A stretch of 60,318 nucleotides of DNA, the filler included. It is 3 parts of 3 records of this genome, joined end to end, with 100 filler letters (N's around TTAATTAATTAA, not from the genome) between each part and the next. Parts side by side here need not be neighbours in the genome. Positions count along the whole stretch, not along the records: positions 1 to 28,936 come from SRR31156797_3462; 2 more parts are not named here. The stretch is one strand, 5' to 3'. The translations under genes and the position numbers were made by a program. Under the pieces are notes generated by a model, which was given only the letters and a program-made list of their open reading frames with translations, did no database searches and had not been told where the DNA came from. Of this stretch, positions 1 through 60,318 are shown piece by piece. How positions within the stretch are numbered: the stretch's first letter is position 1; each line of letters starts with the position of its first letter.

Positions 1-24
1 TTAAACTGGTTTGACAAAAAACAA

Positions 25-58
25 AAAAGCCTGTAAACCATACAATTTACAAGCTTTT
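25..58 (-). terminator. Hairpin with T-tail on the minus strand, downstream of the tRNA remnant
   Basis: AAAAGCCTGTAAA...TTTACAAGCTTTT imperfect inverted repeat; the A-rich run at its left edge is a U-tail on the minus strand. Confidence 0.55.
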
Positions 59-80
59 GATATTTTAATAATCCATATAT

Positions 81-95
81 GTCGGGATGACAGGA
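81..95 (-). repeat. Putative att core: duplicated 3' end of a tRNA-Pro
   Basis: Minus strand reads TCCTGTCATCCCGAC, as in the T-arm/acceptor end of bacterial tRNA-Pro (GGTTCGAATCCTGTCATCCCGAC); the match stops at 95. Confidence 0.65.
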
Positions 96-241
96 AACCC
101 CATCATCTTATAACGATTTGAAATATTGAGGATTATATTTTGTCTATCTTGTTTACTTTGAATTTTCTGTTTACCGGGTGTCTACTTTTTAAGTAATTAC
201 AACTGGTACCACACTATTTGTAGTTATCAATAATAACTGCA

Positions 242-454
242 TCAGTTAATCTCATCAATCAGGCTAATACATATTACCTCTTTATCGTCTCTGTCTACTT
301 TTAAAATTCTAATTCTATCCTTTATTACCAATTCGCCTTCTATTTCATCATGTAAATTCAATTCATCATTTGCCTTTCCAAATAGCGGAGCTTGAAATCT
401 ATATGAATCTCCTGGTTTGTCTTTCGTCACTATATATAAATAGTATCCTATCAT
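242..454 (-). CDS. Hypothetical protein co-transcribed with the repressor
   Basis: 70-aa ORF overlapping the repressor stop by 4 nt. Confidence 0.6.
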   Translation of the reverse strand: MIGYYLYIVTKDKPGDSYRFQAPLFGKANDELNLHDEIEGELVIKDRIRILKVDRDDKEVICISLIDEIN

Positions 455-786
455 TTTAAGCTTCGTTTTAATAGTTCCTGATATTCCTTCTCTGTCAATT
501 CAACCTCTAGCATTACTTTTCTATTGGGAGGAGCCGTTGTCTTCTTTTCGTACTTTACTTCAGGTTCTTTAATCTCAGAAATCTTTTCCTGCAATTCTTT
601 ACTGTAGTGTCCAAAAAAGTCATACTCTAACTTCTTAGAGAAAATGTATAATAGATCCGTATCAATACTCTTTCGTTTAAAGATATTGTACAAGTTGGAC
701 CTGTTCATTCCAACGCTTTCAGCAAATCGACTAACGTTAAGTTCTTTGCTTGTAATTACTTGCTCTATAATATTTCCAATATGCAT
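451..786 (-). CDS. CI-like XRE-family HTH repressor (likely start ATG 786)
   Basis: MHIGNIIEQVITSKELNVSRFAESVGMNRSNLYNIFKRKSIDTDLL HTH; divergent from the lytic operon. Confidence 0.85.
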   Translation of the reverse strand: MHIGNIIEQVITSKELNVSRFAESVGMNRSNLYNIFKRKSIDTDLLYIFSKKLEYDFFGHYSKELQEKISEIKEPEVKYEKKTTAPPNRKVMLEVELTEKEYQELLKRSLK

Positions 787-849
787 AACACAAATTTCAA
801 ATATTTTCTTATTGCGATTATGAATTTTGTGTATCATATTATTGAACAG

Positions 850-1016
850 AAGTGTCTAAAATATTTATAATTACATATTGCTATTTGTCAATTAGTTACG
901 ATTTTATTAAAAAATAAGTGTCCTATAAATTAGGACTTAAATAAAATGTATAGTATAATTGTACAACAATTCGGCAACAATTTAGCCACATTTTAACAAC
1001 TAGTAAAGTCCTAAAA
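850..1016. promoter_or_regulatory. Immunity region with operator-like AAGT(G)TCCTA half-sites
   Basis: AAGTGTCTAAA (850), near-palindrome AAGTGTCCTA-TAAAT-TAGGACTT (916-938), AAAGTCCTAAAA (1005-1016). Confidence 0.5.
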
Positions 1017-1232
1017 ATGATTACAACAAAAGAGCGTAAAAAGCTTCAAAATATATTTAGAGACAGAGCCTTAAAAAAAGAATTGATTGAAAGAAGCCCT
1101 TGCGGTAGAACCAACGTTAACTACGTACTGGCAGGACGTCATAAAAATCAGACAGTAATTAAGTTGGCTTATGAAATTATACAGGAGAAAAAAAACGAAC
1201 AGGAACAACTAAAAAAAATAATCAATGAATAA
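1017..1232 (+). CDS. Cro-like small DNA-binding protein
   Basis: Small basic ORF, first gene divergent from the repressor; HTH-like segment GRTNVNYVLAG. Confidence 0.6.
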   Translation: MITTKERKKLQNIFRDRALKKELIERSPCGRTNVNYVLAGRHKNQTVIKLAYEIIQEKKNEQEQLKKIINE

Positions 1233-1797
1233 TCCTAAACTTCCAGCTGGTCTTGAGAATAAGTCGGTAGAAATATATGTATATAACGATGAGCTTAAGG
1301 CCACATATAGAGGCAACGTAATTCCTTTTGTTGAGCTACCTGAAAATTTAAGAGAAGTTTTCGAAGTTGAATTAATTAAAGATAAAGTGGCTTTTAAAGC
1401 CATAGAGAATGTATTCAACTTATACGAAAGCGATGAAGTACTGGAGCAATATGTTAAGTGCCGATATGGAGGTTTTGACTTTACTCCAGATATTGAATAT
1501 GGAAAGCTTACAACAAATCCTGAGTATTGGGATTGTGGTAGAAGAGGTAAGTGTTTAGCTGAAGGAAAGGTGTGTAAATTACCTGAAGGACAAAACGGCC
1601 AACTAACTCCACGCGAAACAGAGCTTGTTAAATATGTAGCTCAAGGACTTCCAGATAAGCTTATAGCTGATAAAATGAAAATAGCCTTGTCTTCTGTCGT
1701 TACCTATCAAAAACGAGTACGAAACAAATTAGGCGTTCATACACGTGTTGATATTATGAAATTCGCAATGAACCAAGGGTTAATTCAGAACTCATGA
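1225..1797 (+). CDS. LuxR-type C-terminal HTH regulator with a Cys-rich middle region
   Basis: LTPRETELVKYVAQGLPDKLIADKMKIA...VRNKLGVHTRVDIMKFA is a LuxR HTH. Confidence 0.85.
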   Translation: MNNPKLPAGLENKSVEIYVYNDELKATYRGNVIPFVELPENLREVFEVELIKDKVAFKAIENVFNLYESDEVLEQYVKCRYGGFDFTPDIEYGKLTTNPEYWDCGRRGKCLAEGKVCKLPEGQNGQLTPRETELVKYVAQGLPDKLIADKMKIALSSVVTYQKRVRNKLGVHTRVDIMKFAMNQGLIQNS

Positions 1798-1871
1798 AAC
1801 CAACTATAAAGTTTTTAATCAAACTGGCTTTATCATTATTAATAGGTTCCATCCTATTACTCTTTATCTAG
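1794..1871 (+). CDS. 25-aa hydrophobic peptide (not in ORF track)
   Basis: ATGA overlap with upstream stop; MKPTIKFLIKLALSLLIGSILLLFI. Confidence 0.5.
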   Translation: MKPTIKFLIKLALSLLIGSILLLFI

Positions 1872-1960
1872 TCAGTGAAATATAGAATTTCGTTCCCCAA
1901 CGTCATTTTTTATAATTTTTAAACGGAGCTATTCCCCAACGCTCATTAAACATTTTCGTT

Positions 1961-2284
1961 ATGAACAGTAATAATTCAGTGCCTTATCATAAGGCCGGAC
2001 GTGAATACGTCGAAAAACTAATTAGAATGCACAAGGCATTAATCCAGAAAGGAGAAAACACCTCCTCACTTGCGCCAGGTATTGTCGATCAACTCAGTAA
2101 TCTATTATCCTTTTGGAAATATGATTCTGCAGAAAAAATGGCCAGTTTTATCTATCGCCATGCGGCTGAAATCATGTACCTGATTCCCGGATCAGGAAGT
2201 AATGCGCATCAATCGCTTATGGATGAGTTTTCTCAATTGCACGAAATGTCGGAACAAATTATGAATCATGAGCCTGTATGCTGA
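1961..2284 (+). CDS. Phage early hypothetical protein
   Basis: 107-aa ORF in the coupled + strand early operon. Confidence 0.7.
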   Translation: MNSNNSVPYHKAGREYVEKLIRMHKALIQKGENTSSLAPGIVDQLSNLLSFWKYDSAEKMASFIYRHAAEIMYLIPGSGSNAHQSLMDEFSQLHEMSEQIMNHEPVC

Positions 2285-2462
2285 TCAATCCGGGCATGAG
2301 TTCAGTCTCCTCTGCCTCGATAAAAAAGACATGGAGGTAATTCGCGATTCTATTCGCATTACTTACCGACAAATTAAACCTGCAGATCCCAAGGCAAAGC
2401 CTTTGAAAGAAAGATTACAAACCATATACCGAGCAATAGATGAAAGCCTACAACAAGGATAG
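2268..2462 (+). CDS. Phage early hypothetical protein
   Basis: Overlapping start/stop with neighbours. Confidence 0.65.
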   Translation: MSLYADQSGHEFSLLCLDKKDMEVIRDSIRITYRQIKPADPKAKPLKERLQTIYRAIDESLQQG

Positions 2463-2628
2463 AGAACGCAAGCGCCGGAGAAAAGCCGTTAAAGAGCAAT
2501 TCCCAGAACTGCAAAGAACCGTTACCGATACTTTGCCGAAACAAGTAGTACACATTGATAACAAAACCGTGGTATTAGCGCCCGAAGCTGCCTCCACATT
2601 ACAAATCAGAAGTCGTTATGAGCAATAA
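2440..2628 (+). CDS. Phage early hypothetical protein (basic)
   Basis: Overlapping start/stop with neighbours. Confidence 0.6.
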   Translation: MKAYNKDRERKRRRKAVKEQFPELQRTVTDTLPKQVVHIDNKTVVLAPEAASTLQIRSRYEQ

Positions 2629-2854
2629 AATTAAAATGACCGTTGAAGGTACAAGGGATGATCTAATCAATTTAATAGATTTTTTTCCATTGGATGCTGT
2701 TTTAGAAGTAAAGAACCTGAACCCCGAAAACCGCTTTATGCAGGTTAGAGAACTTATGTTAGATGCCGATTGGTTCGAAGAAAACTTTAAAACCAAACCA
2801 AGATGCTCACCATCAAACACCGGGAGCCTAAGCAAACAGGCTTCTTCCCAATAG
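2618..2854 (+). CDS. Phage early hypothetical protein
   Basis: Operon context. Confidence 0.6.
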   Translation: MSNKIKMTVEGTRDDLINLIDFFPLDAVLEVKNLNPENRFMQVRELMLDADWFEENFKTKPRCSPSNTGSLSKQASSQ

Positions 2855-3132
2855 TTTATCCACATACCGGCGAACCTTTATATCATAAGGTTTCCATACA
2901 GGATAAAGAGCTAAAGCAGCTGAAGCTCCAGGACCCGGACACCGGAATAGAAACCACTTACGATATTCACGATGTTTGGGTGCTGGACAGTTTCGAAGGC
3001 TTTTTAGGAGAAGCCTTTTCAAAGCTTACTTATGGCATTAGCAGCGAAAAGCTAATGAACTATTTGCTTGAAAAATATCCCCATTGGGATGGAAAAAAAG
3101 TTGAATTCATTTTAATAAAAAAACATGTGTGA
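2803..3132 (+). CDS. Phage early hypothetical protein
   Basis: Operon context, 109 aa. Confidence 0.65.
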   Translation: MLTIKHREPKQTGFFPIVYPHTGEPLYHKVSIQDKELKQLKLQDPDTGIETTYDIHDVWVLDSFEGFLGEAFSKLTYGISSEKLMNYLLEKYPHWDGKKVEFILIKKHV

Positions 3133-3478
3133 ATTAAATACAATAGATCAACAAAGCCCTGATTTAACTCACGAGGCTATGACATCGAGATACGAAGCCA
3201 TTCAATTTGTACATAAAGAACGAGGTTCTTTTATTGCCGAAACACACCATTATGTTTCTCCTAATGAACCATTGCCTTTTTATGTAACTGAAAAAACAGT
3301 ACCTCATTTGTTTTTTAGACCCTTATCACGTACCGAACGCAGACACATTCAGGATTTTAAAAACAAGTTTGCCCAGGAGCATGCGAATAAGCTTACTGAA
3401 ATGCTGGATAAGTTCAACGAAATGGAAGTACTGGAGGAAGTGTCTGAAGAATTAGCCAAAGGGAGGGTTTTACGATGA
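3125..3478 (+). CDS. Phage early hypothetical protein
   Basis: Operon context, 117 aa. Confidence 0.65.
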   Translation: MCELNTIDQQSPDLTHEAMTSRYEAIQFVHKERGSFIAETHHYVSPNEPLPFYVTEKTVPHLFFRPLSRTERRHIQDFKNKFAQEHANKLTEMLDKFNEMEVLEEVSEELAKGRVLR

Positions 3479-4218
3479 AAAGCTTCTGGACAAAAGAAGA
3501 TGAGCAATACCTGCAGGCGCACTATAAAAATGGTGTTCCTGCAGAAATAGCCAGGCATTTAAATAAAAGTCTAAATAGCATTTACAACAGGGCTGCACAG
3601 CTTGGCTTGCAAAAGTTTAGATACTACAGTGCTTCTGAATCTCAGTATGTAAAGGATAATTTTGAGACTTTAAGCTACACCGAAATAGCCGAAAAGCTTG
3701 GTCGTTCATACGATTCTGTACGTAGGCACTGTAAGGATATTTTAAAACTAAAACGCACTCCGGAGCAATCTAAAGCTATTATGCACAGGTGTTCTGCAAA
3801 AACACAGTATCAAAAAGGCAACTTACCTCATAATAGCAAGCACGATGGTTGTATTAGTGTTCGTCAAACAACCAATAATCCACCATATAAGTACATTCGC
3901 ACCGCTTTGGGCGAATGGGAGCTGCTGCATAGAGTTAATTACCAGGAAAAATATGGCCCTATTGCAGACAATATTAATCTGAGGTGTATCGATGGAGATA
4001 CATTAAACTGCGATCCTGACAACTGGCGCCCGGTTTCTAAATCCAAAAATCTTGATTTAAACTCCGGGCGTGAAGAGCTGACCGATAAATACGTGCTGTT
4101 TACCTTATCTCCTAATGATAAAAAGGTACGTGATCATCTTGCTGATTATCCTGAGATAATAGCATTAAAACGCAATCAATTACAATTAAAACGAGCAGTA
4201 AATGAGCATAGCAATTAG
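3475..4218 (+). CDS. HNH-like protein with N-terminal Myb/HTH-like repeats
   Basis: WTKEDEQYL...IARHLNKSLNSIYNRA repeats; LLHRVNYQEKYGPI...IDGDTLNCDPDNW is HNH_3-like and degenerate. Confidence 0.75.
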   Translation: MKSFWTKEDEQYLQAHYKNGVPAEIARHLNKSLNSIYNRAAQLGLQKFRYYSASESQYVKDNFETLSYTEIAEKLGRSYDSVRRHCKDILKLKRTPEQSKAIMHRCSAKTQYQKGNLPHNSKHDGCISVRQTTNNPPYKYIRTALGEWELLHRVNYQEKYGPIADNINLRCIDGDTLNCDPDNWRPVSKSKNLDLNSGREELTDKYVLFTLSPNDKKVRDHLADYPEIIALKRNQLQLKRAVNEHSN

Positions 4219-4621
4219 ATTACAACAGGTAGTTGATTCTCATCAGGAGTACATCTACAGAAGCCAGCGCTTTAAACTGGTAAAATGGGAAAATACTGCA
4301 GGCGATTTTGTTTTGAGTGCCATAATTAATGGAGAACCCAAAATAATAGTAAAGGAAAACGCCGAAAAGGTAGCACTGTTTTTAGATGGACTAAAGCCTA
4401 TTGAAACCGTAAGTGAAATTCAATCGCCGGCCATGGCCATGTATAATGAAAACAAAGAGGTGTTTGATCAGCTCCGCAATCAGCTGCTGGATGATATAGA
4501 TAAGGTGAAAAAAGATAAATCGTATGTAAGCCAGGCAAAGCAGGTTTCTAACTCAATTAATAGCTTGATAAACCTTACCAAGCTACAAATACAAATGATT
4601 AACGCAGGAAAGGATAATTAA
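4202..4621 (+). CDS. Phage hypothetical protein
   Basis: Coupled to the HNH gene; C-terminal QAKQVSNSINSLINLTKLQI. Confidence 0.7.
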   Translation: MSIAIRLQQVVDSHQEYIYRSQRFKLVKWENTAGDFVLSAIINGEPKIIVKENAEKVALFLDGLKPIETVSEIQSPAMAMYNENKEVFDQLRNQLLDDIDKVKKDKSYVSQAKQVSNSINSLINLTKLQIQMINAGKDN

Positions 4622-4623
4622 AT

Positions 4624-5274
4624 ATGAAAGGCATACTATTTAAATCCGACTTAATAGCTGCAATTGACAGCGGCCAAAAAACACAAACCCGAAGAGTTAT
4701 ACCAGGTATTGGGAAAGTTTCTGATGAAGATATGGAGGATTCACAGATACAGCACTTTCTAATTGCCACTCAGGCTGAATATGAAAGAGGCGAGGTTATC
4801 TACATCAAAGAAGGTTTTCGCTTTGATGCTGAGTTTGATGAGTTGCCACCTTCCAAGGTTAAAACTTCACCTATTGAGTTTAAATCCGGAGGTACAGTAA
4901 ACTGTATTGGTGATACATTGGGCGATCCAGGCAAATGGCGTTCTAAATTGCACTTGCCGGCTTCTTTTGCCCGTAAGTTTATAAAAATCACGAATGTGAG
5001 GATTGAAAAGCTAAATAATGTATCAGAAGATGATTGTGAAAAAGAAGGTGTACAAATGATTTTCTCTCGATTCCCTGCGTATCGAGATTATTTAAACCGA
5101 AAATCTAAGAATCAATTCGGAGGATTCTCATATTGGGTTTTTTCAAAAGCCTATGATTCATTTCAAACTCTTTGGATTTCACTTTATGGAGAAAAATCAT
5201 GGGATAGTAACCCCTGGGTATTTGCTTACACATTTGTTAAATGCGATAAAGATGGAAAGGAGTTGCAATCATGA
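4624..5274 (+). CDS. ASCH/PUA-like phage protein
   Basis: MKGILFKSDLIAAIDSGQKTQTRR ... ITNVRIEKL ... SWDSNPWVFAYTF. Confidence 0.75.
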   Translation: MKGILFKSDLIAAIDSGQKTQTRRVIPGIGKVSDEDMEDSQIQHFLIATQAEYERGEVIYIKEGFRFDAEFDELPPSKVKTSPIEFKSGGTVNCIGDTLGDPGKWRSKLHLPASFARKFIKITNVRIEKLNNVSEDDCEKEGVQMIFSRFPAYRDYLNRKSKNQFGGFSYWVFSKAYDSFQTLWISLYGEKSWDSNPWVFAYTFVKCDKDGKELQS

Positions 5275-5714
5275 AGGTTGAATTAGTTCCTACAGTAACC
5301 ATTAAAGGTTACAGAAAGTTATCTGGTATTAGTCACTTACGGATTAAAGCAGTTGCCAGGAATATAAATACAAGCCTTAGTAATCGTGCTATTGAAATTA
5401 TCAGGAAGCGTAATGGCCATCATAGATGTGAATATAGACTAATAAAGGAACCTAAAGGTTTTATTTTTAGGGAAACATTGGCTGATTCAGGAATAAGTGG
5501 GCATCATAAAACCATTAAGTCTGCTATAATATCAGCTTTAAAGTTTGTGACAATACACATAGATGAAGATTTTAATTATTCAGAGTTTTCAGAGTTTAAG
5601 ACAGTAGAAGAAGACCATAGGATTCGCAATGAAGGTACGTGCAATCATTCACTACTAAATTCTGCAAAGTACTGTTTAAACTGCGGATTGCGCATCGAAA
5701 ATATTAAATCGTAA
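5271..5714 (+). CDS. Hypothetical protein with C-terminal Zn-ribbon-like motif
   Basis: CNH...YCLNCG. Confidence 0.6.
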   Translation: MKVELVPTVTIKGYRKLSGISHLRIKAVARNINTSLSNRAIEIIRKRNGHHRCEYRLIKEPKGFIFRETLADSGISGHHKTIKSAIISALKFVTIHIDEDFNYSEFSEFKTVEEDHRIRNEGTCNHSLLNSAKYCLNCGLRIENIKS

Positions 5715-5734
5715 ATCATCACACTTCCCTCAAA

Positions 5735-8713
5735 ATGAGCAAATATATCGATCAAACAGAAATACTAAGAGAAACCAACAACGGGCTTGATGTATTTCAG
5801 TACTATTTTCACGACGTGGACTTTTACAATCCACGTCATAAATTTAAAATACGGAGCGACGAAAAAACAGCTTCGGCCAACTGTAAGCTATTAGGCGGTC
5901 AGTGGCGCATTACCGACTTTGGTAATCAAAACGAAATATCCGGCATGAGCTGTATCGATTGGGTTAAATATCACGAAGGCCTGCAGTATATCGATGCGCT
6001 TAAGTTTATCATGAACGTGATCATTAAAAAGGATATCTCCGGAGGCGATTATCAAAAGCCACAATACCAGGCCGATTATTCCTGGCGCGAAGTGGGACCC
6101 GATGATCATAAAGGAAAGCCAAAGTTTATTTTTAAAGATGAACCTTTAGATAGCGATCTGGAAGCCATTGGCCGTTATGTTACCATTGAACACCTGCAGA
6201 TGTTGCACGGTAAGGTAGTTGAAAGCTACGAAGAAGTAGGCTTTGGTAAAAAGCAGGGTAAAGACATTGTGCATCAATGGAAATCAACGCCCGATTATCC
6301 TATTTTCCTATTCGATTATGGCGATTTTCAAAAGCTGTATAAACCGCACGAGCTCGACAAAAAATACCGCTTCCGTTATTTTGGCGAAAAACCCAAAGAT
6401 TATATCTATGGCTTAGATATTCTGGAAGATATGTCGCAGGGCGAAAGCGAGTTTCTGGACGAAGAAAAGAAAGATTATATACCGCCTGAAGGTAAACCAA
6501 ATGCCAAAGTCAAAAACCTTTTTCGTGTGTCTGGAGAAAGCGATGCTTTAAATATGATTAGCCTGGGTTTTCATGTTTATTTTCTGAATTCTGAAAGTGC
6601 CGGTTTTGATAAAGCTTCGTACAATAAGGTTGATCAGTACTGCGAAAAGCACTTTCAAATTATGGATTTAGATGCCACCGGCTTCGATTGTGCCCGTACC
6701 AATGCCTTAAAGCATATGAATCTGTTTACCCTGCAGCTGCCTTCCTGGTTAACCAAAAAGAAAGACTGGCGCGGTAATGCCTGTAAGGATATGAAAGATT
6801 TTATAAACCTTGCCGGCAAAGATGAAGATGGCACCCGTAGCGAAATTACCAAGCTGCAGTTAAAGGCCAAACCCATGAAGTTTTGGGAAAAAACCGTGGA
6901 AGAAGTAAAAGGTAAGAAAAAGGTGAATTACAATATCAACCTGGAGTATTACTACTTTTTTATGAAAATGCATGGCTTTTACTGCATGAACAGTAAGTAC
7001 CATAAAAAGGCCGGATATTGTTATGCTCGTGTAGAAGGAAAGCAAGTCACCCTTATTCATCCAGATGACATTAAACGAATTGCCAAAACCTTTACCAAGG
7101 ATTGGATTCGTTCCAGGAACCTGATAGATGAAATTGCGATTCTGAATAAGATTAACTCCAGTAATCAGATTAGCGAAAATAACCTGCAGGAATTGGAATA
7201 CATCGAACCTAATTTTGATAATTATGCCAAGGATTACGATACGATGGTATTTCCAAATGGAGCTTTAAAGATTACAAAGGATGAAATTAAGCGCGTTAAA
7301 CATGCCGAGCTGGACAATTACATCCTGGGCGAATTATCGGTGAATAACGAAAAGATTTCGCATGTAATTCCGCATAACATTCGTGCCTTAAAAGAATCGC
7401 CTATTACGGTAGATCCGTCTCCGGAGTATAAGAAGCTCCTCGATGAACTATCTGCAGAAAAAGATCCTGACAAAATTGCTGTAATTAACCAGCAGATTAA
7501 CGACATGGAAGAATGGAAAAGATATGATGTAAAAATCAATGACAAGGACTTTATTTTTGCTCGGTTTTTACATGATTTAAGTCGGATTTATTGGCGTAAA
7601 ACTGACGAAAAAAAAGAGGAACTAAGCGCCAAGGAAAAGGGAGAAGAAAATCAATCATTGGCCAATCTGATGTTCTTTATTGGCTTTGAGTGTTTTCAGT
7701 ATAAAGATCCGGGGAAACCGTGGATGGGATTTCTACAGGATTTAAAAATTTCAGCTATAGGAAAAAGTTCTGGACGTTCTGGTAAATCTTTATTGAGTAC
7801 TGTTATAAAAATGGTACGTCCAACGTTCTATGTTGGAGCGAGAAAGAAAGATGCTATTGAAGATCAATTTGTATATGATGGATACACCCGTTTTCATAAC
7901 AATATTGAGGTAGATGATTTAAACGAATATCAGGGCATTGATACTTTGTACACCGAAATTACGGGTCCACGTAGGGTTAATAATAAACACCTTTCTCCGG
8001 AAACTTTACAGTACGAAAAAAGTGGTAAGATGTTCGTGAGCACAAACTTTGAATTACCCAATACAGATGCTTCGACTTTGGCTCGTTTATTATTTGTTGG
8101 GGTGTGCGATTATTATCACGAAAAGACCAAATACAATGATTATATACAGACTCGTAGTCCTTTGAGTAAGTTTAATCGTCGATTATTTGATGAATTTACA
8201 GAAGAAGAATGGGTCAAGTTTTATAATCTGGTAGCTTATTGTATTCAAATGGCCATGCGCTTTCCAGATAAAATTAACCCTCCAATGGAGAACCTGGAGA
8301 AACGACAATTGCGCCGTGCTATGATTAAAGGAGTTACCAAAGATGAAGAGTTCTTTGTTTGGGCAAACAACTATTACATAGCCATGCCTCCAACGGTTCA
8401 GAAGCCTGAACAATCACCCGAGGAACATGGATATTTTGATACGCCGATTGTTAAAGAATGGGCTTTCGATAATTTTAAGAAAACCTTAAGCGACACTCAC
8501 CAGCGTAAGTACACCGCACAGCAATTTAAAAAGGCTACCATAGCCTGGTGCGAATACTACGGATACGAGTTTAACCCTGCAGCTATATGTAATATTAAAA
8601 ACATCAGAAAGTTTACAAAAAACATTGAAGGGAAAACACAGGAATGCTTTTACATAGGCACTAAACCTATCGAGGAGCTTACTCCAGAAGAAAAAGATAA
8701 AATGCCATTTTAA
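5735..8713 (+). CDS. Phage primase-helicase (Toprim plus P-loop NTPase)
   Basis: RSDEKTASA N-terminus, SGESDAL and MDLDATG Toprim motifs, KDMKDF, Walker A GRSGKS, STNF. Confidence 0.88.
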   Translation: MSKYIDQTEILRETNNGLDVFQYYFHDVDFYNPRHKFKIRSDEKTASANCKLLGGQWRITDFGNQNEISGMSCIDWVKYHEGLQYIDALKFIMNVIIKKDISGGDYQKPQYQADYSWREVGPDDHKGKPKFIFKDEPLDSDLEAIGRYVTIEHLQMLHGKVVESYEEVGFGKKQGKDIVHQWKSTPDYPIFLFDYGDFQKLYKPHELDKKYRFRYFGEKPKDYIYGLDILEDMSQGESEFLDEEKKDYIPPEGKPNAKVKNLFRVSGESDALNMISLGFHVYFLNSESAGFDKASYNKVDQYCEKHFQIMDLDATGFDCARTNALKHMNLFTLQLPSWLTKKKDWRGNACKDMKDFINLAGKDEDGTRSEITKLQLKAKPMKFWEKTVEEVKGKKKVNYNINLEYYYFFMKMHGFYCMNSKYHKKAGYCYARVEGKQVTLIHPDDIKRIAKTFTKDWIRSRNLIDEIAILNKINSSNQISENNLQELEYIEPNFDNYAKDYDTMVFPNGALKITKDEIKRVKHAELDNYILGELSVNNEKISHVIPHNIRALKESPITVDPSPEYKKLLDELSAEKDPDKIAVINQQINDMEEWKRYDVKINDKDFIFARFLHDLSRIYWRKTDEKKEELSAKEKGEENQSLANLMFFIGFECFQYKDPGKPWMGFLQDLKISAIGKSSGRSGKSLLSTVIKMVRPTFYVGARKKDAIEDQFVYDGYTRFHNNIEVDDLNEYQGIDTLYTEITGPRRVNNKHLSPETLQYEKSGKMFVSTNFELPNTDASTLARLLFVGVCDYYHEKTKYNDYIQTRSPLSKFNRRLFDEFTEEEWVKFYNLVAYCIQMAMRFPDKINPPMENLEKRQLRRAMIKGVTKDEEFFVWANNYYIAMPPTVQKPEQSPEEHGYFDTPIVKEWAFDNFKKTLSDTHQRKYTAQQFKKATIAWCEYYGYEFNPAAICNIKNIRKFTKNIEGKTQECFYIGTKPIEELTPEEKDKMPF

Positions 8714-8725
8714 ACTACAATTGCA

Positions 8726-8974
8726 ATGCTTTTAGATTTAGACATTCAGATTAAGGTTACAAATGACGGCAAAAACAACAATGCCGTTTTAACCGTGAAT
8801 AAAAACGAGAAACTACAACATGTAACCACTGCATTAGAACTGGTAAAAGAAAATTTAGCCACTTCGATAAACAATTTTCTGGAAAATAAAATAGGAGGGA
8901 AAAAGGTTGATGAAAACTTTATAGTTGAAGAATTGGAAAAGTTAACATTCAAAGACCTAGTGGCTAACAGCTAA
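8726..8974 (+). CDS. Phage hypothetical protein
   Basis: Operon context. Confidence 0.6.
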   Translation: MLLDLDIQIKVTNDGKNNNAVLTVNKNEKLQHVTTALELVKENLATSINNFLENKIGGKKVDENFIVEELEKLTFKDLVANS

Positions 8975-8993
8975 TAACTAATAAACTATTAAA

Positions 8994-9302
8994 ATGAGAC
9001 ATTATGCACACATTACCGCCAACTATGTGGCTAAAAACAAAGCACACGAAGAAGCTTCGAAGTTGGCTTCTCAGTACAATAAAAAACTGATTAAATCAGA
9101 TGATGATTTAAAGAAACTAAAGCTGCAGTTAGAAGCCAGCATTGCCGATATTAATGCCAAACACCCACGAATAAAGCACAAAGTAAAGCTTGATATATTT
9201 AGAGGTTATCCAGGCTCAACAGCCACCTGGCATATTGGCGATTCTGTAATACTAAGTATTGAGCCGGTTGTTTGTGATTTAGAATTTGATATACATGAAT
9301 AA
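8994..9302 (+). CDS. Phage hypothetical protein
   Basis: Operon context, A-rich leader. Confidence 0.65.
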   Translation: MRHYAHITANYVAKNKAHEEASKLASQYNKKLIKSDDDLKKLKLQLEASIADINAKHPRIKHKVKLDIFRGYPGSTATWHIGDSVILSIEPVVCDLEFDIHE

Positions 9303-9405
9303 CCACGAACTATGGCACACATGCAAAGTATGTGGCCACGAATACGATTTAAGGGTAAACCAGGGCAAATGCCCAAAATGTAAAACGAGTTATGGCAGAA
9401 AATAA
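9295..9405 (+). CDS. 36-aa zinc-ribbon microprotein (not in ORF track)
   Basis: MNNHELWHTCKVCGHEYDLRVNQGKCPKCKTSYGRK; fills the gap and overlaps both neighbours. Confidence 0.65.
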   Translation: MNNHELWHTCKVCGHEYDLRVNQGKCPKCKTSYGRK

Positions 9406-9931
9406 AGGAATAATGAATTGCTCCACAAAAGAGCTTCATCAAATAGCATATAAATTTCTAACCCGCTTCGATGATTATATTCAATTAGCATCAGATCAGG
9501 GCAAGAAACAACTTATATCTGAGTTTGAACACGCTTTTCATAGTGTGGAAAGGGTAATACATGAATTAGAAAAAGGCGTTGAGTTTACTGCAGAAAAAAG
9601 AAACGAACTACGCTGTATTATTAAGCAAACAGAAAAGATTGCTTCGGTAGAGCTTTTGCCCGATCTAAAAGTATTTGATCTGGAATTCCAATGGCAGTTT
9701 TATCTTATAAAAATGACATTAAACGAGTCTACTATGCCGGCCATTCAAAAGCAAGAAACTAAAAGAGCCTTTATGGGTGCATGCGGTCAAATGTTTTCTC
9801 TATTATGGGAGGATCTGGCTAAACTTAGCGATGAAGATGCTGAAGAATACTTCAGAAAAATGATTAACCAGGTACGAGAGTATTTTCAAGAAGAAAAAGA
9901 TAAACTTCGATTTAGAAATAAAATCAATTAA
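9392..9931 (+). CDS. Phage hypothetical protein
   Basis: 179 aa; QKQETKRAFMGAC segment. Confidence 0.7.
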   Translation: MAENKGIMNCSTKELHQIAYKFLTRFDDYIQLASDQGKKQLISEFEHAFHSVERVIHELEKGVEFTAEKRNELRCIIKQTEKIASVELLPDLKVFDLEFQWQFYLIKMTLNESTMPAIQKQETKRAFMGACGQMFSLLWEDLAKLSDEDAEEYFRKMINQVREYFQEEKDKLRFRNKIN

Positions 9932-10038
9932 CTAACAATATAAAACACAGGTGGGTAAACCTTTAGTTTAATCAGGGTAAACAATTAAACTAACCAAATT
10001 TGCACTTATACCCACCTTTGTTTTTAAATCTTTATACA

Positions 10039-10656
10039 ATGACTCAAAACAAATACTTACAGGCATTAATAGCCTTATTTCACCAAGAAGTGAAGGAAAT
10101 GGATTCACGACCTGTAAAACACACTTACGAAGATGAAGTCTTATATAGCAAGTGGATTTCTACAGTTGAAGCATCTGAATTTTTAAACGAACCGGTTTGT
10201 AAAGTAAGAGCTGAACTTACCCGGTTAGAAAAAGAAGGAAAGGTAACAGCTAGAAGAGCCAGCAACTGGATTACATGGGCAGCTAAGGATATACCCGGTT
10301 TTAAACAACATCAATTTAACGATTACTATTGTAAGGATGAAATAACATTCAATCTTTTAGAAGAAGCTCCTTTTGTGTTTCATCACATTCTCTCTTGGTT
10401 TGAAACTAACTATAATGAATCAGTTGAGGAGTGTGAGCAATTATTAATAGATGCTATTCGAAAATCCCCTTATTCAATTTTAGATTTATTTATTGCATGC
10501 TACGAGTTTAAAAAAGCTTCAAGCAGTAAACAAGGTCTTTCATTGCATTTATCAAAAATAAAGGAACTTTCTCTCGTAGGTTATAAAGCTTCTGTAGCTG
10601 GAATAGAATTGCGAAAACGACTTTTAGAAGAGTTGCACGGTAGTGTTTGTTGCTAA
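10039..10656 (+). CDS. Hypothetical protein with N-terminal winged-helix-like segment (likely start ATG 10039)
   Basis: ISTVEASEFLNEPVCKVRAELTRLEKEGKV. Confidence 0.6.
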   Translation: MTQNKYLQALIALFHQEVKEMDSRPVKHTYEDEVLYSKWISTVEASEFLNEPVCKVRAELTRLEKEGKVTARRASNWITWAAKDIPGFKQHQFNDYYCKDEITFNLLEEAPFVFHHILSWFETNYNESVEECEQLLIDAIRKSPYSILDLFIACYEFKKASSSKQGLSLHLSKIKELSLVGYKASVAGIELRKRLLEELHGSVCC

Positions 10657-10701
10657 CGGTGAAATAAAATGCGTTTTAATGCATTTTTATTGACTGTTAG
10701 C
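10652..10701. repeat. GCTAAC...GTTAGC imperfect palindrome (attC-like)
   Basis: GCTAACGGT pairs with ACTGTTAGC; inner ATAAAATGCGTT/AATGCATTTTTAT; upstream stop codon lies in TAAC. Confidence 0.55.
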
Positions 10702-10785
10702 TACTCTTCATTTGACATTAACTCCATTTAATACTATCTTACATATAGCATAAGACCTTATCTTAGGTATAGTTTGATTACTCAG

Positions 10786-10812
10786 GCCTCGCATTAGTGC
10801 GGGGCTTTTTTT
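10786..10812 (+). terminator. Intrinsic terminator ending the early/replication operon
   Basis: GCCTCGCA-TTAG-TGCGGGGC then T7. Confidence 0.8.
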
Positions 10813-11004
10813 GTTTTGTGCATCTAAGCTATTTGTAAGGGTAATATTCTCTCCATCTTTCAACTAAATATTTAGTTCTTTTTTGAAGCTGTAAATCCTA
10901 GCGCCTCGTTAGGGTAATTTTACTTTACGTAATATCCACTATCCATAAACTTGGCTCCGCCGTTCTTACTGCCCCTTCCCCCTCTAACCCCAAATTATTA
11001 ATTT

Positions 11005-11418
11005 TTTTGTAATTTGTAATTATTAATATTTAAAAGGGTGAGAAACAACAAAAAGGGACAGTTACAAAAGTGTTACAAAAATATTTCTGTTCTGTAATTT
11101 TAGTAAAAAAGTAATCTTATTTAGACTAATTTAAAGAAGCAAAACACCACTTTACAAAATTACAATTTGAGCAATGTTTTTGTAAGTATTGGGATTCAGT
11201 AGGTTACAAAACGCAATTTTGGCCTTACAAAATTTTGTAATCGTGTATAATTCAGACTATCAATAAGCTACAAATTATAAAATGCGATTTTTACAAAAAT
11301 GTCCTGTTTTCAGACAGAATTTAAAGTGAGGAGAAAAATAGGGACTGTTGAAAAAGTGTCCTGTTTTTGGTGATTATTGTTAACTATTTTGTCTGGCAAA
11401 GAGACAGATTTTTTGTAA
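11005..11418. repeat. Cluster of TTACAAAA/TTTTGTAA repeats, putative replication origin
   Basis: About a dozen copies in both orientations in AT-rich non-coding DNA downstream of the replication genes. Confidence 0.6.
11357..11391 (+). promoter_or_regulatory. Putative phage late promoter, copy 1
   Basis: TGTCCTGTTT...CTATTTTG. Confidence 0.5.
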
Positions 11419-11444
11419 ATTTAATCATTCAAAACCTCACACAA

Positions 11445-12014
11445 ATGTCTGATATTATTACGGTTAACGTACAGGTAAAACCTTACATTCGGCAATACCT
11501 GGTTAATAATTGTGGAGATCCTTGCGACTTGACATTATTACCCGAGGTACATAAGCAATTTTTAAAGTACTTAACAAAGCCGCTCTTTAGTAGGGAGTCC
11601 TTGCCTATGTCCTCACTTAATGAAAATCTTTGTGTGATTATTCCTCGCTGGGTGTTCAATCGCTATGGTTGGGAAATATCTAAATCGGGACAACAGGATT
11701 TTAACAGCTGGATGGAAGACAGGATTAAAATTTTAATGCGAACCTGGATTGGTCATCGAACAGCCATTGGCTACACAGTAGCCAAAGCTATCCGAAGTTT
11801 TCAGGATAAATTCAACTTCCCGGAAGATGTTTGGAGTTTCGAAGCCATTAAAAAGGATCTTCAGCGAAATGGAGATTGCTCCAGCAACAAAACGGTGGAG
11901 AATTTTTTAATGCAGTTGGATGCAGAAATGCAGCAAATATTTGTAAACAATATGTCTGCGAAAGGGACATACATTAGCGAAAAGTGGAAAAATGAGCTTA
12001 TTAAAATCGGATAA
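11445..12014 (+). CDS. Phage hypothetical protein, candidate late activator (likely start ATG 11445)
   Basis: Sits between origin and head module; VAKAIRSFQDKFNFPEDVWSFEAIKKDLQR is HTH-like. Confidence 0.65.
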   Translation: MSDIITVNVQVKPYIRQYLVNNCGDPCDLTLLPEVHKQFLKYLTKPLFSRESLPMSSLNENLCVIIPRWVFNRYGWEISKSGQQDFNSWMEDRIKILMRTWIGHRTAIGYTVAKAIRSFQDKFNFPEDVWSFEAIKKDLQRNGDCSSNKTVENFLMQLDAEMQQIFVNNMSAKGTYISEKWKNELIKIG

Positions 12015-12897
12015 TACTGCAGGCGGACTGGCCAAATTGTTTTTGTTGCGCTTAATTCATTTTCAGGGCTTTAAGTGGTCGGTTGAATATCAGAACTTTG
12101 TGTTAAATGATGTATCCAATTACCTGGAACAAATATACTTTACTCAGGACACAGGAAGCTTTGCCGTAACGCGAAAAAGCGGAGCCTATAATATTTCCAT
12201 TAAAGCCGTATTCCCGGGCTCTTCCACTTCCTTCGACGAACTGGAAGGATCTCCTTTTTTATTGGTTGGCCTTACCCACAATAAAGAGTACATACTCTTT
12301 GGCGATAAAAACAATTTTTTTATTTACGATTACGACCAGGACAGCGGAGCTGATTTCTCCGAGTTACATCAAACTGCCTTTAATTTAAAAAGGAAAATGA
12401 TGATGAAGCCACGGTTAATTAGAGATCCGTTTATAGAACCAACAGAAGTAAGCCTGGCTTTTGATGTATATAGTAATTTGGTTTATTTTTCTGAAGTATC
12501 AGAAGGTTTGTACCAACAGGATTTCAATTACTATATCAATCCTTCACATAGTATTCAGGCCAATATATTTTGCATAGGACCGTGTAATTTTAAAAACAGG
12601 GCTATTGTTACTTTCGAATTATACCAGGCATTTGCCTCCGGTAATTTTGCACCAGTATCTGGGTTTGCACAAACCATTGATCCGGAAACATTACAAAGTA
12701 TCGATAATCACTCCACTAGGTATGCAGTAGAATATAGCAGCCAACAAGCCAATGAGTGGGTTACGGTTACGATCGAAATTTGGTCGGACACACCGCCATT
12801 TAATGCCTTGTATGTATATCTAAGTACTAAAAATGTTGGTGTTGCAGTAGGCGAATACGCTCAAATGCGAAACTTTACAGTGCAAACACTCCCATAA
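11992..12897 (+). CDS. Phage hypothetical protein, possibly structural
   Basis: 301-aa beta-rich ORF before the head protease. Confidence 0.65.
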   Translation: MSLLKSDNTAGGLAKLFLLRLIHFQGFKWSVEYQNFVLNDVSNYLEQIYFTQDTGSFAVTRKSGAYNISIKAVFPGSSTSFDELEGSPFLLVGLTHNKEYILFGDKNNFFIYDYDQDSGADFSELHQTAFNLKRKMMMKPRLIRDPFIEPTEVSLAFDVYSNLVYFSEVSEGLYQQDFNYYINPSHSIQANIFCIGPCNFKNRAIVTFELYQAFASGNFAPVSGFAQTIDPETLQSIDNHSTRYAVEYSSQQANEWVTVTIEIWSDTPPFNALYVYLSTKNVGVAVGEYAQMRNFTVQTLP

Positions 12898-12899
12898 TT

Positions 12900-12935
12900 T
12901 GTCCTTTTTCCACAATAGGCAATGCGTTTGATTTG
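12900..12935 (+). promoter_or_regulatory. Putative phage late promoter, copy 2
   Basis: TGTCCTTTTT...TTGATTTG. Confidence 0.55.
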
Positions 12936-12952
12936 TGGGAAAAAGGATAAGC

Positions 12953-14092
12953 ATGGCAAAATATGTTATCGAAATAGATGGTCCAATTTCCAATTGGTAC
13001 ATATCAAAGAACTTTATAAATAACGAGCTTAAAAAAGCTGGTAAAAACGAAGTTCAGGTTAATATTTCCTCTCTTGGTGGTAGCGTGGATCACGCTCTTG
13101 CCATTCATGAAGCATTTGTGGAGCATGGTAATGTAACGGCTGTACTTACAGGGTTTGTTGCATCTTCAGCAACAATTATTGCTATGGGTGCAAAGCACAT
13201 CCGCATGAGCGAAAATGCTTTCTTCCTGGTTCATAAAGTAATGACCTACGTTGATGAGTGGGGATTGATGAACGAAGATGACCTGGACAAGGTTATTGAA
13301 ACGCTGAATAAAGAGAAGGAAGAAAACAAGAAAATGGATTTAGTGATTGCGCGCATGTATGCCCGCAAAACAGGTAAGTCCATTGAAGATGTGCATAACC
13401 TTATGCAAAAAGATACCTGGTTAAATGCTGAAGAAACCGAAGACTGGGGATTCATTGATGAAGTTTACCAATTGGATGGTAACGATAAGCAAAATATTTG
13501 GGAAGATTCTAAACGAGTGGCAATGATTGCTGCAGCTGGACTTCCTTTACCAAATCGAAAAAAACAACCTAAATCCTTAAGTGAAAACAAAGAAGAGTTA
13601 GACTCTGCTTTATCTAATCTCAAATCTGAGATTATCAACGGTGTAAAAAAGCTCCTTCCCGGGCAAAAAGATAATTCAACTAAAAATTCAAAACAGATGA
13701 GCAAATCACAAAAACTAGCAGCTCTTGTTGCAGTTATGGCCGTCAATTCTATTGAAGTTGACGAACAACAAGGTGCTTATATCAATGCTGAACAGCTTGA
13801 GAAAATTAACCAGGAACTTGAAAAAGTAACTGCCTTACAAAACAAAGTTACCACTGCCGAAAATGAGCGTGACACGGTAATCAATGCACTTGATGACATT
13901 GATAAAACCGTTGCTGATGCCGAAGGGCATGAAGCGAAAATTAATGCTGTAAAAGAAAAACTGGCAGCTAAAGCGGGAACCCAGCCAACAGGTAATAGTG
14001 GTGGTGATGGTGGTAAAAACAATGCAGATGGTGTGGATTGGGATGCTATTAACGCATTGCCTCACAACCAGGCTGCAGATGAAATGTACTAA
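12953..14092 (+). CDS. ClpP-like head maturation protease with scaffold-like C-terminus
   Basis: ISSLGGSV, ASSATIIA, FLVHK, DTWLNAEET..WGFIDE; coiled-coil tail. Confidence 0.9.
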   Translation: MAKYVIEIDGPISNWYISKNFINNELKKAGKNEVQVNISSLGGSVDHALAIHEAFVEHGNVTAVLTGFVASSATIIAMGAKHIRMSENAFFLVHKVMTYVDEWGLMNEDDLDKVIETLNKEKEENKKMDLVIARMYARKTGKSIEDVHNLMQKDTWLNAEETEDWGFIDEVYQLDGNDKQNIWEDSKRVAMIAAAGLPLPNRKKQPKSLSENKEELDSALSNLKSEIINGVKKLLPGQKDNSTKNSKQMSKSQKLAALVAVMAVNSIEVDEQQGAYINAEQLEKINQELEKVTALQNKVTTAENERDTVINALDDIDKTVADAEGHEAKINAVKEKLAAKAGTQPTGNSGGDGGKNNADGVDWDAINALPHNQAADEMY

Positions 14093-14112
14093 TCTTTTTA
14101 TTTAAAATACTT

Positions 14113-15078
14113 ATGGATATAGCAAGTTTATTAACCGAATATGGAGCGTATTACTTACGTTCAGGTCAAAATACAAAGAGAGTTGTTCAATTATTATTGC
14201 AAGCTGTTGTAACAACTTCTTACATGACTCCAATTAAAACTGATGACACGGTTTATCAGATGAGTAATTCTTCATTGGAGGATATTGTTCAAGGTTTCCA
14301 ATCAACATACACTCCAACTGGTCAGGCAAAGTTTATTCCTAACGAGATTAAATTACGTCAATTCAAAGTCGATTTTGATGTTATTCCAGATAAAATATCT
14401 GCATCCTGGTTAGGTTTCCTTACTTCTGATGCAGTTGCACGTAAAGACTGGCCTTTAGTTCGTTGGCTAATTGAAAAACACATTATACCAAAAATTAAGC
14501 AACAAATGGAGCTTCAGGTATATGGAAAAGGAGTTTATTCTGCTCCAACCGATGGTGTTGCTCATGCTGCTTCAGATTCAATGGATGGATTGAAAACTAT
14601 CATCCAGGCTGGTGTTGATTCAGATGGAACCACAATGGGAATTATTAACCACGTTGGATCAATTGGAGCTTTAGATACAGCTACTTCATTTGACCAGATT
14701 GAAGCATTTGTGGATGGTATATCAGAAGAGTATCAAAACGTTCCTATGAATGTTTTTTGTGCTCCTGAATACAGAAAAGCTTTCTTACGAGATAAGAGAT
14801 CTAAAGGATTCTTTAATATCTCAGGATCTTCTGAAATAGATGCAAGTATTGATTTTACTCCTCAGCAATTAGTTGGATTGCCTTCTTTAAGTGGTGAAAC
14901 ATTCATGTTTGCTACGCCTAAGTCAAACATGTTCCATATTACCAAGAAAAGTAAAAATCAAACCAATTTTAAAATTGAAGAAAGTAAACGTACTGTCTCA
15001 ATTATGGCTGATTGGTGGGAAGCTATTGGCTTTGGTATTAACGAGGCAGTTTGGACTACTTTGGATGAAACTGCTTAA
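14113..15078 (+). CDS. Major capsid protein (probable)
   Basis: 321 aa directly after the protease; SMDGL, ADWWEAIGFG. Confidence 0.78.
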   Translation: MDIASLLTEYGAYYLRSGQNTKRVVQLLLQAVVTTSYMTPIKTDDTVYQMSNSSLEDIVQGFQSTYTPTGQAKFIPNEIKLRQFKVDFDVIPDKISASWLGFLTSDAVARKDWPLVRWLIEKHIIPKIKQQMELQVYGKGVYSAPTDGVAHAASDSMDGLKTIIQAGVDSDGTTMGIINHVGSIGALDTATSFDQIEAFVDGISEEYQNVPMNVFCAPEYRKAFLRDKRSKGFFNISGSSEIDASIDFTPQQLVGLPSLSGETFMFATPKSNMFHITKKSKNQTNFKIEESKRTVSIMADWWEAIGFGINEAVWTTLDETA

Positions 15079-15122
15079 TCATTAACGTGGGGCGCTTTTG
15101 CGCTCCTTAAAGCTTTCGTAAA

Positions 15123-15680
15123 ATGGAAAATGTAAACCTGCAAAATATAGATAAGAACCTTCCAGGAGGTGCCAACATGGGTGGTATACCTCAAAAAATA
15201 TATTTTGCTTATTGGAAGGATGTGGCCAGCTGGCCTACTGAACCTGATGTTTCTTCTCCTATTGAGTTAGAAGCATTGGCTACCTTAACCGGAGAAATTA
15301 CCATGAACTCTGGTACCAACTTCTTTGAGATGTACTTAACGGATGATACCGGAGAGTTGACATTTGAAAGTGTTGGCGAAAAGGATGGTAAAAGTTGGGT
15401 TATTAAGCTTACTATTTTTCACCCAGGACTGCAAAAGAGAATCTTAGGTTTTATCAATGCAGCTAAGAATGATAATCTTGTTTGGGGTGTACCTGATAAC
15501 AATGGTAATCAATTCTTAATGGGTGATGCGCTTCGACCTGCAACATATGAAGATGCAGGTGACGGTGTTGGTACAGGTAAAGAAACGGCCTCACGCCCAG
15601 GTGTTGGAATGGTATTTACCTTTAAAACTAAGAATCTTTACCATTACGATGGTTCATTCCCACTAACCCCTGCTGTTTAA
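15123..15680 (+). CDS. Virion structural protein, possibly tail tube
   Basis: Follows capsid; NMGGI...FTFK, beta-rich acidic protein. Confidence 0.55.
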   Translation: MENVNLQNIDKNLPGGANMGGIPQKIYFAYWKDVASWPTEPDVSSPIELEALATLTGEITMNSGTNFFEMYLTDDTGELTFESVGEKDGKSWVIKLTIFHPGLQKRILGFINAAKNDNLVWGVPDNNGNQFLMGDALRPATYEDAGDGVGTGKETASRPGVGMVFTFKTKNLYHYDGSFPLTPAV

Positions 15681-15696
15681 TTTAAAATTGTATATC

Positions 15697-15885
15697 ATGG
15701 CTAATTGGAAAGATAAATACAAATTAGTAAAAGTAAAGCCTGGTAAAATTCATACCAGGTTGTTTGGAGTAATCGATTTTTCAAACGATAATGTACCGGT
15801 TGAAAAATGCGATAAACTTGTAGAATCAGGTTTTCCTTATTTAGAACCTGTTGGCGGTAAAACCACCGTTCCTGAAAAGAAATAG
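15697..15885 (+). CDS. Small phage hypothetical protein
   Basis: GVIDFS...LVESGFPYL; last gene before a terminator. Confidence 0.65.
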   Translation: MANWKDKYKLVKVKPGKIHTRLFGVIDFSNDNVPVEKCDKLVESGFPYLEPVGGKTTVPEKK

Positions 15886-15920
15886 GTTTTTGGTTCATAA
15901 TTTAATAGGTTTAATGTTTG

Positions 15921-15947
15921 GCCTCGCAGCAATTGCGGGGCTTTTTT
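15921..15947 (+). terminator. Intrinsic terminator
   Basis: GCCTCGCA...TGCGGGGC then T6; same stem as the terminator at 10786. Confidence 0.8.
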
Positions 15948-15960
15948 ATTATCCTTTTCT

Positions 15961-16006
15961 GTCGCAGCCTCTGTCCTTTTTTAGGCAGTTGCCTTTTTTC
16001 ACTTTG
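15961..16006 (+). promoter_or_regulatory. Putative phage late promoter, copy 3
   Basis: GTCGCA-N4-CTGTCCTTTTT...TCACTTTG. Confidence 0.55.
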
Positions 16007-16048
16007 CAGTCTCAAACGATAATTCATTATTAACCAATTCAAATTAAA

Positions 16049-16822
16049 ATGAATGAAGAAGTAAAAAAAGAGGTTATTGCTTTTCTGCAGACGGAAAATC
16101 CTTCTCCGGAAAAAGCTGCAGAATTAATATTAAAGCTTGGTACCAATAAACACGAAGCGCAGGTTTATATGGCTTCACCTGGAAGGTACCTGATGCAAAT
16201 GCGCTGGACATTAGCTAAATCAATAGGTATTGGCCTGCCTGATTTCCAAAGAGGTTACTTTACTGATATCCGCAAAAAAGGCGAAGAGGACTGGCCTGAG
16301 GTAATCAAGCGCATTAAAGCTGAATTGCCAATCATCCAGAACGATCGTATTGCAGCTCAAAAGGCACTGGTTGAATTAGGTGATGCTAACGACGAAGAAA
16401 CCAAGGCCAAAGCCAAAGAGCTTGGCGAAATAGCTGAAGCTTTGGGAGTACGTCATCAATTACTCCAGGAATCCAAAGAGCTGTATTTCGAATCCGAAGG
16501 TAAAATCATTCCTAATGAGGAAGAATTGTTCCCGGAAGAAGAGGAAGGCGAAAACCCTAAAGAGGATGAAGATCCAAAGTATGAGTGGGTCAATGACAAG
16601 GTAAAAGCCATGCAGGTTAAAAAGAACCTGGAATCATCTTTAGCTAAGGATAGAAACCGATTGAAATATCAATCGCCTTCTGCCAAAGATAAAGAAGAGA
16701 ACCCAATTCCTGAAGGACCTGAAAAGGATAAAATTGAGGCTCGCATTGCTCTAAAGGAAAAAGAGTACAATGCCATCCTTGATTTCTTAAAACCGGATAA
16801 TGACACTGATAAAACCGAGTAG
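16049..16822 (+). CDS. Phage hypothetical protein (helical)
   Basis: 257-aa ORF, first gene of the packaging operon. Confidence 0.75.
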   Translation: MNEEVKKEVIAFLQTENPSPEKAAELILKLGTNKHEAQVYMASPGRYLMQMRWTLAKSIGIGLPDFQRGYFTDIRKKGEEDWPEVIKRIKAELPIIQNDRIAAQKALVELGDANDEETKAKAKELGEIAEALGVRHQLLQESKELYFESEGKIIPNEEELFPEEEEGENPKEDEDPKYEWVNDKVKAMQVKKNLESSLAKDRNRLKYQSPSAKDKEENPIPEGPEKDKIEARIALKEKEYNAILDFLKPDNDTDKTE

Positions 16823-17390
16823 TGTTGTCGGGGTTAGCAAAATAGAAGGTGTGCAGAATGACTGCACACCTTCTTTAAACATTCAGAATGGTGAAAATTC
16901 GTTTGTTAATTCAGATCAGAAATTGCATAAAGTCATTGGTGTACTTAGAGCCGGAGAAACCAAACATTTATGGTCTCGCGGTACTTTTAATAGCATTAGA
17001 TTGCTTATGTGTATTGTTGGTCAGGTTGGCGCTTGTGATATTTTTATAAGTACTTATAGCATTTCTGAAAAGTCTGTAAGGCAGTTGAAGATTGCCCAGG
17101 AAAAAGGACTGATTAAGGATATTCGTTTTTTGATTGATAACCGTGTCCGGAGCATGAGCCCGAAACCTTTCCAGGCATTATGCGGATACTTTCCGGAAAT
17201 GGTCAGAACCACATCGATACACGCAAAAGTTACCACCATTAAAAATGATGATTGGTCAATATCCATCATCAGCAGTATGAATGCTACCGACAACAATAAA
17301 ATTGAGCGGATTGTAATCAGTCCCGATCCGGCAGTGTTTGAATTCGACAATCAGGTATTACACGATGAATTTTACAGAGGAGCAAATTAG
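16800..17390 (+). CDS. Phospholipase D-like (HKD) domain protein
   Basis: ISTYSIS, IHAKV...IISSMNAT. Confidence 0.75.
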   Translation: MTLIKPSSVVGVSKIEGVQNDCTPSLNIQNGENSFVNSDQKLHKVIGVLRAGETKHLWSRGTFNSIRLLMCIVGQVGACDIFISTYSISEKSVRQLKIAQEKGLIKDIRFLIDNRVRSMSPKPFQALCGYFPEMVRTTSIHAKVTTIKNDDWSISIISSMNATDNNKIERIVISPDPAVFEFDNQVLHDEFYRGAN

Positions 17391-17634
17391 TACGATTGAA
17401 GAAATGGCGGAGCTGTTCTATTCTCCTGAAGAAATAGCCATTAATATAGAAGTTGAGCCGGATGATTTTAGTGTTCATGTTAAAGCTAAAACAGGAAACG
17501 GCTATAAAGCTTTTATGCGTGGCTGGTTAAAAGGCGATATTGCTTTGCGCAATTCCATTGCTAAAGCTGCAGCCAATGGCAGTAATCCTGCCCAACAAAT
17601 GATGTTGAACTTTCAAAACAAGGTGATTATATGA
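17365..17634 (+). CDS. Small HTH-like packaging-module protein (terminase small subunit candidate)
   Basis: FYSPEEIAINI...AKAAANGSNPAQ, two genes upstream of terL. Confidence 0.55.
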   Translation: MNFTEEQISTIEEMAELFYSPEEIAINIEVEPDDFSVHVKAKTGNGYKAFMRGWLKGDIALRNSIAKAAANGSNPAQQMMLNFQNKVII

Positions 17635-18209
17635 GCCGTAAAGCCCTGGAAGATCAAAACTATGAACTGATTAAGGATGCGATTCTCAATCCTGAAGAAT
17701 CTCAATTGCCTGCACATTTACAATTTGCGCTGGATAGAACCGTTTCGGCTTCCAAGATCCTGGATAAAAATCCGGTTCAAAAACATGCGGTTGCCATTCT
17801 CCTGGAGAAATATCCCAACATCTCACGAGCACAAGCATATGAGGACTGCAAACGAGCTATTCGCTTGTTTAATTCCATACACACTTTCGATTACGATTAC
17901 TGGCAACATTGGCTACTGCAGGATATTGCAGAGCATATTCAGGCATCTAAAACAAAAGGCGATCTGAAAGCCTGGGCAATGGGTCATAAGAATTTACTGC
18001 AGGCCATTGGTGAGCGTCCGGAGACGGAAATTGATCCTAAGCTAATTCAGAAACATACTAATGTATTTGCAATTCAGGTTAACAATCAAACGATTAACAT
18101 CGATCAGAAAGCACTTGAAAAATTACCGCCTGAAGCACAACAGATGCTTGTAGCATTAATGAATCAACCAATTGAAGATAACAGAGCTGAAGAAATCTTT
18201 AATTCATGA
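17631..18209 (+). CDS. Hypothetical protein (terminase small subunit candidate)
   Basis: Directly upstream of terL with ATGA coupling; ISRAQAYED. Confidence 0.6.
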   Translation: MSRKALEDQNYELIKDAILNPEESQLPAHLQFALDRTVSASKILDKNPVQKHAVAILLEKYPNISRAQAYEDCKRAIRLFNSIHTFDYDYWQHWLLQDIAEHIQASKTKGDLKAWAMGHKNLLQAIGERPETEIDPKLIQKHTNVFAIQVNNQTINIDQKALEKLPPEAQQMLVALMNQPIEDNRAEEIFNS

Positions 18210-19942
18210 TAAGACAGAATATTAATCTTAATCCATCGCAGCTTCAGAATATACTGCTTTTCCCAAAACGAAAAGTATCTGTAAAAGGTCGTGGAGTTGG
18301 TAAATCCTACGAAACAGGTAATGATATAGACCAGGTAAATAAGCAAATGCCCAGAGCTTGTATGGCCATTACCGGAACTACCTTTGGTCAGCTGCTTACC
18401 CGTACATTACCTTCGGCTTTCAAATACCTTCATGAATTAGGCTATGTTCAGCATGAATCTAAAAAGAAGCCAGGGAATTATGTAATTGGTCGAAAACCTC
18501 CGGAGCATTTTATCAGGCCTTACGAAGAAATCATGAAGCATGATAATATTATCAGCTTCAGCGGTGGAAATGCAGGTATTCTTTTATCGCAGGACCGTGC
18601 CGGATCAGCTCGTGGTGCCAACGTAGATTTTGAACTTTTAGATGAAGCTTTAACCATCAATAAAGAACGCTACGATGAAGAAACTTCGCCCACTAACCGA
18701 GGTAATGAAGAAAAGTGGGGAACTCGTTCCAGGAACCCGGTTCCCATGCATCATGGTTTTCATTATTTGACATCAATGCCATTTACCAATGAGCAAAAGT
18801 GGATATTGGATTATGCCAAGTATTATGAAGAGGAGAGAGGCGTTAGAATCCTTGAAATATGGAATCGTATAGTACAGCTTCAGCTGCAGCTAATCGATGC
18901 TAAAAAGGATAATAACCTCAAGCTATTTAAAGATATTTGGAATGAGACAGTTCGACTAAAGGCACAAATAACACCATTTGTAAGCAAAGATGGTTTATTG
19001 TTTACATTGGCCAATGCCCTGGATAATATCGATAATGTAGGCTTCTCATACATTATGCGTGAGTATGAAAAACAAACCATGCTTACCTTTCTGATTGAGA
19101 TTATGAATATGGTGCTGGATGTAGTAGAGGATTGCTACTATGCCATTGATTCAGCTAAGCACATCTATTACAATGCCTATAATGACTCTTTTTTACGTGA
19201 TTATGCTGAAGATACCAATTGGGATTTTAATAAGCTCGGTACTCCGGATAGTCGCTTTGATTTGGACTGCGATCCTAAGAAGCCTTTGGAGGTGTGCCCG
19301 GATTGGGGTGCAAAGATTGCCTTATTCTCTATAGGTCAGGAACGTAATTTCGATTTTGTCAGTAAGTTGGCCATACCTACCGATAACTTTATCAATGAGT
19401 TTTTTGTCAAACCGGATCAGTCTCCAGGTGTCATGATCAACGACCTGGTAGATCAGTTCTGTAAATACTATGAATACCATGGATGCAAAGAAATCCTTTA
19501 CTATCACGATAAATACGGCGACCACAAACAGCCGAATGCTAAGAACTCAACAACGTACAATCAGCAAGCAATTGAGCGCTTTAGAAAGAACAACTGGCAT
19601 GTTACCAGTATGCAGCACAAAGGTATGGAACCACCACAGCACGATAAGTACTTACTCTGGGCAAACATTCTCAAAAAAGATTCAGAAGATAAATATTACC
19701 CCAATGTTCGGTTTAATGGCCAGAAGTGCAAGTATACGCTCATCTCGATGAACAATACCAAGGTAATCGATAAGGACGGCAAGTTTCAAAAGGATAAGAG
19801 CAGTGAACGCAAGAACTCCATACTACCAGAGGAAGCCACACACTTTGGTGATGCTGCAGACAAACGTATCTGGACTAAGTATAATAAGTTATTGACTAAA
19901 CGAGGAAGTATTTTTGTGAGTGCTAGGTTTGGTAACAATTAA
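18206..19942 (+). CDS. terL: Terminase large subunit
   Basis: Walker A GRGVGKS, Walker B LLDEA, nuclease residues DWG and HFGDAAD. Confidence 0.9.
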   Translation: MIRQNINLNPSQLQNILLFPKRKVSVKGRGVGKSYETGNDIDQVNKQMPRACMAITGTTFGQLLTRTLPSAFKYLHELGYVQHESKKKPGNYVIGRKPPEHFIRPYEEIMKHDNIISFSGGNAGILLSQDRAGSARGANVDFELLDEALTINKERYDEETSPTNRGNEEKWGTRSRNPVPMHHGFHYLTSMPFTNEQKWILDYAKYYEEERGVRILEIWNRIVQLQLQLIDAKKDNNLKLFKDIWNETVRLKAQITPFVSKDGLLFTLANALDNIDNVGFSYIMREYEKQTMLTFLIEIMNMVLDVVEDCYYAIDSAKHIYYNAYNDSFLRDYAEDTNWDFNKLGTPDSRFDLDCDPKKPLEVCPDWGAKIALFSIGQERNFDFVSKLAIPTDNFINEFFVKPDQSPGVMINDLVDQFCKYYEYHGCKEILYYHDKYGDHKQPNAKNSTTYNQQAIERFRKNNWHVTSMQHKGMEPPQHDKYLLWANILKKDSEDKYYPNVRFNGQKCKYTLISMNNTKVIDKDGKFQKDKSSERKNSILPEEATHFGDAADKRIWTKYNKLLTKRGSIFVSARFGNN

Positions 19943-19981
19943 ATAAGGTATCAACCTCACTACATGATGTTGATGGAATAG

Positions 19982-20007
19982 GACTGCCTTTGAGCAGTCT
20001 TTTTTTT
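19982..20007 (+). terminator. Intrinsic terminator after terL
   Basis: GACTGC-CTTTGA-GCAGTC then T8. Confidence 0.75.
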
Positions 20008-20254
20008 GCTCTAATCTATGGTATCAGTCAGGAAACTGCCTGATGTATTTGTATGGACTGCCTTGGCAGTTTTGCCCCTGCCTACTTATCATATTTCCTT
20101 AAAAAATGCCTTGGGGCAGCTGCCCCGCTCTGTAGGGCGGGATCGGGGTTCTTATCGTGAAACAGTATTTTAAATTGAGTTTTTGCTCAATTAAAAATCT
20201 GTGTATCTGATGTTTAAAAAAAAATAAACTGGATGAACTTTTTACACTTTATTA

Positions 20255-20286
20255 TTTGGCGGTTATGCCTATTTTTAGTATATTTA
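20255..20286 (+). promoter_or_regulatory. Bacteroidota primary-sigma promoter with operator-like GGCGGTTATGCC
   Basis: TTTG-N20-TATATTTA. Confidence 0.6.
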
Positions 20287-20354
20287 AGTATTGAAAGTCA
20301 GATAAATAGAGGCTTTTAATGATGTAATATTGTTTAATTAAATCATTTTCGCAG

Positions 20355-20774
20355 ATGACAGCAAGAAAAGAAAAAGCGCAGGTTTTGACACCTGAAAAAA
20401 TGCAGGAAGTTTTAAAGCAAAACGAAACTTTAATTAAGAGAATTGAAGAGCTTGAAAAAAAGCAAACAGAGAAGCCGAAAACCTACGAGGAGCAAATCCA
20501 ATTTTTTGAGTATCAGCAGCAGATTATTGGACATTTGGAAAGGTTCGAAAAAAAGAAAGTAGACATTGAAGAAGCTTTAAAAGTGGTAAAGGATAAAACC
20601 GAAAACGGGGATTTTGAAGCTAAAGTATTTGCATTGACTTTGACCTCTACCAATGGGGAGAAAAAGACCGTTTTTAATATTACCAATCCTTTGATAATTG
20701 GTAAGACTTTAGAATCTGTTACGGGTGAGATCAGCGACAAAATAAGCGACCTTAAAAAAGAGCTTACTATCTAA
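20355..20774 (+). CDS. Coiled-coil hypothetical protein
   Basis: 139 aa, first gene of the island; FNITNPLII. Confidence 0.75.
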   Translation: MTARKEKAQVLTPEKMQEVLKQNETLIKRIEELEKKQTEKPKTYEEQIQFFEYQQQIIGHLERFEKKKVDIEEALKVVKDKTENGDFEAKVFALTLTSTNGEKKTVFNITNPLIIGKTLESVTGEISDKISDLKKELTI

Positions 20775-20850
20775 AAAACAAAAGCCCAAAGGGCTGCAAC
20801 TCTTTGGGCTTTGGATTCAATTTTTAAACTAAAAACTAAATCATTTTCGC
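20773..20850 (-). ncRNA. Predicted SymR-like antisense RNA
   Basis: Minus-strand promoter ATTG-N20-TATCTTTA (20887-20856) and minus-strand terminator hairpin AAAGCCCAAA/TTTGGGCTTT with U-tail. Confidence 0.55.
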
Positions 20851-21129
20851 ATGTGTAAAGATACGGTAAAACGGATTGAAAAACAATTAAAAGTGACCAG
20901 GCAGCCACAAGGCAAAAGCTACGTTCCTGGGTTTAGATTGGCAGGCAAATACATGAACGACCTAGGATTTAAAGAGGGTGATCATGTGGATATGGTAGCC
21001 AATCAAGAGCTTATAATCATAAAAAAGCATTCAGATACAGCTCCGCAACTTTCTGAAATGGTGAATAAAAACCCTGCTTTACTCTCCTTGATAAGTGCTT
21101 TTGAATTGGTGCCCGATGAAGGAGTTTAA
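20851..21129 (+). CDS. SymE-family (AbrB-fold) type I toxin-like protein
   Basis: VPGFRLAGKYMNDLGFKEGDHVDM..NQELIII matches the SymE pattern PxxxLxGxWLxxxGF. Confidence 0.75.
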   Translation: MCKDTVKRIEKQLKVTRQPQGKSYVPGFRLAGKYMNDLGFKEGDHVDMVANQELIIIKKHSDTAPQLSEMVNKNPALLSLISAFELVPDEGV

Positions 21130-21853
21130 CAAACTCTTTTCAAAACTTGCCTACCGTCATGATTATATGACTTTGTTTGATGATTTTTTGACGCTTTCCC
21201 TTTGCGCTTTTGGTATGGGTAGGTATGAAAAAGAATATTTGCAAACATTAGAACCTTACAGCAAAGAAGAAATAAACATTTTCCCTCAATTGTTGGGGGA
21301 GCTTGTGAACTACTACACATTAAAAAGTTCCTCTGGTGGATGGGTTGACGGTTTAGGCGAATTTTTTGAAGAACATAATGGCAAGTTTGGCAGAGATGCA
21401 CGGGGGCAATTCTTTACACCTCCGCACCTGTGCGACATGATGGCACGAATGCAAGAACCTTGCAAAGGAAAGATAAACGACCCAGCCGCCGGAAGTGGGC
21501 GGTGCTTAATTGCGGTTGACAGGTTGGACCCTCAAAACCGATATGATAATTTTTATATAGCGGTGGACGTTGACCCTCGATGCGTAAAAATGTGCGCTAT
21601 TAATATGATGCTTTACGGCATGCGTGGCGCTGTTATACATGCTAATTCTTTATCCTTAGAAATATTTGGAGGTTATAGAGTTTACATGCCCGATACAGGT
21701 TTAGGCATAGTTAAATTGAATGAATCAGAGTGTTATCAGTACATGTTTGAACCCAAAGAAAAGGAAGAGAAAAAACATGTACATGTTTCTACACCAACTC
21801 AACCACAGCGAACCGCAGAGCAATTAAAACTATTTGAAATTTTGAACGCATGA
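21116..21853 (+). CDS. N-6 DNA methylase (HsdM-like) protein without NPPF/Y motif
   Basis: GQFFTP, DPAAGSG, VDVDPRCVKMCAINM, HANSL. Confidence 0.8.
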   Translation: MKEFNKLFSKLAYRHDYMTLFDDFLTLSLCAFGMGRYEKEYLQTLEPYSKEEINIFPQLLGELVNYYTLKSSSGGWVDGLGEFFEEHNGKFGRDARGQFFTPPHLCDMMARMQEPCKGKINDPAAGSGRCLIAVDRLDPQNRYDNFYIAVDVDPRCVKMCAINMMLYGMRGAVIHANSLSLEIFGGYRVYMPDTGLGIVKLNESECYQYMFEPKEKEEKKHVHVSTPTQPQRTAEQLKLFEILNA

Positions 21854-22191
21854 CAGCAAAAGAACAACGATATCAAGAAAATAGAGATACACTAAAAGCC
21901 CTAAGTAAAACAGCTAAAAAGTTGATGGAATTGGGCGATTTTACAACCATTAATGAAGCCATTGTAAACGGCATATATAAAGCCGATAACCCCAATATAA
22001 GAGAGTTTAAAACCTTTAATCAATGGAAGGATGAAGGAATGAAAATTAAGAAGGGTTCGCGTGGTTTTGTGGTTTGGGGCAAACCAAAGAAGAATCAAAC
22101 CGAAGAAGCCGACAACGAAGAAAAAGACGAGTTTAAATACTGGCCAATGTGTTATTTGTTTTCTAACCTGCAGGTCGAAAAAGCGGAGTAA
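21850..22191 (+). CDS. ArdC-like N-terminal ssDNA-binding domain protein
   Basis: FKTFNQWKDEGMKIKKGSRGFVVW ... YLFSNLQVE. Confidence 0.8.
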   Translation: MTAKEQRYQENRDTLKALSKTAKKLMELGDFTTINEAIVNGIYKADNPNIREFKTFNQWKDEGMKIKKGSRGFVVWGKPKKNQTEEADNEEKDEFKYWPMCYLFSNLQVEKAE

Positions 22192-22428
22192 ATGTATATT
22201 TATCATAAGTAAGGGCGCTCTTTTGGGGCGACCCTCCGCTGCGCTCCGGGCAATAAGGTATTGTTGAATAAATTGACAGAGGCATAGACATTCGGGCGCA
22301 GCCCAAATACCCGTGTTATGCGTCAATTTAATCACAATGAGGTCCGTTTATTTTTCTTCTCCAACTGCCCGCCATTCCTGCGTTTTAGCTTTTGGATAAA
22401 AAAAAGTTTGAAAAAACATTAAAATAAA

Positions 22429-22460
22429 TTTGGCGGTTACGCCAATGTAGTATATATTTG
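22429..22460 (+). promoter_or_regulatory. Consensus Bacteroidota promoter with operator-like GGCGGTTACGCC
   Basis: TTTG-N20-TATATTTG, a perfect -33/-7 match. Confidence 0.75.
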
Positions 22461-22525
22461 TAATACAATATTTCAATAAGGCCTACACACCTGGGGCCAA
22501 CATCAGGTGTCTAAAAATAAATAAC

Positions 22526-22918
22526 ATGAAAACTTTAAAAGAAAACACTACAACTTTTTTAAACGAGGTTAAATCAGTATTAGATTTAGCAACATGGGAT
22601 TTTCAAGCTTGTAACCCTAGAGCTAATTACGATGGTTGCGAAAAAGCAACTTCTTATCTTGACGGACAAAGATGGTCTATTAAAAAAATCAAACCTTTAT
22701 TAGAAGAAAATTGGGACGTTATTGTAGAGAAAATTAGAGAAGCAAGAAAAGATAACCTTGTTTATTTTACAGAAGAAGAAAAAGCAGAAATAGCTGCAAA
22801 AACAATAGCTAACGAATTAGCATTTGCAAGAATTGCACCTTATTCATGGAATAGTCGTTTTGACAGACACGGAGATAATGCCTGGTATATTGACGAAACA
22901 GTAACTTTTTATATATAA
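22526..22918 (+). CDS. Hypothetical protein, anti-defence candidate
   Basis: 130 aa, first gene after the consensus promoter. Confidence 0.7.
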   Translation: MKTLKENTTTFLNEVKSVLDLATWDFQACNPRANYDGCEKATSYLDGQRWSIKKIKPLLEENWDVIVEKIREARKDNLVYFTEEEKAEIAAKTIANELAFARIAPYSWNSRFDRHGDNAWYIDETVTFYI

Positions 22919-23457
22919 TGAAACGAAACTACCCACTTTTTACAATTGATAGGAGCAAACACAGCTCCTATCCTTTTGATTATATCACATGCTACGATCG
23001 CACGGTTGGTTTTATTGCACGTGTGGTTCATTTTACAAACGATATTCAATATCATGAATATCTGAATAGAATTGCTGAACATGAAGATAGTAAGGAATTA
23101 AGCACAACTCTTAAGCTAAAAAAAGGAGGGCTTGTATTGGTTGTGGATGATTTTTTGTATCAATTCGATTGGACATCTAAAAATCTTAACAGGGTTCAGA
23201 CCTTATTAAAAAAAGGATTTAAAAAATACATGCATGCCGAAGTGGATCGTACACCAACGGATAATGATTTAGGTATTGATGATCAAATTAAACAGCAAGA
23301 GGAAACAATAGCCATGGCAAAGGCTAATTATGAATCTTTGGTAGAACGTTCTTTAGGCGATAAGAAAATAGCCGATTATCAGATAGCTCTTGCGGAAGCT
23401 ACGCTGGACACTTTAAAAGCTTTTCGCGACAATCAGAAATTTATAAATCTCAATTAA
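22918..23457 (+). CDS. Hypothetical protein, anti-defence candidate
   Basis: 179 aa, TAATG coupling. Confidence 0.7.
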   Translation: MKRNYPLFTIDRSKHSSYPFDYITCYDRTVGFIARVVHFTNDIQYHEYLNRIAEHEDSKELSTTLKLKKGGLVLVVDDFLYQFDWTSKNLNRVQTLLKKGFKKYMHAEVDRTPTDNDLGIDDQIKQQEETIAMAKANYESLVERSLGDKKIADYQIALAEATLDTLKAFRDNQKFINLN

Positions 23458-23459
23458 CC

Positions 23460-23663
23460 ATGAAAATTCAACTTCACGAACTCGTTGAAAAATACGATAT
23501 ACCTAAAGCCTGGTTAGCAGAAATAACTGGCTTTAACCGTAGGCAAGTAAGTAATTGGGTAATGCAGCCTGATAAAACACCTATTCCTGAAGCTAAAAAG
23601 ATTATGGTACAGGAAAGGCTAAGAGAGTTAGGCGAAGTATTACGAAATATAGAATTAAAGTAA
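23460..23663 (+). CDS. Small HTH protein (Aca-like position)
   Basis: IPKAWLAEITGFNRRQVSNWV XRE-like HTH, last gene of the operon. Confidence 0.75.
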   Translation: MKIQLHELVEKYDIPKAWLAEITGFNRRQVSNWVMQPDKTPIPEAKKIMVQERLRELGEVLRNIELK

Positions 23664-23672
23664 ATCGCTGCC

Positions 23673-23718
23673 GTCGCACGGCTGTCCTTTTTCTCCAACG
23701 ACATTAAACCTTCATTTG
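23673..23718 (+). promoter_or_regulatory. Putative phage late promoter, copy 4
   Basis: GTCGCA-N3-CTGTCCTTTTT...TTCATTTG. Confidence 0.55.
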
Positions 23719-23742
23719 TAACAAACAAATGGAGGTTTTTTT
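23706..23742 (+). terminator. Terminator closing the early island
   Basis: AAACCTTCATTTGT/ACAAATGGAGGTTT plus T-run. Confidence 0.6.
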
Positions 23743-24009
23743 ATGCACAGACATGAAGTTTTAGAAGCACTCGATTATAAGACCGATGGTCATGATAAGC
23801 CGGTTACTTTTTCTATTAAAGTACGCCTGAAGGATGGTACCTTAAAGTTTATTGCAAAAGGTCATGCTTGTGGTGTTAAAGGCAATATGGCTGCTAATCG
23901 ATTGCGTGGTGTTCAGGAAGTAGACGAAAAGGGCGAAAAGGTAAGCCATCCTACACCTATCAGCATAGACAGAATTATAGAGTTCAACGGCAAAAAAGTA
24001 TACATGTAA
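23743..24009 (+). CDS. Small phage protein preceding portal
   Basis: Ends IDRIIEFNGKKVY; TAATG-coupled to portal. Confidence 0.7.
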   Translation: MHRHEVLEALDYKTDGHDKPVTFSIKVRLKDGTLKFIAKGHACGVKGNMAANRLRGVQEVDEKGEKVSHPTPISIDRIIEFNGKKVYM

Positions 24010-25364
24010 TGGCAGTTGACGCTCTATTTAATAATAAAGGGATTCCTTTAATGGCCAGCGGTAAAACATTTATGATGGACACCGCCGGAGCGCCTGCAGT
24101 CAATCCTAAAAGCATAACGCAGGTATCGCCCGAGTTGGATGATACTGTTTCGGTAGGTAACTTGAAGGTGGCCAGCTGGGGCAGTGGTAATTCATTTCCT
24201 TCCGATGCAGAGGAATTGATCGGTAAAACGGGCGTACTTAATACCGGGCTTCGCTTTATTCAGCGTGTGGTAATAGGTCAGGGCATATTCCCATGTCAGG
24301 TAAGCGGATATGATGATAAAGGAAACGAGAAGCTTGAGGTTGTCGATAATCCTGAAATTACCAAGCTTTTAAACGGTCGAATGATTCGCCGTTATCTGGC
24401 TAATTCTACTCGCGACTATTTTAAGTTTGGACAAGCATTTCCGGAGTTTATTTTTACTGCAGACGGAAAAAAGGTTCATGGTATTGATGTAAAAAACGCA
24501 TTGTATTCCCGTAACCTGGAGAAAAAGAATGGTGTGATACCTGGTATTGTGGTTTCCGGAAAATGGCCGGATACACCTTCTGATAGTAAAGACTATTCTG
24601 TTATCGATTTGCTGGATATGTACGATCCTTTCTTCGACATGGAAAGTATGCGCTTGCTAGGTAAAAGCACTGGCAAAACCGTTGCTTTTCCTTTGCGTGA
24701 TGAATGGTCCAACAATGAGTATCATCCTTTGCCAATTTGGTGGAGTGCCAAGCTTGCCGGATGGATTGATATTGCTCAAAAAGTTCCTGCCTTTTTATTA
24801 AAGATGTATGAGAATCAAATCAGCTTAAAATGGCACGTGCAGATTCCTTACGCTTATTGGGAAAAGAAATATCCGGAGAAAGATTTTAAATCCATCGAGG
24901 AAAGAAAAACAGCTATTCAGGCCGAAATGGATTTGATAGAGGAAAGCTTAACAGGTACTGAGAATGCCAATAAAGCGCTTTTCTCCATGTTCGAAATGAA
25001 TCCAAATGGAAAGGTTGAAGAGCAATGGATTATCACCGCTTTGGATGATAAGAGTAAGAATAGTGATCAGCTGATTACCTCAGCTGCAGCTAACTCCGAA
25101 ATCTGTTTTGCTTTAATGATCAATCCTAATGTATTTGGAGCCGGAATGCCAGGCGGAACTTACGCCGGAAATCAAGGCGGCTCCAATATTCGTGAAGCGT
25201 TTTTGGTGAATATTGCTTTAGCCTGGTTAGATCGGCAGGCGCTACTAGATCCTATTGAATTGATGCTGCAGTTCAATGGTCATGATAATGTGCAGCTGAG
25301 ATTCAGAAATACCATTTTAACAACGCTCGATACAGGAGCCGGAACCACTAATAATTTAGCCTGA
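24009..25364 (+). CDS. Portal protein (probable)
   Basis: 451 aa; WGSGNSFP, LTGTENANK, GGSNIREAF, LTTLD. Confidence 0.75.
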   Translation: MAVDALFNNKGIPLMASGKTFMMDTAGAPAVNPKSITQVSPELDDTVSVGNLKVASWGSGNSFPSDAEELIGKTGVLNTGLRFIQRVVIGQGIFPCQVSGYDDKGNEKLEVVDNPEITKLLNGRMIRRYLANSTRDYFKFGQAFPEFIFTADGKKVHGIDVKNALYSRNLEKKNGVIPGIVVSGKWPDTPSDSKDYSVIDLLDMYDPFFDMESMRLLGKSTGKTVAFPLRDEWSNNEYHPLPIWWSAKLAGWIDIAQKVPAFLLKMYENQISLKWHVQIPYAYWEKKYPEKDFKSIEERKTAIQAEMDLIEESLTGTENANKALFSMFEMNPNGKVEEQWIITALDDKSKNSDQLITSAAANSEICFALMINPNVFGAGMPGGTYAGNQGGSNIREAFLVNIALAWLDRQALLDPIELMLQFNGHDNVQLRFRNTILTTLDTGAGTTNNLA

Positions 25365-26332
25365 TGTTAGTAAGAGAAACAAGTCATATCAGAACAGTAA
25401 TTCCGGTGAACTCCGGGGTTGATTTTGACACCTTTGAGCCTTATGTGAATGCGGTGGAAGATCAGTTTATTATCCCCGTTTTAGGGCAAACTTTATATGA
25501 TGAACTCGACGCTACTATTGCCGATGATAATGGTACGGATGATCAGAAAAAGCTACTAAAAAAGGTACGCTATTCTCTGGTTCATTTAGTCATGTTCAAA
25601 GGCTTTGATATGCTCAATGTAACCTTTGACGAATCAGGCTTTGAGCGTATTAAAGACAGTGGTATTTATCGTTACCAGGAGGAGAATTTAAAGAGCACTT
25701 TTAAAAACGAAGGTTACAACGGTATTGATTCTATTCTGGAGTATTTGCAAAAGAACATAGTTACCTATGGAAGCTTTGTTGATAGTGCCTTTTACACCAA
25801 TATGAAGGGTAGTTTTTTTCCAACCACCTTTGAGTTTAACCAGGTGTATGGCATTGGTAATAGTCGTTTGGTATTTCTACAGGTGTCTAAATTCTTTAGC
25901 CAGGTTCTGGATTTTAAGATTAAGCCTTTGCTGGGCGAAACCTTATACAACCTTGTACTTACAGAAATGAAAAAGACAGCTGATCAGAATGCTGATTTAA
26001 TGGCCTTAGTGCCTTATATCCGCAAACCATTAGCATACCTGGCTGTTGCTGAAGGTTTCGACGAATTAGGCCTGCAGATCACTGAAAAAGGGATGTTTTT
26101 TGAATCGCAGATTGAAACCTCTAATTCAAACATTAACACATCTCAGGCCAGTGATGCGCAAAAGTTGGTAGTGTTGGAAAAGGCACGTTTAAATGGCGCC
26201 AGGTATCTGGAAGTACTGCTGAACCATTTAAAACTAAATGCCGCTACCTATCCCGATTTTACACAGACAGAACTAGAAAATACGAACCCATTGCGGAGGG
26301 ATAACTCCGGCAAAAAAACATTTTGGGCTTAA
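25364..26332 (+). CDS. DUF6712-like phage protein (two internal repeats; possible head-tail adaptor)
   Basis: Repeated IxPxLGxxLY motif (IIPVLGQTLY, IKPLLGETLY). Confidence 0.65.
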   Translation: MLVRETSHIRTVIPVNSGVDFDTFEPYVNAVEDQFIIPVLGQTLYDELDATIADDNGTDDQKKLLKKVRYSLVHLVMFKGFDMLNVTFDESGFERIKDSGIYRYQEENLKSTFKNEGYNGIDSILEYLQKNIVTYGSFVDSAFYTNMKGSFFPTTFEFNQVYGIGNSRLVFLQVSKFFSQVLDFKIKPLLGETLYNLVLTEMKKTADQNADLMALVPYIRKPLAYLAVAEGFDELGLQITEKGMFFESQIETSNSNINTSQASDAQKLVVLEKARLNGARYLEVLLNHLKLNAATYPDFTQTELENTNPLRRDNSGKKTFWA

Positions 26333-26754
26333 TGCACACTAGCACTTTAGATATGGATAAAATTATGAGTTTCGCGAGTAAACTATTTGGCGTGTCATTG
26401 GCCTATTTCTCGCCTATAAAAGAGGTTACCCATGCTATTTTGATTTTATTTCTGATTGATTGGTTTACCGGAGTTTGGAAGAGCAGAATTGTACGAAGAA
26501 GAATAACCAGCTACAGATTAAGAAAGTCATCGCAAAAAATAGCCAGTTACATAGTGGCTATCCTTGCTGCTCATGTTTTAAATGAGAGTATTCTGGATGG
26601 TGGTTTGCATCTACCTCAGATAATAGCCGGATATATTGGAGTTACTGAATTTACAAGCATACTCGAAAATTTGAGCGAAATAACAGGACGCAATTTACTG
26701 CGTGATATTGCAGCAAAAGTATCTCAAAGTTTAAAAGAAAAATACTTGAAATGA
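26323..26754 (+). CDS. Phage holin family protein
   Basis: LIDWFTGVWKS...ITSYRLRKS..K...EFTSILENL with TM segments. Confidence 0.85.
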   Translation: MGLMHTSTLDMDKIMSFASKLFGVSLAYFSPIKEVTHAILILFLIDWFTGVWKSRIVRRRITSYRLRKSSQKIASYIVAILAAHVLNESILDGGLHLPQIIAGYIGVTEFTSILENLSEITGRNLLRDIAAKVSQSLKEKYLK

Positions 26755-27185
26755 AAACAGTATATCTAAATCGTAAGCCTTCCACCAAGTATGGAACCTT
26801 TGGTCACTGGTATTGTCCGGAGATTGGTTTCAGCTGCTTTTCTGCAGAACCGCCGTGGAAAAACAACCGCCGAAATGTGTCGTGCATTCCTGAAGGTGAA
26901 TACCTGGTACGCATCAGGAAAAGTCCTAAGTACGGTCTCATCTTTCATGTTACAGGTGTTGATGGTCGCTCCTTTATCCTGGTACATTCAGGCAACTATG
27001 CCGGCGATGTGGAAAAAGGCTTAAAGTCGCACACGATGGGCTGCATTCTTTTAGGCAAAAGCATGGGATGGCTCAATAAGCAACAGGTGGTTCTGAACAG
27101 CCGCATAACCGTTCGCAAATTTATGTCACTAACAAATAATGAAACCTTTAAACTCAAAGTAGGATGGTACTCGAAAGCATCATAG
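26751..27185 (+). CDS. DUF5675-family protein, putative endolysin
   Basis: TFG...EPPW..N....SCIPEGEY...GRSFILVHSGN...TMGCILLG. Confidence 0.8.
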   Translation: MKTVYLNRKPSTKYGTFGHWYCPEIGFSCFSAEPPWKNNRRNVSCIPEGEYLVRIRKSPKYGLIFHVTGVDGRSFILVHSGNYAGDVEKGLKSHTMGCILLGKSMGWLNKQQVVLNSRITVRKFMSLTNNETFKLKVGWYSKAS

Positions 27186-27757
27186 GCGTATTCACAGGAA
27201 TCCTTGGTTCCGGAATTACCGCCTTTACAAATTTTAAAATGCAAAAGCTCAAAAATGAGCATGAACAAAAAATGGTTCATCTGGAGAAGGAATCCATGAT
27301 TGCTGAAGCGCAAATGAATATCCAGGTAACAGAAACGCAGGTACAAGGTCAGCTGCTGCAGATGGAAGAAGGCAACTACGGCAAAAACATTGAATTGGCT
27401 CACCGCAAGGAAGTGGACAATAAAATGATTGACAAGCTTTTTGCCAGTGCATGGACCAGCTGGTTGGGAACCTTATTGGTGTTTATGCTAGGCATTGTCG
27501 ATTTTATTAAAGGAGCCATGCGCCCGGTACTAACGGCTTACCTGGTTGTATTAACCTCATATATCACTTATGTGGCTATTGAGATTATTACCTCCAAGCA
27601 AAGCTTAATGTCTGTAGATATAGCCTTGGATCTCTTTTTAGAAGTGGTTCGAATTGTCATTTACCTGACCGTTTCGGTTGTCTCCTGGTGGTTTGCTGAC
27701 AGGCGTGTAGCAAAGTTCCTGTATCGCCTAAATGACGGTAACATACGTGAAAAATAA
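27164..27757 (+). CDS. Membrane protein, holin-of-3TMs-like
   Basis: MRPVLTAY, SWWFADR, several TM segments. Confidence 0.6.
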   Translation: MVLESIIGVFTGILGSGITAFTNFKMQKLKNEHEQKMVHLEKESMIAEAQMNIQVTETQVQGQLLQMEEGNYGKNIELAHRKEVDNKMIDKLFASAWTSWLGTLLVFMLGIVDFIKGAMRPVLTAYLVVLTSYITYVAIEIITSKQSLMSVDIALDLFLEVVRIVIYLTVSVVSWWFADRRVAKFLYRLNDGNIREK

Positions 27758-27791
27758 TAACAGTAAACAGTAATCAATTAAACAATTAACA

Positions 27792-28109
27792 ATGAAAACA
27801 AGTCAAAATTTTGGACAGGCAATTACTGCGTTAAAAGAAGGAAAAAGAGTACAACGATCTGGTTGGAATGGCAAAGGAATGTTTGTTTTTATGCAGGTTC
27901 CTTCAGAGATTAAAAGTGAAATAGTACCCAAAATGACATCGTTGCCTCAGTCTGTAAAAGATGAATTTAATAAACGCTTTGAAAATGAGCAAATTGATGC
28001 TATTTATTATGATGATCAATTAGCCATTGTAAATCAAAGTAATTTAATATCAGGTTGGTCTCCCTCAGTAGCAGACAGTTTAGCCAACGATTGGATTATT
28101 CTTGATTAA
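27792..28109 (+). CDS. DUF2829 / Tad2-like anti-defence sponge protein
   Basis: NFGQAITALKEGKRVQRSGWNGKGMFV ... GWSPSVADSLANDW. Confidence 0.82.
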   Translation: MKTSQNFGQAITALKEGKRVQRSGWNGKGMFVFMQVPSEIKSEIVPKMTSLPQSVKDEFNKRFENEQIDAIYYDDQLAIVNQSNLISGWSPSVADSLANDWIILD

Positions 28110-28133
28110 CTCTGTGTCTCCGTGTCTCTGTGT
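28110..28133 (+). repeat. 8-bp tandem repeat x3
   Basis: CTCTGTGT CTCCGTGT CTCTGTGT. Confidence 0.8.
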
Positions 28134-28151
28134 TCATCTTGATACTATCTC

Positions 28152-28907
28152 ATGATTAAAATAAAGTTACAAATACCACGTCGTTGGCGTTCTGACGAAA
28201 TTATCAACACAACACATCCTGATAACTGGGAGGAGCTCACGCCCTCTCAGTTTATTGCCTTAGTGCGTGTTATGAATGGTGATATTTCCGAAAACGATCT
28301 GCTTGTCGAAATGCTCGACATACCAGAGCGCATGATTAAAAAGCTTGATACATACCAACGTTTCCGACTCGGACAAATCCTCGATTTTATGCAAAGCAAA
28401 GCTCCTTTCAACAGGTTTATTATTCCTGAGATAAACCAACTTAAAGCACCATTGCCAGGACTCAGCGATGTGACTTTTGGTGAGTTTATTCATATGGATA
28501 CTTTCTATGCCAATTACATGGAAAGCAATAGCCCGGATGATTTGATTAAGCTGGTATCGCTTATTTATGTGCAGTATCATAAAGGCGAAACCCAAAGGCC
28601 AGTATTTTCAGGTAAGATGGATTGGCACGATGCTAAAAAGATATCAGAGAACCGCCGCGAAGCCATCGCCTTAAACTATGGCTTAATTCGCACCTGGTTA
28701 GAACAGGCTTACCCCGAAGTATTTCCTGCTCAAAAAGAAAACAGCAAAAAAGCCAATGCTAAGCAAGGCAATGGCTGGGTAGATGTGTACGACAGTATTG
28801 TTGGTGATGATATCATCAATTCCGAAAAGTACTTTAATAAATCCTGCACCGAAATGCTTCGCTATATGAATAAACAGATTGTGGAAAGCCGAAAACGAAA
28901 GAAGTAA
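28152..28907 (+). CDS. Phage hypothetical protein, possible tail assembly chaperone
   Basis: PDNWEELTPSQF, LSDVTFGEFI, YPEVF. Confidence 0.65.
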   Translation: MIKIKLQIPRRWRSDEIINTTHPDNWEELTPSQFIALVRVMNGDISENDLLVEMLDIPERMIKKLDTYQRFRLGQILDFMQSKAPFNRFIIPEINQLKAPLPGLSDVTFGEFIHMDTFYANYMESNSPDDLIKLVSLIYVQYHKGETQRPVFSGKMDWHDAKKISENRREAIALNYGLIRTWLEQAYPEVFPAQKENSKKANAKQGNGWVDVYDSIVGDDIINSEKYFNKSCTEMLRYMNKQIVESRKRKK

Positions 28908-28936
28908 GCAAGCTGTAAATCATCTTTATACTTAAT

Positions 28937-29036
28937 NNNNNNNNNNNNNNNNNNNNNNNNNNNNNNNNNNNNNNNNNNNNTTAATTAATTAANNNNNNNN
29001 NNNNNNNNNNNNNNNNNNNNNNNNNNNNNNNNNNNN
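28937..29036. other. Artificial contig spacer
   Basis: N44-TTAATTAATTAA-N44. Confidence 0.98.
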
Positions 29037-29267
29037 GATGATGAAAGAATGCCAGAGGAGTTAAGAGAAAAAGCCGAAATCAAAAAAGTACGATTCAGAA
29101 CTTTAGGTTGCTACCCATTAACTGGTGCAGTTGAAAGCGAGGCAGATACTATAGAAAAGATTGTTGAGGAGATGATGACAGCAACTCAATCAGAAAGAAC
29201 AACTCGAGTTATTGATTTTGATCAGGAGGCTAGTATGGAACAGAAAAAGAGGGAAGGATATTTTTAA
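29037..29267 (+). CDS. cysD: Sulfate adenylyltransferase subunit 2, 3' fragment cut by the contig start
   Basis: [17 protein letters not shown]...[11 protein letters not shown]. Confidence 0.95.
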
Positions 29268-29422
29268 TATCTCGAAATAATTATAAAAAATTAAGATTGA
29301 TGGGTATGTTATTATCTTAAGACTTATATTAATTTTTTTTCTTGGATATTTTATTTAATTAAATGAGGAAATAAACTTAAGTTCATACATCATCACAATC
29401 TTAGATAAACTACAATAGAACT

Positions 29423-31309
29423 ATGTCACAATCTACATTAGATATAAAGGAATACCTTGATAGGGATGAAAAGAAAGATTTACTGAGGTTATTAACAGCT
29501 GGATCTGTAGATGATGGGAAATCAACTTTAATTGGCCGCTTGTTGTTTGACAGCAAGAAATTATATGAAGATCAACTCTCTGCATTGGAAAGAGACAGTA
29601 AAAAGGAAGGTAATGCTGGTGGAGAGATTGATTATGCCTTGTTGTTAGATGGCTTAAAAGCAGAGCGGGAACAAGGTATTACCATTGATGTAGCTTATCG
29701 ATATTTCTCAACAAATAAAAGAAAATTTATTATTGCAGATACACCTGGGCATGAGCAATACACTCGTAATATGATAACAGGTGGATCTACTGCAAATTTA
29801 GCCATTATTTTAGTTGACGCACGTCATGGAGTTATAACGCAAACCAAACGTCATACTTTTATAGCTTCTTTGTTAGGAATTAAGCATGTTGTGCTTGCAG
29901 TGAATAAAATGGATTTAGTAGACTATGATGAAGATGTGTTCAATCAAATCTGTGAGGAATATGAACAATTTGTCACTCCATTAAATATTCCAGATATTCA
30001 CTATTTTCCGCTATCTGCTTTAAAAGGAGATAATGTTGTTGAGAATACAGGCAGTATGACTTGGTATAAAGGAAAGGCACTATTAGAATTTTTAGAAGAT
30101 ATTCATATAAGCTCAGATCGTAATTTTGAAGATTTCCGTTATCCAGTGCAGTATGTGATGCGTCCAAATCTTGATTTTAGAGGTTTCTCCGGTAAAATTG
30201 CATCAGGGATCATAAATAAAGGCGATGAAGTGGTAGCTTTGCCGTCAGGCAAAAGATCTAAAGTAAAAGCAATTCATACTTATGAGGGAGAAATAGATCA
30301 TGCTTTTCCTCCTCAATCAGTTACCTTAACTTTGGAAGATGAAATAGATATCTCTAGAGGTGAAATGCTTGTACATCCAGACAATCTTCCTAGAACGGAA
30401 AGACACTTTGAAGCAATGATGGTTTGGATGGATGAAAAAGCAATGAATCCTAACAAGCAATATATCATTAAGCAAACGACTAATCGAACTAAGGTTAGAA
30501 TTGATGAAATAAAATATAAAGTTGATGTTAATACTCTAGAACAATCAAAGATTGATAAATTTGAATTAAATGAGATTGGGCGTGTCGTATTAACATCAAA
30601 CAAACCAATGTTCTTTGATCCTTATCAAAAGAATAAAACAACCGGTGCTTTCATTCTGATTGATCCACTGTCTCACAACACCTGTGGTGCAGGTATGATT
30701 ATTGATAAACTTGATGAAAAAGATCTTTATTCTCGCATCACCGATATGGATAAAGAAAAGATGATCAAAGGCGAAAGTCTTGTTTCTCAATCAGAGCGTG
30801 AAGAAAGATATAACCAGAAAGGTCAAACGATATGGATTACAGGACTTCATGGTTCAGGGAAAAGAGAGTTAGCCTATACTATAGAACGCAGATTTTTTGA
30901 CGAAGGAAAAACCGTTGTTGTTTTTGATGGAGCAACCGTTAGAGCAGGTTTATCTCACGAGTTAGATTATTCATTGACAGACAGAGCAGAACATCTTCGC
31001 AGAGTAGCACATATGTGTAAAATGCTAAATGACCAGGGAATTATCACAATATGTTGTTTTATTTCTCCTGACGAAAGCATTCGCCAACAAGTAAGAAATA
31101 TTGTTGGTAGCGATAGGTTTACATTAATATATATAGATAAATCAATAGAGGAATGTAAAATGGCACAGCCTGATTTATATAGTAGTTTTGAGAATGGTGA
31201 AATACAAAACATGGCAGGTCTTGATTTAAGGTATGAGGTTCCAAAAAACGCAATGGTACTAACAGATGTGAACCTGTCAGATGGGTTCTTCAATACTATA
31301 TTGTTGTAA
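29423..31309 (+). CDS. cysN: Sulfate adenylyltransferase subunit 1 fused to an APS-kinase-like domain (CysN/CysC)
   Basis: [40 protein letters not shown]-terminal [11 protein letters not shown]. Confidence 0.95.
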
Positions 31310-31324
31310 GATAATGTTTAAATT

Positions 31325-32641
31325 TTGAGTTCTATTGCAAAAATAATTGGAAGATTGAAGAATGGACTCGATCCCCATTCACTTGAAGTTATTCATAAAT
31401 CCTGTGCATCTTTAATTGTGAAAGTATTAGGGATGATAATGGGATTATTAGTTAGTTTAACTTTAGGAAAGGAGTTAGGTGCGCAAGGTATAGGTATTAT
31501 AAATCTAGCAAATCGATCCGTTTCAATATTACTGATTTTAGCCATGTTCGGAATGGAGAAAGTAATATTAAAGGAAATAGCTATAGGTGTATCCAAAGGA
31601 GATTGGAATTTGGTTGGCTCTACTATTGCTACAGGTATTCGGTTTAATGTTTTACTATCAATTTTATTAATTTGTATAACATTATTTATTACGCCATTAT
31701 TAATTACTAATTTCTTTAATGAACCAGAATTAAAAATCCCTTTTATAATTGCTATAATAGCTATGCTTCCACAAGTTATATCAAGAATTTATGGAGCGGG
31801 GTTAATAGGTTATAGGAAAATATGGCAAAGTAATCTTGTAAATGAAACGCTCAGCGTATGGGTTGTTGGTATCTTAATTTATATCTATTTAATTATAGGC
31901 ATAACTTTAAATGTGGTTCATGTAGCTTGGTTTTATGCCATTGGAAGATTAATTGTATCCTTAACTATGTTGTTGTATTGGAGAAAAATAGGACCATCGA
32001 AGTTTACATTTACGCTTAGAATTAAATCAATGCTAAAGGTAGCTATGCCTTTGTTACTTGTGAATGCAACAACTATATTAGCTTCAAATGTAGATATAAT
32101 AATGTTGGGATGGTTAAGTGATGTAAAAAGTGTTGGATTGTATAGCGTAGCTTCAAGGTTAGCTTTGCTGACAAGTTTTTTTTTACAGATATCTAATTCT
32201 GCTATATCTCCTAAGTTAGCTTCGTTAAATGTACAAAATAAGAAATCTGAAATGCAATTAATGATTAAGCAGGTTATAAGGGGCTTAATCGCGATTGGTT
32301 TTTTAAGTGTTATATTTTTTGTTTTTACTGGAGAATGGGTTTTAAGTCTATGGGGAGATGAGTTTATAGTAGCATATTCTATATTAATCGTTCTAGTTAT
32401 AGGACAATTTATTAATATTTCTACAGGTCCAGTTGGAATGTTATTAATCATGTGTGGAGAGGAGAAGTTTTATGGAAGGGTTGCTTCTTTATTTTTGTTA
32501 ATTAATATTGCGTTGAACTTTATATTTATAACCCAGTTTGGAGTAATTGGTGCGGCCTATGCAACTGCATTAACTGTAATCGGAGATAATATTGTGAAGG
32601 TAATTTTTGTTAAACGTAGGCTAGGTGTTAAAATTCTATAA
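31325..32641 (+). CDS. wzx: Wzx-type polysaccharide flippase
   Basis: Multi-TM; DIIMLG, VGLYSVASRL, GVIGAAYAT. Confidence 0.88.
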   Translation: MSSIAKIIGRLKNGLDPHSLEVIHKSCASLIVKVLGMIMGLLVSLTLGKELGAQGIGIINLANRSVSILLILAMFGMEKVILKEIAIGVSKGDWNLVGSTIATGIRFNVLLSILLICITLFITPLLITNFFNEPELKIPFIIAIIAMLPQVISRIYGAGLIGYRKIWQSNLVNETLSVWVVGILIYIYLIIGITLNVVHVAWFYAIGRLIVSLTMLLYWRKIGPSKFTFTLRIKSMLKVAMPLLLVNATTILASNVDIIMLGWLSDVKSVGLYSVASRLALLTSFFLQISNSAISPKLASLNVQNKKSEMQLMIKQVIRGLIAIGFLSVIFFVFTGEWVLSLWGDEFIVAYSILIVLVIGQFINISTGPVGMLLIMCGEEKFYGRVASLFLLINIALNFIFITQFGVIGAAYATALTVIGDNIVKVIFVKRRLGVKIL

Positions 32642-32696
32642 ATGTCAAGAAAAAAAATAGAATAAGATTAAATCTAGCTTAGATCGTTATTAAAGT

Positions 32697-33608
32697 ATGA
32701 TAAGTTGCGAGCAATTAAATCCTGTTTTTATTGTTGGAATGCCTAGATCTGGTACTACAATGGTATCTAATATGCTAAATGCCTCCGGAGAAGTATTTTT
32801 AGGAAGGGAAACCCATTTTTTTTCAATTCTATCAAAGTGGAGTGAAAATGCAGATATAGATCTTATTGAGTATTATTTTGATAGTGAGAAAAATAAATAT
32901 TTCAAATATTATGGGTATAGTATAGAGGATTTAAATTTTTTTAAATCAAATTTTAAAAAATCAGTTTCGTATAAAAATTTACTTAAGTTAATTTGTCAAT
33001 ATGAAAGTAAAAAAAATGGAATTGAAAGATGGGGAGAAAAAACACCTGATCACTATCTTTATATAGAGCAAATTAAAGACTTCTTTCCAGATGCTAAAAT
33101 AGTAATAGTAGAAAGAAATCCTTTAGATGTATTTCACTCTACATTAAAAGTTGAATGGGGAATAAAAAATCCTCTTACTTTCGGCAAAAAGTACTTAAAC
33201 TTCAAAAAAACAGTTGATTATGCCAAAAACAATGAATCGGTATTTTTAATTCGTTATGAAAATCTATTGAAATCGCCTGATAATGAACTAAAAAGACTTT
33301 TTGATTTTTGTAATCTTAAATATACAGAAAGTATTTTGGAACGTTTTTTTAACATAGGCAATCTTAACTATGATGTTAAGATTGAACCTTGGAAAGCAAA
33401 TAATAATACAAAACTTAATCGTTCTAATATAAATAAATGGGAAAAGGATATAAAAAATATTCAGAAATACAAATTTCTAGCTTATTATCTTAAAAAAGCA
33501 ACAAAATTAAAGAATCCCAATAGTAATCTATTAATATACTATAGCAATTATTTAGTGTATTGGATTAGTGAAAAAGTTAAGAATAGAATAAATGCAATAA
33601 AAGGTTAA
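32697..33608 (+). CDS. PAPS-dependent sulfotransferase
   Basis: FIVGMPRSGTT, WGEKTP, RNPLDV, RYENL. Confidence 0.92.
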   Translation: MISCEQLNPVFIVGMPRSGTTMVSNMLNASGEVFLGRETHFFSILSKWSENADIDLIEYYFDSEKNKYFKYYGYSIEDLNFFKSNFKKSVSYKNLLKLICQYESKKNGIERWGEKTPDHYLYIEQIKDFFPDAKIVIVERNPLDVFHSTLKVEWGIKNPLTFGKKYLNFKKTVDYAKNNESVFLIRYENLLKSPDNELKRLFDFCNLKYTESILERFFNIGNLNYDVKIEPWKANNNTKLNRSNINKWEKDIKNIQKYKFLAYYLKKATKLKNPNSNLLIYYSNYLVYWISEKVKNRINAIKG

Positions 33609-33611
33609 ATA

Positions 33612-34346
33612 ATGGAAAGATTAAAAATTTATGGTGAAAGAAATACTGGAACTAATTATTTATCAAAATTAGTTGAAGAAAATATTAAGGTAAAGCTATT
33701 AAGAGGGACTGCTCCTCGTAATAAGTATTTTAAGTTACCAGAACCCTTAATTAACCTTTATTTTTACCTTACTAAAGAATCGAACTTAGGTTGGAAACAT
33801 ACAATACTAGATCTTAATTTAATTAAAAGTTATAAATTTATTGATAAAACATATTTTGTTACTTTAACTAAGAACCCATACTCCTTTCTACTTTCTCTAT
33901 ATAAAAGACCATATCATCTTAAAGAGGATAGAGCATCTAGTTTTGAAGAATTTGTCTCTAATAGATGGAAATTACAATATAGAGATGGGGAAACCGTAGA
34001 GGAGTATTTGAACCCGATAGAACTTTGGAATAAGAAAAATAAATCTTATATGTACCTTTATAATAAATTCGAGGATAGAGTTATTAATTGTAAATATGAG
34101 GAGTTATTGTTAGACCCATCTAGGCAAATTGATGAAATAGTTAAGAAATTTAACATAAAGGTCTCTAAGGAATTTGCAAATCATACTAAATCAACAAAAA
34201 ATGACAACAAATCATTTAATGATTATCAGAAATATTATTTGGATGAACTTTGGAAGAAAGACTTAACCAAACAATCTATAGAAATAATTAATTCATATTT
34301 AGATGATGAAGTATTAGCTTATTATAAGTATAAAAAACTTACTTAA
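33612..34346 (+). CDS. Sulfotransferase-domain protein
   Basis: IYGERNTGTNY, GWKH, KNPYSFLLS, KYEELL. Confidence 0.75.
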   Translation: MERLKIYGERNTGTNYLSKLVEENIKVKLLRGTAPRNKYFKLPEPLINLYFYLTKESNLGWKHTILDLNLIKSYKFIDKTYFVTLTKNPYSFLLSLYKRPYHLKEDRASSFEEFVSNRWKLQYRDGETVEEYLNPIELWNKKNKSYMYLYNKFEDRVINCKYEELLLDPSRQIDEIVKKFNIKVSKEFANHTKSTKNDNKSFNDYQKYYLDELWKKDLTKQSIEIINSYLDDEVLAYYKYKKLT

Positions 34347-34362
34347 TCGTATTTCGGATATA

Positions 34363-35529
34363 ATGGAAAAAGAGGAGTTAAACAGTAAAACAAAAAAAAT
34401 ACTCGTAATTTCGCCTGTTCCTACGCATCCGTCTCATGCAGGAAATCGAAAGTGTATTTTGTCTTACGTCGAATTATTAAAACAAAATGGTTATAAAATT
34501 AGCTATTTATGGATAGTAAGTTATACAGTCAAGAAAGAAGAATATAATCAAATGAATTCTTACTGGGGTAAGGATTTGTATATTTTCAGGAAAAATTTAT
34601 TTCATAGAATTATTGAATCTTTTAGTAGGAGAGTTTTGTTTGCATTTACTAAAAGGTATCCTTTAAATAGTTTTTATCCATGGGGAATAAGTCAGCTTTT
34701 AAAACGCATACAAAAACAGACTCAGATAGATGTTGTGTTTGTAAATTATGTATATCTATCAAGGATATTTAATTATTTCAAAAATAAAGTAAAAATATTG
34801 TATACACATGATGTATTCTCTAATAAATTTCAAAGAACTGGTTCTGATTGGTTCTCTATATCTCCAAATAGTGAGGCATATGGTATAAATAGGGCAGATA
34901 AGATATTAGCGATTCAAGAAAATGAAGCAGAGTATTTTAGATATCTAACTAAGAAATCTATTAACACTGTGTATAGTTATTTTGAAATAGTAAAGACGAA
35001 ATTTAACGGAAATAAAAATATACTTTATATAGCAGGTCCTAATAGCTATAATGTTGAATCAATTAGATGGTTTATTGAGGAAATATTTAAAAAAATTAAT
35101 ACCATAGTCGATAGAGTCCAATTAGTAATTGGAGGTAGAATTTGTAATGAATTAGAGGAATATAGGAGTCTAGATGGTATTGTATTTAAAGGAGAAGTTG
35201 ATGATTTGGAAGAGTTTTATTCCTTGGGTGATATAGCTATAAATCCAACATTTAATGGTACTGGACTAAAAATAAAATCTTTTGAAGCTATGGCTTATGG
35301 AAAAGTCTTGGTATCTCATAAGCATTGTATTGAAGGGATTTATAATGCTGAATCAGCACCTGTTTTTTATGATGAAGACCCTCGACAGTTTATTAAAATT
35401 TTGACAATGTTATTGTTAGATCAGGATATGGTTCGAAGAGCTAAAGAGGATACTGTAAAATATATGGAAAGTTTTAATAAGGAAGTGAAATTGAGGTTTG
35501 TAAATTCTATTAATGAAAAAATTAAATAG
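34363..35529 (+). CDS. Glycosyltransferase family 4
   Basis: GTGLKIKSFEAMAYG. Confidence 0.88.
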   Translation: MEKEELNSKTKKILVISPVPTHPSHAGNRKCILSYVELLKQNGYKISYLWIVSYTVKKEEYNQMNSYWGKDLYIFRKNLFHRIIESFSRRVLFAFTKRYPLNSFYPWGISQLLKRIQKQTQIDVVFVNYVYLSRIFNYFKNKVKILYTHDVFSNKFQRTGSDWFSISPNSEAYGINRADKILAIQENEAEYFRYLTKKSINTVYSYFEIVKTKFNGNKNILYIAGPNSYNVESIRWFIEEIFKKINTIVDRVQLVIGGRICNELEEYRSLDGIVFKGEVDDLEEFYSLGDIAINPTFNGTGLKIKSFEAMAYGKVLVSHKHCIEGIYNAESAPVFYDEDPRQFIKILTMLLLDQDMVRRAKEDTVKYMESFNKEVKLRFVNSINEKIK

Positions 35530-35534
35530 GAATA

Positions 35535-36629
35535 ATGGAAGTTTACATTATTTTATATTCAATCTTATTTTTAGCTGCATTTTTTGATAATAATTGGACT
35601 CCGTTATCTCTTAAAAAGAGTATTGTTATCTTTTGGGTAATAGTTTTTACTCTTTTCAGAGGGTTGAGGTGGGAGTGCGGAACTGATTGGGATCAATACT
35701 TGTTTGTATTTGAAAATGCAAAATGGAATAATATTTTTACTTTTAATAGGTATGGAGATGAATACATGGAACCAATGTATATGTTTTTTAATGTACTCAT
35801 AAAAGCATTAGGTGGAAACTATACTATTTTTCTATTAATAACAAACTATTTTATTTTATACACATATGCCAAGTTTGTATTAAACGAAACTTCTACTCCT
35901 ATATTAGGTTTTATTATTCTAATTGTATTTTTTGGATTTTTTCCTGTTAGACAACATTTAGCAATAGCTTTTTTAATAATAAGTTATAAACACTTGCTTA
36001 AAAAAAAATTTCTTCCATTTATATTTTATACTTCAATTGGCATATTTACGCATGCATCTAGTATACTATTATTAGTTTTATATTTTATAGCGCATGTTCG
36101 GTTCCATTTACTTTTTTTGATTATTGCATATGTAGGTTCATATTTTATTAGTAAATATATAGATACTATCTTACTTTTTGTATTTGTAAAGATGGGTATA
36201 ATTGGACCTATGTTTGCAAATAGAGTAGAAGTTTATTTAAGAATTTCTCAGAGTGAGGCAACTAGAGGAATTGCGAGTTTTATTTTAGGGTTATTTTTTA
36301 TTTGTTTATATAGTTATATTAGATTTAAGAATAAATTAAATGCGAAGGAGTATATAAGACTCAATGTTTCCTTAAACTTATATGTTGTTTCTTTATGTAT
36401 TATGAACCTATTTTCTGCACAATTTCAAGATCTAGGTAGAGCGGCGTCTAACCTAACACCTTCATTAGCTATTTTACTTCCTGGAGCTGTATATTATTTT
36501 GGCAAAAAGAATGTTGTGTTTTTTTTTATTGCATGTTTTATTTTTGTTCTATATGTTATTTATAGGTTTTCATCATTTTTTGATTTTTATCCAGAAGCAC
36601 ATTTCCCATACCGTTCGATTTTTAATTAG
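35535..36629 (+). CDS. wzy: EpsG/Wzy-like polysaccharide polymerase
   Basis: GLRWECGTDWDQY, RQHLAI, HASS, multi-TM. Confidence 0.85.
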   Translation: MEVYIILYSILFLAAFFDNNWTPLSLKKSIVIFWVIVFTLFRGLRWECGTDWDQYLFVFENAKWNNIFTFNRYGDEYMEPMYMFFNVLIKALGGNYTIFLLITNYFILYTYAKFVLNETSTPILGFIILIVFFGFFPVRQHLAIAFLIISYKHLLKKKFLPFIFYTSIGIFTHASSILLLVLYFIAHVRFHLLFLIIAYVGSYFISKYIDTILLFVFVKMGIIGPMFANRVEVYLRISQSEATRGIASFILGLFFICLYSYIRFKNKLNAKEYIRLNVSLNLYVVSLCIMNLFSAQFQDLGRAASNLTPSLAILLPGAVYYFGKKNVVFFFIACFIFVLYVIYRFSSFFDFYPEAHFPYRSIFN

Positions 36630-36649
36630 AATATTTTGATACTTTTAAG

Positions 36650-37774
36650 ATGAAAAAGTTATTATATGTTTCTCCAGAATGTTTTATAGACGTTGATTTT
36701 CCTATATTGAAGGAGCTAAATAAATATTATTCTCTACATTGGATAGTGATTTTCAATGATCCCAAAAATAGTAAAACGCCAAAGTTCTCAGAAGAAGATG
36801 TGGAGGAATATTGCTTAACAAATAATATTTCGTATACAATAAAAACTAGATCATCTAAATTAAGTTCCTTAAAGACCATAGGTTTCTGTTGGCGATTACT
36901 TTCTGCGATTAATAAAATAGAACCAGATGTAATTTATATTGAATCATTTGTTGATATATATTTTACGATACTATCATACTTTAGGCTAAATGTATCAAAA
37001 TGTTGTATTGGAATACACGATGTCTTGGCTCACATAGATCATGTAGATAAGTTCAAAGATTTTTCAATCTGGCTTCAAAGAATGTTTTTTAAAAACTTTC
37101 AGTTTTTTTCAGAAACACAACGAGATATTTTTGTTTCTAAGTTTAAAGGAAAGAGACACTTTGTGGTACCATTGGCGCTTAAGTCTATTAACGGGGACTC
37201 TCAAATAAGTGAGAAAAAATTTACTTTTCCAATTGAGTTTCTATTTTGGGGAAATATTCGAAGAAATAAAGGACTGGATATATTGATTGATGCCGCTGAA
37301 ATATTATATGATAGGGGGCATAGGAATTTTAATGTTAAGATAATTGGAGCATGTGATCATTGGCAATATTATAAGGAAAAAATCAAACATACTGAAATAT
37401 TCAAAACATATATTGAGTTTCTTCCCAATGGAGATATTCCAAATGTTTTGAGGGAAGCACATTATTTCGTACTTCCTTATAAAGGAATTACTCAAAGTGG
37501 TCCGTTAATGTATGCATTTTATTATAACTTGCCTGTTATCGCCTCGAATCATTCTGGTTTTACAGAGTTTATTACTGATCGAAAAACTGGATTTCTTTTT
37601 GAAAAGAATAATTCAAGATCATTAGCTGATATAATGGAACAACAATTAAATTCTGACGAAGAATTATATTTCGATCTAAAAAAGTCAATAAATAAGTATG
37701 TAAGGAATAAATTTGATATACAAATCTTAACTAAAAAATACATTGATGGATTTAGTTCGATGAATATCAGATAA
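36650..37774 (+). CDS. Glycosyltransferase family 4
   Basis: WGNIRRNKG, LPYKGITQSG. Confidence 0.88.
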   Translation: MKKLLYVSPECFIDVDFPILKELNKYYSLHWIVIFNDPKNSKTPKFSEEDVEEYCLTNNISYTIKTRSSKLSSLKTIGFCWRLLSAINKIEPDVIYIESFVDIYFTILSYFRLNVSKCCIGIHDVLAHIDHVDKFKDFSIWLQRMFFKNFQFFSETQRDIFVSKFKGKRHFVVPLALKSINGDSQISEKKFTFPIEFLFWGNIRRNKGLDILIDAAEILYDRGHRNFNVKIIGACDHWQYYKEKIKHTEIFKTYIEFLPNGDIPNVLREAHYFVLPYKGITQSGPLMYAFYYNLPVIASNHSGFTEFITDRKTGFLFEKNNSRSLADIMEQQLNSDEELYFDLKKSINKYVRNKFDIQILTKKYIDGFSSMNIR

Positions 37775-37827
37775 TTTCTTATTTTATTATCAAGTTAATT
37801 TTGGTTTAAACCTATGAGTTCATGTAA

Positions 37828-38955
37828 ATGAAAGTAGCTTTTGTAGTAACAAATAAGTTAGAAGTTAATTTACTAAATTATAATAACCAAGAGTTAGGTA
37901 GAGCAAAAGTTTTTGCTTTTAAAGGGTATGATGTAGATATTTATGTTTTTTCGAAGAAAAAGAAAGGTTCTGATATAATCTTTGAAACTAACAATAATAT
38001 AGTAAGGCTCATATATTATAAAGGAATTATTTTTTTTGGAAATCAGACCATACCATTAAATCTCTTGACTAAAATTCAATCTAATAAATATACTAGTATT
38101 TTTTTACACGAATATCCATGGATAATACCTTTTATAGTTGCGAGAAAATATAAAAAAACGCAAACAAACGTAATTTTAGTACAAGGAGTTTATGAAGACT
38201 TTAATTCCAAAATAAAAAAGTTATATAACTTATTATTTGATTTTTTCGTAGGGAAGAGATTTATAAAAAAATTGGATGGTATAATATTTAAGACTCGAGG
38301 AGCTCAAAATTATTTTACAGCAAAAGGATATAACATTGTTCCTAGTAAAATTATACCTGTGGGTTTAGATACTAACCGTTTTAAAAAGCCTCTTAATGAA
38401 GTAATTAAAATTAATGATAAGAATAAAATTCAAGAATCGTTTTCAATACTATATATAGGAGTTCTTGAGGATAGAAGAAATCCTTTTTTTTTATTAGATC
38501 TGTTAGAAAGACTGGTTAAGATTGACAATAGGTATATATTAACTGTTATAGGTAAGGGTAAGCTTCTTGAACCATTTAAAAAAGAAGTTAGTGGTCGACA
38601 TTTGTCTAGTAATATAATTCATTTAGAAAGTTGCAAGCAAGAGGTTTTGCCATGGTTTTATAAAAACTCAAATGTACTGGTCTTGCCAAGTTCATACGAG
38701 ATATTTGGTATGGTTTTGTTAGAAGCATTGTATTTTAATCTTCCTATTATAAGCACATCAACAGCCGGTGCCATAGAAATATTAGAAAACAGTAATGTTG
38801 ATTCTATTCTTGATTTAGATGTAGAAAAATGGATAGAAAGAATACTCGAGTTGAACGAATTTAAAACTATAAAATCAAATGGTTTACCTCAGAAGTATGA
38901 ATGGAACCATATAGTTGATGAAACCATTGAATTTTGTATTAATACTAAAAAGTAA
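37828..38955 (+). CDS. Glycosyltransferase family 4
   Basis: PSSYEIFGMVLLEAL. Confidence 0.88.
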   Translation: MKVAFVVTNKLEVNLLNYNNQELGRAKVFAFKGYDVDIYVFSKKKKGSDIIFETNNNIVRLIYYKGIIFFGNQTIPLNLLTKIQSNKYTSIFLHEYPWIIPFIVARKYKKTQTNVILVQGVYEDFNSKIKKLYNLLFDFFVGKRFIKKLDGIIFKTRGAQNYFTAKGYNIVPSKIIPVGLDTNRFKKPLNEVIKINDKNKIQESFSILYIGVLEDRRNPFFLLDLLERLVKIDNRYILTVIGKGKLLEPFKKEVSGRHLSSNIIHLESCKQEVLPWFYKNSNVLVLPSSYEIFGMVLLEALYFNLPIISTSTAGAIEILENSNVDSILDLDVEKWIERILELNEFKTIKSNGLPQKYEWNHIVDETIEFCINTKK

Positions 38956-38960
38956 TTTTA

Positions 38961-40157
38961 ATGAGAATTTTACTTGTAAATAAATTCCTTTATCAAAGAG
39001 GTGGAGATTGCATCCATACGATGCAACTAAATGATTTGCTACAAAAGAATGGTCATGAGGTAGCAATATTTACAATGCAACATCCTCAAAACATAAAACA
39101 CAAAGATTTTATTTATTGGCCTAGTGAGGTTCGTTTTAGCTTAAAATCACCTTTTCATCTACTTAAAGCACTGAAAAGACCACTTGGTGAAAAAGAAGTC
39201 AAAATTAAATTTAAAAATTTAATTAGAACGTTTAATCCTCAAGTAGTTCATGTTCATAATATTCATTCTCAACTTTCTCCTACTATCATTGAAATTGCAA
39301 AAAGAAATAATATCCCTGTAGTTTGGACAATGCATGATTATAAGCTTATTTGTCCAGCTTATACATTTTTGGATAATGATGGTAATATATGCGAAGAATG
39401 TTTAAAAGACGTACATGCAGTGTATCGCAAAAGATGCATTAAAGGAAGTCGATTGGCAAGTTATATGGGATTATTAGAGGCTAAAAAATGGAACAAGGAA
39501 AGGATATCTTTAAGTGTAAATTGTTTTATCGCACCATCTTTATTTCTAAAAACTAAGCTGATTCAAGGAGGATTTAATGGAGAAAAGATAAAGCAATTAT
39601 ACAATTTTGTTGAGGATGAAAAGTTTAGCACGTCCATTAATTTAAATAGAAGAAAGCAAGTTGTATTTGTTGGAAGATTAAGTAAAGAAAAAGGAGTAGA
39701 GACTTTATGCAAGGCATTTGAGTCATTAAAAACGGTTAAAATAAATATTATAGGAGATGGGCCATTAAAAGCCAAATTAGAGCGGGAATATACATCTGAT
39801 AATATTTCTTTTTTAGGATATCAAAATTGGGATTTTATAAAAGAAGAGATTAATAAATCATTATTTTTAGTAGTTCCATCAGAATGGTATGAAAATAACC
39901 CTCTTACAATTCTTGAAGCACATGCATTAGGTACACCTGTTTTAGGAGCTAAGATAGGTGGCATAAGTGAATTAATAAATGAGGAGAATGGAATGTTGTT
40001 TAATGCAAAAGATCAACTTGATTTAAAATCAAAACTAAGTTTAATGATAAACAAAGAGGATTGGGACTATTCAAAAATTCGAGAACAAGCGAAGCAAAAA
40101 TTCTCACAAGACCTATTTTATAAAAATATTAAAGAAGTATATACGCAATTCTTATAA
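38961..40157 (+). CDS. Glycosyltransferase family 4
   Basis: MHDYKLICP, PSEWYENNPLTILEA. Confidence 0.9.
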   Translation: MRILLVNKFLYQRGGDCIHTMQLNDLLQKNGHEVAIFTMQHPQNIKHKDFIYWPSEVRFSLKSPFHLLKALKRPLGEKEVKIKFKNLIRTFNPQVVHVHNIHSQLSPTIIEIAKRNNIPVVWTMHDYKLICPAYTFLDNDGNICEECLKDVHAVYRKRCIKGSRLASYMGLLEAKKWNKERISLSVNCFIAPSLFLKTKLIQGGFNGEKIKQLYNFVEDEKFSTSINLNRRKQVVFVGRLSKEKGVETLCKAFESLKTVKINIIGDGPLKAKLEREYTSDNISFLGYQNWDFIKEEINKSLFLVVPSEWYENNPLTILEAHALGTPVLGAKIGGISELINEENGMLFNAKDQLDLKSKLSLMINKEDWDYSKIREQAKQKFSQDLFYKNIKEVYTQFL

Positions 40158-40202
40158 ACAATAAACTTGTTGAGGTGTTTATCTAGTGAAAAAAAAATAA
40201 AT

Positions 40203-41333
40203 ATGCAAAAAGTAGGAATGCCCACTGACGTATCAATAATTACCACATATAGGTGTCAGATGCGTTGCAAAATGTGTAGTATCTGGAAATATCCGTCGGA
40301 TGAAACAAAAGAAATTACAGCCAAAGATTTAGAAATATTGCCAAATCTTAATTTTGTTAATATTACAGGCGGAGAGCCTTTTCAAAGGAGAGATTTAGAA
40401 GATATTGTTGATGTTTCTTTCTCTAAGGCAAAACGAGTCGTTATATCTACATCTGGTTGGCACTATAAAAGAATACTTAAATTAGCAGATAAGTATCCCA
40501 ATATAGGAATTAGAGTTAGTATCGAAGGTTTAGCTCAGCGTAATGATGATTTAAGAGGAAAAGAAGGTGGTTTTGATAATGGATTACGTCTACTTCTTGC
40601 TTTAAGAGAAAGAGGAGTTAAAGATATTGGTTTTGGTATAACCGTTTCAAATAAAAACTCTAATGATATGCTTTGGTTATATAAATTGGCCAAAGAAATG
40701 AAATTGGAGTTTGCTACGGCTACTTTTCATAATTCATACTACTTCCATAAAGATGATAATGAAGTAACAAATAAAGATGAAGTAACCCAAAACTTTGAGG
40801 TGTTAATGAATGAGTTACTAAAGGAAAATAATCCCAAAAGTTGGTTTCGTGCTTTTTTCAATCTTGGTTTGATTAATTATATACAGGGTGGGAAAAGAAT
40901 GTTACCATGTGAGGCAGGAACAGCAAATTTCTTTATAGAACCTTATGGAGATGTGTATCCTTGTAATGGGTTGGAAGATCGTATTTGGAAAGAAAGTATG
41001 GGGAATATAAAGAATGTTAGTACTTTTGAGGAATTATGGTATAGTGAACAAGCTAATAATGTTAGACAAATGGTTCGTCAATGTCCAAAAAACTGTTGGA
41101 TGGTTGGTACTGCAGCTCCTGTGATGAAGAAATATATTAAACATCCTGTAAAATGGGTTGCTAAGAATAAACTTAAATCTTTAATGGGCAAACCTGTTTG
41201 TACAAAAGATATTCCATATTATAATGTAGGTCAGGATATATTGCAAGGGGACTTGAATTTTTCAAGAATGACTCCTTTTACTGATACTAAAGGTGTTAAG
41301 CCTGATCCTAATTTACCATTGATAGAGGATTAA
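40203..41333 (+). CDS. Radical SAM/SPASM-domain protein (likely start ATG 40203)
   Basis: CQMRCKMC (CxxxCxxC), TGGEPF, SPASM-type CEAG...YPC...CPKNC. Confidence 0.9.
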   Translation: MQKVGMPTDVSIITTYRCQMRCKMCSIWKYPSDETKEITAKDLEILPNLNFVNITGGEPFQRRDLEDIVDVSFSKAKRVVISTSGWHYKRILKLADKYPNIGIRVSIEGLAQRNDDLRGKEGGFDNGLRLLLALRERGVKDIGFGITVSNKNSNDMLWLYKLAKEMKLEFATATFHNSYYFHKDDNEVTNKDEVTQNFEVLMNELLKENNPKSWFRAFFNLGLINYIQGGKRMLPCEAGTANFFIEPYGDVYPCNGLEDRIWKESMGNIKNVSTFEELWYSEQANNVRQMVRQCPKNCWMVGTAAPVMKKYIKHPVKWVAKNKLKSLMGKPVCTKDIPYYNVGQDILQGDLNFSRMTPFTDTKGVKPDPNLPLIED

Positions 41334-41342
41334 TTCTCAAAT

Positions 41343-41981
41343 ATGAAAATACATAAAGTGATTAATGTAAAAGCGGTTTCTTCAACCGCTTTTATTTTGA
41401 AATTTACAAAGGAAGGTAAAGATTTTACCCCTGGACTACATATCTCAGTAGGATTACCAGGGGAAGAAAATAGACCTTATTCGATTTATAATGGAATAAA
41501 TACAGATTATTTAGAAGTATTGGTTAAAGAAATACCTAATGGGATAGTAACGCCGCTTCTTCGTAACCTAAAATGTGGAGAAGAGATTAAGGTAGGTAAA
41601 CCAAGAGGGTATTTTTGTCTTCCAGAAAATTACAAGGGTCAAAAAATCTGCTTAATTGCTACAGGTACGGGTATTGCTCCATTTCATTCATTTATTAAAT
41701 CATTTCCAAATCTTAATTATCATTTATTTCATGGAGTAAAAGATATGAGCGAGGCTTATGGTTTAGAGGATTATAGTCGACCGAATGTAACGATATGTAC
41801 CAGTAAATCTAATGAAGGAGATATACAAGGTAGAGTAACTGAAGCGGTTAAAAATATTGATGTTTCAAAATTTTCATATTTTTATATTTGTGGGAGTTAT
41901 GAAATGTTAGATGATGTATATGATATATTAGAGGAGAAGGGTGTCAAAAGAGAAGTAATTAAAACAGAGGGTTATTTTTAA
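41343..41981 (+). CDS. FNR-like FAD/NAD(P)-binding oxidoreductase
   Basis: RPYSI, IATGTGIAPF, YICG, terminal EGYF. Confidence 0.88.
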   Translation: MKIHKVINVKAVSSTAFILKFTKEGKDFTPGLHISVGLPGEENRPYSIYNGINTDYLEVLVKEIPNGIVTPLLRNLKCGEEIKVGKPRGYFCLPENYKGQKICLIATGTGIAPFHSFIKSFPNLNYHLFHGVKDMSEAYGLEDYSRPNVTICTSKSNEGDIQGRVTEAVKNIDVSKFSYFYICGSYEMLDDVYDILEEKGVKREVIKTEGYF

Positions 41982-43075
41982 TGAAAATTGTAGTCGCTGG
42001 AACCCGTGGGATTCCTGATATATTAGGAGGAGTAGAGACTCACTGTCAAGAACTGTATCCAAGAATATCAAAAAATGGACATGAGGTAGTATTGATAAGG
42101 CGAATGGCTTATGTAAAAGAAGACCCGGTAATTAAAGAGTATAAAGGGGTTAAATTAAAGGATATCTGGACACCAAAGCAAAAAAGCTTTGAAGCGATCA
42201 TACATACCTTTCTTTCAATAATATATGCTAAAAAGATAAAAGCTGATATTCTTCATATTCATGCTATTGGTCCCGCTATTATGATTCCTTTTGCAAGACT
42301 TCTTGGTTTAAAGGTGGTAATGACTCACCATGGACCAGATTATGATAGACAAAAATGGAACTTTATTGCCAAAAACATTTTAATGATTGGGGAAAAACTT
42401 GGGATATGTTTTGCTAATAAAGTAATTGTAATATCTAAAGTGATAGATAATTTAGTAAAAAGAAGGTGTAATAGGGCAAAAACAAGTTTAATTTTTAATG
42501 GTGTTAATATAAGCCCTATTGTTTCAAACAAAGAAATTCTTGAAGAATTTGGTCTTGTTGAGAATAATTATATAGTTGGAGTAGGAAGATTTGTTCCGGA
42601 GAAAGGTTTTCATGATTTGATTCGAGCATATATGAATTCAGGGAGGAGGGAAAAGCTTGTATTAATTGGTGATGCAGATCATATTTCAGAGTATTGTAAG
42701 GAGTTAAAAAAAGAAGCAAGAAAAAATAATGTAATTCTAACAGGTTTTAGAAAGGGAGATGAACTAAAGGTTCTTTTTTCAAATGCAAAGCTTTTTGTTC
42801 TACCATCCTATCACGAAGGATTACCAATTGTTTTGCTTGAAGCTATGTCCTATGGATTGGACTTGTTAGTGAGTGATATTTCTGCGAATAAAGTTATTGG
42901 TCTTGATGATTCTGAATATTTCATAGTTGGAGATATAAAAAATCTAAGTAATAGATTGAATCAAAAACTAGATGGTTCTTCTCATAATGATTATAGATAC
43001 CTAATTAAGGAGAAATATAATTGGGAAAAAATTGCAAAAGATACAATGCTAATTTACGACTGCTTATCAATATAA
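41981..43075 (+). CDS. Glycosyltransferase family 4
   Basis: GTRGIP...GGVETH, PSYHEGLPIVLLEAMSYG. Confidence 0.9.
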   Translation: MKIVVAGTRGIPDILGGVETHCQELYPRISKNGHEVVLIRRMAYVKEDPVIKEYKGVKLKDIWTPKQKSFEAIIHTFLSIIYAKKIKADILHIHAIGPAIMIPFARLLGLKVVMTHHGPDYDRQKWNFIAKNILMIGEKLGICFANKVIVISKVIDNLVKRRCNRAKTSLIFNGVNISPIVSNKEILEEFGLVENNYIVGVGRFVPEKGFHDLIRAYMNSGRREKLVLIGDADHISEYCKELKKEARKNNVILTGFRKGDELKVLFSNAKLFVLPSYHEGLPIVLLEAMSYGLDLLVSDISANKVIGLDDSEYFIVGDIKNLSNRLNQKLDGSSHNDYRYLIKEKYNWEKIAKDTMLIYDCLSI

Positions 43076-43143
43076 TTATTGATAGAAATTGTTTATGACG
43101 TTAATATATAAAAACAGTATTTTTATCTTTTTTTTTAACTCCT

Positions 43144-44766
43144 GTGATGAAAGTATTTAGGCATATTGTTATAGTTATATTTTTTTTAATAGAATTATGC
43201 TTAGCCGCACAATCAAATACTCAAATTAGTATTGTGTCAAATATTATTCTATCATCAAATAAAAATCTAATTCCACAATATCAATATTCAAGCAAATGGG
43301 GTATTGTTTCTCCATTTGATCAATACCAATCCATATTACTTGGAAGCGTAGGTTACAATTTACTTGAGAAAGAAAATATAAAGTTACAATTGGGGATTTC
43401 GGGAGTTGCAAAAAATAAATTAGAAAAAAGTTATTTACACGAAGCTTACTTACGTGGTGAGTTTCTAAAAGTTTTTGACATTTCATTTGGTAAGAACGCA
43501 TTTACCCCTTTGTCAATTAATGATGAATTGACAAGTGGTGGATTTATGATGAATAGTAATACCCGACCAGTTCCTAAAGCAATGATTGGGATTTTTGAAT
43601 ATTGGCCGGTAAGTTTCTTGGGAGATGTTATTGAGATTAAAGGAGGATTAACACAGGGTATTTTAAATGATGATCGAACTTCGATGCAAAAAAGTAATAG
43701 TGCAGATCATGTTTTGTTACATGAAAAATGGGCTTATATAAGAGGAGGGAAACTCAATTTTAAACCTTATATGGGACTTTATCATGGAGCTTTGTATGGA
43801 GGAGAGCGATCTAATGGAAGTAAAATTCCGATTGATTTTTGGGCAACATTTTTGGCAAAGGGGTCAAATAAGATTGGGGGGGGCGAGGCAACCAATGCAG
43901 CTGGCGCACATGATGGTTTTTGGGATTTTGGTTTTTATGGTGATTTGGAATGGGGTAATATTCAGTTTTGCTTTCAAAAACCATTCGCCGATGGTAGTGG
44001 CTTAAAAATATACCGGTGGAATAATAAGGATTATAAAATAGGAATTTTGTCTTCACTTGATCATTTTACGGCTATAAAAAATGTCTCTGTTGAAATCTTT
44101 AAAACCGATTACCAGTCTGGAGAAGGAATTCCAGATCCAATCTATACAGCAGAAAGTAGGAATCAAGGTATTATATGGTTGGATGGGATTGATGATTATG
44201 ATCAATTCATGCAGGAAGAGTTTAATGTTTCATCTGTAGGCTGGAATAAAGAAAGTGTAATGGATTATCTGGAGCAAAACTTAAATTACGGTAATAAGTA
44301 TGGTGGGCGGGATGATTACAATAATAATGGTTCTTATTATAATGGATGGACTTATCATCAACAAGCAATGGGATTTCCACTTTATCATACTTACTGGCAA
44401 ACTAAGGTTTATGCTCCTGGTTGGAAAATGAATAATACTGTAGTTTTTATGAACAATCGAGTAAAAGGATTTCATTTGGGTTTAGAAGGTGAGGTTTCTG
44501 AACACCTCACATATCTTTTTAAAACTACTTATACTAAAAATAAAGGAACATATAATGAAAAATATATTAATCGCTCTAGTTGGGAAGAAGACCCTAAGTT
44601 TTTCTATGCTAATGGAAAGAAGCAGGTTTATACATATCTTGATTTGAAATATCAGCATAATAAATGGAATAATATTTCATTTACAGGCTCTATGTCATAT
44701 GACTTTGGAGAATTATACGATGCTATGGGCGCTTCCTTCGGTATTGTTTATAAGCCCGTTTTTTAA
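43144..44766 (+). CDS. Capsule assembly Wzi-family outer membrane protein
   Basis: Signal peptide, SGGFMMNSNTRPVPK, LHEK, NNRVKGFHLG, C-terminal F. Confidence 0.78.
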   Translation: MMKVFRHIVIVIFFLIELCLAAQSNTQISIVSNIILSSNKNLIPQYQYSSKWGIVSPFDQYQSILLGSVGYNLLEKENIKLQLGISGVAKNKLEKSYLHEAYLRGEFLKVFDISFGKNAFTPLSINDELTSGGFMMNSNTRPVPKAMIGIFEYWPVSFLGDVIEIKGGLTQGILNDDRTSMQKSNSADHVLLHEKWAYIRGGKLNFKPYMGLYHGALYGGERSNGSKIPIDFWATFLAKGSNKIGGGEATNAAGAHDGFWDFGFYGDLEWGNIQFCFQKPFADGSGLKIYRWNNKDYKIGILSSLDHFTAIKNVSVEIFKTDYQSGEGIPDPIYTAESRNQGIIWLDGIDDYDQFMQEEFNVSSVGWNKESVMDYLEQNLNYGNKYGGRDDYNNNGSYYNGWTYHQQAMGFPLYHTYWQTKVYAPGWKMNNTVVFMNNRVKGFHLGLEGEVSEHLTYLFKTTYTKNKGTYNEKYINRSSWEEDPKFFYANGKKQVYTYLDLKYQHNKWNNISFTGSMSYDFGELYDAMGASFGIVYKPVF

Positions 44767-44874
44767 TAAAAATTATGGAGTGTAAAATTTGGTTTGACTT
44801 TTGTTTACTACAACAAGGCTTGATTATTCAAGGTTTTTATATCTTTGTGAGAATCTAAAACAAATTACACCTGC

Positions 44875-46269
44875 ATGTTAAGAGAAAAGGAGAAAGTAGT
44901 TAATAACTTTCTGGCCGTTATTGAAGTTGCAGTCGCTTGGCTGTCATTTAATTTAGCAATGTTTATCTATTTCGGACATTTTTCTTTTGTCCGATATAAG
45001 GATTCCATTATACTTCATTTAATTATAGCCTTTGTATGGTTTGTTCTAGGGAAGTACTTTAGGTTGACTCAATTGCATCGATCAAGACCTTATTCTGCTA
45101 TTTTGTTTAACTGTGTGGCACTTGTTTTATCAGGGACTTCTCTTTTAGGTATAGCTGTCTTAGTGTTTGACTTATATTATATAGGTTTTGATCCATTGTT
45201 ATATTTTGGTTTTATAAATCTAGGATTAATGTTTGCATTTAAAATAGGAATTTATGCAACATTTAAAAGAGCCCGTTCTCGTGGTAAGAATACAAGGTCA
45301 ATTATTATTGTAGGAGACTACACAGCTACTTCTTTTATTGAGCAAGTACTAAAGTATAAAGAATGGGGCTATAAGATCATATCTATTATCGGTAATGGCG
45401 ATTTAGGAAAAATGTATGGTGAACTTATTCCTGTTTTAGCGCCGAATACAGATATTGCCAAGTTGTTAGAAGACAAAACTATTGATGAAGTAATTTTCAT
45501 TAAAAGTAAGATGACGGTTGATGAAGTAGAAGATTTAACACATGCCTGTTCTGAAGTTGGTGTTATTTTTAGAATGTATTCTCCATTTTTCAATAAACTA
45601 AAAAGTAAGGCACACATCCATCACTATAATACAATGCCTTTGCTTACCATTGCTAATACACCTACCGATTATCTGGCTATGCGTTTTAAAACTATTTTTG
45701 ACTTTATATTTTCTACACTGGTTATTATCATGGCATCTCCTGTTTTTGTGATTATCTCTTTAATGATATTCCTAATAGACAGAGGACCAATATTCTTTAA
45801 ACAAAAAAGGGTTGGATTAAGAGGACGAAAGTTTTATGCTTATAAATTCCGGACAATGGTTGTAAATGCAGAAGAATTAAAAGCGGAGTTGATGAAAGAA
45901 AATGAGATGGATGGCCCTGTTTTTAAAATGAAGAATGACCCCCGAATAACTAGGATTGGTCGTTTTTTACGAAAAACCAGTTTAGATGAACTGCCACAAT
46001 TTTTTAATGTTTTAATGGGAGATATGTCTGTGGTAGGTCCGCGTCCGCCCGTTCCTCAGGAAGTAAAAGAATATGAGCGTTGGCAATTAAGAAGGTTGTC
46101 GATGAAGCCAGGAATTACCTGTACATGGCAGGTGTCAGGAAGAAACGATATACCATTTGAAGAATGGATGAAAATGGACTTGGATTATATTGATAACTGG
46201 TCGTTAAAATTAGATTTTGTAATCTTCTTAAAAACGATTAGAACGATGATTGTAGCTGATGGACATTAA
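44875..46269 (+). CDS. Priming undecaprenyl-phosphate sugar transferase
   Basis: KFRTM, DPRITRIGRFLRKTSLDELPQFFNVLMGDMSVVGPRP. Confidence 0.92.
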   Translation: MLREKEKVVNNFLAVIEVAVAWLSFNLAMFIYFGHFSFVRYKDSIILHLIIAFVWFVLGKYFRLTQLHRSRPYSAILFNCVALVLSGTSLLGIAVLVFDLYYIGFDPLLYFGFINLGLMFAFKIGIYATFKRARSRGKNTRSIIIVGDYTATSFIEQVLKYKEWGYKIISIIGNGDLGKMYGELIPVLAPNTDIAKLLEDKTIDEVIFIKSKMTVDEVEDLTHACSEVGVIFRMYSPFFNKLKSKAHIHHYNTMPLLTIANTPTDYLAMRFKTIFDFIFSTLVIIMASPVFVIISLMIFLIDRGPIFFKQKRVGLRGRKFYAYKFRTMVVNAEELKAELMKENEMDGPVFKMKNDPRITRIGRFLRKTSLDELPQFFNVLMGDMSVVGPRPPVPQEVKEYERWQLRRLSMKPGITCTWQVSGRNDIPFEEWMKMDLDYIDNWSLKLDFVIFLKTIRTMIVADGH

Positions 46270-46303
46270 TTTATTACACAACTGATCTTTACGATATTTT
46301 TAT

Positions 46304-47095
46304 ATGCTTTTACGAAGATTCTACATAGTCATCTTGTTTATATTTAGTTTCTTGAGTTGCGGTATTGATAAGCTACCCAATGGATTTCCTGAAGAAGATG
46401 AGTTTGCACATATTTTAGCAGATGTGCATTATGCAGATGCAGTGATGCAACAAGTCAGGATCACCAATAGAAGCATCGATTCTACTGCCGGATCTTACTA
46501 TCATTATGTATTGGATAAATATCAATTAACTCAGGAAAAATTTGATACAATAGTGAGCTGGTATATGGCACATCCTAAATTATACCAAAAAGTATACGAT
46601 CGTTCAATTGCTTTAATAAGTGAAAAAGAAGCCCAATGGCAAAGAGAGGTAAAAGTGATTGAAGAAAGAGAATTGGAGATAAGAAGGTTGAAGGAAGCCA
46701 GAAGTGTATGGAATAAGGAAACGAATTATTTTATCAGTATGCGTGATACTTCTGACAGACAATTACCTTTTAAAGTTATAGTTGACACAATAGAACAGCA
46801 TAAATATAAGTTTAGTGCAGAGTACCAGTTTCTACACGGGAATGATATTAAAAAATCAGCCTTAGAAATTATTACGCTTTATGCTGACAGTTCTTACGAT
46901 ACCATTCTTCATAAATTACCTATTTCACATACCAGTACAAAAGTTGAAATGGAAATAGGTTCGGATTCTGCTCTTAACATTTTGAAGATGGAAGGTTTCT
47001 TATTAAAACATGATACTTTAAAAGAAATAAGAGCTAGAATTAAAGGTATAGAATACGAATATATTCCAGATAATGATACCTTATTTCTAGAATGA
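46304..47095 (+). CDS. DUF4296-like lipoprotein
   Basis: Lipobox FLSC; ILADVHYADA, KYQLTQEKFD. Confidence 0.7.
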   Translation: MLLRRFYIVILFIFSFLSCGIDKLPNGFPEEDEFAHILADVHYADAVMQQVRITNRSIDSTAGSYYHYVLDKYQLTQEKFDTIVSWYMAHPKLYQKVYDRSIALISEKEAQWQREVKVIEERELEIRRLKEARSVWNKETNYFISMRDTSDRQLPFKVIVDTIEQHKYKFSAEYQFLHGNDIKKSALEIITLYADSSYDTILHKLPISHTSTKVEMEIGSDSALNILKMEGFLLKHDTLKEIRARIKGIEYEYIPDNDTLFLE

Positions 47096-47649
47096 GGAAA
47101 ATAGCTACCCATTATTGGCTACGACCGGATGGAACTTTGGGTAAATTCCCCATAGTAACATTAGATGCTCAGAACAAAATTATTGATATTAGAGAGCGGG
47201 AAACTTTTATTGAGGAACCTTCTCTTGAATTAATCAATGGCTTATTAATACCTGGTTTTGTAGACTTTCTTCCTAAAAAGAGTGAAAAATGGGATTCTTC
47301 CCAACTTAAGAGATCTTTGAATGTAGCTCAAATTAATGGAGTCAAGGTATTGGGTGTGCCTAAATGTATTTTTCAGAATGCTTTGATTTTAGTAAAGAAT
47401 AGAATTAAGCTAGTAGAATATAATCATAAAATACAGGTATTTTCTCCAATCATAGAAAGATTAAATGATTCAATTAATCTTATTGAGTCTTTGCAGCAAT
47501 TGACCATTGAGAATGCTAGTATTTTAGGAGTGTCAAATGACTTTGGAAGCATTGAGGTTGGTAAATCACCCGGTTTGTCATCATTAATAGGAATCGATTA
47601 CAGTAGTTTTAAAATTAATACAAACAGTAAATTAAAATTAATTCTATAA
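47092..47649 (+). CDS. Short amidohydrolase-related protein
   Basis: LIPGFVD and GSIEVGKSPG termini, but no HxH metal site. Confidence 0.6.
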   Translation: MRKIATHYWLRPDGTLGKFPIVTLDAQNKIIDIRERETFIEEPSLELINGLLIPGFVDFLPKKSEKWDSSQLKRSLNVAQINGVKVLGVPKCIFQNALILVKNRIKLVEYNHKIQVFSPIIERLNDSINLIESLQQLTIENASILGVSNDFGSIEVGKSPGLSSLIGIDYSSFKINTNSKLKLIL

Positions 47650-48491
47650 TGAAAGATTTAATCAATATAGCAATTCAAGCATCAGTGGATGCAGGTAAAG
47701 AGATTATGCAGATATATCGTACCGGAGATTTTGGTATCGAGAAAAAAGCAGACAACTCTCCATTGACGTTGGCAGATAAAGCCGCGCATCATAAAATAAT
47801 GGAATACTTGGAGAAGACACAAATTCCAATTTTAAGTGAAGAAGGTAGCTTACATGATTACAGCGAGCGCCAAAATTGGTCGAAATTATGGATTGTGGAT
47901 CCTTTGGATGGAACAAAAGAGTTTGTAAAAAAGACAGGAGAATTCACTGTGAATATTGCTTTAATTGAAAATAACTTTCCGGTAGGAGGAGTGGTTTTTG
48001 TACCAGCAGAGAAGACCCTTTATTACGGAAGTGAAGAAGGTGCATTTAAAGCTATACTTTCTGATAACTGGGAAAATGAAGCAGAAGTTAAAACTCTTGA
48101 AACACAAAAACTACCGTTGCAAAACGAAAGTCAATCACTTAAAATTGTTGCCAGCGTAAGTCATTTGTCTCAGGAAACAGAAGATTTTGCAAATATTTTA
48201 AAAGAAAAATATGGAGATACAGAGTTTATGTCTGTTGGAAGCTCTATTAAAATATGTAAGGTAGCCGAAGGTAGTGCAGATATCTATCCTCGTCTTGGTC
48301 CAACCATGGAGTGGGATACAGCGGCAGGACAAGCTGTGGCTGAAGCAGCTGGAGCTATAGTGATGAACTGGAATTCTCAAAAGCGATTTGATTATAATAG
48401 AAAAGAATTGTTGAACAACTGGTTTGTTGTTGCTGGTAAAAGGTTTACAGAGACAGAATTAGCTGAATTAATTAAAAATTCAGGATTGTAA
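47649..48491 (+). CDS. cysQ: 3'(2'),5'-bisphosphate nucleotidase
   Basis: SPLTLAD, DPLDGTKEF, PTMEWDTAAG. Confidence 0.93.
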   Translation: MKDLINIAIQASVDAGKEIMQIYRTGDFGIEKKADNSPLTLADKAAHHKIMEYLEKTQIPILSEEGSLHDYSERQNWSKLWIVDPLDGTKEFVKKTGEFTVNIALIENNFPVGGVVFVPAEKTLYYGSEEGAFKAILSDNWENEAEVKTLETQKLPLQNESQSLKIVASVSHLSQETEDFANILKEKYGDTEFMSVGSSIKICKVAEGSADIYPRLGPTMEWDTAAGQAVAEAAGAIVMNWNSQKRFDYNRKELLNNWFVVAGKRFTETELAELIKNSGL

Positions 48492-48623
48492 AACAAGGAA
48501 ATAAAATGTCGAATTATCCATGTTTTGGGTTAATATAGTAATAACTTGTTTTATTAAAGTGTTAATTAATAGCAAACTGTTATATAACAAGATTTATAAC
48601 GTCCGAATCATCAATTAATTTTC

Positions 48624-48631
48624 TATATTTG
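48624..48631 (+). promoter_or_regulatory. Bacteroidota -7 element upstream of pgk
   Basis: TATATTTG. Confidence 0.5.
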
Positions 48632-48744
48632 TGGTCTCAAAAATCAGAGCTCTTATTTGTACCTGATTAAGCATCTTCGGCAACACTTTTAGAGGTGCAA
48701 TTAGATTTTAAAACATTTATTATAAACCATATAATATTATTGAC

Positions 48745-49920
48745 ATGCCTGCAATTGATACTTACAATTTTTCAGGAAAAAAGGCAATTATCCGCGTAGA
48801 TTTTAACGTGCCTTTAAACGATCAATTCGAGATTACTGATGACACTCGTATTGTAGCTGCTTTACCAACTATCAAAAAAGTGTTGGCTGATGGCGGTGCA
48901 GTAATCTTAATGTCTCACTTAGGTCGTCCAAAAGGTGAGGTTCAGGAAAAATTCTCATTAAAGCACGTTGTAGCTCATTTATCAGCAAAATTAGGTGTTG
49001 ATGTAAAAATGGCTCCAGACTGTGTTGGAGAAGAAGTAAAAGCAATGGCTTCTGACCTTAAAATGGGAGAAGTAATGTTACTTGAAAATTTACGTTTTCA
49101 TAACGAAGAAACTAAAGGTGACGAAGCATTTTCTAAGCAATTAGCTGAATTAGCTGATGTATATGTAAATGATGCATTTGGTACTGCACACCGTGCACAC
49201 GCATCTACCACTATTATTGCTCAGTTTTGTGAGGAAAAAATGGCTGGTTACCTATTAGATAAAGAAATTAAATTCTTAGGTGATACTGTTGCAAATCCAG
49301 TTAAGCCATTCGTGGCTATCGTTGGTGGCGCAAAAGTTTCAGGTAAACTAGAAGTACTTAAGTCATTAATCGAAAAAGTAGATACTATCCTTATTGGTGG
49401 TGGTATGGCTTATACTTTCCTAAAAGCACAAGGACACAATATTGGAGGTTCTTTAGTAGAGGATGATTTGATTGATACTGCAAAACAAATTTTAGCTGAT
49501 GCTGATGCTAAAGGAGTTAATTTTATGTTACCTGTAGACAACTTAGCGGCTGATAAATTTGACAATGATGCAGATATTCAAGTTGTAGGTGTTGAGATTC
49601 CTGAAGGAAGAATGGCACTTGACGTAGGTCCTAAAACTGTTGAAGCTTATTCTGCTGAAATCGCTAAAGCTAAAACTATTGTTTGGAATGGTCCTATGGG
49701 ATGTTTCGAAATGCCTAACTTCTCAAAAGGTACTTTCGGAGTATGTGAGGCTGTAGCTGCTTCAGACTCAATTTCTATCATTGGAGGTGGAGATTCAGTT
49801 GCTGCTGTTAACAAAAGTGGATTAGCTGACAAAATGAGCCACATTTCAACTGGAGGTGGTGCTTCATTAGAGTACTTAGAAGGAAAAGTATTACCAGGCG
49901 TACAAGCTGTTACTGAGTAA
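48745..49920 (+). CDS. pgk: Phosphoglycerate kinase
   Basis: RVDFNVP, SHLGRP, NDAFGTAHRAHAS, HISTGGGASLE. Confidence 0.98.
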   Translation: MPAIDTYNFSGKKAIIRVDFNVPLNDQFEITDDTRIVAALPTIKKVLADGGAVILMSHLGRPKGEVQEKFSLKHVVAHLSAKLGVDVKMAPDCVGEEVKAMASDLKMGEVMLLENLRFHNEETKGDEAFSKQLAELADVYVNDAFGTAHRAHASTTIIAQFCEEKMAGYLLDKEIKFLGDTVANPVKPFVAIVGGAKVSGKLEVLKSLIEKVDTILIGGGMAYTFLKAQGHNIGGSLVEDDLIDTAKQILADADAKGVNFMLPVDNLAADKFDNDADIQVVGVEIPEGRMALDVGPKTVEAYSAEIAKAKTIVWNGPMGCFEMPNFSKGTFGVCEAVAASDSISIIGGGDSVAAVNKSGLADKMSHISTGGGASLEYLEGKVLPGVQAVTE

Positions 49921-49943
49921 TTCTTTCTTTAAAGATATAATTG

Positions 49944-49972
49944 AACCCGTAGAATTTTCTACGGGTTTTTTT
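49944..49972 (+). terminator. Intrinsic terminator after pgk
   Basis: AACCCGTAGA/TCTACGGGTT then T-run. Confidence 0.85.
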
Positions 49973-50003
49973 GGTATGTCGGGCATGGTAACGTGCTATC
50001 AAG

Positions 50004-50103
50004 NNNNNNNNNNNNNNNNNNNNNNNNNNNNNNNNNNNNNNNNNNNNTTAATTAATTAANNNNNNNNNNNNNNNNNNNNNNNNNNNNNNNNNNNNNNNNN
50101 NNN
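50004..50103. other. Artificial contig spacer
   Basis: N44-TTAATTAATTAA-N44. Confidence 0.98.
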
Positions 50104-50181
50104 TATCCATTTTTAATGGAGCAACTATGGGTTTAATCTACAATATTAATGGAGATTTTCTAATAAAATCTCCATTTGAAA

Positions 50182-50351
50182 TGGAAGCTGCATAAGTCAA
50201 ATGAAAAAAGGGAGATTGCAGTTCTTCTGGAAGCTATAGACAGGTACAAACTACAGAAGGACTTATACGTTCAGAAGACACAGAAGATGGTTTTGAGATA
50301 GATGAGCGTAAAGTAATTGTTAATCCTGTCTGGAAGTGGCTGCTGGAGTAA
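50182..50351 (+). pseudogene. Frameshifted C-terminal remnant of an AAA+ ATPase (DUF4143-type)
   Basis: KREIAVLLEAIDRYKL, then shifted frame EGLIRSEDTED..IDERKVIVNPVWKWLLE*. Confidence 0.65.
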
Positions 50352-50456
50352 GTGTTTGATAATTTATTCAAGTCGGTTTTTTACACAGCACCAACCAAAG
50401 CAATAATATAAAAAGCCCCTCCAAAATGTGTACCAGAGTCTCATAAGGGAAACACT

Positions 50457-50756
50457 ATGATCAAAAGAGACATTATTCTGGGAAGACTGGATGAACTGCT
50501 TCCGGAGTTGAAAAGGAGCTATAAGGTAAAGGAAATAGGCCTTTTTGGGTCGGTGGTAAGGAATGAATACAAAACCGGCAGCGATATTGACTTCCTTGTT
50601 GAGTTTGAGGAAGGTGCGGATCTTTTTGATCTCTCAGCCCTTGGAATTTTTCTTGAAGATGAGTTCGGTTCAAGGGCGGATATCGTCTCGAAACGTGCTG
50701 TAAGGGATGAATTGAAGAGCCGGATCTTTTCAGAAGTAGTTTATGCGCATGCATGA
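50457..50756 (+). CDS. Minimal nucleotidyltransferase (MNT antitoxin)
   Basis: GLFGSVVRNEYKTGSDIDFLVEF (GS-x10-DxD). Confidence 0.9.
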   Translation: MIKRDIILGRLDELLPELKRSYKVKEIGLFGSVVRNEYKTGSDIDFLVEFEEGADLFDLSALGIFLEDEFGSRADIVSKRAVRDELKSRIFSEVVYAHA

Positions 50757-50766
50757 GGTGGTTTTC

Positions 50767-51105
50767 ATGCGTGAGTACAGGTTGTTTTTGACTGACATTA
50801 TTGAAGCGATTGATGAGATTGAGGAGTTTACTTCAGGAATGGACTTCACTGAATTTCTAAACGACAGGAAAACCAGGAAGGCAGTTGTGAAGAATATCGA
50901 AATCATTGGGGAAACCGCTAAGAATGTGCCGGATGGCATAAAAGTAAATTATCCTGATATTCCCTGGCGAGTAATTGCCGGTATGAGAGATCGATTAGCT
51001 CATGGATATTTTGGAATCTATTAGGGAACCGTGTGGGATGTTGTTGGCAATCGCCTGATTGATTTGAGGGATTCCATTCGGGCAATTCTGCTTGAGATCG
51101 ATTGA
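50767..51105 (+). pseudogene. HEPN/DUF86 RNase toxin interrupted by in-frame TAG (51022-51024); pseudogene or amber readthrough
   Basis: GAGGTG SD; IIGE, IPWRVIAGMRDRLAHGYFG; family-like GTVWDVVGNRLIDL continues after TAG to TGA 51105. Confidence 0.75.
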
Positions 51106-51389
51106 GCAGGACAAAAATTGACCTATCCCATCGGGAATAGAACGGATATTTCTGACTTCAAAGAACATCTTCTAAATTCAACCCTGTTCCCTATAAGTAA
51201 CCTCGACATTGATGATATCAAATTTAAAAACAATTGTTTTATCAATTATCCAAATTATCCATATATGGGTTCATTACTGGCAGATATTTTTGCGGGAATG
51301 ATCAGTGTTTTATTTTTTGTCCATTAAATCCAATTATAGTAGATTTTGCCCGGCAATACTTAAATATTATTGCTTACACAATTATTGTT

Positions 51390-52814
51390 ATGACAATAAA
51401 ATCTGAATTCATAAATCGTAAAGATGAACTTGAATATATTAAGAATGAGTTCTCAAAAAGTGATTTCAGATTTATTTCAGTCATCGGAAGGCGCAGGCTT
51501 GGAAAGACGCGTTTTCTTGAAGAGTTCCTGAAAGGAAAAAAAGGATACTGTTATGTGCTTGTTCCTGAACTGAATTCTCATGATGCCAGAATGGAAGTTG
51601 CCAGGAGTTTTCATGAAAAGTTTGGTATCAGTTATCTGGGGGTGCCTTCGTGGGATGAGATATTTGAAGCTTTGTTCCTGTATTCGCTAAAAGAGAGGGT
51701 TATTGTTGTGTTTGATGAGTTCCAGCGTTTCTCACGAATCGATAACAGTGTTTATTCTTATTTACAGAAAAATATTGACAGATCGGCAGCATCCTCAAAG
51801 TTGTTTCTTGTTGTGTCAGGCTCTTCCATAGGTATGATGCATCAGATATTCGAGTATGCTTCGCCCTTATATGGCAGAAGGACGGGTCAGATTCTTTTTG
51901 ATGCTTTCAGATTTGTTGCTCTGGCAGACTGGTTTCCTGAAATGCCCATGGATGAGAGAATTTATACTTATGCCATTTACGGAGGTACTCCAAAGTATCT
52001 TGAAGAGGCAGAGTTTTCTATTTTAGAGGAAAATATCAAAAAGCTTCTTTTGAGGACCAGTATGTTATATAGTGAACCTGAAATACTGCTTAAGACTGAA
52101 CTAAGAGATAGCAATACATATTTCAATATACTGAAAAATATAGCTTCCGGGATATCAAGGTCTTCAGAGATTGCCGGAAGTTCAGGAATAAAGAACACTT
52201 CAATTGATTATTACCTCAATATTCTGATGAACGACCTTGATCTGGTGAAAAAGGAAAGTCCGGTATGCGATAAGAAGTCATCAAGAAAAGCCATTTACCG
52301 GATAAGTGACAATTATTTCAGGTTCTGGTTCAGGTTTATGTACCCTAATATTTCCGAACTTGAGATCGGAAATTATGGACGGGTACTGGAAAAGACAGAA
52401 GCTGAGCTTGATACTTTTACAGCTCCTGTATTTGAAGACATCTGCAGGCAATTCATGATTGAAATAAACAGGCAGGGCAGTCTTCCTTTTACTTTTGAAA
52501 AGATAGGCAGACAGTGGGGTAAATTCAGAGGAGAGCCTGGAAAGAATACTTATGAAATTGATCTGGTGGCTATAAACTCTGCTGAAAAACAAATATTGTT
52601 CTGTGAGTGCAAATGGCAAAAGCAGAAGGTTGATATAGATATTGTAGCAAGTCTCATGGAAAAGGCAGGACACGTGAAATGGTTCAACAATGAAAGAAAA
52701 GATTTTTTTTCTTTGATGTCCAGATCAGGTTTTACTAAAAAGGCGACGAAATTTGCAAAGGACAATGGTGTGCTGCTTTTTGACCTTAAGGATATTGCAA
52801 AGGTCACAGGATGA
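51390..52814 (+). CDS. Archaeal-type ATPase with C-terminal PD-(D/E)xK (DUF234) domain (likely start ATG 51390)
   Basis: FINRKDEL, GRRRLGKT, FDEFQ, SPLYGRRT, EIDLVA...FCECKW. Confidence 0.88.
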   Translation: MTIKSEFINRKDELEYIKNEFSKSDFRFISVIGRRRLGKTRFLEEFLKGKKGYCYVLVPELNSHDARMEVARSFHEKFGISYLGVPSWDEIFEALFLYSLKERVIVVFDEFQRFSRIDNSVYSYLQKNIDRSAASSKLFLVVSGSSIGMMHQIFEYASPLYGRRTGQILFDAFRFVALADWFPEMPMDERIYTYAIYGGTPKYLEEAEFSILEENIKKLLLRTSMLYSEPEILLKTELRDSNTYFNILKNIASGISRSSEIAGSSGIKNTSIDYYLNILMNDLDLVKKESPVCDKKSSRKAIYRISDNYFRFWFRFMYPNISELEIGNYGRVLEKTEAELDTFTAPVFEDICRQFMIEINRQGSLPFTFEKIGRQWGKFRGEPGKNTYEIDLVAINSAEKQILFCECKWQKQKVDIDIVASLMEKAGHVKWFNNERKDFFSLMSRSGFTKKATKFAKDNGVLLFDLKDIAKVTG

Positions 52815-53761
52815 TATCCTTTTTATGTAAAGGTTATTTGTTCTGCGGATACTGCTGTCCTATATATCGTAAACTTATGCCAGGTTTGCTAAGATCAAGG
52901 CCAAAGAATGCAGGTCTTTTATTCTTCAATGATGAACCTCACCGTTTTTTCAGGGGTGCACAGATAGACGTTGTTGAGTTTGAGGATGAAGTAGGGGATA
53001 ATTTTACAGAACGGATATTCACAGGTCCCTTAAGGCAGCAGATAATATCTGTTCTTTCATATGTAAGGAATAATGTTCTTGTAGAAAATGTCCGGAAGCT
53101 TCCCGGTCAAGCAGAAGCACTACGTTTTTTCAATTATCCCTATGAAGCTTTTGAAGAAGCACTTGTCAATGCGGTTTATCATAAAAGCTATGAGATACAT
53201 GAGCCTGTTGAAGTAAGGATCTACCCTGACAGAATCGAGATACTAAGCTATCCGGGCCCACTTCCTCCTCTTAATAAAGATAATCTTATGGATGAGAAGA
53301 TATCATCAAGAAGATACAGGAACCGTATAATAGGGGATTTCCTTAAGGAACTGCATTTGACAGAGGGAAGAAACACTGGATTTCGAAAGATAAGAAAGGT
53401 TCTTATGAATAATGGTTCCCCTAAACCTATTTTTAAAACGGATGATGAACGAAGCTTTTTCCTGACTGTTCTGAAGATTCATCCCGAGGCCCAAGTTGAG
53501 GCCCAAGTTGAGGGCCGGTTAGAACCCACAGATACACAGATAAAGATATTATCCGGGTGTACCGCTGGTCCGAAGTCTAAAAGGGAGATTGCCGAGATGC
53601 TGGGACATTCGACGGTTTCGGGGAGTATTAAGAAAGCCATGACAGAACTGATAGACCATGGCTATCTGGACAATACCATACCTGATAAACCAAGAAGCAA
53701 GCTTCAGAAATACAGGATTACGGAGAGGGGAATAGAGTTTCTTAAGAGAAGAGTTGAATGA
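52811..53761 (+). pseudogene. 5'-truncated ATP-binding regulator (RecG-C/HATPase_c_4 plus C-terminal wHTH)
   Basis: Homology starts abruptly at PKNAGLLFF; EEALVNAVYHKSY, YRNR.IGDFLKEL.LTEGRNTG, IPDKPRSKLQKY; no AlbA-like N-terminus. Confidence 0.6.
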
Positions 53762-53859
53762 GGATCATTGTTTGTGGAATGTTGTGTTATTCTTTTAAAT
53801 GGTTGATATGGTCATATTTTTGATGGGGGCATAAGTTTTCTTTTCTTTTCAGTGGTGAT

Positions 53860-53887
53860 GGACTGCGCCGCCTGCGGCGGATACTTA
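53860..53887 (+). repeat. 28-bp palindromic repeat, copy 1
   Basis: GGACTGCGCCGCCTGCGGCGGATACTTA. Confidence 0.75.
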
Positions 53888-53902
53888 TTTTGTTTCTGTG
53901 CA

Positions 53903-54478
53903 TTATCCTTTGTCATGCACATTACCTGAAAAAGGATCTGCTGATTCGGTTGATTCGAGTCCCTTTATTATTGGATACATGTTCAAGTAGAGTACAGGGT
54001 AATCTCTATTTATTGTCTCTTTTACAAGCTTGAATCCATGCTTTGTGTAGAAACTCAGGGACTCGGGTTTTGTGTCTACTGTGATATACCTGCAGCCAGT
54101 GATCTCAGATACTTTCTGGGTCAAATATATTGCAATATGTAACATATATGATCCCACGCCCCTGCCTTCAATATCTTTATGAGTGGCAAGTCTTGCAAGT
54201 TTTACGGCCGGGTATTTAGAATAAGGGAAATCGTCCACACAATCTTTATCATCTATTGATCTGACCTGTATTGTATCCGTGGTTAATGTAAAATATCCTG
54301 CTAGCTTATCCTGATAGTAACAAACGTAGGTTTTACTGATGAGTTGCTCCTGATCGTAGCAAGCATCATTTTTTAAAAAGTCGTTCAAATCCTTGTTTGA
54401 GCTGCAAAATGATGAAATATTATTTTCCCGGGAAAGCGGATAGGTGACAATCTCAAGGTCCGGTATTCTGCGCTTCAA
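53903..54478 (-). CDS. GNAT acetyltransferase, toxin-type
   Basis: FCSSNKDLNDFLK, PAVKLARLA..EGRGVG, GCRYITVD, FYTKHGF. Confidence 0.88.
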   Translation of the reverse strand: MKRRIPDLEIVTYPLSRENNISSFCSSNKDLNDFLKNDACYDQEQLISKTYVCYYQDKLAGYFTLTTDTIQVRSIDDKDCVDDFPYSKYPAVKLARLATHKDIEGRGVGSYMLHIAIYLTQKVSEITGCRYITVDTKPESLSFYTKHGFKLVKETINRDYPVLYLNMYPIIKGLESTESADPFSGNVHDKG

Positions 54479-54480
54479 AA

Positions 54481-54624
54481 TTATAACCTGATTGTGCGCG
54501 CAAGCTCTTTTGCATGTTTAAACATTTCAATCTGCTGTTTGGTTGCCGGCTTTTTTTCGTTTTCCCAGAATTCCTTTGCGTCTTCGCCTTCCAGAACCAG
54601 ACCAAGCTCTATAGGTTTTGCCAT
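54481..54624 (-). CDS. 47-aa putative antitoxin (not in ORF track)
   Basis: MAKPIELGLVLEGEDAKEFWENEKKPATKQQIEMFKHAKELARTIRL, ending 2 nt before the GNAT start. Confidence 0.7.
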   Translation of the reverse strand: MAKPIELGLVLEGEDAKEFWENEKKPATKQQIEMFKHAKELARTIRL

Positions 54625-54836
54625 AATCTTTATTTCCTGTTTTTCTTTATTGGTATTTGTTTTAATTACGTATATATCTTGCTTTCCTTCTCATGTAAAT
54701 ATTATTTGTAGACAGTGTCAGGCCTCAGGTGTTTTTATGGAATAAAGAAGAGATCTCGGATTTTTGGTTTAAATTTCGAGTTTGCTTCCTTTATCCGATA
54801 ATTACGTTTTTTCTGTTTTTGCATTTTAGCAGTATC

Positions 54837-54864
54837 GGACCGCGCCGCCTGTGGCGGATGCTTA
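54837..54864 (+). repeat. 28-bp palindromic repeat, copy 2
   Basis: GGACCGCGCCGCCTGTGGCGGATGCTTA. Confidence 0.75.
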
Positions 54865-55221
54865 CACCGGTACCATATACAAATAATCTGATCTCCCAAT
54901 TCCCCACCCTTTCTGTATATGACCCACAGTAAACTTTAATTTAACCTGCAGCCATATTTTTTAAACTATTATCTGTATTATTATTTTTTTAAAATGTACA
55001 TTCGCACTCATACGAACGTTTAATTAATATTTTGCAACGGTTATATTTGTTTATTATTATAAATTGATTTCCTGATTAAATTAGTAACTTTTATATGTCA
55101 TCGCGTTTCTTTAAACTGTATAACGAATATATGTAACGCACATATACTGGAAAGAAGCACTCTGTATTGTGTTTCCTATCCGGAACATGCGCACAGCAAA
55201 CAGTAAACGTGGTGGTGTACG

Positions 55222-56112
55222 ATGACAATAGCAGCTGCAATACCAGCTTTTAATGAAGAGGTCGCTCTGGGTAGCGTTATAGCCAGGGCTAAGCAGCATG
55301 TGGATGAAGTTCTTGTCATAGATGACGGCAGCGCCGATAAAACAGCTCAAATAGCCGAACTCATGGGAGCCACCCTGATACGCCACGAACAAAACTCCGG
55401 CAAAGGCACAGCCCTTAGAACAGCCTTCCGCTGGGCCCAACACAAAAAAATCGATATTTTAGTTACCCTTGATGCCGACGGCCAGCACTGCCCCGATGAA
55501 ATTCCAACTCTGGTGGACCCCATCCTCTGGAAAAAAGCAGACGTCGTCAACGGCGCCAGATTCCTTAAAGGCCATTGCATAGAAGCACCAAAATACCGCC
55601 GCTTAGGCCAGGAAGTCCTCACCTTAGCCACTAACCTGACCGCAGACGTCAAGCTAAACGACTCCCAGAGTGGTTTCAGGGCTTTCTCCAAAGAAACCTT
55701 CGGAGTCTTCAAGTTCAATAACGCCGGCATGGGCGTTGAGTCTGAGATGATCCATGATGCTGCAGCGGCTGGATTTACTATTACTGAAGTGCCGATTACC
55801 TGCAGGTATGATGTTGAAGGATCGACGTTTAATCCTGTGCAGCATGGGGTGAAGGTTTTAAATTCTATTGTGACGCAGTTTCAGAGGAAGCATCCTTTGT
55901 TGTATTTTGGAGTGCCTGGGTTTGTTTTGTTTATAGTTGGATTTTTATTGGCGTTTCACACGCTTTTAATTTTCCAGGCTACAGGTGCATTTGCAATTGG
56001 TACTTCTCTGGTGGCAATGACAGCTGCAATGCTGGGGAGTTTTGGAATGTTCAGCGGATTAATATTGAATTCATTAGCTCTCTTCATTAGTGATGTAAAA
56101 AAAGCTGACTAA
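55222..56112 (+). CDS. GT2 glycosyltransferase (DPM-synthase-like) with two C-terminal TMs
   Basis: IPAFNEE, IDDGSAD, LDADGQH, DSQSGFRAFS. Confidence 0.9.
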   Translation: MTIAAAIPAFNEEVALGSVIARAKQHVDEVLVIDDGSADKTAQIAELMGATLIRHEQNSGKGTALRTAFRWAQHKKIDILVTLDADGQHCPDEIPTLVDPILWKKADVVNGARFLKGHCIEAPKYRRLGQEVLTLATNLTADVKLNDSQSGFRAFSKETFGVFKFNNAGMGVESEMIHDAAAAGFTITEVPITCRYDVEGSTFNPVQHGVKVLNSIVTQFQRKHPLLYFGVPGFVLFIVGFLLAFHTLLIFQATGAFAIGTSLVAMTAAMLGSFGMFSGLILNSLALFISDVKKAD

Positions 56113-56125
56113 AAGGGGATTTGAC

Positions 56126-57406
56126 GTGGATACGCAAAAAACGGCGAGCGATTTCTTGAGGATACTAGTTATTTCTCAGCATTTTCCCCCTGAAAGGTCA
56201 GGTAATGCATCACGCATATCTGACATGGTAAAATACCTTGCCAGAGATGATTGTGATGTAACGGTGTTAGCTCCACATCCCAGTTTTCCACATGGTTCAT
56301 TTGATAAGGACTGGAGCTTGTCCCGGAAAAGTATAGTTGATGGTGTCAAATTAGAAAATTTATTCTCATGGCAACCAGGTTCAAAAGATCCCGGATTTAT
56401 TGCTAGAATGGCATATTATTTATCATTCCCATTCCATGCTATTCTCTGGACAACTATTCACCACAAACGTTTCGATATAATTATAACTTCAGCTCCTCCG
56501 ATCTTCACTGGTTTTGCAGGTCTGTCTTCCAAGTTACTCTTTAAGAAGAACTGGGTAATGGATGTACGTGACCTGTGGATAAATGCTTCAATTTCATTGG
56601 GTTTCCTTAAAAAGGGATCTTTTTTTGAGAAAATTAGCAGGATGTATGAACAGGCCTGTTATTCAAGGTCTGATATTATTAGTGTAACAACCCAGGAATT
56701 AGGAGAGGACATAGTACGAACCTACAAAAATATCAGCCCTCTTAAGGTAAAAGTGGTTCCTAACGGTGTTGATACTGCTTTCTTCTATCCGATGCAGGAA
56801 GAGAAAAAGAACCAGATAATTTATGCAGGCAATATAGGACACGCACAGGACTTAGAGAATGTTATTCTTGCTATGAAAAAGATAAACGAGTCCTATCCTT
56901 TAAAGTTTATTATTGCCGGGGATGGCGATATTAAGAAAGATCTGGAGGAAGTAGTTCAGAATAACGACCTCGAAGAATTCGTAGAATTTCCAGGTCTTTT
57001 GCCAAGGGAGAATATCCCTAAAATGTTCAGTGAATCCCTTATAGGAATTGCCCCTCTTAAAAAAATGAAGACTCTGGAATATGCAGTGCCTACAAAAGCT
57101 TATGAGTATATGGCATGTGGAATACCATTTGTAGGTTCCGGTGAAGGAGAGATCAGGAAACTTGCAGAAGCTTCCGGTGGAGGGATCATATCGGAGAATT
57201 CACCAGAGGATTTTGCTGATAGTATAATAGAGCTACTTTCCGATCCTGCCAGAATGGAATGTATGAGTAAAGATGGCAGGGAATTCGTTGAAAAACATTA
57301 CAGCAGGCAGCAGATAGCATCAGGTCTTAAAAGTAACATCTGCGATATCTCTGCAATTACGAGCAATCAAAGTATTAAAGGTAAAGGCTATGCAGAATCT
57401 GAATGA
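56126..57406 (+). CDS. Glycosyltransferase family 4 (WbuB-like)
   Basis: SQHFPPE, DVRDLW, YAGNIGHAQDL, PTKAYEYMACG. Confidence 0.88.
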   Translation: MDTQKTASDFLRILVISQHFPPERSGNASRISDMVKYLARDDCDVTVLAPHPSFPHGSFDKDWSLSRKSIVDGVKLENLFSWQPGSKDPGFIARMAYYLSFPFHAILWTTIHHKRFDIIITSAPPIFTGFAGLSSKLLFKKNWVMDVRDLWINASISLGFLKKGSFFEKISRMYEQACYSRSDIISVTTQELGEDIVRTYKNISPLKVKVVPNGVDTAFFYPMQEEKKNQIIYAGNIGHAQDLENVILAMKKINESYPLKFIIAGDGDIKKDLEEVVQNNDLEEFVEFPGLLPRENIPKMFSESLIGIAPLKKMKTLEYAVPTKAYEYMACGIPFVGSGEGEIRKLAEASGGGIISENSPEDFADSIIELLSDPARMECMSKDGREFVEKHYSRQQIASGLKSNICDISAITSNQSIKGKGYAESE

Positions 57407-58637
57407 TAGAATGCATGGGACTCTGTCCCATATCATTGAAAACGGAATCATTCCAAATCTGAAGATCGAAGGTGACATAGCTTATACTGTAGATCCGGTC
57501 TACGGAATTGCACGTAACAGAGTCAATGCCGAATGCATCAAGACACTATTAAGAATGGATGATACTGAAGATGGAAAATATTCAGACATTGCCGGAAAGC
57601 TCCTGAACCATCTTCTTACAAAGCAGGCAGAGGATGGTTCATGGAATGAGATCCATACAAAATATGATCATCCTTCCGCTCTTATTACTTCCATTGTAGG
57701 CGAAGCACTTCTTGATGGTTTTACAGATCTTGAAAGACCAGACCTTGAAGAATCTCTCATACTCGCAAAAGATTACGTACTTACAAACCAGATCGAACCA
57801 GGATATTTCAGGAAATCCTCAGTATATGTTGCAGACCATCTGAATGTAGATGCTACATGTGGTGCTTTCCTGGCAAAATACGGCAAAGTATTCTCTGATC
57901 AGGAATGTCTGGAAGCTGCCAGAACAACGGCAGAACACATTTGCAAGTATCAGTTTGCAGATGGTGCTTTCCCATACACCAATCACGAGCATGGAAACTA
58001 CCAGTACGGACTTGAGATCCCATGCATCCACTACCAAGGGGTAACGATCTATTATCTGCTTAAGATCATTGAAGCCCTTGATACAGAAGAATTCGACCCA
58101 TATATCAAAAAAGGTCTTGAATGGCTGGCATCAGTACAAAGGAAAGATGGCAGATTCGACTGGTCTAAAAGTGGACTGATGTTTGCCTATTATCTCAGTG
58201 GTGCCTATGCATTTGCAATCCCATGTTTTCTTTATGGAACAAAATGGAATGAAACTTACATGGAAAGTGCACAAAAATCCATGTCAGTACTTGAATCCAA
58301 CGTGAAAGAAATAGCTAACAGATGGGAGTCTGTATCCATGTTGAATCTTCCACTGTCTGTTCTTACCACACTCAGAACAGCGAACATCGGTGATTATCCA
58401 ATCAAACACCGTTTATATCGTCTCGGATACGGAATGTACAGGCAGTATGCCAGAAGCCGATATTCCAACAATGTGAATCCCAGATTGTTTAATATTCTCT
58501 CATCGATGATGGGAATAAAAACATCTACAATAGAGCCAGACAACAATTTCCCTGATCTTTTTATGACCTCGGAGATACTGGATTGTTTGAGCTATTCACA
58601 AAATAATCATAATTATCAAAAAGGAGTTGTTTTATGA
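57390..58637 (+). CDS. Alpha/alpha-toroid protein with prenyltransferase-like QxxDGxW/F repeats
   Basis: QAEDGSW, QFADGAF, QRKDGRF. Confidence 0.7.
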   Translation: MQNLNDRMHGTLSHIIENGIIPNLKIEGDIAYTVDPVYGIARNRVNAECIKTLLRMDDTEDGKYSDIAGKLLNHLLTKQAEDGSWNEIHTKYDHPSALITSIVGEALLDGFTDLERPDLEESLILAKDYVLTNQIEPGYFRKSSVYVADHLNVDATCGAFLAKYGKVFSDQECLEAARTTAEHICKYQFADGAFPYTNHEHGNYQYGLEIPCIHYQGVTIYYLLKIIEALDTEEFDPYIKKGLEWLASVQRKDGRFDWSKSGLMFAYYLSGAYAFAIPCFLYGTKWNETYMESAQKSMSVLESNVKEIANRWESVSMLNLPLSVLTTLRTANIGDYPIKHRLYRLGYGMYRQYARSRYSNNVNPRLFNILSSMMGIKTSTIEPDNNFPDLFMTSEILDCLSYSQNNHNYQKGVVL

Positions 58638-60318
58638 AACAGGTTGTCCTGAATCTTAAAGGCGGAGACCTTACAGTTGAAGAAGTACCAATTCCCACAT
58701 TGAAAGGAAGCGGAGTGCTTGTAAGGAATCATTATTCAGTTATCAGTGCAGGTACAGAGTCAGGACTTGTAGACCTTGCCGAGAAATCCCTGATAGGAAA
58801 AGCAAGGGCCAGACCGGACCTTGCCAGGAAGGTCATTGATAAGGCCAAGAGAGATGGTCCTATTTCAGCATTCCAGCAGGCCATGGGACGACTTGAACAG
58901 AGGGAACCTCTAGGTTACAGTAGTGCAGGAACTGTTATTGCAGTCAGTGATGACATAAACGACATCAAGATAGGAGATTGCATTGCATGTGCAGGCGCAG
59001 GGTATGCGAACCATGCAGATGTTGTTTTCATACCAAGAAACCTGTGTGTCAAGGTCCCGGATAATGTTGACCTTAAAGATGCCTGTTTCACAACTGTTGG
59101 CGCCATTGCAATGCAGGGAGTTAGAAATGCTGACGTAAGAGTTGGCGAAAATGTTGTGGTCGTCGGCCTTGGACTTGTGGGACTCATAACCGTACAGATA
59201 CTAAAAGCAGCCGGATGCAGAGTATTTGGTGTTGATCTTGACGAAGCAAAAGTCAAGCTGGCCAAGGATATTGGAGCTGATGCTGCATTCTCAAGGAATT
59301 CCCCCAATATTGAAGAGAAGATCAACCAGTTCACCCGTGGAATTGGTGCTGATGTTACTATCATTGCTGCTGCCACGAAGTCAAATGACCCTGTGGACTT
59401 TGCCGCCAATGTTACAAGAGAGCGTGGAAAAGTGGTAATTGTAGGTCTTGTTGGCATGGATATTCCCAGAGAGGAATACTACAACAAGGAGATCGAACTG
59501 CGTGTATCAAGATCATACGGACCCGGACGATATGACCGCAATTACGAGGAATTCGGACAGGACTATCCTGCAGCATACGTTCGCTGGACAGAGAACAGGA
59601 ACATGGAATCCTTTGTGGACCTGCTTGCCATGAAGAAGTTCTCAATGGAGAAGATAATCACCCACGAATTCACAATTGAAAAAGCTCCTGAAGCCTACGA
59701 GATCATCAACGAAAGAAAGCCCTACCTCGGCATCGTACTGGAGTATGATACTAACAAAGAGATCGAGGACAAGGTCGTACTAAAAACACCTGAACCCTCA
59801 AAAAGCATCGACACCCCGGTAGTAGGAGTCATAGGTGCAGGAATCTTTGCAACCAGCACCCTACTACCAAACCTCGCCAAGATAAACGGCATCAAATTAA
59901 AGGCTCTCTCAGCAGCAAGCGGAATAAGCTGCGAATCCGTAGCCAAGAAATACGGTTTTGAATACTGTACTTCCGATTACCACAAGATAATGACAGACCC
60001 AGAGATCAACTGCGTGATAGCTGCAACAAGAAACAGCCTGCACGCCCCTCTTGTAATCGAAGCTCTCAAGAACAAAAGAGCCATCCTCGTAGAAAAACCC
60101 CTGGCCCTCACCGAAGAAGAACTCCAGGAGGTCACAGATACCTGGCAGGAACACGGCGGCCACGTCATGGTAGGCTTCAACAGACGATACTCAGAACTCG
60201 GAATGAAACTAAAGGATTTCTTCAAAGGCAGAACCCAACCCATGGTCGCATTCTACCGCGTCAACGCCGAATCCATCCCACTAGACCACTGGATCTACGA
60301 CCCCTCCGAAGGCGGTGG
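58634..60318 (+). CDS. Bi-domain oxidoreductase (MDR plus Gfo/Idh/MocA), runs off the window end; not in ORF track
   Basis: MKQVVLN..., SVISAGTE, PLGYSSAG, GLGLVG, SRSYGPGRYD, GVIGAG, VEKPLA, MVGFNRR. Confidence 0.88.
   Translation, partial: MKQVVLNLKGGDLTVEEVPIPTLKGSGVLVRNHYSVISAGTESGLVDLAEKSLIGKARARPDLARKVIDKAKRDGPISAFQQAMGRLEQREPLGYSSAGTVIAVSDDINDIKIGDCIACAGAGYANHADVVFIPRNLCVKVPDNVDLKDACFTTVGAIAMQGVRNADVRVGENVVVVGLGLVGLITVQILKAAGCRVFGVDLDEAKVKLAKDIGADAAFSRNSPNIEEKINQFTRGIGADVTIIAAATKSNDPVDFAANVTRERGKVVIVGLVGMDIPREEYYNKEIELRVSRSYGPGRYDRNYEEFGQDYPAAYVRWTENRNMESFVDLLAMKKFSMEKIITHEFTIEKAPEAYEIINERKPYLGIVLEYDTNKEIEDKVVLKTPEPSKSIDTPVVGVIGAGIFATSTLLPNLAKINGIKLKALSAASGISCESVAKKYGFEYCTSDYHKIMTDPEINCVIAATRNSLHAPLVIEALKNKRAILVEKPLALTEEELQEVTDTWQEHGGHVMVGFNRRYSELGMKLKDFFKGRTQPMVAFYRVNAESIPLDHWIYDPSEGG

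Follow-up and report, generated by a model that had tools for sequence, protein, structure and literature searches.

Why seven small genes should lie inside the packaging module of a phage-like genome, and whose DNA they might serve, is the question raised by this locus. In the window (the whole stretch of DNA analyzed, 60,318 nucleotides with filler), seven small plus-strand open reading frames (ORFs) between 20355 and 23663 separate a TerL-type gene from an 88-aa gene and the portal gene. A preliminary description had taken them to be non-structural genes splitting the packaging module, which is borne out by the ORFs at 20355-20774, 20851-21129, 21095/21116-21853, 21850-22191, 22526-22918, 22918-23457, and 23460-23663, and had interpreted them as the first-entering end of the phage genome, expressed immediately for counter-defense. 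Overall, that interpretation is partly supported. The reading that we favor, with moderate confidence, is that of a moron-hotspot slot with two cassettes, the first of which (cassette A) would aid the element's own DNA through an ArdC-N protein and a catalytically dead HsdM-like protein.

A variable slot between the terminase and portal genes

The left border of the slot is the TerL-type large terminase subunit gene (18206-19942, plus strand), whose translation contains a Walker-A-like GRGVGKS motif, matches Terminase_6N weakly (E 0.0018, under the cut-off), and shares 31% identity over 96% coverage with Microcystis phage proteins annotated 'terminase large subunit' (E 2e-58); across 53 loci its identity is 49-91%. 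On the right, the 88-aa gene (23743-24009, plus strand) invariably lies 5' of the portal gene (24009-25364, plus strand), with which it is syntenic in 10 loci. None of the sequence-family searches matched the portal protein, and the AlphaFold model built for it is of low quality (pLDDT 53); this model nevertheless gave 23 Foldseek matches with E ≤ 0.001, and those listed are all portal or neck entries. The TerL and portal names are therefore low-confidence assignments. The right border itself (23670-23692, plus strand) comprises a short, weak 5-bp hairpin 3' of the last cassette gene and then the late-type motif TGTCCTTTTT (23683-23692). Exact copies of this motif are found at 12900, 15972, and 23683, all intergenic and on the plus strand, as the preliminary description had noted for the last of these, and 8 of the 10 relatives that have the 88-aa gene carry the motif 40-60 nt 5' of it. 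The slot would thus have constant limits, the stop codon of TerL on one side and, on the other, the conserved late promoter that serves the 88-aa/portal operon.

The length of this interval differs widely among the 13 related elements compared. In five of them (L003, L009, L010, L040, and L047) it measures only 179-320 bp, and in the other eight (the window, L002, L005, L006, L032, L033, L042, and L048) it reaches 3.8-10 kb. On a TerL tree of the 13 elements, island presence requires at least three changes, two of which are forced by well-supported branches. These data support a hypervariable accessory slot, with the seven genes inserted in a conserved TerL/late-promoter/88-aa/portal junction, and they bear out the insertion that had been proposed. 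The elements with this slot belong to a group of temperate siphophages of Bacteroidota that is related to the Duneviridae.

The cargo of the slot in relatives is mostly defense, rather than counter-defense genes of the kind inferred in the preliminary description. It includes a SIR2-APAZ-pAgo fusion (PADLOC E = 0, full length) with a TIR-TPR protein in L005, AriA/AriB (PARIS) in L013, type IIG restriction-modification (R-M) in L018 and L036, type I HsdM and HsdS in L037, NsnA/PD-T4-2 in L023 and L030, and AbiH in L033, while HigB-type toxins are found in L036 and L037. By association, this cargo favors a role in protecting the lysogen and counts against a role in establishing incoming DNA.

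Two cassettes with promoter-like sites

The slot contains two promoter-like sites at the positions where host-type promoters had been proposed. P1 (20255-20286, plus strand) has TTTG at 20255-20258, TATATTTA at 20279-20286, and an imperfect dyad at 20256-20271, and its paralogue P2 (22429-22460, plus strand) has TTTG at 22429-22432, TATATTTG at 22453-22460, and the perfect dyad TTGGCGGTTACGCCAA at 22430-22445. The two share the 15-nt word TTTGGCGGTTAYGCC, which has just two occurrences, at 20255 and 22429, against a chance mean of 0.11; a TAnnTTT(G/A) box lies on the 3' side of each. P1, which fits the Bacteroidetes promoter consensus, is kept 5' of the first cassette gene in five relatives, as are a AAACTGGATGAAC box on its 5' side and a TTAGTATATTTAAGTATTGAAAG box on its 3' side; P2 is intergenic, 66 nt 5' of the ATG at 22526. 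Full matches to TTTG-N17-23-TAnnTTTG number two in the 60-kb window, P2 among them, a count that is not significant alone because the chance mean is 4.75. A scan for E. coli-type promoters showed no enrichment (33 found, 26.4 expected). Judged by sequence, P1 and P2 are supported as Bacteroidetes-type promoter-like sites, each probably serving its own cassette.

The claim that the island is bounded by terminators holds at one end. TerL is followed by a terminator-like hairpin and T-run (19980-20009, plus strand; eight pairs, then TTTTTTGC), but past the last cassette gene there is only the 5-bp hairpin, and the terminator scan found no plus-strand terminator beyond 22191. Host-type promoters flanked by terminators would be just as compatible with expression in the lysogen as with early expression. 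A further hairpin (20781-20812) is conserved between the first and second genes, with a T-run that is stronger on the minus strand. Its stem carries compensatory changes in five relatives, some with a SymE-like gene 2 and some with RadC instead, its fold z-score is -3.89, and the minus strand at 20769-20842 gives a sub-threshold match to the Rfam family ctRNA_pGA1 (34 bits against a gathering score of 45).

The genes behind P2 (cassette B, 22526-23663) are, from the homologue searches, apparently lineage-specific cargo. The 130-aa protein (22526-22918, plus strand) matched no family, and neither the 53 loci nor the phage and plasmid collections gave a match to it. The 179-aa protein (22918-23457, plus strand) belongs to a conserved, unnamed family with 54 homologues, mostly about 180 aa long and 43-73% identical; it gave a sub-threshold match to DUF1796, and the Atlas search was uninformative. 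The 67-aa HTH-like protein (23460-23663, plus strand) has a weak Homeobox_KN match (E 0.002), and homologues lie just 5' of the late promoter in L006 (70%) and L007 (64%). It is a candidate regulator of the P1 and P2 dyads, the former being imperfect.

The four-gene module and its HsdM-like protein

The genes behind P1 (cassette A, 20355-22191) are supported as a semi-conserved module that resembles, in its gene families, plasmid-type establishment genes. Gene 1 (20355-20774, plus strand) encodes a 139-aa coiled-coil-like protein with no family in Pfam, PHROG, NCBIfam, or PADLOC; its 65 representative homologues, mostly 126-199 aa long, give scattered and inconsistent Pfam matches, several to coiled-coil families. 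The genes starting at 20355, 22526, and 22918 had been named as candidate inhibitors of defense, and as all three are without an informative family, such a function cannot be read from them. Gene 2 (20851-21129, plus strand) encodes a 92-aa AbrB/MazE/SymE-like swapped-hairpin protein with matches under the cut-off to MazE_antitoxin (E 0.0061) and SymE_toxin (E 0.0076); in its family, 7 of 8 members match the former (best E 9.5e-5) and 5 of 8 the latter. Gene 4 (21850-22191, plus strand) encodes a 113-aa protein with an ArdC-N-type ssDNA-binding domain and without the metalloprotease domain. It scores 30.6 bits with ArdcN (cut-off 22.6; E 4.2e-7), matches phrog_7245 ('anti-restriction protein') at E 6.6e-6, and shares 44% identity with gp26 of phage laban6-1. 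Genes 1, 3, and 4 have homologues in L001/L005, L002, L006, and L007, where gene 2 is either SymE-like or, in L002 and L007, replaced in position by RadC-JAB. Hence, among the proposed cargo labels, ArdC-N and HsdM-like (for the first third of the profile) stand, but the SymE-like toxin is recognizable only at the level of the AbrB/MazE clan and below cut-off, and the HTH label is weak.

Gene 3 (21116-21853, plus strand; ATG at 21116, longest ORF from a GTG at 21095) encodes a half-size HsdM-like protein with a SAM-binding domain. It matches N6_Mtase (E 1.9e-13) at profile positions 8-117 of 311 only, phrog_5696 (E 5.8e-36), and, in a PDB profile search, HsdM residues of about 155-290 only; the family covers only the motif X-I-III part of HsdM. 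The AlphaFold model of this half-size protein is confident (pLDDT 89.4), and its best folds are type I HsdM, with about a quarter of the target covered. None of the 77 homologues has the catalytic [NDS]PP[YFW] motif (NPPF/Y). By this criterion of sequence the protein is catalytically dead, and it therefore cannot be a defense modification enzyme as it stands.

The C-terminus of the protein, QLKLFEILNA, carries a QLxLF tail resembling the β-sliding-clamp-binding pentapeptide, given in one source as a QL(S/D)LF C-terminal consensus of clamp binders (PMC9690074), and this five-residue motif suggests that the protein may bind the clamp. A strict Q[LM]x[LIM]F motif lies in the last 15 residues of 44 of the 77 homologues (63 for a loose motif) and is imperfect or absent in 33, a Pantoea plasmid copy lacking it altogether. 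Q238, L241, and F242, which follow a variable linker, are at least 90% conserved. The strict motif was found in 0/65, 0/54, and 0/7 members of three other families compared. Among 1802 ORFs of the window and the 53 loci, only 14 end in the loose motif; the HsdM-like genes account for six, and another gene (114-134 aa), which follows RadC-GP88 in L019, L020, and L023, for three.

That such cargo is known from conjugative elements is confirmed by the short HsdM-like family, for which there are 891 plasmid records, including 439 that are typed as conjugative. One plasmid copy adjoins an ArdC-type zincin metallopeptidase gene and TraI, and another adjoins AbrB/MazE, LPD28, and SSB genes. The family is also present in cultured Duneviridae phages. 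Phages laban6-1 and 6H carry a similar cassette in the TerL-portal slot, and because this equivalent cassette in cultured relatives runs on the opposite strand, the cassette is a separate transcription unit.

Competing roles for the slot

In the reading that we favor, cassette A would act on the element's own DNA at stages when this is single-stranded, gapped, or freshly replicated, following either entry or induction. The ArdC-N protein would coat ssDNA, the host clamp would bring the dead HsdM-like protein, through its disordered tail with QLxLF, to primer-template junctions, and the two could jointly (i) hinder type I restriction or (ii) otherwise promote establishment. The small HTH protein may act as a repressor of P1 and P2 by way of the dyad, which overlaps the -33 element of each. 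The module thus probably helps incoming DNA to survive or replicate, and an anti-defense role of the island is plausible. Little ssDNA is exposed when a dsDNA phage enters, which counts against establishment. ArdC-N and RadC are recurrent domains in the 'polyvalent proteins' of invading elements surveyed in PMC5512222, but that survey describes ArdC-N as rare in those of phage type, which also counts against this reading. The ArdC of R388 is described as countering HsdRMS with its protease activity dispensable (PMC7213743).

A doubtful alternative, though one to be taken seriously, is that the cassettes are morons expressed in the lysogen that protect host and prophage from other mobile elements, or stabilize the prophage by toxin-antitoxin or superinfection exclusion, with no part in the phage's own infection. 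A host-type promoter and terminator-like hairpins amid conserved late genes are the classic moron layout, and the recognized defense genes in the slot of relatives point the same way; however, six of the seven window proteins have no PADLOC match, the seventh aligns with methyltransferase models in their front part alone, and the cassette contains no HsdS or HsdR partner. Likewise, the AbrB/MazE/SymE-like gene 2, its leader hairpin with a minus-strand T-run, and the sub-threshold ctRNA match would fit an antisense-controlled toxin, but relatives with RadC in place of the SymE-like gene have the hairpin too. A further argument against the lysogen reading is that conjugative plasmids carry the module next to relaxase and ArdC-type genes, a context linked to the establishment of incoming DNA. 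We consider it improbable that the island is, as had been claimed in full, a first-entering, immediately expressed counter-defense region like the leading region of a conjugative plasmid. The ArdC-N, methylase-like, and small HTH cargo and its plasmid distribution suit that analogy, as do promoters distinct from the late motif, the leading-region anti-defense islands of plasmids described in PMC11541004, and the Aca-controlled anti-CRISPR operons described in PMC13551039. Nothing, however, ties the interval to a genome end, and in 6H and laban6-1 the cassette points the opposite way to the genes that flank it; its orientation with respect to the direction of entry is therefore not conserved. 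In the pac/cos phages P22, SPP1, and lambda, terminase-adjacent DNA is packaged first and ejected last, and headful phages are circularly permuted and are not known to have a fixed leading end. A long hairpin of the ssDNA-promoter type was not seen, only a 6-bp dyad.

The HsdM-like protein and the ssDNA binder might instead form a coupling device that ties phage expression or replication to loaded sliding clamps, much as clamps serve late transcription in T4 and Mu, with no role in counter-defense, which we regard as very improbable. The conserved clamp-binding-like motif and the position of the module directly 5' of the conserved late promoter would agree with it, and the late activator of phage Mu is described as using the β clamp (PMC12867686). 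Yet the module is missing from five relatives with the same late promoter and portal operon and is therefore dispensable for late expression. It is also frequent on plasmids, where late genes do not exist, and no DNA- or RNA polymerase-binding domain is evident in the HsdM-like protein.

With respect to known systems, establishment of the element's own DNA, the reading favored here, can be set beside phage laban6-1, which carries the same trio of SymE, ArdC-N, and short N-6 methylase genes. Its ArdC-N and HsdM-like proteins are 44% and 41% identical to those of the window, whereas TerL and portal are only 21-23% identical. The terminal HTH gene of the island, together with the promoter dyad, resembles the Aca-controlled anti-CRISPR operons as described in PMC13551039.

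Gene order and slot size among relatives

The phage genes that precede the island all lie on the plus strand and encode a LuxR/sigma-like regulator, an HNH/sigma-r4 protein, a ClpP-type head maturation protease (12935-14092; CLP_protease, E = 3.9e-21; phrog_94, E = 1.4e-38), a PLD-like endonuclease (16800-17390; phrog_16945, E = 1.3e-19, with a weak PLDc_2 match), and TerL. The PLD-like endonuclease gene precedes the small and large terminase genes and is conserved as far as the cultured Duneviridae phages laban6-1 and 6H. The gene at 18206-19942 is predicted to encode a TerL-type large terminase subunit, as its translation carries a Walker-A-like GRGVGKS and is 31% identical over 96% of its length (E = 2e-58) to genes of Microcystis phages that bear the annotation terminase large subunit; the Pfam match to Terminase_6N falls below the cut-off. 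On the far side of the island, an 88-aa gene, the portal gene, DUF6712, holin, DUF5675, and Tad2-like genes follow, again on the plus strand. The product of 24009-25364 has no sequence-family match and no PDB sequence match. Its AlphaFold model, made from nine relatives, is poor (mean pLDDT, 53.3), and a Foldseek search with it gave 23 matches at E <= 0.001; among the matches listed, which include HK97, GTA, P23-45/G20c, 812, lambda, T5, and T4, all are portal or neck proteins, at a TM-score of about 0.3. We accept it as the probable portal protein, with the caveat that the model is of low confidence. Single-sequence and profile searches of the PDB with TerL and the portal protein gave chance-level matches alone, and NCBIfam gave nothing for 16 of the 17 proteins searched.

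Downstream of the lysis genes lies a gene for a protein with a Tad2-like (Thoeris anti-defence 2) domain (27792-28109, plus strand; E = 2e-21), so the phage has a recognised counter-defence family beyond the island. Two N runs around TTAATTAATTAA at 28937-29036 mark the window as a contig join at which the phage contig stops, near 28936; therefore, the genes past 29423 (polysaccharide and CysNC) are not necessarily neighbours of the phage. Another of the joined contigs carries an MNT/HepT toxin-antitoxin pair (50457-51024), followed at 51234-53761 by a DUF234/ATPase_2/Mrr_cat protein and a HATPase_c_4/Fic-like_C protein.

Searches with TerL returned 4 viral and 49 genome loci from Marinilabiliales and Bacteroidales (L001 and L005 being one element present in two collections). 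The preliminary description had the packaging module split by the island, and comparison of the TerL-portal interval in related prophages bears this out: a junction that is adjacent in relatives is split by a variable insert, with 13 elements placed. The interval is as short as 179, 282, 291, 300, and 320 bp in L040, L010, L047, L009, and L003, respectively; it measures 3801 bp in the window and 4515, 5118, 6255, 6362, 6488, and 9409 bp in L032, L002, L042 (where the portal match spans residues 4-89 only), L006, L033, and L048, and reaches about 10 kb in L005. Cargo differs among the eight elements with intervals of 3.8-10 kb. When island presence is mapped onto a tree of TerL from the 13 elements, at least three changes are needed, two of them forced by well-supported branches, and the clustering is no greater than that of shuffled labels.

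No portal homologue was found within 10 kb past TerL in 14 further loci, and the remaining TerL loci stop too early to place the right border. We considered whether the prophage simply ends after TerL in loci of this kind, which may fit the integrase after TerL in L035 and the host-like genes directly after TerL in L038 and L049, but in L005 the portal gene lies just beyond the fetched 10-kb flank. In several MAGs, this phage family is represented by 3-5 separate TerL loci, many of which lie at contig ends (L014/L020/L026; L016/L023/L029/L044/L046; L027/L028/L039/L042; and L017/L025/L050), a pattern that suggests several related prophages in one genome or strain-mixing bins. Situated between genes that are neighbours in relatives and furnished with promoter-like and terminator-like signals of its own, the insert qualifies as a moron or accessory hotspot; there is good support for the slot and for its being independent of the late operon.

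Transcription signals and small genes of the island

Seven small genes had been described in the island, and seven plus-strand ORFs indeed occupy 20355-23663. The two promoter-like sites are likewise where they had been placed, marked by the only two copies of TTTGGCGGTTAYGCC in 60 kb (20255 and 22429), which lie ahead of cassette A (genes 1-4, 20355-22191) and cassette B (22526-23663). The second site, P2 (22429-22460), reads TTTG-N21-TATATTTG and is one of two full matches in the window to TTTG-N17-23-TAnnTTTG, against 4.75 expected by chance, a number that by itself proves nothing; in the first, P1 (20255-20286), the second box is TATATTTA. We take the TTTG/TAnnTTTG pattern of both to be the Bacteroidetes housekeeping-promoter consensus. 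A scan of the window for E. coli-type (sigma-70-type) promoters found no excess (33 versus 26.4 expected). Five relatives share, 5' of the first cassette gene, AAACTGGATGAAC, ATTTG, a variable 12-14 nt, TTAGTATATTTAAGTATTGAAAG, and a leader TAAATCATTT(T)CGCA, while their proteins are merely 62-84% identical, and it is this conservation, not the counts, that gives real support to P1 and P2 as promoter-like sites. After the TTTG of P2 stands a perfect dyad, TTGGCGGTTACGCCAA (TTGGCG-GTTA-CGCCAA), and dyads of other sequence occupy the same place in L006 and L007.

At the right border, the late motif does resume at 23683: TGTCCTTTTT is found exactly at 12900, 15972, and 23683, each time on the plus strand and intergenic. 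In relatives it stands at syntenic places, among them 40-60 nt 5' of the 88-aa gene, where 8 of the 10 loci with that gene have it; L032 and L033 have no exact copy. That the island is bounded by terminators holds in part, as terminator-like hairpins follow TerL (19980-20009) and gene 1 (20781-20812), but the hairpin after the HTH gene has only 5 bp, and the scan found none after 22191. The gene-free stretch at 10657-11366 (710 nt) is dense in TTACAAAA/TTTTGTAA repeats in both orientations and also contains a tandem pair of 57 nt that ends in TGTCCTGTTTT, a late-motif variant; it may be an origin or a major control region.

For gene 1 (139 aa) no family could be assigned; most of its 65 representative homologues measure 126-199 aa, and a Pfam scan of 35 members gave scattered and inconsistent matches, several of them to coiled-coil families. 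In the Protein Atlas, this protein and the 179-aa protein of cassette B matched only unnamed clusters, below 0.9. Gene 2 (92 aa) had been called a SymE-like toxin. What stands is a probable AbrB-type swapped-hairpin protein: both MazE_antitoxin and SymE_toxin are matched below their cut-offs (SymE_toxin at 16.8 bits versus 29), and in eight members of the family MazE_antitoxin, which has the same AbrB-type fold as SymE, is found in seven (best E = 9.5e-5) and SymE_toxin in five (best E = 0.0076). NCBIfam and the PDB gave no match to gene 2, the family profile retrieved nothing relevant from the PDB, and the name SymE toxin is not established. In L002 and L007, RadC occupies the position of gene 2.

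Genes 1 and 2 have a common leader, AAATCATTTTCGCA, at 20338-20357 and 20834-20853. The hairpin between them (20781-20812) folds better than 200 of 200 shuffles and shows compensatory changes in five relatives, and its T-run is better on the minus strand, where a match to ctRNA_pGA1 scores 34 bits against a gathering score of 45; a small antisense RNA at this place is possible. That this hairpin marks a SymR-like antisense RNA peculiar to the SymE-like gene was considered, but the hairpin was not accepted as specific evidence of it, since the same one stands before RadC in L002 and L007.

The ArdC-like domain was upheld in gene 4 (113 aa), which matches ArdcN at 30.6 bits (cut-off, 22.6; E = 4.2e-7) over profile positions 43-108 of 123; the homologues in L005, L006, and L007 also match ArdcN, and that in L002 scores just under the cut-off (21.8 bits). 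Gene 4 consists of the ArdC-N domain alone, having neither a C-terminal zincin-like metalloprotease nor a second Pfam domain within its 113 aa, and phmmer found no PDB match. It thus shares with R388/pSa ArdC of IncW/IncP plasmids an ssDNA-binding N-terminal domain above the Pfam cut-off, but it is phage-borne, is just 113 aa long, and lacks the metalloprotease domain. According to the available text of the R388 study, ArdC counters type I HsdRMS, and protease activity is not required (PMC7213743).

In cassette B, nothing related to the 130-aa protein turned up in the 53 loci, the phage collection, or the plasmid collection, and the unnamed family to which the 179-aa protein belongs numbers 54 proteins, mostly about 180 aa long. 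The last gene, previously labelled HTH, encodes a 67-aa protein that is HTH-like, although its Pfam match is weak; it recurs directly before the late promoter in L006 and L007, and we infer that it binds the P1/P2 dyads.

A half-size HsdM-like protein with a clamp-binding-like tail

The HsdM-like assignment of gene 3 is correct as to relationship (N6_Mtase, E = 1.9e-13, with motifs X and I), but the match covers profile positions 8-117 of 311 only, and at 245 aa the protein is about half the length of HsdM (about 500 aa). The 77 homologues measure 165-286 aa and make up a stable family of short proteins with conserved FDDFL, GQFFTP, DPxxGSGR, and D.D..C.KM..N. Across 39 aligned homologues, the SAM-binding motif I (DPAAGSGR) and motif X (GQFFTP) are kept. 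The catalytic motif IV, [NDS]PP[YFW], is present in 0 of the 77, and the equivalent stretch of the family consensus reads GGYRVYLPETGLG. The AlphaFold model, a confident one (pLDDT, 89.4; pTM, 0.83), has a helical N-terminal part and a five-strand Rossmann-like sheet, then a linker of low confidence (about residues 211-238) that leads to a short terminal helix. The best fold matches to the model in the PDB are type I HsdM subunits, of which about a quarter is covered (target-normalised TM-score, 0.18-0.26); the family profile likewise aligned HsdM residues about 155-290 only, and a BFVD fold search returned generic methyltransferase labels only. Gene 3 therefore resembles HsdM in motif X, motif I, the subsequent helix-strand units, and its best PDB sequence and fold matches, but it differs in lacking NPPF/Y, the second Rossmann half, the C-terminal helical region, and HsdS/HsdR neighbours, and in having a disordered tail with QLxLF. 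A full catalytic domain with an HsdS-binding C-terminal region (about 500 aa) is not found in the 245-aa protein. As judged from its motifs, this family, labelled "N-6 DNA methylase" in databases, cannot be a conventional methylase. The family, very common on plasmids and phages yet unstudied, is here singled out.

C-terminal to the variable linker, Q, L, and F are each at least 90% conserved. The strict form Q[LM]x[LIM]F lies within the last 15 residues of 44 of the 77 homologues and a looser form in 63, and the strict form is found in none of the 126 proteins of three control families (0/65, 0/54, and 0/7). C-termini of the loose form are borne by 14 of the 1802 ORFs in the window and 53 loci, six of these being HsdM-like genes and three an unrelated gene described below. 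The bacterial clamp-binding pentapeptide consensus is given as QL(S/D)LF in the available text of one study (PMC9690074), and window gene 3 has QLKLF. Like beta-clamp binders, the family has a conserved C-terminal Q-L-x-L-F past a disordered linker; unlike them, window gene 3 has five extra residues past the motif (QLKLFEILNA). The tail is probably a sliding-clamp tether, as far as motif conservation can tell, and no methylase-like clamp binder was found in a literature search on the clamp-binding motif, prophages, and methyltransferases. In distant relatives, QLSLF also ends a small HsdM-unrelated protein (114-134 aa) encoded after RadC-GP88 (L019, 16879-17223; L020, 12310-12654; L023, 14360-14764), so the clamp-binding-like tail recurs on a different protein in an equivalent place.

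The short HsdM-like family is present in 14 phage records and in 891 plasmid records, of which 439 are conjugative, 144 mobilizable, and 308 non-mobilizable. On a Pantoea plasmid, the gene has a zincin-like metallopeptidase (ArdC-type) gene on one side and UvrD/TraI genes on the other, and this copy lacks the C-terminal motif; on a Bacteroides thetaiotaomicron plasmid, AbrB/MazE, HU, LPD28, and SSB genes surround it, and the protein terminates in QLTFDF. Among cultured phages, the temperate Flavobacterium phage vB_FspS_laban6-1 carries the cassette as gp22-gp27, between TerL-like gp29 and portal-like gp20, with a trio annotated as SymE family toxin, ssDNA-binding (ArdcN), and N-6 DNA methylase, and phage 6H has in the same slot a cassette (gp14-gp18) with SymE-family and DUF932 genes. 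As in the window, both cassettes sit between a TerL-like gene and the small-gene and portal pair, but they lie on the strand opposite the flanking genes, and the backbone proteins are 21-25% identical. In laban6-1, identity to the window is 44% for ArdC-N and 41% for the HsdM-like protein versus 23% for TerL and 21% for the portal protein. The main text of the laban6-1 paper, as available, contains none of the terms "SymE," "methylase," and "ssDNA-binding" (PMC7077304). The putative tether is a concrete and cheap hypothesis that is testable in laban6-1 and its Flavobacterium host.

It is conceivable, though we think it rather unlikely, that the half-size HsdM-like protein is a clamp-tethered counter-restriction factor of a new kind, common to Bacteroidota phages and plasmids. 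The QLxLF tail would let it ride the host beta clamp onto the new, still unmodified DNA of the element, where, in company with the ArdC-N ssDNA binder, it would serve as decoy or shield towards type I R-M enzymes, or sequester SAM locally. If true, the slot would serve a whole phage family as a point for exchanging defence and counter-defence genes alike.

Slot cargo and comparison with known systems

Cargo was scanned with Pfam and PADLOC over 74 slot ORFs, 136 ORFs after TerL in 14 long loci, and 39 selected proteins, and defence genes predominate in the slots of relatives. They include AriA/AriB (PARIS; L013), type IIG R-M (L018 and L036), full-length HsdM with HsdS (L037), Dcm with Vsr (L014 and L030), GmrSD-like NsnA/PD-T4-2 (L023 and L030), PDC-S15 (L030), AbiH and an LmuA-like protease (L033), an ImmA-type M78 peptidase with DUF4411 (L006), HigB-type toxins with an HTH gene (L036) or an M78-HTH gene (L037), and MNT-HEPN (L039); L035 has an integrase. 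L005, a Labilibacter sediminis prophage, encodes a TIR-TPR protein and a 1054-aa SIR2-APAZ-pAgo fusion (full-length match to PADLOC pAgo, E = 0), both of which adjoin the four-gene module in the TerL-portal slot (15023-21635). RadC-JAB genes occur in 13 loci, often with a GP88-family gene or the short HsdM-like gene following. Marked by the TerL stop codon on one side and TGTCCTTTTT before the portal operon on the other, the slot is easily recognised and minable for defence and counter-defence genes across a widespread group of temperate Bacteroidota phages, cultured ones included, and short pAgo, PARIS, and R-M systems have already come to light in it.

The island had also been proposed to be a first-entering counter-defence cassette. 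First entry found no support, as nothing ties the slot to a leading end of the genome, and the known behaviour of pac and cos phages runs against first entry of terminase-adjacent DNA; position next to the terminase gene thus does not imply first entry. A different explanation is that the island genes are morons expressed in the lysogen, and the defence-rich slot cargo of relatives speaks for it. The company that the module keeps (ArdC, RadC, LPD, and relaxase genes) fits, as an association and not a proof, a part played in getting incoming DNA established and in opposing type I restriction, because R388 ArdC counters HsdRMS independently of its protease (PMC7213743) and because early conflict functions have been assigned to these domains (PMC5512222), in both cases according to the portions of text available.

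Cargo hotspots in temperate phages are already known, as are ArdC-type genes, and published Duneviridae genomes contain the cassette, which goes unremarked there. Within the reach of limited literature searches on the clamp-binding motif, prophages, and methyltransferases, on polyvalent proteins, on leading regions, and on the two cultured phages, three things appear to be new: the definition of the slot from TerL to the late motif, the recognition that members of the "N-6 DNA methylase" family cannot act as conventional methylases, and the conserved clamp-binding-like tail of the HsdM-like family.

Among known systems, the fixed position and interchangeable conflict genes of the slot are also features of prophage defence hotspots, e.g., those of P2/P4. 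In the polyvalent proteins of phages and conjugative elements described by Iyer, Burroughs, Anand, de Souza, and Aravind (2017), ArdC-N, RadC-JAB, and adenine-methylase domains recur together with LPD neighbours, with a proposed function soon after DNA has entered the cell, and the available part of that text does not use the word "clamp" (PMC5512222). The present module likewise has ArdC-N and methylase-type domains, with RadC-JAB in relatives and an LPD28 neighbour on the Bacteroides thetaiotaomicron plasmid, but in the window the domains are separate small genes and not one giant protein, and the methylase-like part appears catalytically dead. Unlike the leading-region anti-defence islands of plasmids, the slot bears no sign of being a leading end; like them, as far as the available text describes them, it combines a fixed position with interchangeable conflict genes and holds both defence and candidate counter-defence cargo (PMC11541004).

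Follow-up and report, generated by a model that had tools for sequence, protein, structure and literature searches.

Accessory cassettes of the prophage

The locus described here raises two linked questions: what an operon of three small genes does between the terminase and the portal module of a Bacteroidota prophage, and why its promoter carries a motif that recurs in front of the neighboring operon. The window, that is, the whole stretch of DNA that was analyzed, comprises 60,318 bases; the prophage spans ~29 kb. Two accessory cassettes, each with its own strong Bacteroidota-type promoter, occupy the interval from the terminase (18206-19942) to the portal module (from 23743). Cassette 1 holds the following features.

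20355..20774, plus strand: first gene, 139 aa, without a Pfam family; a homolog belongs to the syntenic cassette at L044 (38% identity, E = 1e-17)
20776..20817, plus strand: intergenic hairpin (I4; 21-nt arms, 81% complementary), a candidate terminator or attenuator
20851..21129, plus strand: 92-aa AbrB/MazE/SymE-like small protein, with weak matches below the Pfam cut-offs (PF04014, E = 0.006; PF08845, E = 0.008)
21122..21853, plus strand: HsdM-like protein, 243 aa from ATG (PF02384, E = 1.9e-13, profile positions 8-117 of 311; phrog_5696, E = 5.8e-36)
21850..22191, plus strand: 113-aa protein with an ArdC N-terminal domain, associated with anti-restriction (PF08401, E = 4.2e-7, above the cut-off; phrog_7245, anti-restriction protein)

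In the HsdM-like protein, the alignment to type I methyltransferases is confined to their N-terminal portion, which binds SAM. Furthermore, a Tad2-like gene (PF11195, E = 2e-21) is found 4 kb downstream of the ArdC-N/HsdM-like operon. Given these ArdC-N, HsdM-like, and Tad2-like genes, the neighborhood in which cassette 2 resides is anti-defense in its predicted character. The prophage encodes other DNA-binding proteins as well, namely, one of the LuxR/GerE type (1225-1797) and an HNH/sigma-r4 protein (3475-4218). Scans of the window with Rfam at gathering thresholds and for tRNAs gave no matches.

Organization of cassette 2

The second cassette consists of a leader, three tightly coupled genes, and a hairpin.

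22487..22510, plus strand: 5' leader hairpin ACACCTG-N10-CAGGTGT, a diverged version of the leader that related cassettes conserve, 15 nt 5' of the start codon (-11.1 kcal/mol, z = -1.1)
22526..22918, plus strand: 130-aa acidic protein (pI 5.1) without a family, with two homologs only; a candidate effector in the variable "cargo" position
22918..23457, plus strand: 179-aa conserved cassette protein, whose start overlaps the preceding stop, with an AcrIIC2-like N-domain and an acidic helical C-terminal hairpin
23460..23663, plus strand: 67-aa lambda-repressor-like helix-turn-helix (HTH) protein (pI 9.2; assigned from the fold model), last in the operon and a proposed autorepressor of the Aca type
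23670..23692, plus strand: terminator-like hairpin GCCGTCGCACGGC (23670-23682) with a T-rich tail, at the end of the operon

The first two genes overlap by 1 nt, a gap of 2 nt separates the second from the third, and the terminator-like hairpin follows. The first-pass annotation had described this operon as two unknown genes plus a 67-aa HTH protein in an acr-aca-like arrangement, and both descriptions hold: a consensus promoter precedes two genes without known families (130 and 179 aa), a terminal small HTH gene, and a terminator-like hairpin. Neither the 130-aa nor the 179-aa protein belongs to a toxin family in Pfam or PHROGs, PADLOC and NCBIfam returned no match of any kind, and the ESM Atlas yielded nothing usable for either protein. 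The leader hairpin of the window is, by its z score, not significant when taken alone.

A motif shared by the promoters of both cassettes

The motif that connects the two cassettes is ATTTGGCGGTTAYGCC, which is present at 20254-20269 and 22428-22443, in each case 25 nt 5' of a Bacteroidota -7 box. The promoters that contain it, and a possible further copy, are as follows.

20062..20076, plus strand: possible degenerate third copy CTTGGCAGTTTTGCC, low confidence (12/15 positions, 3 mismatches), ~190 nt upstream of P1
20254..20286, plus strand: promoter P1, with the 16-mer ATTTGGCGGTTATGCC, which includes the -33 TTTG as well as a degenerate palindrome, followed by the -7 box TATATTTA (motif and promoter scans)
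22428..22460, plus strand: promoter P2, with the 16-mer ATTTGGCGGTTACGCC, the palindrome over the -33 TTTG, and the consensus -7 box TATATTTG; the proposed operator (motif and promoter scans)

In Bacteroidota, the -33 and -7 elements are normally spaced ~19 to 21 nt apart. At both sites, the distance from TTTG to the -7 box (20279-20286 and 22453-22460) is 20 nt, so the motif stands in an identical register. P2 (TTTG-N20-TATATTTG) matches the primary-sigma consensus of Bacteroidota, -33 TTTG and -7 TAnnTTTG (PMC6847099), perfectly, and P1 (TTTG-N20-TATATTTA) differs from it at the last base. Only two perfect TTTG-N18-22-TAnnTTTG matches occur on the plus strand of the window, the site at 22429 being one of them. 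The two copies of the motif agree at 15 of 16 bases, and the window scan thus bore out the first-pass annotation on their positions, identity, and distance to the -7 box. Exact matches to TTTGGCGGTTAYGCC number only two in the window; likewise, the prophage contains only two exact copies of the motif, both at the accessory cassettes. The likeness between P1 and P2 extends over 32 nt (78% identity; repeat family D1), with conservation centered on the -33 element and the 12 nt 3' of it and with diverged flanks. The stretch of promoter spacer just 3' of the -33 element is normally unconstrained.

The claim that both sites are near-palindromes stood in part. At site 2, the palindrome is perfect (6+4+6; TTGGCG-GTTA-CGCCAA, 22430-22445) and overlaps the -33 TTTG of P2, whereas site 1 is degenerate (TTGGCG-GTTA-TGCCTA), its right arm retaining 4 of 6 palindrome positions. 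Symmetry as such does not exceed chance expectation in either promoter: 50% of 2,000 shuffles of the 72-nt AT-rich region produced a palindrome equal to or better than that of P2 (p = 0.50), and the inverted repeat of P1 was not significant either (shuffle p = 0.53). Sites with three mismatches to the motif are expected by chance about twice in the window, and one further such site (20062-20076) was seen. The pattern TTGGCA-18-TATCAT is also listed at this same site.

Outside the window, an exact 16-mer scan of IMG/VR gave 35 matches, none of them in a related context: most lie in coding sequence, and their G+C content varies, as expected by chance. A scan of a metagenome collection for the motif plus the -7 region produced a single match, which lies within a G+C-rich peptidase-like ORF and was rejected as a chance occurrence.

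The terminal HTH protein

The model of the 67-aa protein is confident (pLDDT 91.5) and shows a lambda-repressor-like fold with a helix-turn-helix, whose recognition helix comprises residues 27-35. All its structural neighbors are lambda-repressor-like regulators, with Aca10, Aca11, and Aca1 among them; however, antitoxins (HigA, HipB, and other Xre proteins) and controller proteins of restriction-modification (R-M) systems are neighbors as much as Aca proteins are, and the structural Z scores to Aca10 and Aca11 (5.6 to 5.7) are not above those to other Xre proteins. At the sequence level, no Pfam match exceeded the gathering score, the sole match being Homeobox_KN (E = 0.002, 18.4 bits, against a cut-off of 24), and PDB sequences, searched by profile, yielded no Aca. 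Orthologs were identified (P0001-P0003 and P0060-P0064). Of their loci, viral contigs gave one weak partial match (L036), which was set aside, and metagenome contigs none. No orthologs were found in five genomes that carry the 179-aa gene or in 401 sampled genomes of the order to which metagenome-assembled genome (MAG) G003 belongs, and a tblastn search of GenBank phages returned no match to either the 67-aa or the 179-aa protein. The 67-aa protein, judged by these searches, is without sequence relation to any named family and represents a candidate new HTH family, whose putative operator lies on two promoters.

An AcrIIC2-like domain in the 179-aa protein

The 179-aa protein combines a basic alpha/beta N-domain (residues 1-113) of AcrIIC2-like fold with an acidic C-terminal helical hairpin (residues 115-179). 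The N-domain contains the beta-sheet wrapped around a ~20-residue helix by which the AcrIIC2 fold was judged, and AcrIIC2 is the only structural neighbor of the family. The structural alignment has 13 to 16% identity, a Foldseek search of the model against PDB and BFVD gave nothing at E ≤ 0.001, and a profile of 32 homologs searched against all PDB chain sequences (E ≤ 10) gave one match, which was unrelated, and did not retrieve AcrIIC2. Weak matches to PF08795 (DUF1796, E = 4.7e-4, below the cut-off) and to phrog_15536 (unknown function) were also obtained.

In view of the AcrIIC2-like domain, Cas9 is one candidate target of the 179-aa protein. The two proteins nevertheless differ in several respects. 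AcrIIC2 of Neisseria meningitidis, which binds the Cas9 bridge helix, works through an electronegative surface (E17, E24, and D108), whereas the N-domain is net basic, with a mean charge of +3.4 (range, +1 to +5) among 32 homologs and 12 conserved basic columns; its conserved acidic positions are D11, D21, D27, D78, and D84. Moreover, AcrIIC2 lacks the 65-residue helical C-terminal domain and comes from a different host phylum. The 179-aa family (54 clusters) is strongly conserved and constant in length, in contrast to many Acrs.

Related cassettes

The cassette design recurs in Bacteroidota phages and genomes, and 14 related loci from these sources were analyzed. In 5 of the 14, an HTH_3 gene that is significant by Pfam adjoins or just precedes the 179-aa gene, and in 7 more, a small unclassified ORF lies directly 3' of it; the HTH partner is exchangeable and, in some loci, is located upstream or apart. 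Twenty-one neighboring genes were scanned, including 18 from the variable slot 5' of the 179-aa gene; Pfam gave no match for 19 of the 21. At two loci, L037 and L040, the 179-aa gene adjoins serine recombinases, outside clear prophage modules.

A conserved 5' leader was found in 8 of the 14 loci, with the consensus AAAACCGCACACCCAGGGTTATAGGTGT located 6 to 12 nt 5' of the start codon; its consensus fold is weak (-3.3 kcal/mol) and has a single compensatory pair. Conserved noncoding boundary elements, the leader and a GC-rich motif, precede unrelated genes, which demonstrates that regulatory DNA is reused in modular fashion. Of 12 cassette promoters subjected to the shuffle test, four (L037, L045, L046, and L051) carry inverted repeats at the -33 element with p ≤ 0.0015, and the remaining eight showed no significant repeat. 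Some of these repeats are very long and clearly nonrandom. Similar HTH proteins accompany similar repeats, as exemplified by L045 and L046.

Proposed function and alternative explanations

Cassette 2 (22428-23692) is a candidate self-repressed, acr-aca-like anti-defense operon, an interpretation to which we give a close to even chance. Its sequence organization makes it a new acr-aca member, of putative anti-defense function. Upon phage entry or induction, P2 would fire and drive synthesis of the 130-aa cargo protein together with the 179-aa and 67-aa HTH proteins. The HTH protein, presumably as a dimer, would bind the 16-bp palindrome TTGGCGGTTACGCCAA over the -33 element and thereby shut P2 down; via the degenerate copy in P1, it would also dampen the ArdC-N/HsdM-like cassette, more weakly. 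The cargo protein, the 179-aa protein, or both would serve as the counter-defense effectors.

The shared 16-mer could instead be the trace of a strong promoter with an extended -33 element that was duplicated or recombined, rather than an operator, with the HTH protein regulating something else or nothing nearby. Such an origin fits the chance-level palindrome, the degenerate right arm in P1, the continuation of the likeness into the -7 region, as in promoter paralogs, and the reuse of noncoding boundary elements before unrelated genes. It is nonetheless unlikely, given that the conservation is centered in the normally unconstrained spacer after the -33 element, between diverged flanks, and that related cassettes possess very long, nonrandom inverted repeats at the same place. 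If the motif is an operator, it might also belong to another phage regulator, be it the LuxR/GerE-type protein, the AbrB-like 92-aa protein, or the sigma-r4/HNH protein, and mark a temporal class of promoters, leaving the terminal HTH protein with another role. The presence of several DNA-binding proteins in the same prophage and the possible third copy 190 nt upstream of P1 speak for this assignment, which we consider distinctly improbable: a regulator of that kind is hard to reconcile with only two exact copies in ~29 kb, both at accessory cassettes, and with the way in which the repeat varies with the HTH protein of the cassette itself (L045 versus L046).

Other alternatives concern the proteins rather than the motif. 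Cassette 2 might be a toxin-antitoxin, abortive-infection, or superinfection-exclusion module, in which the 179-aa protein, the 130-aa protein, or both would act as effector and the HTH protein as a HigA/HipB-like antitoxin and regulator. HigA, HipB, and other Xre antitoxins are indeed among the closest folds, the order of effector followed by small HTH suits HigBA-type modules, and the association with serine recombinases outside clear prophage modules (L037 and L040) is in line with such a module. Yet the absence of matches to PADLOC, Pfam toxin families, and NCBIfam, the exchangeable HTH partner that is at times upstream or apart, the variable extra gene in the same operon, and the counter-defense neighbors make such a module very improbable. 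A more radical proposal, which we regard as quite unlikely, is that the 179-aa protein, the conserved leader, and the exchangeable small HTH act together as a portable expression dock in Bacteroidota phages, with unrelated counter-defense genes being swapped between leader and dock; the basic AcrIIC2-shaped domain would then be the nucleic acid-binding partner of the leader and not an inhibitor. Control under that proposal would be divided, transcriptionally by the HTH protein on the promoter repeat and translationally by the 179-aa protein on the leader, whereas Aca2 alone exerts both transcriptional and translational control. Less radically, the 179-aa proteins may inhibit Cas9, as remote relatives of AcrIIC2 and the first such family in phages of Bacteroidota.

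Comparison with known systems

The closest parallels to the proposed acr-aca-like operon are acr-aca operons governed by Aca1, Aca2, or Aca14, the last of which covers several operons. The resemblance includes the strong promoter, over which lies a putative inverted-repeat operator, the small genes without families, the terminal small HTH, the occurrence of the same site at a neighboring anti-defense operon, and the candidate structured element in the 5' untranslated region (UTR). According to PMC13551039, the promoter inverted repeat is among the regulatory features of Aca systems, and acr-aca loci are described in which one Aca controls its own and neighboring anti-defense operons and in which structured 5' UTR motifs occur. 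Cassette 2 differs from these operons in its Bacteroidota -33/-7 promoter and in the extra conserved 179-aa protein that accompanies the HTH across cassettes. R-M controller (C) proteins are another parallel, but cassette 2 has no restriction enzyme gene and the nearby methyltransferase-like gene encodes the SAM-binding half only. HigA/HipB-type Xre antitoxins are alike in HTH size and fold and in their position 3' of a partner gene, but cassette 2 has three genes, the first of which is variable, and no recognizable toxin. No anti-CRISPR or Aca family for Bacteroidota phages was found in literature listings, and the string "Bacteroid" is absent from the main text of PMC13551039.

Should this cassette logic prove right, counter-defense genes in Bacteroidota viromes could be sought by means of the leader and the 179-aa gene, the conserved leader flagging cassettes with unknown cargo genes. 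On the same premise, Bacteroidota genetics would gain a compact promoter that can be repressed, in the form of the HTH protein and its operator.

Cas9 and self-targeting spacers in genomes with the 179-aa gene

Bacteroidota are rich in type II-C Cas9 and Cas13b. Among five genomes carrying the 179-aa gene, Cas9 searches found nothing in two and a 32-bit fragment only in a third. The gene is present in 1 of the 401 sampled genomes of the order of G003, too few for a test of co-occurrence with Cas9. In genome G001, 15 spacers, trimmed to 24 nt because the repeat bounds were loose, had no match in ~60 kb around the 179-aa gene (from 20 kb before to 40 kb after position 800,000), an uninformative outcome. 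In G003, an array of 93 spacers adjoins an open 1,525-aa Cas9, and one spacer matches, at 30 of 30 positions, a prophage site of the same genome that is located 2.7 kb 5' of the 179-aa gene. Because G003 is a MAG, the self-targeting spacer and the prophage may derive from different strains. Like the AcrIIC2-like fold, the self-targeting is circumstantial evidence for inhibition of a CRISPR-Cas system; it does not single out the 179-aa gene. Further spacers of G003 gave full-length matches at 28/30 and 27/30 positions and a partial match at 24/25.

Two accessory cassettes within a prophage

Bases 1 to about 29,000 are predicted to be a Bacteroidota prophage with genes on the + strand almost throughout, and host genes, e.g., cysN/cysC, follow from 29423 on. 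Besides the features listed below, the prophage encodes a holin and a DUF5675 protein, and a DUF6712 protein comes after the putative portal gene. Both cassettes, each read from its own promoter (P1 and P2), lie within a 3.8-kb accessory stretch that extends from the terminase to the small gene at 23743-24009, which is directly upstream of the 451-aa homologue in two related phages.

Features of the prophage and its two cassettes
12935-14092, ClpP-like protease
18206-19942, terminase large subunit
20254-20286, +, P1, with -7 box TATATTTA at 20279
20776-20817, hairpin between the 139-aa and 92-aa genes of cassette 1
21122-21853, HsdM-like protein of cassette 1
22428-22460, +, P2, with -7 box TATATTTG at 22453
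22526-22918, 130-aa protein of cassette 2
22918-23457, 179-aa protein of cassette 2
23460-23663, 67-aa HTH protein of cassette 2
23743-24009, 88-aa protein (small gene)
24009-25364, 451-aa protein without a Pfam or PHROG match, putative portal judged solely by its position
27792-28109, Tad2-like (Thoeris anti-defence 2) protein close to the prophage's right end (PF11195, E 2e-21)

In the AT-rich interval between the terminase and P1, a G-tract-rich island at 20100-20160 contains GGGGCAGCTGCCCC followed by GGGCGGGATCGGGG, and a similar island, GGGACAGGGCGGGGCGGGG, occupies the equivalent place (2205-2245) in L044, one of the related loci described below. These islands could form a G-quadruplex or another structured element; no Rfam match was found.

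The two promoters share an in-register motif

The first-pass annotation had reported two copies of ATTTGGCGGTTAYGCC, and both were found where it placed them, with no further exact match in the window. Each copy includes the -33 element (TTTG) of a promoter of the Bacteroidota type (consensus TTTG/TAnnTTTG, as quoted in PMC6847099), and at both sites the -7 box starts 25 nt past the first base of the motif. P1 and P2 are similar over 32 nt (78%), mostly on the -33 element and the next 12 nt. The near-palindrome described at both sites is perfect at P2 (TTGGCG-GTTA-CGCCAA, 6+4+6) but degenerate at P1, where the right arm is conserved at 4/6 positions, and neither repeat exceeds chance (p = 0.50 for P2 in shuffles of the 72-nt region; p = 0.53 for P1). 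Because half of the shuffled regions yield such a repeat, the palindrome by itself proves nothing; the evidence that counts is the 15-mer, which recurs in register.

Gene content of the cassettes

Cassette 1 encodes, in order after P1, a 139-aa protein, a 92-aa protein with a weak AbrB/MazE-like match, the HsdM-like protein, and a protein with an ArdC-N anti-restriction domain; the hairpin precedes the 92-aa gene. The match of the HsdM-like protein to type I methylases (HsdM-type enzymes) is confined to their N-terminal half, which binds SAM (positions 8-117 of the 311 in the Pfam profile), and no NPPF/Y catalytic motif was seen on inspection by eye. Its match to phrog_5696 is full-length, so instead of a methylase it may be a SAM binder or a conserved decoy without catalytic activity. 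The window has exactly two copies of a 15-mer, TAAATCATTTTCGCA, at 20339-20353 and 20837-20851: the first is separated by one extra G from the start codon of the 139-aa gene, and the second abuts that of the 92-aa gene. None of the 67 compared loci contains this 15-mer, which may be a common translation-initiation or RNA-binding element within the P1 operon.

Cassette 2 has the composition originally proposed, namely, two genes without a known family followed by a 67-aa HTH gene; the genes are coupled and end in a terminator-like hairpin. None of the three proteins matched PADLOC or NCBIfam. The 130-aa protein is acidic and has two known homologues, the 179-aa protein has 54 homologous clusters, and the 67-aa protein is basic, with 3 close homologues and no more than 7 representative clusters (E <= 0.001) in a set of 1.84 billion proteins.

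A recurrent cassette design in related loci

The 179-aa gene was compared across 14 loci from other Bacteroidota phages and genomes (designated L037, L038, and so on), 13 with homologues from genome and viral collections and 1 from a leader scan; the context of these loci is phage or mobile. Homologues of the 88-aa and 451-aa genes directly follow the 179-aa gene in L038 and L043. In L044, a divergently oriented cassette with the 179-aa gene separates the 451-aa homologue from the terminase homologue, and 139-aa and ArdC-N homologues precede the gene, as in the window. A Pfam-significant HTH_3 gene is directly downstream in L047 and L048 (identical sequences; the L047 copy was scanned), directly upstream in L045 and L046, and just ahead of the promoter in L040. 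Seven other loci have an unclassified ORF of 48-114 aa directly downstream, that of L044 weakly matching an HTH profile (E 7.6e-4 in a 14-sequence set); no small HTH-like partner was seen in L041 or L049. Among 21 neighbouring genes scanned (18 upstream of the 179-aa gene and 3 downstream), 19 lacked a Pfam match (E <= 0.01).

In 8/14 loci, a leader that hardly varies, AAAACCGCACACCCAGGGTTATAGGTGT, lies 6-12 nt ahead of the start codon of the cassette's first gene, and these first genes are mutually unrelated; the versions of the leader in the window and L041 have diverged. An exact scan of IMG/VR recovered the leader in 5 contigs, 4 of which have the 179-aa gene no more than 2 kb away. A TTG-N19-20-TAnnTTTG promoter precedes the leader by about 55 nt, and at four loci an inverted repeat over or around the -33 element far exceeds chance: 12-bp arms in L037 (p = 0.0005), 19-bp arms in L045 and 15-bp arms in L046 (both p < 0.0005), and a 22-bp palindrome in L051 (p = 0.0015). 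The repeats of L045 and L046 are alike, as are their HTHs. In the remaining 8 tested promoters, P1 and P2 among them, repeats were not above chance. The recurrent design is thus a promoter with a repeat, a leader, variable genes, the 179-aa gene, and a small HTH gene. It is the best comparative support for predicted autoregulation, and it concerns the related loci, not the window's own HTH/motif pair.

Several smaller features recur as well. Otherwise unrelated first genes share an MKTLK start (window 22526, L042 4967, L047 5683, and L055 2032), so that the conserved leader DNA seems to reach past the start by several codons, a pattern that would be consistent with recombination in the initiation region or selection acting on it. 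A GC-rich 23-mer, GCTGCGCTAYCGGCWTGACGGGC, is repeated within related cassettes, 5-130 nt ahead of start codons (L041:831; L042:4838 and 5904; L047:5653; L048:5152 and 5972), with a degenerate copy at about 22233-22250 of the window. It is directly ahead of the 179-aa gene in L042 and L048, forms a clean hairpin only at L048:5152, and appears to be a second conserved element marking cassette boundaries. In two Bacteroidales genomes (L037 4897-5466 and L040 4449-5060), a small gene judged by eye to be serine-recombinase-like, rather than phage structural genes, adjoins the cassette, which suggests that other mobile elements carry the cassette too. In three related phages, a gene pair that by eye only is PAPS-reductase-like (SGGKDS motif) and ParB-like precedes the 179-aa gene (L038 301-2084, L039 4006-5998, and L043 3353-5313), and a RadC-like gene, also by eye only, is just ahead of the leader in L039.

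Relation to anti-CRISPR systems

According to PMC13551039, acr operons are repressed by Aca proteins that act at inverted repeats in the promoters, 5' UTR hairpins are bound by Aca2 and by Aca1 as well, and control of neighbouring anti-defence operons is shown for Aca14 and predicted for several Aca proteins. Because the window reproduces these three traits, as described there, in form, cassette 2 is a candidate further member of the acr-aca kind, its proteins being unrelated and its promoter of the Bacteroidota type. The 179-aa protein itself has a predicted AcrIIC2-like fold but is placed outside the AcrIIC2 family, since it lacks a profile-to-sequence match, has an extra domain, and, as a further difference, carries a net positive N-domain (mean, +3.4; 12 conserved basic columns). 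With this basic surface, the protein may bind nucleic acid.

Cas9 exceeded the family cut-off in 2/5 genomes with the 179-aa gene. In genome G001, no self-targeting match was found with shortened spacers. G003, a metagenome-assembled genome, has an array of 93 spacers (repeat length 46 nt) beside an open 1525-aa Cas9, and one spacer matches the prophage of this genome itself at 30/30 positions, at a site that precedes the 179-aa gene by 2.7 kb. Full-length matches were also seen for two more spacers (28/30 and 27/30) and a partial match for a fourth (24/25); A-rich flanks follow the three full-length matches. A self-targeting spacer together with Cas9 is a classical hint of a prophage that blocks Cas9, and G003 offers such a hint without singling out one gene; given the nature of this assembly, array and prophage may derive from different strains. 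In the window's own prophage, the Tad2-like protein at 27792-28109 is a second counter-defence candidate.
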